A DNA stretch of 64,000 bases from Basidiobolus meristosporus CBS 931.73 (GCA_002104905.1 MCFE01000384.1:19850-83849), one strand, 5' to 3'. Shown: positions 1 to 64,000, numbered from the stretch's first letter. The notes: a model not told the origin generated them from the letters alone. Numbers and translations are program-made.

Positions 1-296
1 CAAGATGAGATTATTTTTGTGCTGAATGAACTGCTTTCACTCCAGATGCAATCGGGAATATTGACCCAGGAGAATGAGCAGAGTACGAGTAGAGTGTGTC
101 GTTGACTGCAGACAGATACTAACCCGAAGCCACACTAATAGATCCCATCAAGCGCCTCGTCCTGAACAGCGACGCCGCCCATCTGTTTAATCTATATAGT
201 TCCTTGTGCAGGGCCCTGATGCCCAAACAAGATCCTGAGATCCTGGCGTTAATCAAGAGATGTCTAGAAAGGATTGGCGACTCGATCAGCATCTAG
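1..296 (+). CDS. 3' end of a MON2-like (Arf-GEF-related) gene, partial
   Basis: Frame 1 reads QDEIIFVLNELLSLQ; after a GTACGA...CTAATAG intron it reads DPIKRLVLNSDAAHLFNLYSSLCRAL...IKRCLERIGDSISI-TAG(294-296). The AHLFxLY helix resembles the MON2 C-terminus (recalled, not searched). Confidence 0.5.
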
Positions 297-572
297 AAAA
301 GAGTTAACCGAACCATTTTTGTTGACCCGCATGCATCCCACTCTATTTCCTCCCCCCCCCCTCTCATCGATCTTCCCGATAGACTCAGTTACAAGATTGA
401 GGACAGGAACCTTTCGTACCCTGAATCGGTAGCCTTTATACAAACCCACAAACCCACATTCCCATGAAGCTTATTAAAGGTTGATTTATTCAATGATTTA
501 GTTTGGAAGAGAGTAGGTGAGGAAATGGTGGGGAAATGGTGAGGAATAGGTGAGAGGAACAACTTGGTTTTT

Positions 573-2006
573 TTACATGGATGGCTTCAACAGCTGCTGC
601 CAAAATTGATCGGCGAGGAATTCGGTGGAACTGTCTCCCGGCAGGGATATGCTTAGGCTGTCCTCCAAAATCCCGGTGGGTGTGGCTGGGAAGAAGGGGC
701 CGGGATTATCCGGAATCATCTTCAGGGTTGGTGGAATTGATCGGATCGGGGCCGGAGACAACTCGCTTATCGAAGAGATGTTCGGGTTTTGTGAGGGCTG
801 TGCGTGTCTCAAGGGACGTGGAGGTAATTGTGGGGCGTATTTGGAACGGTAGATATCTACAATCCGTTGCAGATTGAGTTTCTGGTTATCCAAATGCTGC
901 GGGTTCAACCACGCCTACAACAACAAACGTTCATTTAATCACTGGTGGATGTCATCAATTCAGGACGTATTCAATACCAATTTCCAGGCGATCTCGTTGC
1001 AGCTCATCTGTTGCGCCACATGTGGATAGTCGGGCTTCACCAGACCACGCATGAAGACGGAGTTGCGTTGCTTGAAGCTGTCGTCGATATCTGCCACATC
1101 CACATCATCGATGTTGACATGAACTGGCCAGAGGGCACCCATATGATCGCGGTAAACCAAGGTATCGGAGTTGGGGGTATGCAATGGGCTGTCGGACGAC
1201 GTCGTGGACTCGCTGCTGGATATGGACGCGCGTGGCTTTCGCTTTCTTAGCGTACCGTTATTCAGCTTCTCCTGACGCGCGACCCTTCGTGAACGCAAAC
1301 TTGGATGTCTGTTTCGAAAGCTGTCGACTGCCCGCTGGATAAGCCCTCGCTTACCGCCAAGAAGCTCTTGATTTAAAAATGAAAGTCTCCATCCTAGCTC
1401 GTTGCATTCGGTCTCATAATGCCAACGGTTTCCATGATACTCCTCCTTAGAACAGAATGCGCGAGGGTACACCTAAAAGGGAACCGGGTGGGACAACGTT
1501 AGGTGGGGAGGTGCTTAAAAACAAGCATGTCAAGAGAAAGGAAAGGTATCAATACTAACACAGTTGTCAATCTTGAACTGGGGTTCGAGAGCCTCGATGT
1601 GGACGGAATCCACGTCGATTCGTATCTCGTGGCGCTGCATACGCTTTTTGTGAGCATACCAGAAACACAGCCACTCCACCTCATCCCTGAAGAACGTGCT
1701 TGGCTCATATAGGCTGGTGTTGTTTATTTGTTTTTTCGTAGAGAAACCATCGAGTGGGGGGCATATTTTAAGTTCGGGCTTTTCCCGTAGCTTGCAAACA
1801 CGTCCCCCGGAGTTGCGATATAGTGACTCGCGATTCTTCCTCGCTTTCCCGACTGTCTTCTCGATGGAAAGCAGCTGGTCTGTTGTTAGTTCTTCGAGTA
1901 TTTGGTCGCTACTGAACGAGGGGTCCAGTAGCTGGGCAAGAGTGATGTTGTGAAAGGTGGGCCGAGGCTGTATTAGCTGGGGTTTCTGTTGAAGAAGGTC
2001 ATCCAT
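573..2006 (-). CDS. Fungal conserved protein with two tandem copies of the 'RIDxxxV...CVYPRA...NRWxYExxCN...RGLIQRAVDSxR' domain (function unknown); paralogue of 28682-30013
   Basis: Exons 2006-1560, 1472-978 and 914-573, joined by GTTAGT..TTTAG (1559-1473) and GTATTG..TGTAG (977-915) introns. These restore DNC|VYPRAF and WKL|AWLNP. Confidence 0.85.
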
Positions 2007-2586
2007 TCTCCTTGGCAAAGGTCGATTCAGTACAGGTATGCTCCTTGTTTGGGCAAAGCGGATGGTACCGAGAGAAAGTGAAAGGTATTGAACAGAAAAT
2101 ACAAAAGGGGGAGCGGGAAATAGAATATACAAAAACTGGAAAAGGTTCAAGGAGGATAAAGGGAGTCCGACAAGCGCGGAACCGAAGTAGAGGGTTTAAA
2201 CGAAGAAGATGGCTATTCCCCGTGACGAGCCAAGGCTGATAAGCATTCAAGGGACGCGAGTGGGTCAGCAAAGCTTAAGGGATTATTCCATAAAATGATA
2301 TAACCATCAACTGGCTGATATCATTGGTCATGAACCCTGAATGCACCAACACCAGAGCCAATTGAAGATTAATGCACAACAAATAAATGCCAAAGTTAGG
2401 TGATTCAATGATGTATATACTTTGGTCTACACGACTGAACATCTCGCTGTCCGAAATTTCCATCCGAGCTCTCCACATCGGTTTATTTCCTTTTCTGTGC
2501 TTTGGTAAATACACGGCATCTACGTGACAGGCCAAAGCTGTATTCGCGTTGATGATGATTCCAATGGAGACAAACTTCAGCGAAGA

Positions 2587-2670
2587 GGGACCCAAACCCA
2601 AGATGAGACTCGGCAATGCGGGACCCAAACCCAAGATGAGACTCGGCAATGCGGGACCCAAACCCAAGAT
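2587..2670. repeat. 33-bp tandem repeat, about 2.6 copies (GGGACCCAAACCCAAGATGAGACTCGGCAATGC)
   Basis: Direct repeat seen in the sequence; the third copy diverges after CCCAAGAT. Confidence 0.9.
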
Positions 2671-2942
2671 AAAATTAGGCAAAGCGAAGGAGTCACTTCA
2701 CGAACCGATACAGGGGTGTGTTTGCAGATTGGTCGAGCGATGATATAATTATATCAGCGTTGGATGGAGATGGCCACCAAATATGCATTTATTGTGGGTG
2801 GTGGATGCCTGATGTATTAATACAACAATGCTGCTTAACCTCAACCTCAACCGTGAGTTTAGCTGATCCAACCACCCATCGCCATATGAGCGTATTTCGA
2901 GTAGGCGCAGGACTCAAAGCGTATTGAATACATCGAACAAAC

Positions 2943-3035
2943 ACATCAAGGGTATAGAACTCCATGGGCAAAGACCGATGAACATGCACATCAAGAGTAC
3001 AGGAATTCCATGGGCAAAGACCGATAAACTCGCAC
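2943..3035. repeat. Degenerate 45/46-bp tandem duplication
   Basis: ACATCAAG...CCATGGGCAAAGACCGAT occurs at 2943 and again at 2988. Confidence 0.8.
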
Positions 3036-3223
3036 TCACATAATATAAAAATTAAAGGAAAAGCAACAATATACATGTACTGGCTCTATATATATGTATA
3101 TATATGGGGAACTGTGTTTCATTCATATGAATATAAGCTAGCTACTGAGACAAATAGAGTAATACCAATGATAACATATGAATGAAACCCAACGCGTCTA
3201 GGTTTTCCATGAATTGTTTCATG

Positions 3224-4909
3224 TCAATTGTTGGACTCCTTCTTACCTACAACTGGTGATTTGTCACTCATATGTAGTATGGCCGAATGGGGTGCAGGCG
3301 AGCCTTCCTGCTTGATGACGATTGAGCTTCCACCTTCGTTCATGTCGTTACCTGAATTTTGAGGGTTGGGTGAGGCCTTGCCTAATGGTTGCATGGATGA
3401 AAAACTGGGGGTGGAAAGGCTCGACATAGTACTGATCGTAGGTTGCATAGGCATACCGTTAGGGGGGTTGAAATTCCCGTTAACTCCAACGATTCGATTC
3501 TGTACATTACGAAGCGCTTCCGCGTATTTCTGCAACGATTCTAGTATTTAGGTGATAAGTATACAGCTAATCAGGGGCTTGAGCCAATGGTCAAACTTAC
3601 GGATGGCCCCAGTGTTGAACTCTAAGCTGTACGAGATCAGATCTCGCATGTGAAATATAACCTCGGATATCTAGCATCAATTGATTATTGTTGAGCACCT
3701 TTGGGATTGATGGCATTAGCACGGTGTAGGAATACCTCCAAGCATCTCATCGTCTTGATGGGCACACCATATTCGTTAACACATGAGGGAGGAAGGTCAA
3801 ATAAATCGCCTTCGCCGCCGCTGCTCTTCATTTTCGGCTTGCCGTTTGTGTCTTTAGCGTCACCCGATTGTTGGGCTAGACTTAATAAGAAGCTTCGGGA
3901 AAGATATTCGTTGTGATGGCTGCTATGAAATTCCATCAATTCGATCTTGAGTTGTGCATTGAAGGTCACTCGGAGCATCCCGCTCGCGGTAACCTTGATT
4001 TGAATTAGCAAAGCTGAAGACTCTACTTGGCCATAATGCCACTTACTTGCACGTCGTTGTTGAAATGATAGATGAAATTCGCTCGTGTGCATTCGACAAC
4101 ATGTGACTCGTTTGGAAGTACATATTCTTGCGGATTCTCTAGCGTGAGGTGCATTTCGGTGACGCCAGATTCAAAATTTATCATGTAAAACCTCGGCAAC
4201 AAAGCAGTGTTCAATTCTGGTATGCGATATGTCGTCAGTGTCCATTGCGTGGTTCTTACTTCCCGAACTATACATACCAAACACCCGTACATCTTTGAAC
4301 TGCGAATTGCGGACAGAGTATTTCATCGTTCCCGACTCTGAATAAAATTCTGTGGTGAATTTTCGCCAATGCTCAATGTCAAATTTGCTCGCCTGTCACA
4401 TAGAAGCCCCATGTCAGTCCTAACGTTATGTGCGTCAATAGAAAGGTTAATACCTCTGATGTTGGTGACAAATGCTCTCCGTATTGGACCAATCGGTAAA
4501 CCGCTGCGCCAGGGACTGCTGGTCTAGTTTATGTTACAATGCCTGATGAGTATTCCATTTTTACAAGAAAGCAGACTAGAACTCACGTGGCTTGAGCACC
4601 ATTGGGCAGTGTGAGATTAACGGGGACAGAAGAAGCCCGTGCAGCGTTGGTCACAACAGGCGAAGGAACAGAAGATGGTACATTGGATATCTGTGAGGGT
4701 TGTTGTGGCTGCTGTGATTGCGGCATTCCTTGAGGTAGAGGCTGGCCATTGGGCAAAGATGGATTTCCACCAAGACCTTGCATGAATTGAGGGGCCATTT
4801 GAGGCTGAACCGCTTGCCCGTTCCGCATGGCGGCCTGTTGCAGTAATTGTCTTTGTCGCAGCATCTGCAGTTGTGCTTGGTTGGGTACGAATTGAGTGGT
4901 GGTAGACAT
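3224..4909 (-). CDS. LIM-domain-binding / SEUSS-like transcriptional co-regulator (Mfg1/Adn1 type), multi-exon
   Basis: Q/P-rich N-terminus; ORF pieces ..LLPRFYMINFESGVTEMHLTLENPQE..VECTRANFIYHF.. and FDLPPSCVNEYGVPIKTMRCLEV typical of the LIM_bind domain. Exon limits are approximate. Confidence 0.8.
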
Positions 4910-5832
4910 GTTGTAGATTCGGAATGGATCCGTTCGTGAGGTAAGTTAACAATGGGATATAGTGTCTATATCTTTAGAGATCGTCAATCTTTCAAGACTA
5001 CTCCAGAGAAAGTAAGACAAAAAAGGATCAAACTATGTGAGGAAACAAATGAACAAAAAACAGCTTGGGGGAGCAATAACACGGACAACAACACGGACAA
5101 TAACACGGATATATGACAAGAGGAAGGTACGAAAAATTGAAGGTGAGTTTGGTGAAACGCTTTATCAAACAAGGATAGCCAAAAGGGATGTGGTAAAAAA
5201 GGTAAAGCTTGAACGGCCAGAAATCATGAGAATTTCGAGGGCATTTACTGAGCTGACTCTACTTTGGGTATAGAATGGGTGTCACCTGGGCTTCTCAAAT
5301 CAAACCCCTGCACACGATTGGCTGCGAAATCGGCCTAGGATTCATTGGACAAAAACGACCGCGTTGGCCTGTAAACCTGGTTGATGTTCAACATACCAAA
5401 TATATTAATGAGATTTGCTCCGCTGCAAACACCATCCATCGGCCAGCTATTCATCCTGATTACCACCCACCGCCTAACTCTTTGTATCGGCGCTCAAATT
5501 CATCCGATTACCCAGTAAATCCACATCCTGTTGGCAACCCAAAAGCACAGTCCCACTTTTCCGTAGCACTTGGTAGATTCTCGATAATCACGAACAATTT
5601 GATATTTTCCACATACTATCGATATTTCTTTATAGCTAGGACTATAGAAGTTCTTCTTAGAGATGAGTTGCCTCAAACAGCTTTCCAAAACACACCTGTG
5701 GAGAAAAGCGTGTAAAGATCCTTACTAGCATTCTATGTTATTTGTCTGAGCACTAAGTGATACATCCGATTTTTAGCCTCTATCTGCTGCAAAAAAGTTC
5801 TTACGAGACCTGTGACAGTTCTAGCTTTTGGA

Positions 5833-7167
5833 ATGGGTATTGATGGCAATAGCGCAGCCGAGGAGGCTAACGTAAAAGGTGTTTCCGAACCGGAGTTTGT
5901 GTACACCACTCGGAATCGGGAGCATCATCTTCCCAATGGCGGCTTTCAAAACCCCTGGAAGTCGTTTACGAATCACGGCTTTTGTGACATGTTTGCACTT
6001 CTAAAGGACTACGACCGACAGAGATGTGCCATTCCGCCTAAAGAGAAGCTGGTTCCCGTTTTAACCCCCGACTTTGAACTTCTAAACAAACCGGAAGGGA
6101 AGGACTTTCAATTGACCTGGCTTGGCCATGCCTGCTTTTTATTGCAAGTTGATGGTATCAATATATTGTTCGACCCAGTCTTTTCGGACAGGTATTCCTC
6201 CAGCATTTTCCTATTTGTATATAGTTTGCTAAGGTTGGCGACTTCTTAGGTGCTCTCCTTTCCAGTTCGTTGGGCCAAAGCGATACACTCCACCACCATG
6301 TAAGATCGAGGAGCTTCCCAAAATTGATATAGTTGTGATAAGTCATAACCAGTAAGCTGCAGACCATATGAATCTAGTTAGAGTGCCAGGCTAACCTTCA
6401 ACAAAGCTACGATCACTTGGATTACAACACAGTTAAGGCTCTGGGGGATGGCCCTCGCTATTTCGTACCGCTGGGCAACAAGAAATGGTTCGAGTCGGTT
6501 GGAATCCGCAATGTTGTCGAGTGCGATTGGTGGGATGAGACTGAAGTGTCGCTGGAGGGAGCAAGAGATGTCAAGATTGTCTGTACTCCCTGCCAGCATT
6601 TTACAGGTAAAGAAAGCGGCTTTATGGATTGATGCTGTATTGCTAACTCGATGCGTGTAGGTCGTGGTGTACATGATCGATTCCAAACACTCTGGGCTAG
6701 TTGGTGTGTAATTACCAAAGACGAGGGCAAGTTCTACTTTGCAGGGTAAGCGGGTTGGTTCGACCCCCTCCTTTCCATCCAGATACTCAACTAGGCTTCG
6801 TAGTGACACGGGTTACCGGTCAGTTCCCAAAACCAAAGACGAAGACTCTGTGCCCTATTGCCCAGCCTTCTTGGAGATTGGTCACAAATATGGACCATTT
6901 GATCTTGCTTGTATTCCAATTGGTGCATACTCTCCACGTTGGTTCATGTCCCCTATTCACTGCTCGCCGGAGGATGCGGTCAGAGTTCACGAGGACATCC
7001 GGTCAAAGAAATCGGTGGGTATGCATTGGGCCACCTGGGTATTAACTGACGAAGACGTTACCGAACCTCCCCGTCGATTGAAACAAGAGCTCCAAAACCG
7101 TAAGCATAATGAGGAGGACTTCATCACCATCGAAATTGGTCGTACTATTCATGTACCAAAGCAATAG
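5833..7167 (+). CDS. N-acyl-phosphatidylethanolamine phospholipase D (metallo-beta-lactamase fold), multi-exon
   Basis: [21 protein letters not shown], an intron-split SHNH|YDH metal motif, [36 protein letters not shown]. Start codon uncertain. Confidence 0.9.
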
Positions 7168-7255
7168 TGCAAAGATTCGAGGATCGAGGATTTGATGATA
7201 TGAGACTTTTAATTGGTAAATAAACTCTTGTCTTCCATGCCGTGTGTAATGCAAT

Positions 7256-8593
7256 TTAGAGACTGGCCTTCCGGGTGATGGCTGTGGCGGCTCTGGAGCT
7301 GTTGGAGCGACTTAAATAGGTAGAGATGAAGTTTCCTACTTCTATCAACTTGTTCAAGTCGATGCCAGTTTCAACCCCAAGCCCGTGAAGCATATACACT
7401 ACATCTTCGGTGGCCACATTACCTGTAGCTCCCTTAGCATAGGGGCATCCACCAAGACCAGCTGAAGAGCTATCAACAACACGCACGCCAAACTAATGAC
7501 AAATAGTCAGCATCCACATATAGGCGCCGGATATGACGAGGGGTGGGCAGTTACCTGAAGAGCGGCCAAGATGTTTGCCAGTGCTTGTCCATAAGTATCA
7601 TGGCAGTGGACTGCTAGTTTTTCTACAGGAACCTCCTTGGCAACTGCTTCGAGCATCTTCAGGGTTGAGGCTGATGATAATTCAGGATTAGATAACGCTT
7701 ACAACTTGGGTGAAACTAGAGTTCGAGTATTAACCTGGGTTCCCAACTCCAATGGTATCACCCAAGGAGATTTCATAGCAGCCCATATCGTAAAGCTTTC
7801 TGGAGACGTCGGCAACAACTCTAGGGTCGACATCACCCTCATATGGGCATCCAACAACACAGGAAACGTAGCTGTTCGTATAACGGCGGTTGTTAGTGAC
7901 TTGAGACCATCAGAGATCTGGTTAGTTTTGCTAATTTACCCTCTAATGCGGATGTTGTTTTCTTTAGCCTTGTCTACCACCGCACGAAAGCGTTCAAGAC
8001 TTTCATCAATGGTGCAGTTGATATTTCTCTTACTAAATGCTTCTGAGGCAGCACCAAAGATAGCAATCTCTTCGACGTTGCAAGATAGAGCCGCTTCCAA
8101 ACCCTTGACATTTGGTGCCAAGACAGGATATGAGACACCGTTCTTACGGCTGATTTTGCTCATCACCTCAGCTGCGTCTCGCATCTACTTAACTTGAATA
8201 AACAAGGGGGCCTGGAGGTGCACTTTTAAGGTCTTACCTGAGGAACGGCTTTGGGTGAGACGAAAGAAGTAGCCTCCACTACTTTAATACCAGTCTCAGA
8301 GAGTTTGTTGATAAACTCAATTTTTGTATCGGTAGGCACGAAGGTTTTTTCATTTTGTAGGCCGTCTCTTGGTCCAACTTCCACGATTTTCACTTTCTGT
8401 CCGCGAAGCTAGAGTAACAGTGTTCTTAGCCTTTCAGAAATTCAACTTTACCGTTGAAGTCTCTTTTACTTACCTGAACCAGACTGTTGTTTAAGACGGG
8501 CGATACCACCGAAACAAAGCCTCGGTTTACTCTACTTGTCAATAGAGAGGGAGTGTTTCTTAGCAGTGCAATAGAGTTTCTGAGTCCTGGCAT
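7256..8593 (-). CDS. HMGCL: Hydroxymethylglutaryl-CoA lyase, mitochondrial, multi-exon
   Basis: [14 protein letters not shown] (about 8390-8350), [33 protein letters not shown]; Arg/Ser-rich presequence [11 protein letters not shown]. Confidence 0.93.
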
Positions 8594-8823
8594 GTTGGCT
8601 AATAAAGGCGCTAGAGGGCTTAGCGATTTCTGGTCAACGTGCTTTATCAATAAAGTACTCCAAATTTGATAACCGGTCATGCCACCGTGAGAATGTTCAG
8701 AGTTCATGCAGATTTTGATTGGTTAGTTTCGTATCTCTTGGGATCACCAGACCAGGAAGTGATAATTTGATATGTTTATGTTGATGTATTACACTCAATT
8801 AACCCTTCACAGAACAATCTTAC

Positions 8824-9465
8824 ATGAGTAGCGTAGCTTTTGTGACCGTGGGCTCTACTGGGTTTGATAATTTAATAGCAGAAGTATCAAAAGTCGAGTT
8901 CACACAGGAATTAGAGAATCTGGGATACTCCACACTGTTAGTCCAATATGGAAGCAGTTCACACGCCTTCACCAAACCACTCTCCAATAGTAACGTAACG
9001 GTTTATGGGTTTGACTACAAATCTTCCCTTCTTCCTGATTTAGAAAAAGCCCAGTTGGTGATCAGCCATGCAGGTAAGCTTTGGATTGTTTTGAAGTAAA
9101 AGAGCAACAAGAGAAGGCTACTGACGCTATATGCTTTTGTAGGTTCAGGTTCTATAATTGAAGCTCTAAGATTGGGCAAGCCTTTAATAGTTGTGGTGAA
9201 CGATACGCTTATGAATAACCATCAACTTGAATTGGCAAGCAAATTAGACTCAGAAGGATATTTGGTTTACACGACTGCTAGGTAAGCAATATTACCAGTG
9301 AATCGAGGAGTAACGGGTACCCTCTTACCTCTCTACTCTACTCTACCTACTAGCGAGCTTTTAACTTGTCTACGCTCTTGCAAACACAAGAAGCTTAAAC
9401 CGTTTCCCAAACCGAATAGTAGCATCTTTGCTCGACTGATAGATGCCGAAATGGGCTTCAGTTAA
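8824..9465 (+). CDS. ALG13: UDP-GlcNAc transferase subunit Alg13
   Basis: [17 protein letters not shown]|[23 protein letters not shown]; two introns. Confidence 0.92.
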
Positions 9466-9626
9466 CTGGCCTTCAAAGTAGTTTTAGGAAAGATTAACTG
9501 ACACATTGTCTATAGAATAAATACGCCTTGTAGCTGTGTAAAGCATCAGGGTTGTTGACATATTGTTGATGGTAGTTAATTTCCGACAGATATATATTAA
9601 CAGCGATTACACCGTTTAATCCTTTC

Positions 9627-10382
9627 ATGATGCACATCCTTCATAAAACATTCATGCTCTGGCTAGCTCTGGATGCAGCAGCCGCTTACCCAAATCTTGA
9701 TAAACGCCAGGCACCATCCGGCACTAACCTTATACAATGCTCTCCTGGACGAGTTGCAGTTACGTTCGATGATGGACCTTCCCAATTTACTCCCACTTTG
9801 CTAGACACACTTTCGCGGTATGGAGTCAAAGTAACCTTTTTCATTGTGGGTTCAAGTATGTCGATAACTTCTCTCTAGCGTTGCTAAAAACTGACCTCGC
9901 CTGCTATAGTGATTGAGGACAACACGCAAGTCCTACTCCGTGCTTATAGTGAGGGGCATCAGATCGGGCTGCATACTTGGTCTCACGCAAACCTCAATTC
10001 ACTTTCAGAATCCAGCATACGTCAGGAAATGGAGGAAACGTCCGATGCCGTGGCTAGAGTGATTGGTAGAAGGCCTCGCTACATGCGTTGCCCTTACGAG
10101 GCATGCAATGAGCGAGTGCTGAAGATTCTGGCAGAGATGGATTATCAACCTGTAGGGTGGAGTCTAGATACAGACGACTGGCGCACCTTAAGCTCCGACC
10201 ATACCATCAAAGCCTACGAGAATACACTGAATGACAAAAGTGAGGGATTCATATCTTTGCAACACGACATATACCAGAGTACGGTCGAGGCGGCCCCGAG
10301 GATCATCGAGACCATTAGAGCTCGGGGATTTGAAACGAGTATTGTTGCTGACTGTCTGAATGATCAGCGATTATACTTCTGA
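9627..10382 (+). CDS. Secreted CE4 polysaccharide (chitin) deacetylase, copy 1
   Basis: Signal peptide plus KR; motifs TFDDGP, HTWSH, RCPY, DTDDW, LQHD; one intron at about 9857-9910. Confidence 0.92.
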
Positions 10383-10494
10383 ATAGCATTGCGTTACCCT
10401 GAAACACACATTCCATCGAATGGTACATGAAACACATTAGTTATTCCATTTATTAGTACATATAGTATTGATTACTAAATAAACAACCAAGATT

Positions 10495-11269
10495 CTAGAA
10501 GTATAGTTCAGAGTCTCCAAGGCACTCGGCCATGTCAACAGGCTTAAAGCCATATCTTTTGATCACATCGATCGACTCGGCAATGGCTTCGATGGTGCTT
10601 GCATGAATATCATGCTGCAGAGAAATAAAACTTTCGCTACTAGCATCCGCCTTAGAGAGAGCAGCTCGGTAAGCGTCCACCGTCTTTGTCGCGTTCTTTG
10701 TCTGCCAGTCACTGGTATCTAGGTTCCAATGAATCAATTTGAGCTTTTTGGCTCCCAATATATCCAACGTATCACCAGTACAGGCGCCGTAAGGACAACG
10801 GAAATACTGGGGCTTCTTTCCGATGGCATTTTCAATGGCTATGGCCGCTTTATCTACCTCGTCTTCGATTTCTGAAGCTTGGAGTGTGTCTAGGTTGGCA
10901 TGGGTATGGGTATGGGATCCAATATGGTGTCCGTCATTTAATGCCTTTAGGACTACTTCCGGATTCTGTTCCACCACTAGTATTGATCGCATTAGCAGCC
11001 TTGGTGAGACCTGGATTGTTATCATGCAACTTACTTGTTCCTACTACAAAGAATGTTGCGCTTACGCCTGCGACCTTTAAGACCTTTAGTAGCTCTTCAG
11101 TAAGCACAGAAGCGGGCCCATCGTCAAACGTTAAAGCCACCATGCCATTACTAGCGCATTTTTCGTATCTAATGCCTGGTTGAACATCTCGCTTGAGCAG
11201 TGGATGAGACTCGACACTCATGAAGGTAAAAAGCAGAAAAGAGAGAGAAATCGGGATCTTGAAAAGCAT
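10495..11269 (-). CDS. Secreted CE4 polysaccharide (chitin) deacetylase, copy 2
   Basis: Signal peptide plus KR; motifs TFDDGP, HTHTH, RCPY, DTSDW, LQHD; one intron at the same position as in copy 1. Confidence 0.92.
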
Positions 11270-11534
11270 CCTGTTGTCGAGAAGTAAGGCAAGTTATTTG
11301 ATAACGTATGTGATGGACGCCTCGAGGATTATATACGTGCGATTTTCTCTCCACTGCTATGTAATGCTATAGGGGTACATGGCACTAAGAAACTTCCCGA
11401 ATATCTGAAGGGGCTATGCTTTCACCCTCTTGATGCATATTCCTGAAGGGGTTGCAAGCAGTACTATTTCTATGCACCCTCCCCACGAAGAATATATACA
11501 TACATAATATACAGCAATCGATTTTGTTTATTGA

Positions 11535-12551
11535 TCATGGTTTCAACAGTAGCTTTCCAGTTGTTTTTCTACCCTCCAAGTCCTGGTGAGCCTGGGCGGC
11601 ATTCTCAAGTGGATAAGTCTTGAATATCTTGATGTCAAGTTTTTTAGCACCGATCAAATCAAATAACTCCTTCACCAGGGGTTGGAATTCTTCTTTGGTG
11701 ACAATGTAATTATAAAGAGTTGGTCTAAGAAGTAAGTAATTGCCTGCACTGAGCCTGGTGATGTCGAGGTTATCTACTTTCCCAGAAGCATTACCGTAAG
11801 AGACCAGAGTGCCACATCTACGCAATGAAGCTAAGCTAATGTCGAATGTCTGCTTTCCGACACCATCGAATACGGCGTGTACTCCCTCGCCATTGGTCAG
11901 CTTCTTCACCTCGGCAACAACATCCTCCTGTGCGTAGTTAATCACATGATCAGCACCCGCCTTGCGCGCGATCTCAGCTTTCTCGGGGGTAGAAGTAGTT
12001 CCGATAACCTTGGCGCCAAAATGTTTACACAATTGAGTGAATAGAAGCCCTGCACCGCCAGCTGCAGCATGAACCAAGATCCAGTCATTAGGCTTAACCT
12101 TGTAGGCCTCCTTTACAAAGGACAATGCAGTCAAGCCTTGGAGGAGAGCTGCAGCACCGAGGTCAAAGTCAACACTGTCTGGCAGCTTCGCAGCTTTGTC
12201 TTCAGTGGAGACTCCATACTCCGCATAGCCCGCTGAGGTAAGATAGGCCACTCTATCACCCACTTTGAAATCAGCCACTCCCTCACCGATAGCCTCAACA
12301 ACACCAGCACCCTCTCTGCCCAGGATAAGCGGCAATGGGAGGGCATAAAGTCCAGTTCTGTGATAGGTATCAATGTAGTTAACACCAATGGCGTGATTCT
12401 TGACAAGAATCTCGCTCTTTGCGGGTTTAGGTATGGGGACGTCAGTATATTTCAAGACTTCAATGCCACCTGTTTTCTCGATTTGAATTGCTTTCATAGA
12501 CATTTTTAAGTGGGAAAGGGTTGTTAGAGTTCTTCGAATTACGTTTGCCAT
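11535..12551 (-). CDS. NADPH:quinone oxidoreductase (zeta-crystallin/Zta1/Qor family), intronless
   Basis: 338-aa ORF with GVNYIDTYHRTGLY, AAAGGAG nucleotide-binding loop and TTGKLLL C-terminus. Confidence 0.93.
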   Translation of the reverse strand: MANVIRRTLTTLSHLKMSMKAIQIEKTGGIEVLKYTDVPIPKPAKSEILVKNHAIGVNYIDTYHRTGLYALPLPLILGREGAGVVEAIGEGVADFKVGDRVAYLTSAGYAEYGVSTEDKAAKLPDSVDFDLGAAALLQGLTALSFVKEAYKVKPNDWILVHAAAGGAGLLFTQLCKHFGAKVIGTTSTPEKAEIARKAGADHVINYAQEDVVAEVKKLTNGEGVHAVFDGVGKQTFDISLASLRRCGTLVSYGNASGKVDNLDITRLSAGNYLLLRPTLYNYIVTKEEFQPLVKELFDLIGAKKLDIKIFKTYPLENAAQAHQDLEGRKTTGKLLLKP

Positions 12552-12880
12552 TTTATATTCGAGCGAGCGATGCTGCCAATTTTATAGCAATACAATTACT
12601 AAGCCTCAGATTGTGTCATCATTGATTGAGCGCTGGGAGGACATTGGTTTACCCGCAATTCACGCGACCATGCTAGAATGGTGTGATTAAATTAGTAATT
12701 ATCTAATCGACATGCACCTCAATTTTGATTAACTTACCGATCGTGAACAAGATTGATCCAAATGATGATTGTAGAAGTTTTTATGAAGAAAAAAAAGAAA
12801 AATATTCACTGGCTTCGAGAGGGAAGAATAAGTATAGCAGGAGGTGTGAGAGTTCTCCCAGCAATAGACATCACAGCAAC

Positions 12881-14349
12881 ATGGCTAAGCGTAGAGTAAG
12901 TCCTTTTGTTTTATGTTGTGAATGTGTGGTTTCGTATTTACACACTCGATTTTAGAGAAAGAATAGAACTCATGTTCGCCCCACTGAAGCAGAAGATACT
13001 GGACCTAAACATCCTAAAAGTTTCGTCTTACGATCAGGGCCCGTCGGCAAGGCGGTCACCATTTTGTCAAGAGATTTGAGAAAGGTCATGGAGCCGAATA
13101 CCGCGACAAAATTAAAGGTTGGTTTAAATTTGGAACTGTGGTCTTCCTCTGGCAAATCTCCTAACCTTCACGTTATCTAGGAGCGGAAAAACAACAAACT
13201 CAAGGACTTTGTACATGTAGCTGGACAATTGGGCGTGACACACTATATGATTTTCTCACGTACCGATACCGGTACCAATCTTAGAATCGCTCGTAACCCT
13301 CGAGGTCCCACCTTGACTTTCCGTGTTCTCAAATATTCCTTGATCAAGGATGTGCTTCGTCTGCAAAAAACTCCCAAATCACCTGGCTCTGAATACCGCT
13401 CACCCCCTTTGGTAATTATAGTGAACGTCCTCTCTCCCTAAAACGTTTGGACTTACTGTTTTTCTATAGCTGGTTCTTAACAACTTCGGAGGTGATGCTA
13501 AGGAGACCAAACTTATGACTTCCATGTTCCAAAATCTTTTCCCTCCCATTAATGTCCAGAATGTGAGTGTTCCCTATCAAAAACACTCCTCTATAGACCG
13601 TACTAACGAAAACCATGACTCGTTAGATGCACCTGAATGACGCTCGCAGAGTAGTTCTTCTAAACTACAACAGCGAAACGGGAACCATCGATTTCAGACA
13701 TTACTGTATTGGGGTGAAGCCAATTGGTGTTACCAAAGGTGTAAAGAAGATTATTACTAGCGAGCTTCCCAGACTTGGTAAATTCGAGGATATCAGTGAA
13801 TATGTACTCAGAGAGGCCTTTGCTTCTGAGAGTGACGTCGAAGATGGTCCAGAATCCACCGTCACTTTGGCCCAAAACTACCACGGACGCAACAACAGAA
13901 AATCTGAGCAAAGAGCTATCCGCTTAACCGAACTGGGACCTCGTTTAGAGTTGAAACTGACCAAGATTCAAGAGGGATTATGCGAAGGGGCCGTGTTGTA
14001 TCACTCATTCATTCACAAGACTCCTGAGGAGATTAAGGCTCAAGAAAAGGCCAGACAAAAGAAGAAGCAAGAAGTCGCCCTCAGACGTAAACAACAAGAG
14101 ATCAACGTTGAAAAGAAGAAAGCGGCAGCTGAAGCTCACAAAGTTGCCTGCGGTGCTAGTACAAGTCAAGCTCCACAGGAAAACGATTCGGAATCGGAGG
14201 ATGATATTAAGGAACACTCGGGTGATGATGATGGTGAAGATGACGATGACGAAGAGCTATTTAATGATGAAGATGAAGAGGACGAGTTGGAAGCCTTTGA
14301 TGACGAGTCCGCAGATGAAGGCAACGACGAGGACACCGACGAAGAATGA
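12881..14349 (+). CDS. SSF1: Brix-domain ribosome biogenesis protein Ssf1/PPAN
   Basis: MAKRR exon; KLKDFVHVAGQLGVTH, PRGPTLTF, RAIRLTELGPRLELKLTKIQEG; acidic tail; several introns. Confidence 0.92.
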
Positions 14350-14469
14350 TATAGTTTGTAATCTCACGAAAATGAATAAAACACTAATTCATAGAAGTCT
14401 GGAATTTTTTGGTTTTCTAAAGCTTTATTCAAAGAATTTCAGGAATATAGCAAATTTAGGATAGAATAC

Positions 14470-15318
14470 TTAGTACTTGGCTTTATCTTGGGTCTTGCTC
14501 AAGTAGTCAGAGAACTCTTGGTAAGGTCCTTGAGAGAACTCAGTCTCAGCCCACAAATCAGGAGTCAAATAGGTGTAAGTACGGCTGATGGCAGCAAAGG
14601 TAGCCTTAACAAAGTTGCCCAAAGTACGAGTAGAACCACGAGCAGTGGTGTAGCAATCGGTGATACCGGCGAGTTGCAAGAGCTTCTTGGGGGTAGGGGC
14701 AGCAACAATACCGGTACCACGGGGAGCAGGAACAAGGCGAGTAACGGTAGAACCGCATTTACCAGTTACCTTGGAGGGAACGGTATGGGGCATACCAAGG
14801 GAAGAACCCCAGTAACCTCTACGGACAGGGATGATGCTAAGCTTGGCAAGAACGATGGCACCACGGATGGCAGTAGCGACTTCCTTAGCGCACTTAACAC
14901 CAAGACCAACATGACCATTAGAGTCACCGATGATAACAAAGGCCTTGAAACGGGTTCTTTGTCCAGCAGTGGTTTGCTTCTGAACAGGCATGATCTTAAT
15001 GACCTCATCCTTCAAAGTAGGGAGGAAGTAATCGATGATTTGATACTCCTTGACGGGAAGGGAGAAGAGATAGATTTGTTCCATGGACTTGATCTTGCCA
15101 TCCTTCACGAGACGACCAAGCTTGGTAACAGGAACCCATTGAGCTTCTTCATCTTTGCGTCCACCACGACGTCCACGTCCGCGGCCGCCACGACCACGAC
15201 CACCACGTCCAAATCCACCGCGTCCTGATTAGCCGGGGTTAGAAGGTGCTCACAAGCCTAAGCAGAAGAAATATTTCAACATACCACCGCGACTATCGGC
15301 CGGTGCAGAGTCAGCCAT
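14470..15318 (-). CDS. RPS2: 40S ribosomal protein S2 (uS5)
   Basis: RGG-rich N-terminus, [26 protein letters not shown]; one intron near 15285-15225. Confidence 0.97.
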
Positions 15319-15914
15319 TTGCTAGTGAACATTTCGTAAATGTTAACCTTCGTCGTATTAATGGATGAACCATATCAAGAGTATGGATGATGTACTTACA
15401 TAATCTGACTAAAATAAAAATAGGGAGAAGGGTTTTCGCAATCTCGTTAAAACATTTTTAAATCCAGGGCTCGGTCTTTGATAGCCAATCATGCTTACAC
15501 GATTATGCATAAAAACTTGGCAACTACTAAACCGGCTTAAGTCTTGTCATATCCTCAACCAACACCAACTGCCACATGGCTGGTGCTTAAGGTTTGCCGT
15601 TTCCCACCGCTGGTTTTATATTGAAGGTGAGAATGCCCGATAACACAAGATGTTCTCCAGCACTGTCCCATAACACTAACTGATAACACAAGATGGGTTG
15701 ATAAACATAACTGAGACAATCTTCTCCAATTAGGCAACTCAGATGAGATGCCAACAATCCCACTATATATAAAGCCAGTCAGCCTGAATCAGTAGGGAAT
15801 CTCCTTATTGATCATACTCGACACATTTCCCTGTGGATCTCATGGCTACTCCAAGCCTTGACTAATAGGCAACTGTAACCTCTACCTCTTAGCTAATTCA
15901 ATCCTCTCATCGCC

Positions 15915-16823
15915 ATGGCTATCCCTAACTCCGCTATTCAGCACTCGTTTCCTGGCTCCTTATGCACCAAGCCAAATAATAGATTACTTTCTGAGTCCAC
16001 ATTGCCCCCTCTTCCGCGCATGGCCAAAATTGAAATCCACTCCAATGACAACCTATGTGTGCCACACATGCCCCTACCAAAAGCTTCTCCACCCAGCGGA
16101 ATGGCATCCACAACAAAGAAGCTCCCATTTATAGACGTATTCCGGAAAATCCTCAAGTCGACTGATGGCCGTGATAAGTTCATGAAGTTAATGCAATATG
16201 CGCTTAAAATCATCCTTCTTACATATTTTCGGCGATCCGACCGTCACCCAAGCCTCCGAAAGCAAGCATCCGTGTTGTCCAGTTCATTCTCAAACACTAG
16301 AAAGATACTACGATTGGGGAATTGCGTAGAGCCATACCACAAATTAAAAACGGAGTGTGGGAAGTTGTCTCAGCTCAAGAATTATGACACAAATCAAATG
16401 TACTTGTATATCCGTGTTATGTTCAAGACAACAGTGAGTCTGATAAACACATTATCCGACGATTTGTTTTGTCTCTCTAAACTTGGCGTGCTCTCGCCCA
16501 GTATTGGCCAGCGAACGGGAAGATTATCGCTACGCCTGTGGATGATAAACATTGTGCTGGACTCCCAAGACAGCATAGAGGAGGTATGCAGACTGCTCAG
16601 CTCTCTCAAGAGCAATACCATCGAATTGGGAAAAGAGAAATCAACCGAGCAGCTGTTCTGGGCTTGCCTTAATGTGCTGAAGCTACTTTGTGACGGGCTG
16701 TTCTGTGGCTACGATATTCTCGAATGTAAATTCTCTCCGTTGTTCCAGGCTAGTGTCAGTTTCATATCAGGGGTGATCAGTACCTACAAATTGTGGTTTA
16801 GAACGGCCACTGTACGGATGTGA
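15915..16823 (+). CDS. PEX11: Pex11-family peroxisomal membrane protein
   Basis: STDGRDKFMKLMQYALK, FSNTRKILRLG, DDLFCLSKLG and a hydrophobic C-terminal helix; intronless 302 aa. Confidence 0.8.
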   Translation: MAIPNSAIQHSFPGSLCTKPNNRLLSESTLPPLPRMAKIEIHSNDNLCVPHMPLPKASPPSGMASTTKKLPFIDVFRKILKSTDGRDKFMKLMQYALKIILLTYFRRSDRHPSLRKQASVLSSSFSNTRKILRLGNCVEPYHKLKTECGKLSQLKNYDTNQMYLYIRVMFKTTVSLINTLSDDLFCLSKLGVLSPSIGQRTGRLSLRLWMINIVLDSQDSIEEVCRLLSSLKSNTIELGKEKSTEQLFWACLNVLKLLCDGLFCGYDILECKFSPLFQASVSFISGVISTYKLWFRTATVRM

Positions 16824-17376
16824 GGAAGCCTTGTGTTGTTCTCCAGGGTGCTCTCGCTCTGTATTATATTTGGAATCCAAATAAACTTTGATTTGAAAGC
16901 CTCAATTAGTGTTAGCTAGCAGAAAACCTCAGCATGAATCGAGGTTGCGTGTAATTAGTGATATGCAGATGATGTAGTCAAGGTTCCTGCATCCTACTGA
17001 TATGATCGAATTCCAAGTTGAATCATCAAATACATGAATACTTGGCCAACTGGAAATCAAGTTGCTCATTCAAAATAAGCTGGGTACTGAATCCCGGGCG
17101 ATAATAAGCATTTACGGTTGCTGATTTTGGAGTGGTCCTATAAATACTAGGTTAATTAGAATTGTTTTGATTTAGAGTAATCCAATTTCTCACTAAGCTC
17201 CTTACCCTCCTTTGTTTTGGAAGATTCTTTGGCGAAGTTCCTATACTATATTCTGAGAACCCCCCACTCTTTACCTCTCATACTTGTTGACTGTAAGGCT
17301 TGAATCAGTGTCTGAGACATCCCTCGTGTTTACAGTTTGCTTTCACAACAATTAGGAGATTGTTACATATTGTATA

Positions 17377-19545
17377 ATGAGCGAATCTGACAGCTCGGTT
17401 AATGTTGAATCTTCAAGCTTTATACAGCGATTGGATCATAAAATTAAGGCCTACCGTCAGGAACTTCAGGCTGTCAAGGAATATCACCAAAATCAGAAAG
17501 AATCTGTCAGCGACAGAGAAAGTGATATACCTGAAGGTAAGCTTTAACCGACGGCAATTATACGTTAATTCCACAGGATCTAAACTTTGTCTTTTTTAGT
17601 CTCTCGCGCTTCACCCAGTACTTTGCTCGAAAGCTTTGAAAGACTGACTTTGAATGAACATCCCATGAATCCTTCCGAGGTGATCTCGAATGCGGATCGT
17701 TCCTCGAGTATCGACATCGTCGCTCCATCACCTGGCAAGAATCCCTCCTCGGGTGGGGCTAATTTATCGCTAGATGATGATCATGAATCATCTGTGGAAT
17801 CCGGTGATCACGAAGATATTGATCCGATATATCTTCAGCCTTGTAATGAGTATACCGAACAGTACGACAATCAAGATGAAGAAAGTACCCCCGACGATAG
17901 TGATAGTCTATGCAACTCCATCCAATATTCTGAGCATACGCATATTCTGGATGTTGAGCCACCCACATTTTCGATTTATGGCGATGAGAGCGTTTACGAT
18001 GCGCCAATTTCTCATCATGGTATAGCCCGAAGAAGATCCAAGAGTCTTTACCAAGGCCAGCCACTTAAAAGCTTTGATGAATCAGGGACTGGGGTAAAGA
18101 GGTTTGAAGGCACTATATATGAGGATGATTACCTAGATAGAAGCTATATGTCAGCACCGCCAGAAATGCACGGGTATCCTAGAAACAACTTCTATATGAG
18201 CGATGAGTATGGTGTCAGGCAATATCAGAGCCCCTTTGTGGAACGAGAAACGAAAGGCTCTGGGCTTTATCAGGATGAATTCGATACGATTGCTTCTCGG
18301 CGCTCTCCCAGTCCCCGTAGCCTTAGGACTGGAGTCACCGATCATCGTTACCGCGACCACCTAACTAGGAGCACCCATTATAATGTATCGAATGGATCAA
18401 GCTACGATGATCTCTCGTTGCTTCGATCTCGTTCTCCGCGCATTGATCGAGAGAGGTTAGATACTGATTTGAACAAACCCTATCGTAGCAGAACTAGTCA
18501 GAGGGAAAGCGAGCCATTCCAATATGATAGAGATTTATCTACACAATCGTACGCATTTAGAGATGATGTCTCATCAAGGGAAGGCTCCATTGAAACCCCT
18601 ACGCGTTACTCAGCACGCAACGACGAACATGCACGATCGCAAGTGAATTCACCATCACCCAGCTCACCAAACTTACGGCATCAATCAAATCGTTCGTTGC
18701 TCGACCGATATGACAACGACGCACTTCGACGATCGCGTTCTAACGTATACGACTCAATATCCAATTCGACTTACTCTCCAGTGCGTTCTCCTCGCAACAG
18801 TAGATACCATATCTTTCCAAGGCTGACTGACAGCAGAAGAGAGTCGCATGCACCATTATCTAGCGCTGGTTCGCTTCAGGCCACTCGTAGTTTGGTTTCA
18901 GATAGGCATAGAAAAAATCGGTACACCATCTCTAACATAGGTGATTTGCGCAATGACTTTCGAGACAACCGAAGTGAGAGTCGTTCCTCGCATTTATTAG
19001 ATCCTTCGGACACTACATCGGACCTCCCTCCTCGGAAGCTGAATGAAGTCAAGTTCGAAATCTTCCGAGCGGTTCATCGAGTGAAAATGGCACTCGAGTC
19101 GTTGGCTGAAGATAACCGAGCCTATCCTATTCTTTCGGAGATTCAAGGAATTCAGGATTTAAATGAACAAGCGTTGCAGACGATGATCGAGCAATTTGAG
19201 TGTATACATGAGATGCTGGGAGAAGGTGATGGATCAGTTGGACCTCGAAGGCCTATATCTCCACTCTCCGATGAATCATATGGACGGTTGATATCCAAAG
19301 AGATCATACACGGTTCATCGGATGACATTGGTTCCAGATATGCGAGATCGGAAATATCATCACCACATTTGTATAACCGTCGTCTTGGCCAGAGCTCGAG
19401 ACTCGATCGCAACTCATTCAATGAACCACCACTTTCGCCTAGCCCGTCGTCAAGGATTTCAAGATGGCAGAATTCGGTAGACGACTCTAAGACTTCAGGT
19501 TCATTTGCAAGTAGACTTAGAGGTGCTTCTACCTTTGAAGCATAG
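17377..19545 (+). CDS. Uncharacterised Ser/Arg/Asp-rich protein, about 700 aa
   Basis: Exon 1 17377-17536 (MSESDSS...RLDHKIKAYRQEL) and a GTAAGC..TTTTAG intron 17537-17599 join in phase with the 652-codon ORF. Confidence 0.75.
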
Positions 19546-19978
19546 TTGAGAGTCCGCATTGTTCGCCTCGATCTATAGGTATACGCATGTTTGTATTTCA
19601 GTACACCTGATGGAACGATTGGTATCTCTCCAAAGATTCGCTGATGTAAATATTTTTTGTTTATGTATTTCGTTTCGTATTGTATTTAAGGTTGAATCTC
19701 AATTGTTCTTTTTCCTCAACTATTCGCCTGCCTGAGCCACTTATTTAGTTATCCTCAATGTAAATACTGTCTCCTAGAGTCAAGATAAACTTCGAAATAT
19801 CGTATCTCAAAAATATCCATTTACCACCCAAGATTTCATGGTGAATGTACGATTTGTATTTACGATCCACAAGAAAAAAATCGCAATTTTCGAGCAGTCG
19901 CATCATTGTGATAAAGATTCTCCTAGTAATAATCTGGTCTAAGGTTATCATCTCTATTACTGAGTAGCAGTGCTCGAC

Positions 19979-21723
19979 ATGTCAATTAGTACTAGACAAA
20001 TTCTCTCTCGCACCTCGAAAGTGACCCTTCTTCGTCGATATACGACCAACGCTGTGACTCCTGCAGGGGCTAAGCTATATGGCTGGGGTCATGGCTTGTC
20101 AGCATTTGTTCAAGAAAATCCTAGCGAGGATGGTTTACCACCAGTTTCAACACCGAAGTCAATCGATCTTTGCAAGCTGGCATTTGGCACTCATGGCTTC
20201 AGTGAAGAATTCCTGGAGGTAGAGCTGATGTTATTATAAGCTCCTGTTGAAAACCTCTTACCAAAGTACTCCTCCACATGTAGCCAAAAATAACCAACCT
20301 TGCCTCCGGAACCCACCATTCACTTGTCTCCTTTGAAAGTGACGTGCTGGGAAACCGTATTGCTGCGGTTGGCTTGAATACTAGCGGTCAACTAGGTAGT
20401 GTATCCTCTTGTTTACATGGTATATGTGGGGTTGGCTAATCCAAGGTGCAGGTATTGGCTCCACGAAACGGACTTCTGGTTCCGGTTTGGTGATGAACAT
20501 TCCAAGCGAAGGTGTTATCAACTCTTTAGCTTGCGGTCGTGAGCATAGCCTGGTGGCTGTGGACTTTGGTGGTACGTATATAGACCATGTCTTGACTCGC
20601 TTGCCCTAATGATAGAATCCTAGACAAGAGTGAGGTGTTCTCTTTCGGTAGCAGTATGTATGGGCAGATTGGGATTGGGAAGAGCAAACACGACTATGAT
20701 GATGGCACTCTGGTTTGCTTGCGCACTCCCAAGCGCGTACCAAAATTCTTGAGCAAACAAGACAAAGTGAAGCAGGTTGTTTGCGGAATGGACCACTCTG
20801 TAATACTCACAGGTGAACACAAGTGATAATCTGTGCCCGTGACAATACTAAACGGATCATTAAAATAGAACAAGGCCAACTTTATTCAATGGGATGGGGT
20901 GCCGATGGTCAACTTGGCCTAGGTGAAGGCTCCACATCAGATCATTCGACGCCCTCTAAAATTGCGAAATTGGACGGAGAGTCGTTCAAGAAAATATCCG
21001 CCTCCACAGATTTCACCATCGCATTAAATGGTTAGCATACTATACCGATTGGACGAAACTACCAGCGTGAGCTAACCTGTAGTGTAGAGCAAGGGAAAAT
21101 GTATACTTGGGGTAACTCGGAATATGGCCAGTGCATGTTGGGAAGTAAGATCGACAGAGTGAGTACCAGTTGGAGGGTATCTAGTAATGCATATATTGAA
21201 TATTTCTTCATAACAGGTGCTAGAACCGATGCCAGTACCTGTAGATGATAAGGTCGTCGACGTCGCTGCCGGTGGCTCATTTGCACTCTACCTAACAGGT
21301 AAGTACTGTCCTCCCTGGCTAGTGACATGTATCTCATGTCTCATATCATTTCCCAGATGCCGGTAAGGTGTACATTACAGGGTACGGTGGTTTGGGACTA
21401 GGCGAAGGAAAGATAGAAACATTGAAACCAGCTTTGGTAGAACAACTACCAAACATCAGCAAAATCTTCGCCACCACCCATTACTGCAGCGCCATTTCAG
21501 GTAAATGCAACATTGGCAGGGTAATAGGGGCTCTATATTAATACATTTTGCTGTAGACTCGGGTGAACTCTTTATTTGGGGGTTAAACTCCTCCGCAAGC
21601 AGACTCGGAACTGGCCATTCCGAGCACCTTTTCACGCCAAAGAGGGTGGAGTTCCCGAAGAATGTATTCGTTGAAAACCTAAGTTTGGGGGTTGATCATG
21701 CTTTTGCGTTATGCAAGGAATAG
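19979..21723 (+). CDS. RCC1-repeat protein, RCC1L/WBSCR16-like (mitochondrial)
   Basis: Presequence-like N-terminus; RCC1 blades FSFGSSMYGQIG, YSMGWGADGQLGLG, TWGNSEYGQC, FIWGLN..LGTG; many short introns. Confidence 0.85.
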
Positions 21724-22083
21724 GTTTTTTTGGATTATGCGAGCATTCCAGTTTGCTTTGTACAGGCTCACACGACACTTTGCATCCTAGCATTCGTCAT
21801 ACAAGCATTCGCCACTACGTGATGTGGTAACTTTTATTCTGATCCATGCTAAATGTGGAACCCAGAAATAAACTACGATTATACACCACATTAGGTAGGG
21901 TGCACCATCCCCTTGATATTCACATGCTGGCGTGTTTGGGAGCCAAGAAGGAGGAACGGGCGGTCAAGAAGATTACAAAGGGATGAATGGCCTCATTTGT
22001 GTGAAGTCGTTTGAATTCTTTCGAAATACTTTTTTGTGCCAGTGAAGTCCTGCTCTTCGTATTCTAGGGGAAATACAGACCGA

Positions 22084-22536
22084 TTACGAAATTGATGGAG
22101 GACGGTCATGAACCAAAGTGAACTTACCAGTTGGAACTTTATCGGTGCTTATCTCTTTATAGCCGGGCTTGTCTTCTGGCACTTCAATATCGAACGTTGG
22201 CCCAAGCCATAGAGGCAACGAATCTTCATCATAATCATCATCATCTTGTGAAGCATCGGCAACCTCAGGAAATGAAGGCAGCGTTTCGGAGGAGAGTTCG
22301 TGGTTTGTGAGGTTCTTTTGTTCGGACGGCACAGGATATGTCCACAGACCCACACACTCCTCCGTCTCTTCAGGGTAATAACTGTCAACCAAGTCATCTA
22401 TGCTATCTGTGGGGCGTCCTACACATTCAGTTTCCTCCTGCGAAACATTTGGCGCTTGGTTGATCTCAAACTGGGAAAACCCGCCTCCCCACAGGCCAAG
22501 TGGAAGCTCTTCGTATTCTTCTGGGTCGCTGTCCAT
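22084..22536 (-). CDS. Hypothetical acidic disordered protein (about 150 aa)
   Basis: Open frame from MDSDPEEYEEL with internal repeats EETECVG/EETEECVG; no family recognised. Confidence 0.45.
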   Translation of the reverse strand: MDSDPEEYEELPLGLWGGGFSQFEINQAPNVSQEETECVGRPTDSIDDLVDSYYPEETEECVGLWTYPVPSEQKNLTNHELSSETLPSFPEVADASQDDDDYDEDSLPLWLGPTFDIEVPEDKPGYKEISTDKVPTGKFTLVHDRPPSIS

Positions 22537-23826
22537 AGGGATGATGACTAAGCACGTAGTTGGAAGCAAGCCAGCACCCAAGGGAAAATTCGGATTTCAT
22601 GATATCACCAATCAAGAAATATTCGAGTATGGCGACTTGATACGGGTTAATATTGGTTAACAGGGGAAAATGAAGGGCTTGCAACCATCACCACAATATA
22701 GATTAGATGCAAATAGAAAGAGGTAGATTGAAAATAGAATGCCAGACAATATAAATTAGACTGAGTTCTGGGGTTGGGTGATTGGAGTGAGTGCCGGCCA
22801 GCCTGTAATAAATATCCACGTCTGATCCACACATGATCCCGCTGCTGTAACAGGGAGCCAGCTGCCATGAGAACGTATCAATTTGCCGATCGATTTTAAG
22901 GTTTTACAGCAGAGAAGATCTCAGATTAATGGACGCGCAACCCATGCATGTTAAAGTTACAAGAACGGCCGGCTTGGCGACGAGCATTGGTTTGAGATGG
23001 GCCTTGCTCGTGTAGAGGTGATTCATTGTTTTAGAGATTGGAGTATCTCGATCAGATGTAGTTAATAAGTGGCGCTGAGTGGTTATTAAGTCTTGGTGCT
23101 ATAAATGGTAACATGGAATGCGCCTAGCTGGTCACATTTGAAGTATCTACAAGTGCGGAAGTTCATTTGTGAGTCATCCAGAGCTACCGACAGCAGTGTT
23201 CAGACCAAAGTCATATGGGTGATACCGAAGTGATACTCAATGGATATTTAACCCTATTAGTCAGTCAAGTGAAGATCTAAATAAACTAACGGTCGGGGTT
23301 GTGATGCGAAGATGTTTGGGTTTTGGATACCTGGATTAATTGGTACCACCCAGCAAGCGCTCTTTAATTGGAAGCAAGCAATGACACAAATGCTGTGACT
23401 GAATGTTGGTGGAATGGATGAGTTAGAGCCTAATCAATAGACACAGGTTAAGTTGGGCCTACTGGGTGTTAGATACTCACCCTATCGCATCATTTTCATC
23501 TGATTTGCGATTCATCGCCTAGATACGCTGCCATTTTCACTCAAGTGACTTGCAACTTGCGAGCCGATTTCTTTCTTTCTCTTCTTTCCGTAGTTGTATC
23601 CACTTTGATCCCGTTTTTCGGTTTCGGTTTCGTTGGCTTTTGACGTAAAACAACGTGTCTGGCAATAGTCCCACTTTATCCCTCATTGTTAGACACTCCC
23701 TTTCGGGCCTGTGCGGTAGACTTGGAAGTGAATCTCGAACGATCCGGACATTTAGGTTCTCACTTAAGCTAATATCAAAGACTCTCCCTCCTTTCTGGTC
23801 CAGCTGCTACAGGGCATTATTTTGAT

Positions 23827-25794
23827 ATGCAACCTTCGGCTCCGTACGGAGGCTTTCACCCTCAACAGTTTCAGGGAATGGACTCACGGTAATTTACCAC
23901 TAACTGCTCAACTCTTCTACTCTCTGGGGGTACGCTTCGGCTGCAACTGATTGATTCAAATGTAGGCAATCTTTACCGCAGTACAAGCAAGAGCCCATGT
24001 TCCCCGAGACTCATTCCCACCAGTTGCTAGCCCACCAAAATATCATGAATCATCACCATTTGCCCAGTGTTACTTCTAGCCACTTCCTTCCTCATGGCCA
24101 ACAAATGCCACAATTTAGCTCTCACCACACCACACATAGTCACCACAACGACATGCCTGCTCCGCATCAGATGCAGACCCACCATTACCAGCACCAAGGG
24201 CCGCTGGAAACCCCCCAGCAAAACAACGAAACTCACTTCGGCCTCAACTCCAACGTTTCAGTGACTCCGCCTGCAAGCGGGTCCATACCCACCAATCCTA
24301 ATTCGTAAGTTCCCGCGTTCGACAAGGATATCTCAGCATCGACCTTTTCTTTAACCATCCGTTCCCCAGTAACCTGCGGTTTGACGTGGTCTTGGATGCA
24401 CAAACGGCTGCTGCGCAGCGCTTGGACGAAAGCCCTCTAACGTATCTGAACAAAGGTGAACCTCCGAGTCTCGTCATATTTGTTGACCGGCTTATTAACG
24501 GCTAGAAACAATTCACCAGGCCAATACTATGCTATCTCTTCGAACGACCAAGAACGGGATGATATCGAGTTGACCAGCACTCTGAGGGTGATGTTCCACG
24601 ACGATGCCCATCGAAAGCTAGGAAATACGTATTGGCAGTTCTGGCTTTCGCAGCAAACGAACCCAAAGACCGCCCGCGCTCTAGATATCGGTATTCATCT
24701 GAGGCGCTATATGCTCTGCTCACTGTCGATCTTTCTTGACAACCCCTCCTTCTCCCACTCTAGATAAGGCTGCCTCAACCGGCATAAAAAACGTGGAATC
24801 GAAATCCTTGGACAGAGTGAGCTTTCAATGGAACGGAAGGAAAGGTGCCAAGATATACATCAAGTTCAATTGCCTGTCCACCGATTTCTCTAGAATCAAG
24901 GGGGTCAAGGGGATTCCCTTGAGAATACGGATGGAGACCACCTCTGAAATGGACCCTTCCATCCACGAAAAATCCTTTGCGAAGATAAAACTGTTTAGAG
25001 ACAAGGTAATTTAGGGCCGGGCGCACGCCACGGTGAGACAGTAGCATTAATTAATCTTCACTTCCAGGGCGCCGAGCGGAAAAACAAGGACGATCAGCGC
25101 CATTTAGAGAAGATCTGGGAGAAGATGCGTGGTTCGTATGGTCTCTACCGAGACCCAACTCGCGATCCTTGTGACTAATGTGAACCCAATTCCTTAGGCA
25201 AGCAGCAAGACTCCAACCCCTTGCTGATGATGTTCGCCCAGGCCAACCCCGTGACATCGTTCATCGAGTGGTCCAGCAACGACGTCACCGATACGGAAGA
25301 AGATCCCAACAATATCGACCTGAACAATATTGACCAGGAGAGCGCGGAGCTCGACCCCGCGGTTTTGGCAGCGACCAAAAAAAGGAAACTGGAGACGCTG
25401 GGACATGACCTGGACCTTTTGGAACTGGACCCGACCTATGTTCCTAACCGAAAGAAGCGAGCAGGTAAGCATCGAGGACACTCTGAGATCCTGTTCGAGC
25501 TGGGCTAATCATTCCCAAGTGTTGTCATTGTTCATAAGGCTTGCTGGGGAGAATGTGTACCGTGCGGTTTATCTAGAGAGGCTCACCGTTCAGGACATGA
25601 TCCAAAAATTTGCCGAGAAGTTGAATATTCCACCCCAGGATGTTGCCAGCATCATCCGTATCACCAAAAAAGGGTTCCAGGTGCGGATTGACGACTCGGT
25701 CGTCTCGCAGCTTGAGGACGAGCAGGACATGGAGTTGGACTACGATTTTGCCAACGATGGAACCGGCAGTTTCAACATTGTGTTGAGGTTTTGA
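23827..25794 (+). CDS. CP2/grainyhead-family transcription factor
   Basis: His/Gln-rich N-terminus; PLTYLNKG|QYY, FNCLSTDFSRIKGVKGIPLR, KIKLFRDK|GAERK; C-terminal VYRAVYLERLTV..KFAEKL; multi-exon. Confidence 0.92.
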
Positions 25795-26630
25795 GGATTC
25801 GAGGATTCGAGGGTTTCGTGACCTTTTGGTGATTTGCTTATAGAAGCAGAGTGACACTCCATGTAGCCAAATATTACATATTACATAACTTAATTATATC
25901 CTTGTAAAAACTTAGCCATACCCACCAGTTCTTGCTGCTTGATATATTTCTGGATGTTTTGCTCCGTCCACCATTCAGTAGATATTTACCTTTCGAGATG
26001 GCTGGTACTAATTATTCCTATCTCAATGTGAGACTTTACTCGCTCCGTTGAACATTAATTAAACTGCGAACCTGTTTAACCACCCAGCTTGCACAGTATG
26101 TTGACCACCAGCTTGCACATGTGACTTCACCTATCGGTTCGCGGAGGACGTGGATGTGTTCGCACGCTCCACCTCGCCATATATACGCTGGCCCCCACGA
26201 CTTCCAATAAGTTGACAAGCACGGCTTAGCCTTTTTCGGAAGGAGCGCCGTTCGATCAGCTCCACTGAACATTATGACGCATCAGCGTTTATGCGAGATT
26301 TCCCAGCAATGAGCCACCTAAACTCAGCAAATAACAATCTTGCCTGGGATTAATAATATGCATTGGTGATGGTGCATCTTACATGGCAATCACTTTTCGA
26401 TAGTATTGACCGGACGTCAGTGATTAACAAAAGCCTGACATGGATGACGCCATCATCCGGACTACCTTCCACCATGCTAGATTCATCACCCTCCTGCCAT
26501 GACTAATACCGCAGTCGGCAGCGATTACCATAATTGGGGTCGGCCTAAATTCAACATGATGTCGTATCCTTGGCATATGCGTATAAATATTGGTGTTTGG
26601 TAGCCGCTAGAGGCACCATTGTAAACTGAA

Positions 26631-26903
26631 ATGAACCATCCTGTTGCTGCACATCAACCAGTCTCTCGTATCCCACCTGGCTTCGAGCATTTGTATTCGG
26701 AGTCCAATCTTCCCGAACCCCGTGCTTACGCCGCCAGCGATGTGGAGTCCGATGATTTCTCCTACGAGCTCTCCGTTTATCCTGTCGAGCCCGAAGAAGT
26801 GTGCTTTCGGGGACGCTCCATTTCCTCTGCTGAGGCAAACTACCACCGTGCTCTTGCTCGCCGGTGCCACTATTTTGTCCGCAAGTACTCGCCAGACAAC
26901 TAA
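26631..26903 (+). CDS. Hypothetical 90-aa protein
   Basis: ATG ORF with C-rich third positions; TATAAATA at 26582-26589 upstream. Confidence 0.5.
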   Translation: MNHPVAAHQPVSRIPPGFEHLYSESNLPEPRAYAASDVESDDFSYELSVYPVEPEEVCFRGRSISSAEANYHRALARRCHYFVRKYSPDN

Positions 26904-27284
26904 ATTCCCGCTGCCTGAACACTAGGGCTTCTTTATTTGTGTATATATATATATAAGTTCATTATCCTTACCGGTCCCATTATTCACTGTTGATATCTCC
27001 ATGTTCAATGTCTGTCCTAACGCTTGGTGTCCGAGCAATAATTCATCCTCTTTCCAATAAATATCCATATCCGTCCGACGACATCGCCTAAAATATCCTA
27101 TTCTCTGAATCGGCGCTAATATCGAGGATTTTGCGATGAAACATACGAAATTTCGGAGACTGAGGAATCCAACAGTAGTAATTGAAATCAAAAAATTTTA
27201 GTTTCCGGTGTGGGGAACCTTTCTAGCTATTTAAACTATCATTGAAAAGTTCAGGTTGTTGGTACAAACCAAAGAGCATTCACC

Positions 27285-28249
27285 ATGTTTAGCATTCGTT
27301 CAGTACGTCCCCTGGCTAGTCGCATCACAAAGCCTTTGCTTGCCCAAAGAAAGGCCTACATTCACGAGGTTGTCCCTCTTGCCTATTCGAGCGAGAGAGG
27401 TTTAAAGCCCATCTTTTCCCCCGAAGCTCTCAACCTAGTTTATACCAAGAACCAACAACAGCTCATCGACCGTCTGAACCAACTTACCGTCGGTAAGCTC
27501 AAAACCCTTGTTCAGCCAGGCCCCTGGCAATCCCGTGTTTCGTGAACTAAACGTTACCTCATAGAAACCGAGCATGAAAACCAAGATCTTTTCGACATTA
27601 TGCATTCGACCTACAAAAAGGCTGGCAAAGGAGAGATTTTCAACCACGCAGCCCAGGCCTGGAACAACGATTTCTTCCTTCAAACTTTGGTAAGCCCCTT
27701 TCTATCCAGGAGTTTTCCGGCTTCTCGACTAACCTTCTCCGGCTCTTAGTCCCCCGAACCCAGACCCATCAAGGAAGAGCTCAAGTCTAGAATTGCCAGA
27801 GACTTTGGCTCCTTCGAAGCCTTCCAAGAACACTTCACCAACTATGCTTACTCTCTCTTCGGAAGTGGTTGGACCTGGTAAGAGGATTATTCTGCCTGGA
27901 AACGAACCTTCTGGTATGTTTGCTTACACACTCGCCACCATGTAGGTTGGTCGAAGACGAGCGTGGTGCGTTAAGAATTGTCAACACCTTCAACGCTGGA
28001 AATCCTGTTGTCAGCGACACCCTTCGCCAGCTTGATTCCGACCATGTTGAGACTCTCTCAGAAGCTGACCGGGTCCCTATCAAAAGATACAACGGCTCAT
28101 TCGCACCCCTCCTTACCCTGAACATGTGGGAGCATGCGTACGTCCCAGACTTCGGACCTGATGGTAAGGAGGAGTACATCAAGGCGTTCTGGAAATCCGT
28201 CGACTGGGAAAAGGTCTACAGTCGCTTGTTCCGTTCCTCCCGTACCTAG
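27285..28249 (+). CDS. Fe/Mn-SOD-fold mitoribosomal small-subunit protein (mS42/mS43, Mrp1/Rsm26 type)
   Basis: SOD fold (FGSGWTWL, WEHAY) with three metal ligands replaced (VYTKN, WNNDFF, NMWEH); mitochondrial presequence; three introns. Confidence 0.8.
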
Positions 28250-28681
28250 GCGACTCCCCCACATCTCACCTCAAATCACCCACCCTGCTCTTCTCATCCC
28301 ATCCTCTCACATGATCTTGATCACGCTCATATGCATCATTCAGTGAACGCAAGTTTATTCTAGACTTAGATCAATTCAATCTCATAAATTATCTTACAAA
28401 AACGCCCGTTACGAAGCGAGGTGAAGTGGTGGTCAATGGTCTAGAATAGAGCCAATGTTTACTGAGGTCGGTTTGCCCATGAACTGTAGCATATCTGTGA
28501 CAAAATGTACGCGTACATCGCTTCGGGATGAGGAATAGAAAAATACATGATTAGATGGACCATTTGATTAAATATGTACCAATGTCCAGGTTGGAGGGGG
28601 GCTTGTAGGAATATGTACTGTTGTCGGAGTCGTTCGGTGTTGACTGACTGACGAGGCTTCAAAAGTGCATTACCCCGAGGG

Positions 28682-30013
28682 CTATGTCTCTCCAGTCAGG
28701 GCGCCGATTAGCTCCGCGGTGGTTAGTCCAGCTGCTTTATAATCATTTTCATCCACCCCGACAGATACCAGCCCCTCGGCACCTGAATGAAGCAACAGAT
28801 CAGCTAGGTTGGGCGTGTTATTCGCCGTGGGATGTTCGGGAATCAGCTTGTGGAATAGTGCAATCTTGCCCCGCCTTGGTTTGAAGTCGGTGAACTTCGA
28901 GCGATAGCTGTCTACGGCCCTCTGCAACAGCGACTTCCTCCCCGCCAGACGCACGGGATTCAGCCAGGCCAGCTTCCACGCCAGCTGGTTGCACGCCGAC
29001 TCGTATTCCCATCGGTTCCCCGCATAGTCCTCTTGCTTGACAAATGCCCTCGGGTACACGCAGTTCTCCTTCTTGAACAGTTCGTCGATCTGGCTAAGGT
29101 TCACCTCCTCGATGTCCACCCGGATCCGTACCTTCATCGGGATCCCCTTGGTGACCACGTCCAGGGTGAGGTTCTTCGGTCCCCGGTTTCTTTTCGGATC
29201 CGGTAGCTCCTCACTGTCTCCTCTGGAAGATCTTTTCCTCAGCGTGCCGTTCATCAGCTTCTCCTGTCTGACCACACGCCTGGACCTCAGCTCCGGGTAC
29301 CGGTTTCGGTAGGAGTCCACCGCGCGCTGGAGTAGCCCCCGCTTGCCGCAGATGACATCCGGGTTGAGATAGGCCAGCTTCCAGCCAAGCATATTACATT
29401 CGGTTTCGTAAGCCCACCGGTTCCCCTGGTATTTATCTTCTGTACAGAACGCCCTCGGGTAGAGGCAGTTGTCGTGTTTGAACTGGGTGTCGATCTCCTC
29501 CAAGGACAGGTTGTCGATGTCGGTACGGATTTGGTACTCCTTATTAGTACCTTTCACCGAGTACGTAAACATCACCCACTCCACACCTGCCCGCATTTCG
29601 GTGATGGGGGAGGTCGCGGGGAGCGCGTGGTTGGGCGCAGGGTTCGTTAGAACGCACGGGTTGTGTGCGCCGCCAGTGGGGGAGGCTTGCTCCCCGGGGC
29701 TTGGCGAGGCGGGGATTTTCCCCAGGGTGGTCAGGCTGGAGCCATTCTGGGGGAGTAGAGAGTCGAGGACCGGTGAGGTGTTCAGAGGGTTGTTGGTGTG
29801 CTGCTTGATTCCGCCCGACTCTCGTCGCTTCACTTCGTTGGCCTTCTTGCGTTTGATGCGCTGTACAGTTTTCTCGATTCGGAGGAGTTGCTCACCCGAG
29901 AGGGTGGCCAACAGTTGTTCGGTGGTCGAGTCGGGCTCGATCAGGGAGGCAAGGGAGATGGGTGGTATGGGTGGTGGGTAAGCTGGTGTGGTGTGAACCG
30001 TGTGACTTTCCAT
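28682..30013 (-). CDS. Intronless paralogue of the tandem-domain protein at 573-2006
   Basis: 443-aa ORF with two copies of the 'RxDI...NCxYPRAF..Y.GNRW.YE..CN...QRAVDSYR' domain and the shared N-terminal 'QLLxIEKTV' helix. Confidence 0.9.
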   Translation of the reverse strand: MESHTVHTTPAYPPPIPPISLASLIEPDSTTEQLLATLSGEQLLRIEKTVQRIKRKKANEVKRRESGGIKQHTNNPLNTSPVLDSLLPQNGSSLTTLGKIPASPSPGEQASPTGGAHNPCVLTNPAPNHALPATSPITEMRAGVEWVMFTYSVKGTNKEYQIRTDIDNLSLEEIDTQFKHDNCLYPRAFCTEDKYQGNRWAYETECNMLGWKLAYLNPDVICGKRGLLQRAVDSYRNRYPELRSRRVVRQEKLMNGTLRKRSSRGDSEELPDPKRNRGPKNLTLDVVTKGIPMKVRIRVDIEEVNLSQIDELFKKENCVYPRAFVKQEDYAGNRWEYESACNQLAWKLAWLNPVRLAGRKSLLQRAVDSYRSKFTDFKPRRGKIALFHKLIPEHPTANNTPNLADLLLHSGAEGLVSVGVDENDYKAAGLTTAELIGALTGET

Positions 30014-30611
30014 CTTGGACCCACGCCGACAATATATTGGTTTTATTGAGTTGACCTGTTACGCACCGAACGAGCACAACGACAGGGGTTTCTTTAGGGG
30101 CCTAGTATTGCTATACTGGGAACGCTGGTGAGGCTTACCACTCCGACTGGGGGTTGGTAGGGGTTAGTCTGGTTGTTACTGAGGGGAACCCCGGTTGTGT
30201 TGTTTCACGTACTTGGTTTAGTGAATACAGGGGAGGGATTCTTCTGACTATCCTTTAGACTTGGGTATGGCTAAAGAACGACCAGGTGGTGATAGCGCAT
30301 GGGTTCCAATAGATAAACCGCACAATACGTAATTTTTTTCCGATCGAGATTGATCAGGAATCTGCGAAAAATCGCTGGCGAAACGAGGCCCATCGAATCA
30401 GACCCTCTTGGGGTGGAGAATTCCCATCAATTTGAACGGGCGGTTCCGATCGGAGGATCAGGGATTTTGGGTGCAGCTACCCTCAGGGTGGTTCCGGCTG
30501 GAGAGCTGGAAATTTTCTACGTGATTGATCTGGTTGCATTTACCGTAGTGCACAGTATATATTCGATTTTTTCGTGGGTCCATGTGATTTTTCCCTTGAC
30601 ACTGTTTGGCC

Positions 30612-32268
30612 ATGGCTGCTAGAAGTACTATAGGAAGTAAAGGCGAGTTAAGAACCGAACGAGTCAAGGTGACTCGTTATTTCCCAGGGAAAATTCCCAA
30701 GGGAGTGGAATTGGAGTCCAGCTCTTCAGAAGAGGAGGACATAGGGGAGGAGAAGGTAGAGGAAGACCAGGAAGAAGAGGAGATTTCCCTACCCATCTCG
30801 AATGTCGAGCAAGCACAGAATGTCCCTGTTGCTGACGACAGGAGGTTGCGAAGGTTGAGGGCAAGGAAAGAGCGCAGCGACCAGACTTCGGATGAAGAGC
30901 CGACGAATAATCGCCACAGTATGTAGTAATCTTCAGATTTCGAAATAAGTTATTACAACAGCTGACGTGTTTCTTCCACTTTCTGTAGAGGAAAACGAAG
31001 AGGAGGAGGAGGAGGAGAGTGAGGAAAGCATAGCTAGACGGCGCGCTTTATTAAGAGAGAGGATTCGGCGTCAGCAGGAGGAGGAAGAAGGGGTGACGGA
31101 GGAACAAGAAGAAGAAGAAGAAGAAATTATACAACATAAGGAAGAAGAGGAGGAGGTACCCTGATCCTGTGATGATTGACTTTATGTTAATTATGCATTC
31201 ATTCTGACAAACATTTATAAAGGAATCCTCCGGCGAATCTTCCTCGGAATATGAAAGCGACTCTGAAGAAGAAGAAGAAGAGGCATACGTCAAGCCTATG
31301 CTAAAGCCTGTGTTTATTCCAAAGTTAGTATGTATGGGCGACCCTACAAAATGCAATTCTGGATATTCACATCGTAGCCAAACTTAGGGTGCATAGAGTC
31401 ACTATGAGCGAGAAAGAGCTGAAGGAAAAGGAGGAGGAAGAGAAACTGAAGGAAAAGGAGCTGGAATTAGAAGCCAGGAAAAAGGAATCTCGCTTGATGG
31501 CTGCTGAGGAAGTTAGACGAGAAATTGAAAATCCTGGTCAGTGATTAGCATGCTGAAAGGAGCCCTGAACCCCCACTAAACATCTGCTGTAGACGAGGAT
31601 GAGACTAGCAACAGGCCCCCAGACATCGATGATACCGACGGGTTAGATGAGGAAGCAGAATACGAAGCCTGGAAATTACGCGAGTTGCAGAGAATCAAGC
31701 GTGATAGAGAGGAGCGTCTAGCGTAAGCACTGTTTGGTTTGGTAAGATCAACGAGATAGACATTAACCGTTGACTAGTTTGGAGAAGGAGCGGGCTGAAA
31801 TCGAACGCCGTCGTGCCATGCCGGAAAAGCAAAGATTGGCAGAGGATTTGGCATATGTTCGCGAGCAAAAGGAGAGCAAGAAGAAAGAGAGAGGAAAGCC
31901 GATATTCATGCAAAAATATTTCCACAAGGGAGCTTTCTACATGGTACTTCGGGCAGAATTGGCGTGCTTCTAGGGTGGCTATTCATGCATTTTTCTTACA
32001 GGATCAAGGTGCTGAGGTGCTAAATCGAGACTTCGCGGAGCCTACGCCCGATGAAATTCGCAACAAGCAATCCCTACCCAAGGTGCTCCAGGTCAAAAAC
32101 TTCGGACGTGCTGGCCAAACCAAGTATACCCACTTGGTGGACCAGGATACGTCAAGCAAGGATGCACCTTGGTTCCAAAACTCTGAATTGACCAAGCGCA
32201 GTGTATCCAAAATGGGCGGCATGCATGATGTCTTCGATAAGCCCACACGAAAGAAATCAAAGCAGTGA
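30612..32268 (+). CDS. MFAP1: Spliceosomal B-complex protein MFAP1
   Basis: VTRYFPGKIP, acidic tracts, LKPVFIPK, DDTDG..EYEAWKLREL.RIKRDREER, FMQKYFHKGAFY, VKNFGRAGQTKYTHLVDQDT. Confidence 0.93.
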
Positions 32269-32611
32269 ATGAAACGATACGCTTCTACCGTGAAGCCCGA
32301 CATTGTATAAATCTATTTCAGTAAGAAGCCTCTGCATGTATGATATTGAAGTTTAGAATGACATTCTTTGTGGAAATAAACGAGCCCTAGCTGTGGGTGA
32401 CTGGTCGGATTTTTTCCAAGGAATGCTAATCATGGCCTGGATATCGATCAGATCAATCGCATTGTTTTGAGCGGCGATCAATTAATCACTAATACCCACC
32501 CTTCGAGATTCCAGGCTAGACTGGCCTCGCTTCTCTGCCAGTGATTCATAGTTCGGGGGCTCGAGTATGCTGTGAACCCAACATATTCCATTGACACCCT
32601 CTGTAGCCCAC

Positions 32612-33127
32612 ATGAGTCCTGCGCCAGAACCAGAAACCCCGACAACCGTCCAGGAGACGGTAATAATCAAGAAGAAACCTTGTCGAGTTTGCGATGCTTT
32701 CAAGAGTTGGACCAAAAAGGAGCGCAAGGAAATGCGGGAGGCCGAAAAGGGTTCAGTGGAGACCACTCCTGAAGAGAAAAAAATCGTGGAGTGCCCGCCG
32801 GACAAGGTTGAGCTCGGTCGCTCTACCTGGACCTTTTTACATACCATGGCTGCGTACTACCCTGATAAACCAAGCCAAGAGCAGCAGGGAGACATGCGCT
32901 CGTTTTTAGGGAATTTCTCGAAGTTCTATCCGTGCCAGTGGTGCGCCAACCACTTGCAAGGCCAAATGAAGAGCGACCCGCCAAAGGTAAACAGCCGAGA
33001 AGCGCTTTCGCTGTGGCTATGCCAGCTCCACAACGGTGTCAATAGATTGTTAAAAAAGCCGGAATTCGACTGCTCCAAAGTAGATGAGCGTTGGAGAACC
33101 GGGCCAAAAGATGGCTCATGCGATTGA
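32612..33127 (+). CDS. ERV1: Mitochondrial FAD-linked sulfhydryl oxidase Erv1/ALR
   Basis: CRVC shuttle, CPPDKVELGRSTWTFLH, YPCQWC redox centre, C-x16-C structural pair. Confidence 0.95.
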   Translation: MSPAPEPETPTTVQETVIIKKKPCRVCDAFKSWTKKERKEMREAEKGSVETTPEEKKIVECPPDKVELGRSTWTFLHTMAAYYPDKPSQEQQGDMRSFLGNFSKFYPCQWCANHLQGQMKSDPPKVNSREALSLWLCQLHNGVNRLLKKPEFDCSKVDERWRTGPKDGSCD

Positions 33128-33568
33128 ATAAACGTTTGCTGCCAATGACCAAACGATAAGCTCAAATCTCGCCATTTGACGTGTAACCATACAGGATGAT
33201 GTGACAAAGATCCGCTGCCAGTATCACTTGAGCCGGGATGGCAATGACAGGATAACTACCTAATATCACGACTTGATAAGCAGCACTAATTTGCGCATTT
33301 CATTGTCACTTGGCAACCTGCGTTCCGAATTTATCTGTAGCACAAAGTAGCTTATTCACGGACTAGATGGGTTGAATTTTGGAAGCAGGATTCTCTTCTG
33401 GTTGAGTAATGGCTCACTAAGCTCCGATAGGTGCATTTCAGATTTAGGTTAGCGTAGCAAGTGATGGCGACTACTTGTGTATGTATGATCAATGGGGCAG
33501 CGGGTGAAATTTGTAGGATATAAATGTCTTGGGTACCTTTCTGCTAAAAGCATCCGACAACCGCTACT

Positions 33569-34518
33569 ATGACTGAATACCAGAACCGCATTATTGGCGC
33601 TCCTAACACTTTGGAGTACCGTGTTTACTTCGGTAAGGCTGGTGGCACGCATTGATTGCTGGACCTGTTGACTAACATTGCTGGCTCACAGAACAAAACG
33701 GGAAGATCATCTCTCCCTTCCACGATATCCCCCTCTTCGCCAACGACACGAAGACCGTCTACAACATGGTTGTTGAAATCCCCCGCTGGACCAACGCCAA
33801 ACTCGAGATATCCACCGGGGACGCATTCAACGGCATCAAGCAAGATATCAAGAAGGGAAAGTTGAGATATGTTCGCAACAGTTTCCCTCACCACGGCTAC
33901 ATCTGGAACTATGGTGCGCTCCCTCAAACCTGGGAGGACCCCACCCACTCTCACCCTGATACACAGGCCCGAGGAGACAATGATCCTGTCGATGTGATCG
34001 AAATCGGTGAGCAGGTTGGCTATACTGGACAGGTCAAGCAAGTAAAGGTTCTCGGTGTAATGGCTCTGATCGATGAAGGGGAAACCGATTGGAAAGTCAT
34101 CGCAATCGATGTCAATGACCCACTGGCAAACAAACTCAATGATATTGACGATGTTGAGAAGCATCTTCCTGGATTGATTCGTGCCACCAACGAATGGTTC
34201 CGCATCTACAAAATCCCCGACGGGAAACCCGAAAACAAGTTTGCGTTCTCTGGAGAAGCCAAGAACAAGAGGTATGCGACCGACGTGATCCTCGAAACTC
34301 ACGAGGCTTGGAGGCGCTTGATCACGGGGGCTATCCCACCCAAGGGAGAGCTTTACGATATTACTCTTGAAAACAGCACCGTGTCCGGCTCCCCATACAA
34401 TGTTGGTGTCGATAGCGAGGTCTACAAGAACATCCCTGCTGACTCCCGTAGGCCAGCTGCTCCCGTTGACTCCTCTATTGACAAGTGGTTCTACATCTCT
34501 GGCAACTCGAACGCTTAA
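33569..34518 (+). CDS. IPP1: Inorganic pyrophosphatase (family I)
   Basis: [43 protein letters not shown]; one intron at about 33633-33690. Confidence 0.97.
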
Positions 34519-34871
34519 ACCTCCACATTCCCATTGAAAATAAAAAACCCATCCATTCCATCTCTGATGAACGAGTTGACCTCCACCCTGCCAACCACTC
34601 CCATGGGGAACAGACGAGTAAAAAGATTGCCCTGAACCCACCCAAGGAAATATGATCTTCAGTATTTCGCCTTTATTTTCAATGGCTTCGCGTAACTTTC
34701 GAATACATTAATGCCAAGAAAAAAGGAAAAAAGGAAATTTACATGGCGCGAAATCCGGTGAGTGAGCTTCTAAGTGGAGAGTCTGAATGAAAAAGGACAT
34801 ATAATAATAGTGATAGAAGTTCAACGTCAATTGGTAGTCTATAATCCCGTCTCGATTAAATCAATTCTTAA

Positions 34872-37289
34872 TTATTCGTCAAAGTTGAACTTGATGGAAT
34901 GACTTTCCAAGTCAATCTTTCCCCCGCGGTAAGAACCACGCTTCTTCTTGTTCTTCTCCTTGGTGAATCCCTTGCCACGAGTGACGATCAAGTCGTTGTG
35001 GGCTTTGTGTCCGTAGGAGCCGAGGGATCCGCCTTTGCTCATGAAGGTGTTGTCCATCAAGCGTTCGTCGTGGAAGACGACATCCTCATCCTTGATTCTG
35101 CAGAAAGGGGTGTTGGGAGTTCTCTTGCTTTTGGGAGTTTCATCGGATTCAGCAGGTCTCTTGTTGGGAGTGGCTACTGACATCTTCATGCGCTTGTTGT
35201 TGGGCTCGGAAGTCTCGCTTTCGGATGAATCGGCCTTTCTCTTCTTGGAGTTGTCTTCGGCTTCTTCCTCAGAGTCGGAGTCGGAGGAGCTGGAGCTGCT
35301 GGAGGACTCGGCATCGGACTTCTCATCTTCGGAGCTGGAGCTGGATGAACTGTCATCGCTTGAATCAGCCTTGGCCTTTTCCTTCTCATCTTCGGACTCG
35401 CTAGATGAATCAGAGTCAGAGGAGTCGGACTTGGCCTTCTCCTTCTCATCTTCAGACTCGCTGGACGAATCAGAGTCGGAGTCAGAGTCAGAGGATGAGT
35501 CCGACTTGGCCTTCTCTTCCTCATCGGAGCTGGAATCCGAGTCATCGCTAGAGGATTCAGCCTTGTCCTCTTCATCGGATGAAGAGTCACTGCTGGAGGA
35601 CTCAGACTTAGCCTTCTCCTCCTCATCTTCGGACTCGCTAGATGAATCAGAGTCAGAGGAGTCGGACTTGGCCTTTTCCTTCTCATCTTCAGACTCGCTG
35701 GACGAATCAGAGTCGGAGTCAGAGGATGAGTCGGATTTGGCCTTCTCTTCCTCAGATTCAGAGGAGGAATCATCGCTGCTGGAGTCAGAAGACTCAGACT
35801 TGGCCTTCTCTTCCTCAGATTCATCGCTGCTGGATTCCTCCTTCTTGGCATCGGCCATCTCGGTATCTTCATCCGAGTCGGAAGATTCATCGCTGCTGGA
35901 GGATGACTCGGCCTTGGTTTCTTCTTCGGAGTCTGAGGAATCGCTGCTGGAGGATTCGGATTTGGCCTTCTCTTCCTCATCGGAGGAATCGTCACTGCTG
36001 GAGGAATCCTCGGAGTCGGAGGAAGATTCTTCGCTGCTGGAGGAGTCAGATTTGGCCTTCTCCTCAGATTCGGATGAGGAATCGTCGCTGCTGGAGGAGT
36101 CGGAGGATGATTCGGCCTTTTCCTTCTCGTCCTCGGATTCGGAGGAAGAGTCACTGCTGGAGGAATCGGAGGATGATTCAGCCTTGGCCTTCTCTTCCTC
36201 GGATTCAGAAGAAGAGTCATCACTGCTGGAGGAGTCAGAAGATGATTCAGCCTTGGCCTTCTCTTCCTCAGATTCAGAGGAAGAGTCATCGCTGCTGGAG
36301 GAGTCGGACTTAGCCTTCTCGTCCTCGGATTCGGAGGAAGAGTCATCACTGCTGGAGGATTCAGCCTTTTCCTTCTCATCCTCGGATTCGGAAGAAGAGT
36401 CACTGCTGGAAGAGTCCGAAGAAGATTCAGCCTTAGCCTTCTCTTCCTCAGATTCAGAGGAGGAATCGTCGCTGCTGGAGGAGTCGGAGGATGATTCGGC
36501 CTTTTCCTTCTCATCCTCGGATTCGGAGGAAGAGTCATCACTGCTGGATGATTCGGATTTGGCCTTCTCCTCCTCGGACTCGGAGGAAGAATCGTCACTG
36601 CTGGAAGATTCAGAGGATGAGTCCGACTTGGCCTTCTCTTCAGATTTTTCTTCCTCAGATTCAGAGGAGGAATCATCGCTGCTAGAGTCTTCGGAGGAGG
36701 AGGAGGAGGAGGACTTGGCCTTCTCTTCTTCAGAGGAGGATGAAGAGTCGCTGCTGCTAGAGCTGTCGCTGCTTGAAGATTCTTTGGTGGCCTTCACATC
36801 AGAAGAGTCGGAACTTGACTTGGCCTCTTCTTCGTCATCGCTAGAGTCGGAATCGGAATCAGCTTCATCGGAGCTGCTAGATTCTGAGTCGGCATCCTCG
36901 GAATCAGAGGAGCTGCTGGAGGATTCTTTCTCGCTCTCGGAGTCGCTAGAGTCGGAATCGCTGTCGACATCCATGGCGTCACTGAAAGAGCAACCTGTTG
37001 TGAATACAAACTCCTCAAAACCTCGACAACATACAACCATACCTCTTGGGGGCAGCAAGGTGCTTGCGGTAGACCTCAAACCACACGTTGCTTTTTTCAT
37101 CTTTCATAAGCTAAAATCCAAAACTTAATACACGGAGCCTGGAACCAACACAACCCGAGAGATTGACATGAATTGAACCAGGCTAGTTACCTCCTTGACA
37201 GCCAGCTCGAGAGATTTGGCGGTTTTTTCGCACCCATGCTCAGCTAAGTGGCTATTAATCAACTCATAGAGAGTAGGCTTTTCACTCAT
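34872..37289 (-). CDS. SRP40: Nucleolar phosphoprotein Srp40/Nopp140
   Basis: LisH-like exon (LYELINSHLAEHG), long S/D/E/K repeats, SRP40_C end (TPFCRI..LIVTRGKGFTKEKNKKKRGSYRGG.I..SIKF); two 5' introns. Confidence 0.95.
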
Positions 37290-37918
37290 GTTTATTCGAA
37301 GTGAACAATGGTGGAGGTAGTGTGTAAAACGAGCGCAAGTCCCGACGGAAGCAGAGGGGCACCAGATAACGTCAACCTGGTTAGGTAAACAATTTTTTTT
37401 TCTTTCGCGTTAATTTGGGATCCATTGAAAATGGCCCGAAGATTTTTTTCGGTTTATGAAAATTTTCCGCCACTCAGCGCCAGAACAGCCAACAAATTTT
37501 TGGATGCTCTCTTTTTTTCTTGATTCCCCTCCTCGCTCGCCCGGAATCCGTCCACTCTTGACATCGGTTTGGGTCGTGGGTCTGAGTGATCGTCATTTGG
37601 TTCCAGCTAACGTGATCCTCTACAAGCAGTGATTTTGGTGAATGCTAATCAATACCTAATCTGGGTTTGTTGGTTTGGTTTATCTTGGTGACGGTCTCGT
37701 GATCATCCTAGGGTTAGGGCTCAGGCGGCAATCTAGAGGTGGCCCCAAATATTTGAGGGTCTACATTGAGTATGATGAATATGATGTCGTAAGCAATCTT
37801 TACCTACACAAAGTAGAGGAAAACTAGAGTGAATAAAAGTTCCAAGTCTTTTGTGCGTGTGTAAAGGATATTATTTTGGTTACTTTAATATTTCACCTTA
37901 CAACAACCCCAAGAAGAT

Positions 37919-39104
37919 ATGACCTCCATCGGCACTGGTGTAGGTGGCCCTTCGGTTACTTCGCTCTTTTCGCATGCTAACCAGCTGTTTGCCTCCCACG
38001 ATAGTACGATTTATCCGTTAGTACATACTCCCCTGACGGCCGTGTCTTCCAAGTAGAATATGCTGGGAAGGCGGTCGATAACAGCGGGTACGTATCTCCA
38101 CCATCTTCTCTCTAAGTTCTGAAGTAACCCATGTTTTCTCTAGCACCGCTATCGGTTTGCGTGTTAAGGATGGCGTGGTGTTTGCGGTCGAAAAAATCGT
38201 ACAGTCCAAACTTCTGGTCCCCGGCTCTAACAAGCGTATCCAAACTGTCGATAGACACATCGGTGTGGTAAGCTTTGGATTTGCCTTCTATTTTCTGCCG
38301 GATTCTATGTGACCAAAGTTCTCTAGGCCACCGCTGGTCTGATTGCTGATGCTAGACACGTCGTTAACAGAGCAAGAGAAGAGGCTCAAAGTTATCGTGA
38401 CAATTACAGCATCCCTATTCCCGGAAAGGTCTGGCTGGACTTTCTAGCTCTTGGTTTCCTTCACTTGACTAATCTCTCTTGTTTCCTCAGATGATTGCCG
38501 ATCGTGTTGGCTTGTACGTCCAAGCATATACCCTTTATTCAAGCGTTAGACCATTCGGCTGTAGTGCTATTGTTGGTCTTATTGACCAGGAAGGACCACA
38601 GCTATATATGATTGAGCCTTCTGGCGTGTACTGGGTAAGGTTCTTCTCCGCACACATGCTTATACAAGTGTACAAACAAGCTAACCATCCTCAAGGGTTA
38701 CCACGGTTGTGCCATTGGTAAAGGCAAGCAAGTAGCCAAAACAGAGATTGAAAAGCTCAACTTGTCTGAGATGACTGTTCGTGAAGCAGTCAAGGAGGCA
38801 GCCAGAATGTAATGTATTTTCATGAATTGGAAGTGAAGGGAATGTTGGTAGCTGAATTTCTACTCTCTTCTAGTATCTACACTGCTCATGATGAGGCCAA
38901 GGATAAAGACTTCGAGTTGGAGCTCTCATGGGTTTCAAATGAGACCCAGGGTAAACATCAGTTTGTTCCCAAAGATGTGATTGAAGAGGCTGAGAGATTC
39001 GCCAAGGTAATTCGATCCCTAATCGACATTCCTTCCTTCTCGACCCGCTCTAACCTGTTATTCCCATTCAGGAATCTCTGAACGAGGATATGGAGGAAGA
39101 TTAA
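37919..39104 (+). CDS. PRE10: 20S proteasome subunit alpha-7
   Basis: MTSIGTG|[41 protein letters not shown]; many introns. Confidence 0.96.
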
Positions 39105-39651
39105 ATCCGCTTCAGCAAATTTGACTGTATTATTAACATACCTAAGTGCGTTTATATTGGTGAAATAAACAAAGCAGAGCATTAGCCATGGTCGTTCTAC
39201 ATCAATCTTTCCATAATAAATTCTCGGCTGGATTCAGTTGAATTTTTCACTTGAACGTTCGCTTGATTTGACGTTTATGCAAGGAGGAAACATGTAGCTG
39301 CAATGAGTCTTTTGGTTTCAGCTGTCGCTTCCTTTTGTGAAGGCCGCCAAACATGAATGATTCAAGCTGCTTTTCTTGACGGTATTGCAAAGGAGCGAGG
39401 GTATTGTTGGGAACCCGGTTGGTAGAGCAAAAATAAAGCTACTTGAATATGATCATGGACCCGGAAGTCAGCATATTGCTTGGTTGCCGAACAGGAGAAT
39501 ATTTCTCAGCTACATCTAGCTAAAAGGCGTGCCAATTTCCGTCCAATATTCTTGACATTCCAACTCTGAGCATAAAATGATATTGTAATTGAGACAGGTG
39601 ATAAAAATTACAAGATAAGGATTTTCTTAGGAGGTGGGTTGACATGAAAGC

Positions 39652-39723
39652 GGCTCAATGGTCTAGTAGTATGATTCCTCGTTCGGGTCGAGGAGGTCCC
39701 GGGTTCAATTCCCGGTTGAGCCC
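39652..39723 (+). tRNA. tRNA-Pro(CGG), cassette 1
   Basis: 72-nt cloverleaf GGCTCAA/TTGAGCC, anticodon arm CCTCG-TTCGGGT-CGAGG, T-loop GTTCAAT, downstream T-run. Confidence 0.93.
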
Positions 39724-39803
39724 TTCTTTTCTCACACCTTTTGCAGCTGGTTCATTTTGCTGATTGGCAAGGGTTCGGATACTGAGAAAAATAAAAAAGA
39801 AAG

Positions 39804-39876
39804 CGACCCAGGTGGGGGTCGAACCCACGACTTTCTCCTCCGGAGGGAGACACTCTTTCCACTGAGCTACAGGGCC
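39804..39876 (-). tRNA. tRNA-Arg(CCG), cassette 1
   Basis: 73-nt cloverleaf, anticodon arm TCTCC-CTCCGGA-GGAGA, T-arm GTGGG-TTCGACC-CCCAC; T6:T67 mismatch in the acceptor stem. Confidence 0.92.
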
Positions 39877-40703
39877 ATTTACGAAACTTTTGCACTTCTT
39901 GCCTTCTACAGAGCTATATTGTTGTATCCGATTAGCTAGAAAATGGACTAGAGTGCTTAGTTTGATATCTCTCTGTGATGCCTAAAGTAGAAAATTCGAT
40001 TTTCAAACCAGAGTACTGCTCATAACTTGACTGGAAAGACGCTTAGCCTAGAATGCTTATAAGGCTTTTTATAACTATCCTATGAGAAACTTTGGTCATT
40101 AACATATATGGGTACTTTAAAGGTGTTATCATTCTGCTGGATTCTCTTATGCCATTGTAGTAACAACTTTCTGTCATGGACATGTTTACATAGGTAATGA
40201 TGGTTTGCACATTGGTATTCCGCTACGATGTCTCTGGTATGAGTTAATCACATTGACTGTTAGAGCTGGGTGTGAAATGTTTCAATAACTAATCATTCTT
40301 CCAGCGATTATACTTGGTCCAAATCTACATTGGTAATGAATGTAACCATCTGCTGGAAAGCAAGTGAAAACCAATCTGGTTTCATTGAGTCTAAAAATGC
40401 TTACCATCTCCATTGGCAAGCTTAAATTTTGTAGGGTACAAGTGCTACCTTCGAAGAAGAGTCTTCCTTGAAAAGTGAGCCTTGTTTGTCTCCATCCTCC
40501 AATCAGGATAACTGCATTAAAAGGTAAGCTTGGCATTGTAGGTGATGATTAATGATACACTCAAATCAGACAGATCTAAACTGGCAAGAAAGCGGAATAA
40601 CAGGAATCAAATGTTAAGAGTCAACTACAACATTCTAATGCACACAATGTACAACACATCTACTAACTACGTGTAAAGCAAAAAATGAAACTTTTCCATA
40701 AAT

Positions 40704-40776
40704 GGCCCTGTAGCTCAGTGGAAAGAGTGTCTCCCTCCGGAGGAGAAAGTCGTGGGTTCGACCCCCACCTGGGTCG
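40704..40776 (+). tRNA. tRNA-Arg(CCG), cassette 2
   Basis: Identical to the cassette 1 gene, inverted. Confidence 0.92.
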
Positions 40777-40855
40777 CTTTCTTTTTATTTTTCTCAGTAT
40801 CCGATCCTTTTCAATCAGCAAAAATGAACCATCTGCAAAAGGTGTGAGAAAAGAA

Positions 40856-40927
40856 GGGCTCAACCGGGAATTGAACCCGGGACCTCCTCGACCCGAACGA
40901 GGAATCATACTACTAGACCATTGAGCC
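40856..40927 (-). tRNA. tRNA-Pro(CGG), cassette 2
   Basis: Identical to the cassette 1 gene, inverted. Confidence 0.93.
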
Positions 40928-41845
40928 GCTTTCATGTGAACCTACCTCCTAAGAAAATCCTTATCTTGTAATGTTTATCACCTGTCTCAATTACAATATC
41001 ATTTTATGCTCAGAGTTGGAATGTCAGGAATATTGGACGGAAATTGGCACGCCTTTTAGCTAGATGTAGCTGAGAAATATTCTCCTGTTCGGCAACCAAG
41101 CAATATGCTGACTTCCGGGTCCATGATCATATTCAAATAGCTTTATTTTTGCTCAACCAAACCAGTTCCTAACTACATTCCGTTTCCCTTGCAGCGCCAT
41201 CAGGAAAATTTTCCTGCTTTGCGGCCTTGAGATAGCACTCATAAGTTAGATGGATATGGAACAAGGTTCACTTCCCCCTCACAGCCTGGATTACCTGTAG
41301 CGACTCTGACGAGGTGCCCAGGCACTGAAAATATACTAATCGGGAATCCTGCACGTAGATTTGGTATTTAGTTAGCGAAACCACTTATCCGGTCGATGCT
41401 GTCACTTACGAGCGTAAGGGTATGGTCTGGTTGATACACAAGTAAAGACAAAGCAAAGGCGAGTAACCAAGTAGGGCCACTGTCAAGTAAGAAAATAAGG
41501 AGATTTGAGACAGCAGGGCGAAACTGAGTATACTCACTATAGCTTATAAATATCTATCAAACAACTTGGGAAAACCACAGAGTTAATCCATGACAACAAT
41601 ATGGATTAGAACATACCTCCCCAGATATAAGGTCACTTCTTAAAACCTAAAGGCTTCTCAATAGCCGGTCTATCTACGAGTTTCGAGTGATACTCTTTTA
41701 ATTGCGAAATAGAACTGTTGCTGTGCTCAAGGTTCAATCCACTACAAATCACACAGAACGCGGAAAAAAAAGGAAGATGAGCAACTCACAAGACATATTA
41801 TTTATTATATTGAAATGGGAAAAGCAAATCAACGTAGAGAATGCT

Positions 41846-42895
41846 TTAATTTTGGGAACCATAGCCACGAATACTTTCGGCAAAGCTCCATTCTGTGGGC
41901 AAAGTATAAGGCTCAGTGATTTCAACCCCTTCAGCCGTAACCTTAGCGCGTTGGAACTTGTTAAGGGAGCGGGCATCACGATAGTACAGCACGCGCATGC
42001 AATCATCAAGGATTTTGATAGCTTCCTCCTCGGTCAATGTCTCCTCATTTCCTTCGACGGCTTTACGAAGGATTGGTTGTGCTAAATAGGCGCCAAATCC
42101 AGTTGCAATGGTGCTGGATTGATAGGTTGTTCCTTGAAGGTCAACAAAGCCCAAGAATCTTCGTATGGAGTAAGTAAATTATACGTTGCAGCGAGTAGAA
42201 GCTAGTAAATACTGCACATACCCTTTTCCATCATGGAATCCACCAACGATGTAAGCATTCCAAAGAGGGTTCATCTTACTACGACGAGCATACATAACCT
42301 GACTCAGGTATTCATAAATGTGTGGTGTACCAAGAACATGACCATCATCCATGTAATACTCCTTGATCCTATATAGTCCGAATGTCAAGCTGGTTAAAAC
42401 ACATCTCAAGATGATCTTGATGTTTTTAAACTGACATTAATTTTTCTAGCAGATGCTTGGTATACTGGTAATCCGAAATGTCACCACCAGCACCAAGGAC
42501 GGTATAATCACCAACTGAGGAAAGACGCTCAACATCGCGGAAACGAGCCAAACTTCCATACGATGCTATATTGTACAACTATTGGTCACCATTGCAACAA
42601 GAAGCTGAATAGGGAAGAATAAGTAACATACCAAGGCAATCGGCAGACATCATAATTCCATCCTTATATTTAATAGCCAAGATCGAGGTACCAGTAACAA
42701 TGGGCTGTCTACAAGGGAGTGGAATCTGTTAACATAGAATACTCTGTGGGCTACTGCAGATTATGCTTACTGGGTACGGGTGACGGGTCCATGTGCAGCA
42801 GTAGGGTGACTTTTATAGAGGGGATAAGAGTTGAAGTTATCGGCAGAAGCGGTATCTTGACGAGGTCTGCCCCAGTGTAAAGGAAAATGCTCCAT
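41846..42895 (-). CDS. PRE4: 20S proteasome subunit beta-7
   Basis: TQ|QPIVTGTSILAIKYKDG, RRSKMNPLWNAYIVGG, ATGFGAYLAQPILR, VLYYRDARS. Confidence 0.96.
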
Positions 42896-43658
42896 ATTTA
42901 GATTTGTTCGAATGTAAGATTGTGTTGAACAAAGGTCTCTCTCAGAGGTATTAGAAGCGGTAATGGTATTTTCCTGTTGACAATTACGCAACATGGAATT
43001 TTTCAAATCTGAATATACGTCATTCCCTTGGATTTAATCAAACTCTGCAGAACCCCATTTAATCTAAGCCGCATCGAATGTACTTTGATTTGGATTTATT
43101 CAGTGGCAACTCCGCCGTAGATTTTGCATTGAATTTGGATTTAGATGAGCAAGATCAGCCTCAACAAACGTGCTCGATATCGAGGGTTTGGAGGTAGCAT
43201 TTGGGCTGAATCTGCTGCGGGAATGTAGTTCTCTTGGCAGCTTTTGATTTATAAGAAAGCGGGAGTAAACTTATTTCCGCAGAGGTCATGCATTGCTGCA
43301 TCATCATACTTGGCTGATTTACTGAAAATCACTCACGATCCACCCCAGCTCTCGTGGCTGATTCCAAATAGTTAGTTTGCTGAGAACGCAGGGGACTAGT
43401 GCTCCTATTATCAAGCTAAGAGCTATGGGTGGTACCACTTTGGATTTTCATTCAACACCAATAATTCTTTGTATTTGTCCAACATGTGAACATATATATT
43501 AACGTATAAGATTGCATTATCTCCCAAATTAGTAAATTGTGTCCCATTATTGCTAGCAATTCAGTACTGTTTCTGTGGCCAACCAAATCAACCTTAAATA
43601 GACCTCGATGCTTCAAATGCGCTTCTCTCAACTCTAATATCTCTTTCTATCCTGCACC

Positions 43659-44846
43659 ATGTCTTCTGGTAAGTTTGACTACGAAGCACCAGGAAAGCGC
43701 TGAAATGTCTAACTCGTAACTCGTAACTCTCAGCTCTCTATCTCGCTTGTGATATCGCAAAGGAAAAGGGTCTCCCTTTAGCCAGTAGGCTCACTACCGA
43801 GGATTTCAAGTGGACTCTGGCTTCAGGGTCAGCAACTGAGACAGTCACTTACTACATTCACCTCAAAGATGGAGGGCTCTTGTTTGTCCAACTTGCACAC
43901 TCGAATATTGGGTAACTTTTGTTTCCAGGGTATTTCTTGCTACTTCAGTGTAAACTGACCAACACGTTTGTTCAGCTTATCCCCCACAATCCAAACCTCC
44001 GCTCGATATGTCAGTGGCGATATCCACAAATTCGAAACCGCCAATCACTCCTCACGTTCCTTCAAGCTCAGTGCCGATAGACTTTCAGTGAACCTTGACG
44101 GAATGTCAATCCAGCATGGCAAGGGTAACGAGATGACGGTCGAGTTGTCACTGAAAAACATCCATGTGAATTTCACATTCACTCCCGTCGACAGTGGGTA
44201 TAAAATCGGGGAGGGCAAAACCTTCTTTAACAAGGTGAACAGCAACAATTTCATTTGCCACAAATTCTTACCCGGTGGCCGAGTCACTGGCAAGATCATC
44301 CTTAACGGCAAGGAGAGCGAACTAGCTGGTGATGGTATATTCATCCATGCACTTCTTGGCTTAAAGCCACACGAGGCAGCATCCAAATGCAATCTGATCT
44401 CGCTTCAAAGCGAGAATGCCGCCCTCAGTATGCTTCAATTTGAAACTCCCAGATCGTATGGAAGCAAGGATGTTACTCAGGGCGCGTTTGTATACAATAA
44501 CGAATTGGTTGCTGTCACAGTAGACAACACATCCAGTTTCGTAGCCACCAAACTTGATCCCGACACTAAATACGAGGTCCCCACCGAAATCAAATATATC
44601 TGGTCCGGAGAAACGCTGAAGAAGGAGAAGTTTGTGGCAGAGATGACAGTCAAGCCACAGTTCCTACTTGCCAAGATCGACGTCCTGAGCGAACTGCCAT
44701 TCCTACTCAGAAAGGTGATCCAAACCCTATTTACCAAGCCTTATGTGTACCAGTATTACGACAATGCCGAGGTGCAAGTGGTCATTGGCGAAGAGAAAAT
44801 CAACTTCAATGGCAAAGCCTTTTACGAATGCTCCTTCCTGAACTAG
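43659..44846 (+). CDS. SVF1: Survival factor 1 (Svf1) family protein
   Basis: KWTLASGSATETVTYY..FVQLAHSNIG exon; GIFIHALLGLKPHEAASKCN, KIDVLSELPFLLRK..TKPYVYQY. First exon approximate. Confidence 0.85.
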
Positions 44847-45953
44847 ATATTTAATAGCGTTTTCTGTCCATTCTATTATCCCGTTCTATCTCTATATTCC
44901 ATGTTAATATTCCCCTAATGCAACTTATAAGGACTAATACACCCCCGTGTAAGATTATACCCCTTTATCAATCCTCAAGTCACTGAGGAATTAAAGTTTA
45001 GATGCACCACGCAAGTAGTCGTACAAGCAGCGATTTAATTTCCGTTGCCGTGTATGTTGAGGAAAATACCGGGCTAGCTAAGAAACACAAGGATGATACG
45101 TGATACTTACCACTCAGTAGAAAAGTGCCAAGAAATTCCAGATGCATGGTTTCTTAAACGGTACTCAATATCCCAGCACATGATATCAGTAAATTACCAC
45201 AAAGGAATGCCACGTACAGAGAGAAAACATGGAACTGCTCTGGTTCTTTGGTATGTTTTCCGTTTACCCTATTCTTGGGGATGTTTGTATTGAATTGAAC
45301 GAGTACAGTATTACGCAACTAAAGAGTATTCTTCCTTGAGATGTACGTAGATAATCTCAGGTAATTCAAAGGTGTCTGCAAAGATGTCTAAGGTATTTCG
45401 ACTATATATACATGTTCACGCTCATAGTCTATTCCCAAATTTCTATACTTTTCCCATCTGTTCTTCAAATACTATTGTGTATGGAAGCTTCTGATACCAT
45501 ATTTTTTCTTTGGAAGGTGGCTGGTTTTCGCATCTATAGTTTCGTCTTGAGTTTTACTGGTCACTATTTGGGTTTGAAACAAAAGATGTATTGTTGTGTA
45601 AAGATAATGATTGCGACAAGTTGTTGATATAGGGATTGTGACTCTATCCTGACAAGTTCCGAAGGGAGAAGACGATTCCTTTTTTGTCTTGGATTTTAAG
45701 AGCGAGAATCCACGTTACTCTATTTGTTTACTTTGTGGATTTGTTTTATCAATCTGGTATTCTGTCACTGGAAGATCAAAGCGAATACAAATTTAATCTT
45801 GCCCACGCGCATGTTACGGAACAATATATTATCGAGGGAAGACAATTCATGGAACGTCCCTTAATTTGAAGAACTTTAGTAATAACCAGGTATGCAGAGG
45901 CATTCACTGCATTGAGTGTACTGAGATAATGTTTGCCCGAAATTCATGAACAC

Positions 45954-46025
45954 GGCTCAATGGTCTAGTAGTATGATTCCTCGTTCGGGTCGAGGAGGTC
46001 CCGGGTTCAATTCCCGGTTGAGCCC
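45954..46025 (+). tRNA. tRNA-Pro(CGG), cassette 3
   Basis: Identical 72-nt gene. Confidence 0.93.
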
Positions 46026-46105
46026 TTCTTTTCTCACACCTTTTGCAGATGGTTCATTTTTGCTGGTTGAAATGGATCGGATACTGAGAAAAATAAAAAA
46101 GGAAG

Positions 46106-46178
46106 CGACCCAGGTGGGGGTCGAACCCACGACTTTCTCCTCCGGAGGGAGACACTCTTTCCACTGAGCTACAGGGCC
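46106..46178 (-). tRNA. tRNA-Arg(CCG), cassette 3
   Basis: Identical 73-nt gene. Confidence 0.92.
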
Positions 46179-47075
46179 ATTTACGAAATGTGACCAAGTA
46201 AGGAGTCACACGATGTCAAGTGACATCAAGACGACTCAGTAGCCTGTGAAAAGTAAAAGAGACAAATCACCAGACTCACAATTAGGTAAACAATCGAATA
46301 AAGTTTAAGTTTGGTTATAGGTAGGAAGAGCGGTAGGAACGATTATTACTTTGAATATGTTTCTACAAGTCACCATCCTAACCCTTTAAGAGATATTCTT
46401 ACACTACCCCGTCGGATCTACGAGGTAACGTACACGTTATCTCTTTCCGTACTCTTTAAAGGACACTCCTCTTTAAGTACGTAGCAGAGATATTAAAATG
46501 TAAAGTCTTTACTGACTTCTCAATATCATCTGTTATGTTTATCAATCATTTTTCAAGCTCTCTTCTCCCTTATTTCTAGTATCAACCCGCCCCATTTGGA
46601 TAGGCCATTTTTTCTGTGCCAATATGAGTATCAAAGTACTTTCTCTGTCTGCCTTTTCTGGTTCTGATTGTGATATTGGCTATTTATGTTCACATATGAG
46701 TCCCTACTGGTCAAAGTATATCCAAGTCAATATGAGCTTTAATATGGTCGTCCTGGATTTCACTAATGGTCTAGTAACCAGAGAGGTTTACACTATTCAA
46801 ACTACAGAAGGTAGGAAATCTTCATGCATAACTAGTAGGCCACTTCCATTATCGTAGAATCGTTACTTCATCCAAGCTACCACTGGTAATATTTTACGGA
46901 GTCATATATAATACGGTGGCGTTTTATTTACCACTTCTAGCATTTGCTCTCATATTTGTTTCGTAGACTTCAACCGAACAAATAGATTGATATCCAGGAA
47001 TTAATGGAACACAAAATAAATATACCAAGTATAGCCTATTTGTTGGGTATGTAAACAACACTCTCACAATAATAT

Positions 47076-47984
47076 CTATAATACAATGGGGGGAGATTGG
47101 CCCAAGACTGTTTCAAATGGAAGTGGTGATTTACGTGGTAAGAAAGCAAAAATCCCGTCCATGATTGGAATATCCAGGATTGTCGGTGGCGTTGGGGCTT
47201 GTTCAGGCACCAAATCGATTGGAGCAATGTCATTGGTGTTGCCAGTATCAGGCCTGTTCTCAGGCGGCATAGTGGTTTCAGGATTGCGTTCTTGGTCAAT
47301 TGAAACATCTATCGGCTTTGTCTCTGGTTGATTTAGTTCAACATTGGATTTTTCCTCACGAATGGGGTTGTTCACTTCAGTATCTGGGATTTGGTGATTG
47401 ATTCCTCTCAAGTCACCGTTAAGCTCTGGTCCACTACCATTACTGGTAATAGCTTGATTAGTCGGGCTCGCATCTTTTGGCTCTTTAAAGGTAGTACTAG
47501 AGATTGAATTGACAGTTGGGAATCCGTCCAAAATAGCAGGCTGGCTCTCTATTGTGTCAGCAGGTGGCTGTTCACGGTTGCTAGGGGCTTCAATATTTTT
47601 CGCTTTGCAGCCACCGGTTTTCCTAGTGCTAACGGGGTCGACTACTGTGGGGGGACTACTGTTTACTAAATCGAAATTTTGCTGGATGATCTGATCATTG
47701 CTATTTATGCTCCTATTGATAGGCTCCAGACTTCCATGTTTCGAACAGCTCTTAGGGCAGGTGCACTTGGAGTCAGTCGATTCCTTTCTCTCCCCAGAGC
47801 TCTCCAATGCGGGCACTTTTAAATCAGAACTTGTATGATCCCTATTGCCCAGGGTGTTTTCAGGAGAAGCGCGCACAATTGTATCTAGGGTGGTGGAGGC
47901 GATTTTTTGTCTACAAATAACCGCAGACCTCGCTGTATCCAGCAGTAGTAGACAGACATACAGACAGTAGATTGAAAACCTCAT
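47076..47984 (-). CDS. Hypothetical secreted Pro/Thr/Ser/Asn-rich protein (302 aa)
   Basis: Hydrophobic N-terminus MRFSIYCLYVCLLLLDTARSA, short Cys cluster CTCPKSC, TATA-like sequence upstream at about 48040. Confidence 0.65.
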   Translation of the reverse strand: MRFSIYCLYVCLLLLDTARSAVICRQKIASTTLDTIVRASPENTLGNRDHTSSDLKVPALESSGERKESTDSKCTCPKSCSKHGSLEPINRSINSNDQIIQQNFDLVNSSPPTVVDPVSTRKTGGCKAKNIEAPSNREQPPADTIESQPAILDGFPTVNSISSTTFKEPKDASPTNQAITSNGSGPELNGDLRGINHQIPDTEVNNPIREEKSNVELNQPETKPIDVSIDQERNPETTMPPENRPDTGNTNDIAPIDLVPEQAPTPPTILDIPIMDGIFAFLPRKSPLPFETVLGQSPPIVL

Positions 47985-48664
47985 ATCCGAAGTTGTGCTG
48001 GTAACTTGAATGATTTGGCAGTAAGCATCTCGCTCGAGGTATATATGTGGAGCGAAGCTAACAGCGATTCGGTCGGGAGAATTAATCCATTAGCCAAAAT
48101 GCAGTTGGGTTGGCAACATGAATGAGCATTTGCGAATAGGTGGCAAGTATGAGGCGGTTCGGGCTTAGGGTATTTGCAAGATGAACATATCTCCGTACTG
48201 TGGCATATGCTCTTGTTGAGGCCTCTACTCTCACCTAGGGAGAACTAATCACAAGTAGCCCAGCAAAGATTCCAACCCTGTGGTCTGGACCAATCACCGG
48301 TGTTGCGCGTAGGATCCCCCTTTTCCGGACGCATGCCCCTACATGTATGGGCGGAAATACTCGTCCATGAGGAGGCCAGAGTACGGGAATATTCCCACTT
48401 TCGTTGCATGTTATGCTGTATCGGCTGTATCCAGTACACAATATATAGGACATGTAGCGGATCAACCATACAGGGTGCCTAACAAGGGTTTCACCATAAT
48501 CAATTAATTTCATTTGTGCACTTTAATGTGTTTCTTCTAGACGTTTTCCTAATTAGGCGATTCTAGGGAGGAATTGCCATTACGAGCATGGTGATTCCAA
48601 CATATATAAACCTGACATCAAGCAGAGGTTATAGGAAATTTCTCTTCTATTCCATTACTGCATC

Positions 48665-48966
48665 ATGGTAAGTGTGAGTCTACCCCTCGGTTGAACTCGC
48701 GATACTAATGAGTACTAGCAAACCCACAAATTTAAGGTCGCTATGAGTTGTTCTGGTTGCTCCGGTGCGGTTGAACGTGTTTTGAAAAAGCTTGATGGTA
48801 AGCAGGTCGGACCTTTATTGTCATTCGAGTCGCTAATTTCTCAACAGGCGTCGATAATTACGACATTTCTTTGGAGCAACAGACCGTTACTGTACATGGA
48901 GATATTCCACAGGAAACGGTGTTTGAAGCCATCAAGAAGACTGGCAAGGAGGTCACTCCTATCTAG
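48665..48966 (+). CDS. ATX1: Copper chaperone Atx1 (HMA domain)
   Basis: ATG|intron|QTHKFKVAMSCSGCSGAVERVLKKLD|intron|GVDNYDISLEQQTVTV...AIKKTGKEVTPI-stop; MxCxxC and KKTGK motifs; TATATAAA at about 48603. Confidence 0.95.
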
Positions 48967-49059
48967 AGAGATGATTCGTCAACACTTGATCATGTTACCC
49001 TGGACAATAAATATTACTTTATTAAACTGATTTCATGCTAGTATACATCAAACAATGTT

Positions 49060-49422
49060 TCACTCATCCACTACGAAGCGGGACGTCAGTTTAGCCTCCC
49101 ACACCACATGGCCTTTGACTGGTTTGCCACCAGATTGTTGAAACATGACTCCTCCGAAGCGCCCATTGGTTGTGCCATTGAAGTCCGCATGAAAGCCAAC
49201 CAACGACTTGACAGCATTATCGAACAATTCCCTGAACTCTTTCCCATAATGCTGAAAAGTGGCTTCGACCTCGGCAGTAATTCGGTTATATTCCTCTTCA
49301 GAGATACCCGCGTTCGCGGCCTCTATCTGAGCCGCGGTGGAAGGAAGTTTTGTCCGGGTGCCTGCTAGGACGCAAGCAAAGTATCCAATAACCAACGGGA
49401 CCAAAAGCAAGTTCATCCGCAT
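49060..49422 (-). CDS. Hypothetical small secreted protein (about 120 aa)
   Basis: MRMNLLLVPLVIGYFACVLAG signal-like start; TATA-like sequence at about 49460; no family recognised. Confidence 0.6.
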   Translation of the reverse strand: MRMNLLLVPLVIGYFACVLAGTRTKLPSTAAQIEAANAGISEEEYNRITAEVEATFQHYGKEFRELFDNAVKSLVGFHADFNGTTNGRFGGVMFQQSGGKPVKGHVVWEAKLTSRFVVDE

Positions 49423-50962
49423 TGCAATTTGCTCCTTGTTGATGGCCCTTATCAACATTATATATGCGGGTAAGTCTTTTCAATGCAATGTGTCAACTGG
49501 CTTATCAAGTTACAGGAGGAACATGATTTGAAACATGATTCGGTTTCAGTATATTCCGCTGATACTTACCATTTCACAAGCATTTCAGCAAAAGTGCCAT
49601 GAATAGTGCGTCATACTGAGGGAAACCCAAATTCACAACAATAAAAGACAAAAATATAGCAGGTACCAATCTTTGGTTGTAAACTACTGTAACCAACTTG
49701 GCATTACTAAGAATTTCTATTGTACCAACACGTACACTTTGTTATCCAATATATGATTGAATCTTTGGACATGTAGAGCACCTCACCACTGTCTACATTC
49801 AATTTTGCAACATTGAATGTTGTAAAAGTAGAGGAATGTGATTATAGCCAGTATTACAGTAATGTACTGTGTAGCTCTATCCCTAGTATATCAAGCATCT
49901 AAAGAAGATTAAAGCCAAATACCCTAATACCCAAGGTTTCTTTTAATTTGCTGACAATGTTGAAAGCTGGAGAATATTGGGCTCTTGTTTAGACAGACAA
50001 GTGTTATTGGCTAGGTAGGTGGAAAGAGAAAAACCCAGACAGGGCTTTTAAGAAATATCCTAAAAAAAGACTCAAGAAAATGCCAGCAGAATACCATTGC
50101 AATATCAGCTGAGCTTCATGTTTCTCTAAACTTACAACTCTCATCACCTCAGCTACTAGCAATTTATCACACAAACATGTAGACTTTGCTGGAGGAGAGT
50201 AATCCACCAAGCACTTGATGCATATTACTATTTGCTGTTTCAACTAGATATTTTTGCAAAAACATGAATGATTAACACCAGCTACATCTTAGCCAATTAC
50301 TGCAAAAAACACCAGAAATATGCCAGAAGAGTAAAAGAAGACTTCCAAGAGGAGAGTTTTCACAGGGGGTACTTCCAACTGACATATTCAGGCAGGCCAC
50401 TTAATAAGTACGTATCAGGTGAAGTGTGTTTTAGAAGTAACTACACATCAAGAATGAAGACAAAATTCATTGAGCTTGGCATACAAAGTCCCATTACTTT
50501 ACTGGTATCAGCAATAAGACTGCAAGTGCTAACACAAAGTATTTGACAGTCTGTGGGGTCACTAGCATTTGAAATAACTGACATAACTTCTGGTTTGCCA
50601 AAGCCATGTGGTGGGATTATTGACCTGGTAGGAGCTGCTCCTTACACCTGAGGCACACCAACCTCAAATTTGACCAATTTGCCAACTGTCACTGCTGACT
50701 ATTCATCAATTAGATCACATGATAATAAGGTTGAGAATTAAGAAGTGATTTGCAGCAGCTTACCAGCTGGGCCTGATATACTGATGGGACTATAGTGATC
50801 CCAGTGCCATGGAAATATATCTGAGGCACTATTAGTGGGGATGACTGGCAAGGAGAAAATGTATTTAAGTCCAAATGGTCAGCACTGGTATAGCATCATC
50901 CAATCTTGCCTCAACTTATTAGTGGTCTTCCCATAAAAACTCATCTCTTTCTTTTAGCTAAA

Positions 50963-51406
50963 ATGAAGTTCTCTTTCAGCAATCTCTCACTGGCCACTGT
51001 TCTTGGTGTCCTTTTCCTTGGAACCACACTCTCCCTTCCCCATGGTCAGGCTGCTGCAGGTACCAGTAAAGTTCAGAAGAGAGGCTACTCATCCTATGAC
51101 TATGATGATTGCTGTGACCCCTGCTATGATCCTTGTTATGATGATTGCTGGGATCCCTGCTATGATCCTTGTTATGATGATTGCTGGGATCCCTGCTGTG
51201 ATCCTTGCTATGATCCTTGCTATGATGACTGCTGTGATCCCTGCTGTGATCCCTGCTGTGATCCCTGCTGTGACCCATGCTGTGATCCTTGCTGTGACCC
51301 ATGCTGTGATCCTTGCTGTGACCCTTGCTGTGATCCCTGCTATGATCCTTGCTATGATGATTGCTGTGACCCATGCTGGGATGATTGCTATGATGACTGC
51401 TGCTGA
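50963..51406 (+). CDS. Secreted Cys/Asp tetrapeptide-repeat precursor, copy 1 (147 aa)
   Basis: Signal peptide MKFSFSNLSLATVLGVLFLGTTLS, propeptide ending KR, GYSSYDYDD, 24 x C-[CYW]-D-[PD], CC-stop; AATAAA at 51513. Confidence 0.8.
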   Translation: MKFSFSNLSLATVLGVLFLGTTLSLPHGQAAAGTSKVQKRGYSSYDYDDCCDPCYDPCYDDCWDPCYDPCYDDCWDPCCDPCYDPCYDDCCDPCCDPCCDPCCDPCCDPCCDPCCDPCCDPCCDPCYDPCYDDCCDPCWDDCYDDCC

Positions 51407-51920
51407 GTTGGGTAGCCTAAAGTGCCCACAGCTAGAATTAGCAATTGCCAGTGCTGCAAGTTCTACTGTGCTGGTTTTGCATCACCTAAATTACTCAATG
51501 CCTACAATTTTGAATAAAGTCAATCATGTTAGCTGATATGTGTATACAATGGATTATGATTTCAGGGATCAGCATATGGCTCTTATTCATCAAGCACTCT
51601 CCCATGAACAGGGCATAAACAAGTGGAGTACAAAAAAGTAAGCTGCTGTTTAGGGTTAGTCAGCATATACCAACCTTTACTTGGGTAGGGGCAACAAAAA
51701 TCAGGCTGTGGTTTAAAAAATTCTTGCAAACCAGCCTACTTTTACACTACTGAGTTGACCTTCATTTCTGCCAGGATTATGGAGCTGCTGGGAATTGAAC
51801 CCTGCACCTGAAGCACTGAGGCCCAGCTCTAAACCCAATTGCCAGATATCACTACTGATAGATCTCATGGCAAATCTGATAATGCTTAGGTGGGCTACCA
51901 AGACAATCAAAGTGATAGCA

Positions 51921-52019
51921 TGGCAGCTGGGCCTGATTTACTGATGGCAGCTGGGCCTGATTTACTGATGGCAGCTGGGCCTGATTTACTGATGGCAGCT
52001 GGGCCTGATTTACTGATGG
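51921..52019. repeat. 24-bp minisatellite (ATGGCAGCTGGGCCTGATTTACTG): 4 copies here, 3 copies in each later spacer, 1 partial copy at the left array edge
   Basis: Seen at about 51921, 53141, 54335, 55540 and (single) 50764. Confidence 0.95.
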
Positions 52020-52194
52020 GACTATAGTGATCTCAGTGTCATGGAAATATATCTGAGGCACTATTAGTGGGGATGACTGACAAGGAGAAAATGTATTTAA
52101 GTCCAAATGGTCAGCACTGGTATAGCATCATCCAATCTTGCCTCAACTTATTAGTGGTCTTCCCATAAAAACTCATCTCTTTCTTTTAGCTAAA

Positions 52195-52626
52195 ATGAAG
52201 TTCTCTTTCAGCAATCTCTCACTGGCCACTGTTCTTGGTGTCCTTTTCCTTGGAACCACACTCTCCCTTCCCCATGGTCAGGCTGCTGCAGGTACCAGTA
52301 AAGTTCAGAAGAGAGGCTACTCATCCTATGACTATGATGATTGCTGTGACCCCTGCTATGATCCTTGTTATGATGATTGCTGGGATCCCTGCTATGATCC
52401 TTGTTATGATGATTGCTGGGATCCCTGCTGTGATCCTTGCTATGATCCTTGCTATGATGACTGCTGTGATCCCTGCTGTGATCCCTGCTGTGACCCATGC
52501 TGTGATCCTTGCTGTGACCCATGCTGTGATCCTTGCTGTGACCCTTGCTGTGATCCCTGCTATGATCCTTGCTATGATGATTGCTGTGACCCATGCTGGG
52601 ATGATTGCTATGATGACTGCTGCTGA
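52195..52626 (+). CDS. Secreted Cys/Asp-repeat precursor, copy 2 (143 aa)
   Basis: As copy 1, with 23 tetrapeptides. Confidence 0.8.
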   Translation: MKFSFSNLSLATVLGVLFLGTTLSLPHGQAAAGTSKVQKRGYSSYDYDDCCDPCYDPCYDDCWDPCYDPCYDDCWDPCCDPCYDPCYDDCCDPCCDPCCDPCCDPCCDPCCDPCCDPCCDPCYDPCYDDCCDPCWDDCYDDCC

Positions 52627-53391
52627 GTTGGGTAGCCTAAAGTGCCCACAGCTAGAATTAGCAATTGCCAGTGCTGCAAGTTCTACTGTGCTGGTTTTGC
52701 ATCACCTAAATTACTCAATGCCTACAATTTTGAATAAAGTCAATCATGTTAGCTGATATGTGTATACAATGGATTATGATTTCAGGGATCAGCATATGGC
52801 TCTTATTCATCAAGCACTCTCCCATGAACAGGGCATAAACAAGTGGAGTACAAAAAAGTAAGCTGCTGTTTAGGGTTAGTCAGCATATACCAACCTTTTA
52901 CTTGGGTAGGGGCAACAAAAATCAGGCTGTGGTTTAAAAAATTCTTGCAAACCAGCCTACTTTTACACTACTGAGTTGACCTTCATTTCTGCCAGGATTA
53001 TGGAGCTGCTGGGAATTGAACCCTGCACCTGAAGCACTGAGGCCCAGCTCTAAACCCAATTGCCAGATATCACTACTGATAGATCTCATGGCAAATCTGA
53101 TAATGCTTAGGTGGGCTACCAAGACAATCAAAGTGATAGCATGGCAGCTGGGCCTGATTTACTGATGGCAGCTGGGCCTGATTTACTGATGGCAGCTGGG
53201 CCTGATTTACTGATGGGACTATAGTGATCTCAGTGTCATGGAAATATATCTGAGGCACTATTAGTGGGGATGACTGACAAGGAGAAAATGTATTTAAGTC
53301 CAAATGGTCAGCACTGGTATAGCATCATCCAATCTTGCCTCAACTTATTAGTGGTCTTCCCATAAAAACTCATCTCTTTCTTTTAGCTAAA

Positions 53392-53823
53392 ATGAAGTTC
53401 TCTTTCAGCAATCTCTCACTGGCCACTGTTCTTGGTGTCCTTTTCCTTGGAACCACACTCTCCCTTCCCCATGGTCAGGCTGCTGCAGGTACCAGTAAAG
53501 TTCAGAAGAGAGGCTACTCATCCTATGACTATGATGATTGCTGTGACCCCTGCTATGATCCTTGTTATGATGATTGCTGGGATCCCTGCTATGATCCTTG
53601 TTATGATGATTGCTGGGATCCCTGCTGTGATCCTTGCTATGATCCTTGCTATGATGACTGCTGTGATCCCTGCTGTGATCCCTGCTGTGACCCATGCTGT
53701 GATCCTTGCTGTGACCCATGCTGTGATCCTTGCTGTGACCCTTGCTGTGATCCCTGCTATGATCCTTGCTATGATGATTGCTGTGACCCATGCTGGGATG
53801 ATTGCTATGATGACTGCTGCTGA
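53392..53823 (+). CDS. Secreted Cys/Asp-repeat precursor, copy 3 (143 aa)
   Basis: Same protein as copy 2. Confidence 0.8.
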   Translation: MKFSFSNLSLATVLGVLFLGTTLSLPHGQAAAGTSKVQKRGYSSYDYDDCCDPCYDPCYDDCWDPCYDPCYDDCWDPCCDPCYDPCYDDCCDPCCDPCCDPCCDPCCDPCCDPCCDPCCDPCYDPCYDDCCDPCWDDCYDDCC

Positions 53824-54587
53824 GTTGGGTAGCCTAAAGTGCCCACAGCTAGAATTAGCAATTGCCAGTGCTGCAAGTTCTACTGTGCTGGTTTTGCATC
53901 ACCTAAATTACTCAATGCCTACAATTTTGAATAAAGTCAATCATGTTAGCTGATATGTGTATACAATGGATTATGATTTCAGGGATCAGCATATGGCTCT
54001 TATTCATCAAGCACTCTCCCATGAACAGGGCATAAACAAGTGGAGTACAAAAAAGTAAGCTGCTGTTTAGGGTTAGTCAGCATATACCAACTTTTACTTG
54101 GGTAGGGGCAACAAAAATCAGGCTGTGGTTTAAAAAATTCTTGCAAACCAGCCTACTTTTACACTACTGAGTTGACCTTCATTTCTGCCAGGATTATGGA
54201 GCTGCTGGGAATTGAACCCTGCACCTGAAGCACTGAGGCCCAGCTCTAAACCCAACTGCCAGATATCACTACTGATAGATCTCATGGCAAATCTGATAAT
54301 GCTAGGTGGGCTACCAAGACAATCAAAGTGATAGCATGGCAGCTGGGCCTGATTTACTGATGGCAGCTGGGCCTGATTTACTGATGGCAGCTGGGCCTGA
54401 TTTACTGATGGGACTATAGTGATCTCAGTGTCATGGAAATATATCTGAGGCACTATTAGTGGGGATGACTGGACAAGGAGAAAATGTATTTAAGTCCAAA
54501 TGGTCAGCACTGGTATAGCATCATCCAATCTTGCCTCAACTTATTAGTGGTCTTCCCATAAAAACTCATCTCTTTCTTTTAGCTAAA

Positions 54588-55022
54588 ATGAAGTTCTCTT
54601 TCAGCAATCTCTCACTGGCCACTGTTCTTGGTGTCCTTTTCCTTGGAACCACACTCTCCCTTCCCCATGGTCAGGCTGCTGCAGGTACCAGTAAAGTTCA
54701 GAAGAGAGGCTACTCATCCTATGACTATGATGATTGCTGTGACCCCTGCTATGATCCTTGTTATGATGATTGCTGGGATCCCTGCTGTGATCCTTGCTAT
54801 GATCCTTGCTATGATGACTGCTGTGATCCCTGCTATGATCCTTGCTATGATGACCATGCTGTGATCCTTGCTGTGATCCCTTGCTGTGATCCATGCTGTG
54901 ATCCTTGCTGTGACCCATGCTGTGATCCTTGCTGTGACCCTTGCTGTGATCCCTGCTATGATCCTTGCTATGATGATTGCTGTGACCCATGCTGGGATGA
55001 TTGCTATGATGACTGCTGCTGA
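54588..55022 (+). CDS. Secreted Cys/Asp-repeat precursor, copy 4 (144 aa, short compensated frameshift)
   Basis: Reads ...CYDD-HAVILAVIP-CCDP...; two compensating indels. Confidence 0.6.
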   Translation: MKFSFSNLSLATVLGVLFLGTTLSLPHGQAAAGTSKVQKRGYSSYDYDDCCDPCYDPCYDDCWDPCCDPCYDPCYDDCCDPCYDPCYDDHAVILAVIPCCDPCCDPCCDPCCDPCCDPCCDPCYDPCYDDCCDPCWDDCYDDCC

Positions 55023-55792
55023 GTTGGGTAGCCTAAAGTGCCCACAGCTAGAATTAGCAATTGCCAGTGCTGCAAGTTGTACTGTGCTGGTTTTGCATCA
55101 CCTAAATTACTCAATGCCTACAATTTTGAATAAAGTCAATCATGTTAGCTGATATGTGTATATGATGGATTAGTGATTTCAGGGATCAGCATATGGCTCT
55201 TATTCATCAAGCACTCTCCCATGAACAGGGCATAAACAAGTGGAGTACAAAAAAGTAAAGCTGCTGTTTAGGGTTAGTCAGCATATACCTAACTTTTACT
55301 TGGGTCTAGGGCAACAAAAATGAGGCTGTGGTTTAAAATATTCTTGCAAACCAGCCTACTTTTACACTACTGAGTTGACCTTCATTTCTGCCAGGATTAT
55401 GGAGCTGCTGGGAATTGAACCCTGCACCTGAAGCACTGAGGCCCAGCTCTAAACCCAACTGCCAGATATCACTACTGATAGATCTCATGGCAAATCTGAT
55501 AATGCTTAGGTGGGCTACCAAGACAATCAAAGTGATAGCATGGCAGCTGGGCCTGATTTACTGATGGCAGCTGGGCCTGATTTACTGATGGCAGCTGGGC
55601 CTGATTTACTGATGGGTACTATAGTGATCTCAGTGTCATAGGAAATATATCTGAGGCACTATTAGTGGAGATGACTGGCAAGGAGAAAATGTATTTAAGT
55701 CCAAATGGTCAGCACTGGTATAGCATCATCCAATCTTGCCTCAACTTATTAGTGGTATTCCCATAAAAACTCATCTCTTTCTTTTAGCTAAA

Positions 55793-56223
55793 ATGAAGTT
55801 CTCTTTCAGCAATCTCTCACTGGCCACTGTTCTTGGTGTTCTTTTCCTTGGAACCACACTCTCCCTTCCCCATGGTCAGGCAGCTGCAGGTACCAGTAAA
55901 GTTCAGAAGAGAGGCTACTCATACTATGACTATGATGATTGCTGTGACCCCTGCTATGATCCTTGTTATGATGATTGCTGGGATCCCTGCTGTGATCCTT
56001 GCTATGATCCTGCTATGATGACTGCTGTGATCCCTGCTGTGACCCATGCTGTGACCATGCTGTGATCCTTGCTGTGATCCCTTGCTGTGATCCATGCTGT
56101 GATCCTTGCTGTGACCCATGCTGTGATCCTTGCTGTGATCCTTGCTGTGATCCCTGCTATGATCCTTGCTATGATGATTGCTGTGACCCATGCTGGGATG
56201 ATTGCTATGATGACTGCTGCTGA
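55793..56223 (+). pseudogene. Copy 5, frameshifted as assembled
   Basis: Frame lost after CYDP (about 56010); terminal TGC TGC TGA at 56215-56223. Could be an assembly error. Confidence 0.5.
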
Positions 56224-56899
56224 GTTGGGTAGCCATAAAGTGCCCACAGCTAGAATTAGCAATTGCCAGTGCTGCAAGTTCTACTGTGCTGGTTTTGCAT
56301 CACCTAAATTACTCAATGCCTACAATTTTGAATAAAGTCAATCATGTTAGCTGATATGTGTATAAAATGGATTATGATTTCAGGGATCAGCATATGGCTC
56401 TTATTCATCAAGCACTCTCCCATGAACAGGGCATAAACAAGTGGAGTACAAAAAAGTAAGCTGCAGTTTAGGGTTAGTCAGCATATACCAACTTTTACTT
56501 GGGTAGGGGCAACAAAAATCAGGCTGTGGTTTAAAAAATTCTTGCAAACCAGCCTACTTTTACACTACTGAGTTGACCTTCATTTCTGCCAGGATTATGG
56601 AGCTGCTGGGAATTGAACCCTGCACCTGAAGCACTGAGGCCCAGCTCTAAACCCAATTGTCAGATATCACTAATGATAGATCTCATGGCAAATCTGATAA
56701 TGCTTAGGTGGGCTATCATATGTTGTGGGTACTGGTGCAGGTGCTTGCCCAACATAGATGCACTTATATTTAGTAATCTAACATCAAGTGAGGGATAACT
56801 TATGCAATACATTAGCAGGTATTATAGCCAGCCAGCTTATGGGGTAGTACTGATCAGACAAGACCAACGGGATAAAACTGAAATAAGGGTTGTAGAGAA

Positions 56900-57800
56900 A
56901 TAAGGAAGTAGACAATATGGCAATGGGTGCATCTGCAGTGGGTGTCACTATGGCCCCACTAAAACATAGCTGCACTTGCCACCTTACACAAACAGAGCCA
57001 GGTGAGTTTGTGACACCCATTAGCTTTGCTCTGCCTTCTGAATATAGCCTGCAAACTAATAGCTCTAAAGGAGGCTCTTGGATGGATTGTGGGCATATCT
57101 CCCCTCACAACAGTATCTTATATGAGACTGGCAAAATCACAATATGCAATGATGCAACACACATAGAAAAAATGCTCCCAATACTTTATAAAGCCCAGTG
57201 AGGCCAGTAACACACTTACTGGTGAATGATGCAATGTTGTGACTTGAGAAGTTGCATGTTTCCACCTATATCAGTAATGGGGGCTTTGAGGGCTTATTGC
57301 TACATCTTGCCAAGATCATTCAGGCATGCAACCTGCTAGATATATGGTACAAATGGACAACTGACATGCAGCTGGCAACATACATCTCAGAGACTGTTCT
57401 GATAAAAGCATGTTTTAACAGTTGCATGACACTCACATTAGCAAATGCCACCATTGCAAAGTGTCCAATATGTCTGGAATCCATCACCATAGGAGGAAAG
57501 CAATGTTCACACCTTGGAAATATTTCAGTAAGTCCCCATCTAAGGAGGTTCATGCAGTCCAACTACTATTGTTAAGTAATAAAGTACTGCACTCATTATC
57601 AATCAAGCACAAACATTTCCAAAATATTTGAAGGCACACATTACAAACATCCAAGAAGCAAGTGCTACCTTGAAGGTAAGAATGATAATGACTTTGCCTT
57701 GGCACTTGATGGATTTTCATCCAACAGGGTTGCAACCAGCAAATCCTCCTGGCCACTCAGTCTCATCAACCATAATTTGCTCCCAATCTTACAATAACAG
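56900..57800 (+). mobile_element. Heavily decayed Ty3/Gypsy-like pol relic (RNase H and integrase fragments)
   Basis: Fragments GASAVG..LTQ..PISFA (RT/RNaseH 'DAS..G..L.Q..PIAF') and PWHLMDFHPTGL (integrase 'PW..MDF.TGL'); weak. Confidence 0.4.
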
Positions 57801-58518
57801 AGCCAAAATTTGATAGTAGTCTCATTGATATCTGGTCCCAAGTTATGCGCTAACCTAGATGGCTACCTGTATCCATTGGAGGGTGAGTCTTGTATGCTAT
57901 TTGGTGGGATATCACTAAATGGTCATTATGCTAAGGTTTGTATTATTATTTACTTTGGAGATACCTGGCCATCAGTAAGATAGTTGGCTTTCTGTGCACA
58001 ATTGACAGTATTGTTGTTGAATGTGTGAGATCCAGGGGATTTGCTCTGTAATTCACACACATTGTTGTTATCCCAACACCAAGGTCAAGAGTATGATCTT
58101 CTGAGAAAGAATGTCCAGAAGTCAGCATGCAACTTCAGCAAGTTGACAAGCTATAAGTCTTTAGCCAGAATATGGAATTAATCAAAAAACAGAGATACTC
58201 AAGGTACAACTAATCTGTTGGAGCAAAAGCTTTCACCTGAGAGCAAGGCACTTTGGCTTCAGTAATATCCCTTTCCTAATGACAAAGTTGTACATGGGAA
58301 ATTGCATCTCAATGAGCCCTTTGAGATACCAGAGAAGTTTGAAAGGGATGGCAAGATGTTACAGAGTGTTTGCTACCCTTTGTACTTCTTATGGGCTCCT
58401 ATCAACACTCATATACATATGCAACAATGCAAGTGCAATGACTGGATGAACTGGATAAGTATTTATTCTGGTGGTCTTCTGAAGCATCTCTACTAAGAAT
58501 ACATTGGAAGTCATATGT

Positions 58519-58800
58519 GGACATTAAAGGAATACTTATCCAGAAGCAGATCACCAATGCCAACTTGACACATTTACAGGCAGCTATTAAGAAAACTCTA
58601 CTACAGTATGCTAGATTTCTCTTGGTCACAGGCCAATTTCTACACCATTCAATACAAAATTCACACAAACAAGAGCCAGAGCACACCTATAAGGGAGACT
58701 AGAATCCAGCAGGGAGAAGGAATATATTGGCTTAGTACCAAAAGGTTCTTTGCAGATATTCAGGAGTTGTTCATGGGAGAAGTGGCAGCAACCAAGCATA
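58519..58800 (+). mobile_element. Diverged repeat (second copy at about 63130-63200 and 63690-63770), possibly a non-LTR RT relic
   Basis: GGACATT..CAGAAG..GATCACCAAT and GCCAGAGCACACCTAT..CTAGAATCCAGCAGGGAGA blocks occur twice; translations include QQG[D/E]GIY. Confidence 0.35.
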
Positions 58801-59348
58801 TGTTTGCAAGATATATATGTTAGCAGTAGTACAAGGTATATGGCAACTTTGCAAGTATCACACCAAAAGACCATAAACTTAAGGTGATAGAAGTATGTCA
58901 ATTGCAGCAGGTCTGTGTGTTTGTAGAGGTTAGCAAGCTGGAGGCCATAATTTTTTTATTTGAGACCAGGGATGTCATGTGATCATCACATCTGTAGGTC
59001 ACCATACTACCATGATAATGCCATGAGATGCTTGCAATGAGGCCATCAAAACACTCTGAAGTTTTTTGTTGTATAAGGCAACTGAATATACAAGCCAATT
59101 AGATCCACTAAATAGTTGTCAAGTGCACTGAGACTGCAACAATTCTGTGCCACTCTTGGCAAATCACCAATCAAGCACCTTGATGCTTTTAGCTTTATTT
59201 GGCAGTAAAATTAGCCAAATGCCATTGTGATCCTGTCATCAGATCAAATAGTTGGTCATGGATTTCAAGCTGCTGGTATTATGAAGGCCTCCAGGCAGGA
59301 TCTTGATTGCTGATCTGGATTGGATCCACCTGCAGGTCCAAAAAATCC

Positions 59349-62300
59349 TCATAGGGAATACCTGTAGGTGTATCTTAAGCAGAAATCAGCAGTTGCTATT
59401 AGGTATCTAAAAATCTGCTTAGCTGCTGCAATATGATCAGATCTATAGTTCTGATTATGCTGGCTGACAACTCCCACTGAGTATAAGATATCTGGAAATG
59501 TTTCAAGCATGATATCCAGCAGACTGCAGAATATAGACTGATACAGAAAGTCAGGCCTTTGCAGTGTTTCTAAGTTATTTGTAGCTATAATAAGATCATC
59601 CACCTTTAGAGCTAACAGAACTGGACTTGCTCTACCTGGCTTATAGTATCCACTATAGTCAGAATTACTCCTTTAGAAATTCAACAATTCCAAATAAGAA
59701 TATGTTCTGTAATTCCAGGCACCTAGTGATTATTCAAGTCCATATGGAGATTTTTGGCTGGCAGACTAAATGGGGCCATCTTGGTCAGCAGGCCCATCAG
59801 GCAGGCTCATATAAATGTTTTCATTAGGTTCTTTATCCAAAAATGCAGCTTCTACAACCATTGATGTATAAAAAACTTATATTTGGCTGCAATGGTCAAT
59901 ATTAATCTGATGCAATTAAGCTTGGCTATTAGTGCAAAGGTCTTGGTGTAGTCAAGTCCTTTTATTTAAGAGTGTCCTTTGGCCACAAGTCTTGCTTTGT
60001 GTCTTTCAATTGAACCATCAGCCTTGTACTCTGACTTAAAGACCCATCTGCATCCAATTAACTTTTGGTTGATTGGTAATTTGACTAAGTCCCAAGTTTG
60101 ATTTCCCATCAAAGCCTGATATTCCTCAGCCATTGAGAACTCCAAAACTTTGTTCAAGGGCTATTTATGGCCTCTTGTACAGTCTGGGGCTCATCAGTAT
60201 GGACTGAACAGGCATAGGCAAGTTTGTACCCTCATCAAAAAAGTAACTTGGGCTATTTCTTGTCCAGTTGGATCTCCTGGCAATTGATAGTGGAATGCTT
60301 GCCCCTGGGAAATTTCTGGGCACTGATTCAGGCTGAAGCACAGATGTAGAGTATTCTGGAGTGAAAATCTTTTACTTTGCTCTGATTCAATTCTGACTTT
60401 TTGTACACTTGAGATCAGATTTTTGACATCATTTGATGTCATTTTCAGCAAAAATTTCGAATTTCCACCAAATAACATATCCCTGGACTTGATCAGCTTC
60501 TTTGCTTTGGTATTGTAGAGTCTGTATGCTTAACTCAGATTGCAGTAGCCCAAAACTATGCACTTACAGTTTTTAGCTAAAATTTTGAGTGATTTCCAAG
60601 CTGTTTTTGGCATATGCTGTACATCTAAATTGCTGTAAGAGTCTTGGAAGTATTGGGAGTGATTGGGAGGACAAGTAGTTTATGTGGCTTTCACTTAAAG
60701 ATTTATTGAATGTTAAAGTGGTATTTTTACTTTACATGGTCTTGGCATACAAAACACGTAGAACAGGCTAAGGAGGGTCCCAAAAACATATGTGCAAAGT
60801 TTGGGCTATTTAGACAACTTGTCTAATTTTCATGTTCTGGGTGAATATTTTAAGTAAATCCTAATAAGAAATTTAGTGGTATTCTCTATGATTTGAAGGT
60901 AATGATCAAAGTGACTAAGTTAGGCAAATATTTAGGTGGAATTACAAATTTTTACACCATAAATACTGTTAGACATTCTACACTTGGTCTGCATCTGTAC
61001 AATGCTTCAAATGATGTAGAATTACAAAGTATTCTGCAATAACTCATATTTTTAAGGTATACAGTTGTGGCAATTGATTCTGCCCAAAAATTGTAGGATA
61101 ATACTTGATTGTGGATTATAAATCTTTCCATATCAATTATTGCACTGTTTGCATGATTGGCCACTCCAGTTTGCTAAGGGGAGTATGGTACAGTAGTGTT
61201 ATGCTTTATCCTATGATTCTGTAGAAGTGGATGAAGAGTTTTGAGGTATGTTCTCCACCATTGTTGGAGCATATTTTCGGGAATACTTTTACCAGTTTCT
61301 CTTTCCACCATGGCTATACACTCCCTGAGCTTGGACAAAGCATCTTCCTTTCACTCCATGAGGTAAACCCACCTGCATCTTGTATAAACATCAATAAAGG
61401 TGATCAAACACCTCATCACACTTAGGATAAATTTTGCACAGGTCCACACAGATCTGAGCAAATTAGATCTAATTTTTTCTTAGTTTTGATTAACCCAAAG
61501 CTCTTGAATGGTTGTCTGGCTTGTTTCTCATATATGCAGTCTTTACAGTGCTCTAAATTAGCTGGAGGATTCATTATCACTCTGGAAATTAGTTGTTCTT
61601 TGATCATTTTGTGCAAATAACCAAAACAGATGTGTCAAAGTCTCCTGCACCCAGGCATTGGTATTTCTTTATTCAAGTCACTTATACTGGCCTCCAGATA
61701 TGATGTATGATGAGCCAACTTGCATAGATTCTGATCTTTGATACCCAAAGCAATATGGGCACTATTCTGATCAGTAATTCTGCATCCACAATTGTCAATG
61801 CTGAAACTGTGGCCTTCTGCAATAGCTTGCTTACAGATAATAGGTTCATGGCTACTTCTGGTACACAGAGTACTTCTATGAAGGGAAGGTAAGGCATCTT
61901 TTGCTACTTCTAAGGTTTACCTGTATAGCTCCTTCTCCCACTGCATCAAGCATTCTATTGTCACCCATGAAAACCTTTGGAAATGGAATCTCTTGATATT
62001 GGGTAAAACATTTTTTTGGTGTGTTAAGTGTTCAGATGCTGCAGAGTCATTGTACCACATCCCAGAGTCCTTGATTGTGGCCTTATTTAGTGCAGATATG
62101 AATAGTCTATCTTCATTTGTTGCATCATCTCCATATTCAGGCATATCCTGCCAACTATCTCTCTTTTTCAAGCATCAGTCTAATGTGAGTCCTTTACCTT
62201 TGCAATAGTTGCCAGACAGGTTGTTGTAGCCTTCAAAGTGTCCTAAGTACATCCTTTGTTGGTTATCACTGCTTATTGAAGCATTTTATTCTCCCTTCAT

Positions 62301-62393
62301 ATTGGTGCATGATTTTCTTAATTCTTCATTCAGGAGCCTTCCATATATAGAATTTGAGGTCAAATCTTCAGTTCTGGACTCTAAGGCTGATAC
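59349..62393 (-). mobile_element. Degenerate Ty1/Copia element (gag C-terminus, protease, integrase, RT), interrupted by two younger insertions
   Basis: VSALESRTEDLT (gag), WYNDSAASEHLT (PR), C..C..KQARQPF..DLCGP and FWAESIATTVYLKN (IN), TWDLVKLP..IGCRWVFK..DGSIERHKARLVAKG (RT); many stops. Confidence 0.92.
60631..60959 (-). mobile_element. Solo LTR (329 bp) with 5-bp target-site duplication
   Basis: TAAAT|TGCTGTAA...TTACACCA|TAAAT; removing it restores the integrase reading LTVF-RCTAY; similar to the LTR at 62394. Confidence 0.88.
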
Positions 62394-63130
62394 TGTGGTA
62401 GAAATTTGTAATCCAACCTAAATACTTGCCTAACTTAATCACTTGGAGCATCACCTTCAAATCCTAGGGAGTACTGACCAAATCCCTTGTTGGGATTTAC
62501 TTAGAATATTTTCAAAAAAATACCAGGTACCCAGAACATAAAAATTCTCAAAGTTGTCCAAACAGCCCCAAAGCTTGCACACATATTCTGAGGCCTTCCT
62601 GAAGCTTCTCTATGCATTTGGCATGCCTGGATCATGCAAATGTATAAATACTACCTTTACATTCAATAAATCATTAAGTGAAAATCACATAATCTACTTG
62701 TATCCCATTCACTTCCAATATTGCCAAAACTACTATAATAGGTTATGAGCTGCAAGCTGTCACTCTCTGCAATCTCTACTTGGCTATTACTGAAATTTCT
62801 TACACTGCTGAAAAGTTGGATGGATCTAACTATCAAGTGTGGAAGGTCAAGATGGTGATGCTGCTACAGGAAAGAGGCTGTTGGGATATTTTCACAAGAG
62901 AAGACTGCCCTCCAAAAAATGTGGGAGAGGAAGCTTTAAAGTACCAGACAAAAGAACAAAGTGCCTTTAACTGTATTTGCCTTGATGTCAAAGACAAACT
63001 TATTATACATGCTCAAGTGTAAAAACAGCAAAGAATACCTGGAAGGCATTAGAAGACACCTACCAGTCATGTTCAGCTGCTAAGAAAATGCATCTGAGAC
63101 AAAAATTTTTTACTACAAAGATACTGCCAG
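62394..63130 (+). mobile_element. 5' end of a second Copia element: LTR (62394-62740), PBS, gag N-terminus
   Basis: The LTR aligns with the reverse complement of 60631-60959 and contains TATAAATA and AATAAA. It is followed by GGTTATGAGC (copia-type tRNA-iMet-half PBS) and gag EKLDGSNYQVWKVKM..LLQERGCWD..AKNTWKAL. Confidence 0.82.
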
Positions 63131-64000
63131 GACATTTTAGGAATATATTCTCAGAAGTGGATCACCAATACCAACTTAACATATCTACAGCTGTTGTGCT
63201 AGGTGTTTATAACTGTATTTGAGCAACTATACTACAAACATAAAGCTGAATGCTTAGATCTCTGCCACTACTATATCCATTCTTGACTTTATCTTGCTTG
63301 GTATGTGGAGCATATTGGGCCTTGCTTCACCTTTTGGGAGTTTACTATGTAGTAGATGTGTGGAGAGATAGGAAGACAAGTCAAGTTGCAAGTACTACAA
63401 TATCCTAATCTCCTCATGAATATTACCTTCAAGTCTAACATGGATGTGATGAGTTGGTACATGTAGGACAGCCAGAAAGAGTTGGAAAATACTGAGGACA
63501 AATGTGCACATGGAGACACCTATGCCTATGGCATTAAGAAGCTAAGCAGCCCCAATGTGTGGGTAATCAGTTAAGTAATGCAAACTTGGGTTGGGTGCAA
63601 CAAGCAACTTATTTGTATAAGGAAAACTATACTTCAGTGTGCCTGATTTCTCATGGTCACAAGCTAACTTCTACACTATTCAATACGGAATTCACTCAAA
63701 CAGAAGCCAGAGCACACCTATACAAGGCACTAGAATCCAGCAGGGAGATGGAATATATTAGACTTGTACTGTTGGGTAGTGCCACATTGAGCCATGGGTG
63801 CCAATTGATGCCATAGTGTGCCAGGGAGGCTAAGTGAGCCTATACTTGGCCACAGAGTGTGAAACATAGCTCTGCATCCTCATATAGAGCCACCTCTGTA
63901 TTGCACCCATTGTGTTGGAGAAAGTCCATTTTTTGACCTTTTTTTAGGTCAATGTTGTGCAGGATGTGTAAGAGTACAAATGGATTAAAGATATGCATCT

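Follow-up and report, generated by a model that had tools for sequence, protein, structure and literature searches.

Five direct (head-to-tail) units of about 1.2 kb each, at positions 50764-56800 of the window (the whole 64,000-nucleotide stretch analysed, from contig MCFE01000384.1 of Basidiobolus meristosporus CBS 931.73), carry what the sequence indicates is a genuine gene family, arranged in tandem arrays and known so far from Basidiobolus only. The evidence favours reading its predicted product in a frame, here termed A, other than the overlapping frame B of the public annotation. The explanation preferred for the whole, with slightly less than even confidence, is that amplified frame A genes encode a disulfide-cross-linked, secreted polyanionic material of the surface or matrix.

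The five-copy tandem array described in an earlier note is real (Table 1). Units 1-3 have a mutual identity of 99.5-99.9%, gene and spacer alike, and the similarity that defines the array ends at approximately 56718-56800. A 24-nt minisatellite lies directly 5' of each promoter, and the boundary of the array falls inside it. The array would have grown by unequal exchange at this minisatellite, its middle being kept uniform while the downstream edge, represented by units 4 and 5, decays. The polyadenylation-type hexamer placed about 105 bp downstream of the gene in the same note was also found. Within the window, a tRNA-like piece in the spacer is confined to the five units; identification of the spacer as a SINE was dropped as a firm claim, the match being sub-threshold and no copy occurring outside the array in the window. 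A search near the contig end found no telomere repeats.

Table 1. Features of the array and its surroundings, in window positions; the lengths of units 1-4 are also the spacings between successive unit starts.
Feature	Position	Strand	Remarks
Atx1-like HMA copper-chaperone gene	48722-48966		1.8 kb upstream of array
Unit 1 (promoter, gene, spacer, 24-nt minisatellite)	50764-51995	+	1232 nt
TATA-like TATTTAA (putative, read from sequence)	50862-50868	+	about 95 nt 5' of ATG; in all units
Gene copy 1, frame A	50963-51406	+	147 aa; residues 1-30 signal-like
Copy 1, KR ending pro-piece	51077-51082		mature chain from 51083
Copy 1, repeat body	51110-51397		24 twelve-base repeats, then terminal CC and stop
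Public gene model, frame B, overlapping	51042-51536	+	164 aa; hydrophobic repeat; probably wrong frame
AATAAA	51513-51518	+	106 nt past copy 1 stop (51404-51406); in all units
Weak tRNA-like piece in spacer	51781-51830	-	sub-threshold in Rfam
24-nt minisatellite with CAGCTG	51920-52019	+	4.2 copies
Unit 2	51996-53192	+	1197 nt; identity 99.6% to unit 1, 99.9% to unit 3
Gene copy 2, frame A	52195-52626	+	143 aa
Sister frame B model	52274-52756	+	
24-nt minisatellite tract	53141-53216		3.2 copies
Unit 3	53193-54388	+	1196 nt
Gene copy 3, frame A	53392-53823	+	143 aa; protein identical to copy 2
Sister frame B model	53471-53953	+	
24-nt minisatellite tract	54336-54411		3.2 copies
Unit 4	54389-55593	+	1205 nt; about 98% identity to units 1-3
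Gene copy 4, frame A open	54588-55022	+	9-residue out-of-frame patch at 54855-54881 from -1 and +1 indels
24-nt minisatellite tract	55540-55615		3.2 copies
Unit 5	55594-56799	+	about 94% identity to other units; likeness stops near 56718
Gene copy 5, frame A broken	55793-56226 (end approximate)	+	the two indels of copy 4 and an extra 1-base deletion

The earlier proposal that each unit is a self-contained gene holds for units 1-3, in which the open reading frames are intact from their ATGs (50963, 52195 and 53392), but not for unit 4, which is patched, or unit 5, whose frame is broken. In unit 4, a one-base loss and a one-base gain, 27 nt apart and both in homopolymer runs, leave a patch reading HAVILAVIP. 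An additional one-base deletion near 56009 in unit 5 breaks frame A, with the first stop at 56065. The CBS 931.73 assembly derives from PacBio sequencing (PMC7466969), and a 2025 preprint describes it as hybrid; because PacBio data underlie the assembly, the additional deletion could be a consensus error, but the two indels common to units 4 and 5 are probably genuine.

Each intact unit would be a small intron-less gene, translated in frame A into a pre-pro-protein consisting of a signal peptide and about ten pro-residues up to a Lys-Arg for cleavage by a kexin-type protease, after which 103-107 residues would form the mature chain. By inspection, the N-terminus has a Lys as its second residue, followed by a hydrophobic core (residues 8-25) and then a small-residue cleavage region; the single KR, at residues 39-40, is preceded by PHGQA-AAG. 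This layout, a signal-like N-terminus, a short pro-piece with KR and a repeat body, corresponds to the precursor first envisaged, as does the mature sequence of copies 1-3: GYSSYDYDD, followed by C-[C/Y/W]-D-[P/D] repeated 24 times (copy 1) or 23 times (copies 2 and 3), followed by CC. The composition previously given for copy 2 is likewise exact, with 36 C, 32 D, 17 P, 12 Y, 3 W, 2 S and 1 G in 103 aa, and no K, R or H. Such a chain is approximately 35% Cys, 31% Asp and 15% aromatic, with a net charge of about -33. As every tetrapeptide opens with Cys, this residue recurs at each fourth position. Counting against the surface or matrix reading, the mature chain has only two Ser and no Thr, so that the O-mannosylated tracts of these residues typical of the proteins of fungal walls are missing, as is a GPI-type C-terminus. 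AlphaFold2, run on the single sequence, gave a pLDDT of 46.6, too low for the model to be of use.

The public annotation reads units 1-3 in frame B, as a hydrophobic protein of 160-164 aa, and the frame A product is absent from the public record as a called gene. Codon-usage likelihood places both frames inside the range of real genes and hence does not separate them. Across the 24 in-register 12-nt repeats, the variation in frame A amounts to 0.81, 1.77 and 3.10 bits at codon positions 1, 2 and 3, with 47% of the differences between codons being synonymous. No variation occurs at repeat positions 1, 2, 4, 7 and 8, which fixes the first Cys and the Asp. When the same repeats are read in frame B, the variation lies on second codon positions and no difference is synonymous. 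Contigs from a second isolate provide a further comparison. One variant preserves the leader sequence LPHGQA through five synonymous changes over six codons, whereas all frame B residues are changed there, and another variant has lost the frame B ATG. In the register of frame A, one variant runs on as DCYDDDCCYD and another ends TGC-TGA; the match of one contig starts at the frame A ATG, 50963. Furthermore, the two indels of unit 4 restore frame A while leaving frame B with stops. The reading frame chosen in the earlier note is therefore favoured by the third-position variation, the synonymous leader changes, the loss of the frame B ATG and the structure of unit 4. The frame B model, judged from these patterns, is probably in the wrong frame, and its selection by the annotator would be explained by its being the longer open reading frame. 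The TATA-like box, the AATAAA and the hydrophobic core of the N-terminus also favour a gene here.

Depth in other sequencing runs points to amplification well beyond the five copies of the array. From a small 2016 run (X1) the unit assembles, including variants 91-93% identical, but the single-copy flank does not. In two 2013 runs of the second isolate (X6 and X7), single pieces of the CDS reach contig word depths of 1200-2300, compared with 24.7 for the flank contig, the only one that could be placed and, at 81% identity, perhaps a paralogue. In this isolate, the stretch from the ATG to the poly(A) signal is matched at high depth, while no match at a threshold of at least 80% was found for the bins of the promoter or for the first bin of the spacer. 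Read from contig depths, one flank contig of uncertain orthology and runs whose DNA label ('DNA?') is a guess, these data would put the copy number of two isolates in the tens to hundreds.

No relative with both leader and repeat was detected by a word-indexed search of 5.8 billion proteins or by running phmmer exhaustively against 1.84 billion representatives. Both returned low-complexity look-alikes only, mostly Asp-Pro-Thr repeats without Cys, none of which credibly spans the leader. A Pfam scan with E values up to 10 found nothing above threshold, the sole match being MSSP (E = 0.094; 12.8 bits, where the cut-off is 21.2). The earlier note, which did not recognise the family, agrees with these results. 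Neighbours sought by features in the ESM Atlas were rejected, as the best scores (0.68 for frame A, 0.80 for frame B) are both in the chance range. In the literature, no paper was found on such a protein in Basidiobolus, and a search with the motif string gave unrelated matches only.

Under the preferred explanation, the chain would pass through the oxidising secretory pathway, as a consequence of which its cysteines, even in number (36 or 38), would form disulfides. The bulk extracellular product would be a rigid polyanion, kinked by Pro and cross-linked by disulfides, on the surface of cells or spores or in a secreted matrix; its carboxylates could hold divalent cations, its Tyr and Trp residues would be open to stacking or oxidative cross-links, and the high copy number would serve high output. 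High-sulfur keratin-associated proteins and the male-specific sperm proteins of Drosophila (MSSP in Pfam) offer a parallel in their short Cys-Cys-x-Pro or Cys-Gly-Pro repeats with approximately 30-40% Cys, whose disulfides are believed to harden a matrix. However, those proteins are intracellular, of animal origin and non-acidic, and the MSSP match, scoring below the family cut-off, is compositional and does not reflect homology. In the Cys-rich domain of secreted cnidarian minicollagens, C-X3-C-X3-C-X3-C-X3-CC, a switch from internal to intermolecular disulfides hardens a pressure-bearing wall. The Basidiobolus chain resembles this domain in having Cys at each fourth residue, Pro in the spacing, a terminal CC and predicted secretion, a likeness of pattern only. 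By contrast, minicollagens have one six-Cys domain flanking a collagen Gly-X-Y helix and polyproline tracts, rather than 23-24 consecutive units with Asp in every one, and no Gly-X-Y region is found here, there being a single Gly in the mature chain. The sole database proteins with runs of C-x-[D/E]-P tetrapeptides are bacterial surface or spore-type proteins (P0040, P0001, P0005 and P0006), in which CYDPCEEP precedes SpaA/SdrD_B domains (P0040) and CCKPCCDP precedes a weak match to BclA_C that stays below threshold (P0006). Unlike the fungal sequence, the repeat in these stalks links to folded domains; the leader is not common to the two, which come from different domains of life, and the likeness is likely to be convergence.

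The main rival, which appears rather unlikely, is that the product is an extracellular or vesicular metal sponge, comparable to a gene-encoded phytochelatin or a secreted metallothionein, in which reduced thiols and carboxylates would bind Cu, Zn or Cd and copy number would set tolerance in the manner of yeast CUP1. The abundance of Cys and Asp, the many CC pairs and the identical tandem units, with depths indicating many more copies, are all consistent with this, as is the low oxygen of the animal gut. Conversely, the cysteines would be oxidised in the secretory pathway. Metallothioneins, which are cytosolic and leaderless, have few or no aromatic residues, whereas here 12 Tyr and 3 Trp occur in 103 residues, no Lys balances the thiolate clusters, and a hydrophobic core follows the N-terminal Lys; nor was any metallothionein family matched in the Pfam scan. 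The comparison with metallothioneins made in the earlier note is fair as a contrast only. That with CUP1 extends further: it too is a small Cys-rich gene in near-identical head-to-tail units of 1-2 kb, with a copy number that is apparently strain-variable, and units 1-3, as complete genes with near-identical sequences, have the form of a CUP1-type dosage array. Yet CUP1 is cytosolic and copper-induced, without a signal peptide or aromatic residues, and shares no sequence similarity with the acidic, aromatic-rich Basidiobolus chain and its predicted secretion leader. The analogy applies to array architecture and does not carry over to regulation.

The copper-chaperone gene upstream of the array could also be counted in favour of metal binding. 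It is one of the called neighbours, the others being Svf1 and two Pfam-less genes (302 and 132 aa), with nothing called downstream. In B. ranarum the HMA gene occupies the same place, and the contig contains no CxDP sequence in the 1.9 kb beyond the last shared gene, where it ends; the other B. ranarum contig ends 450 nt past Svf1. Consequently, adjacency of the HMA gene to the array looks ancestral and coincidental. Thiolate metal binding need not conflict with a role in the surface or matrix. A more elaborate version, by analogy with CUP1 and also unlikely, would be a secreted, ribosomally encoded counterpart of phytochelatin, made from hundreds of gene copies for bulk export. In the vertebrate gut, where oxygen is low, this thiol and carboxylate polymer would buffer or capture metals or starve competing bacteria of them, and selection would tune the size of the array.

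It is improbable that frame A is not a working gene, the 1.2-kb unit being instead a satellite-like repeat with an untranslated or decaying open reading frame, or the frame B hydrophobic protein being real. Damage to two of the five units and the annotation's choice of frame B would fit this, and all three non-stop frames are open, as a 12-nt repeat without stops allows. However, the third-position and synonymous pattern fits frame A only, and the greater length of frame B would account for the annotator's choice. The second isolate, moreover, keeps the leader via synonymous changes without keeping frame B residues or ATG, and its deep match covers the gene but not the promoter or the first part of the spacer.

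Least probable, and quite doubtful, is a precursor of small peptides. Cutting of its 17 Asp-Pro bonds, either by acid, to which they are labile, or by a prolyl protease, would release Cys tetra- or octapeptides that serve in the gut as signals, chelators or antimicrobials. The signal peptide, pro-piece, dibasic KR and repeated body do resemble Kex2-processed fungal precursors (alpha-factor, Ustilago Rep1, ustiloxin-type RiPP), and precursors of alpha-factor and apidaecin are among the weak neighbours given by a protein language model (scores 0.57-0.61), but shuffled sequences also reach Atlas scores in that range. The fungal precursors have a dibasic site between all their repeats, where this chain has a single KR ahead of the polymer and neither K nor R beyond it. 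No modifying-enzyme gene (UstYa/DUF3328 or tyrosinase type) was found among the called genes beside the array, and Asp-Pro hydrolysis is slow at ambient temperature.

If the product is made, its composition, two thirds Cys and Asp, would place it among the most extreme polypeptides in nature, and few protein-coding families so far seen in early-diverging fungi would be as strongly amplified. Two things have kept it from notice: the public annotation, probably in the wrong frame, and a mature chain that, having no Lys or Arg, is invisible to trypsin-based proteomics. It also serves as an example of mis-annotation in repeat genes with several open frames. Metal-binding or cross-linkable peptide materials may find a natural template in it, and it offers a concrete and inexpensive target for establishing what a gut-dwelling, occasionally pathogenic fungus places on its surface or in its surroundings.

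Repeat finding and alignment bear out the earlier note's claim of a five-copy tandem array: five direct, head-to-tail units start at 50764, 51996, 53193, 54389 and 55594, and similarity between units stops near 56718-56800. The order within each unit is TATTTAA, ATG, ORF, AATAAA, spacer and minisatellite. In alignments, units 1-3 are 99.5-99.9% identical, gene and spacer alike, with identity to these three falling to ~98% for unit 4 and ~94% for unit 5. On its left the array begins within the minisatellite, and on its right it stops just short of one, an arrangement that fits growth of the array by unequal exchange at this 24-nt element. The suggestion that each unit is a self-contained gene holds for the intact ORFs of units 1-3, but not for the remainder: unit 4 has lost one base and gained another 27 nt away, which leaves a nine-residue out-of-frame patch (54855-54881) before the frame is restored, and unit 5 has both indels plus a further 1-base deletion near 56009 that breaks the frame. 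Because of these indels, the tally of gene copies is three intact, one altered and one broken.

Features of the array and its upstream neighbourhood, in window coordinates (add 19849 for record coordinates on MCFE01000384.1; the window reaches the end of the contig)
Feature	Position	Strand	Remarks
Svf1	43659-44846		upstream of the array
302-aa gene, Pfam-less	47076-47984	-	
Atx1-like HMA-domain (copper chaperone) gene	48722-48966	+	64 aa; 1.8 kb upstream of the array
132-aa gene	49060-49458	-	
TATA-like TATTTAA, unit 1	50862-50868	+	~95 nt 5' of ATG
Start codon ATG, unit 1	50963	+	ORF length per unit 143-147 codons
AATAAA, unit 1	51513-51518	+	106 nt 3' of the stop, agreeing with the ~105 bp of the earlier note
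Spacer in each unit			~380 nt, between AATAAA and minisatellite
24-nt minisatellite, CAGCTG core	51920-52019 and equivalent place in each unit		3-4 copies, just 5' of each promoter
Frame-B public gene model, unit 1	51042-51536	+	ATG 51042; 164 aa
Frame-B public gene model, unit 2	52274-52756	+	ATG 52274; 160 aa
Frame-B public gene model, unit 3	53471-53953	+	ATG 53471; 160 aa

The public models (GCA_002104905.1) do not use the frame of the Cys/Asp protein (frame A); in units 1-3 they follow an overlapping +1 frame (frame B), leaving units 4 and 5 uncalled. That the annotator chose frame B would be explained by its longer ORF; the frame-B product is a hydrophobic AVIP/AMIL repeat without a Pfam match, present letter-for-letter in the ESM Atlas. 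Across 24 in-register copies of the 12-nt repeat, positions 1, 2, 4, 7 and 8 are invariant. Read in frame A, the repeat varies by 0.81, 1.77 and 3.10 bits at the first, second and third codon positions, with synonymous changes making up 47% of the codon differences; read in frame B, it shows no synonymous difference and varies most at second codon positions. The paired indels of unit 4 restore frame A and leave stops in frame B. Further variants come from two 2013 runs under the same species label (X6 and X7, for which DNA is a guessed type label); these runs are probably the Illumina data that PMC7466969 describes for isolate B9252. One variant retains LPHGQA in frame A despite five synonymous changes in six codons, with all frame-B residues altered; a second lacks the ATG of frame B, a third reads DCYDDDCCYD after Asp49, and a fourth ends with TGC-TGA in the register of frame A. 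Furthermore, the match of one contig of this second isolate starts at 50963, the frame-A ATG. On these patterns of variation, frame A is very probably the correct frame.

Translation of units 1-3 gives an N-terminus with Lys followed by a hydrophobic core (residues 8-25), PHGQAAAG and a short pro-piece closing with KR (residues 39-40). The mature chain matches the description in the earlier note: GYSSYDYDD is followed by C-[C/Y/W]-D-[P/D] tetrapeptides, 24 in copy 1 and 23 in copies 2-3, and a terminal CC, and the composition reported for copy 2 agrees exactly (computed mass 11.8 kDa, net charge ~-33 at pH 7). A word-indexed search of 5.8 billion proteins returned seven weak matches, all short Cys/Pro runs, and an exhaustive phmmer search of 1.84 billion representatives returned 833, nearly all Asp-Pro-Thr-style low complexity lacking Cys. 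The only phmmer match with a run of the same motif (P0040, 16 units) has SpaA and SdrD_B domains and a CYDPCEEP stalk. Three other database proteins (P0001, P0005 and P0006) begin with CCKPCCDP, and among them P0006 alone has a BclA_C match, weak and sub-threshold. The leader of the array protein is absent from all matches in both searches, and the Pfam scan gave MSSP only, below threshold; the family, which the earlier note had not recognised, thus yielded no relative in either protein set and no Pfam assignment above threshold. The best ESM Atlas feature neighbour scored 0.68, AlphaFold2 gave a pLDDT of 46.6, and no paper on such a Basidiobolus protein was found. Known classes were also set aside: a metallothionein by the aromatics and leader, no family having matched; a Kex2 repeat precursor by the single KR; and a keratin-associated/MSSP protein by the sub-threshold match and a different cellular compartment. 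Cysteine spacing is the sole feature shared with the minicollagen cysteine-rich domain, and the likeness to the yeast CUP1 array is one of architecture.

The abundance of the unit in other sequencing runs was also studied. Four small 2016 runs (X1-X4) contain 84-88% of its words; in X1, compared in detail over 0.49 million letters of contigs, the unit occurs at depth 6-20, some of its variants being 91-93% identical, and nothing matches the adjacent single-copy flank, which suggests that the source strain has many copies. In X6/X7, the flank is represented by one contig only (depth 24.7, 81% identical), and single pieces of the coding region reach depths of 1200-2300; summed depth is ~6,700 at the start of the mature region and ~3,200 over the 3' UTR. 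In X6/X7, no match of at least 80% covers the promoter bins (50717-50918) or the beginning of the spacer (51626-51726); the later spacer and minisatellite are matched, the latter at a summed contig depth of ~50,000-62,000, far above the gene, so that it either belongs to something more widespread or marks an array junction that recurs. A low-coverage 2022 run (X5) contains three near-identical pieces. More than one isolate thus carries the gene in multiplied form, with copies numbering somewhere between tens and a few hundred. This rough estimate sets contig depth, which does not count copies directly, against a baseline of one contig whose orthology is uncertain, and word depth is inflated by repeats.

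The Svf1-like protein encoded upstream of the array is 100% identical to one from B. meristosporus CBS 931.73, and its nearest relative from another species comes from B. ranarum (81-85% identity), a contig of which has the identical four-gene order of Svf1, Pfam-less protein (302/364 aa), HMA and small protein (132/116 aa). No CxDP sequence is found in this contig, which ends 1.9 kb past the shared genes. By inspection, signal-like N-termini are seen in the 302-aa ORF and, in B. ranarum, in the counterpart of the 132-aa gene. On the 3' side, the contig ends after 7 kb of AT-richer sequence (56800-64000, GC 37-42%) that contains neither a called gene nor a telomere repeat. Elsewhere in the window, 50057-50165 in the left flank is matched by many X6/X7 contigs (summed depth ~1,600 vs 24.7 for the flank contig) and is probably a dispersed repeat. 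Three tRNA-Pro(CGG)/tRNA-Arg(CCG) pairs, on opposite strands within each pair, lie at 39652-40927 and 45954-46178, two of them forming an inverted repeat around ~820 bp. ORFs at 960-2150 (-) and 28682-30013 (-) have in common a repeated motif of the type YPRAFC...GNRW.YE..CN.L.WKLA.LN and look like a paralogous family; the convergent, mutually similar ORFs at 9909-10382 (+) and 10495-11025 (-) resemble, on visual inspection, polysaccharide (chitin) deacetylase domains.

A cleavable signal peptide directs a chain into the ER, where cysteines are oxidised, and kexin-type proteases cleave after KR in the late Golgi. In the array protein, the even number of cysteines (36 or 38) would form disulfides, and Cys at every fourth residue with Pro kinks would give a stiff, heavily cross-linked polyanion, whose 32 carboxylates could hold Ca2+ or other cations. 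Tyr and Trp might pack against polysaccharide or, on oxidation, form additional cross-links; in Zoopagomycota, secreted tyrosinases serve as a secretome marker (PMC9391592). A surface or matrix material is accordingly only tentatively favoured from the sequence, uncertainty over expression being counted in. The main rival, a putative thiolate metal sponge, accounts for Cys and Asp but leaves the aromatics, the oxidising export route and the missing Lys unexplained, and is unlikely; given the conserved gene order in B. ranarum, the HMA gene is an ancestral neighbour and supports a metal role weakly at best. A non-functional array, or one read in frame B, is improbable beside the codon-level variation in frame A, and cleavage of the chain, with its single KR, into small peptides is slightly more so. 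For a surface or matrix material, bulk demand would explain the high copy number of this orphan gene family, which is itself real and striking, and which the public record very probably mis-frames.
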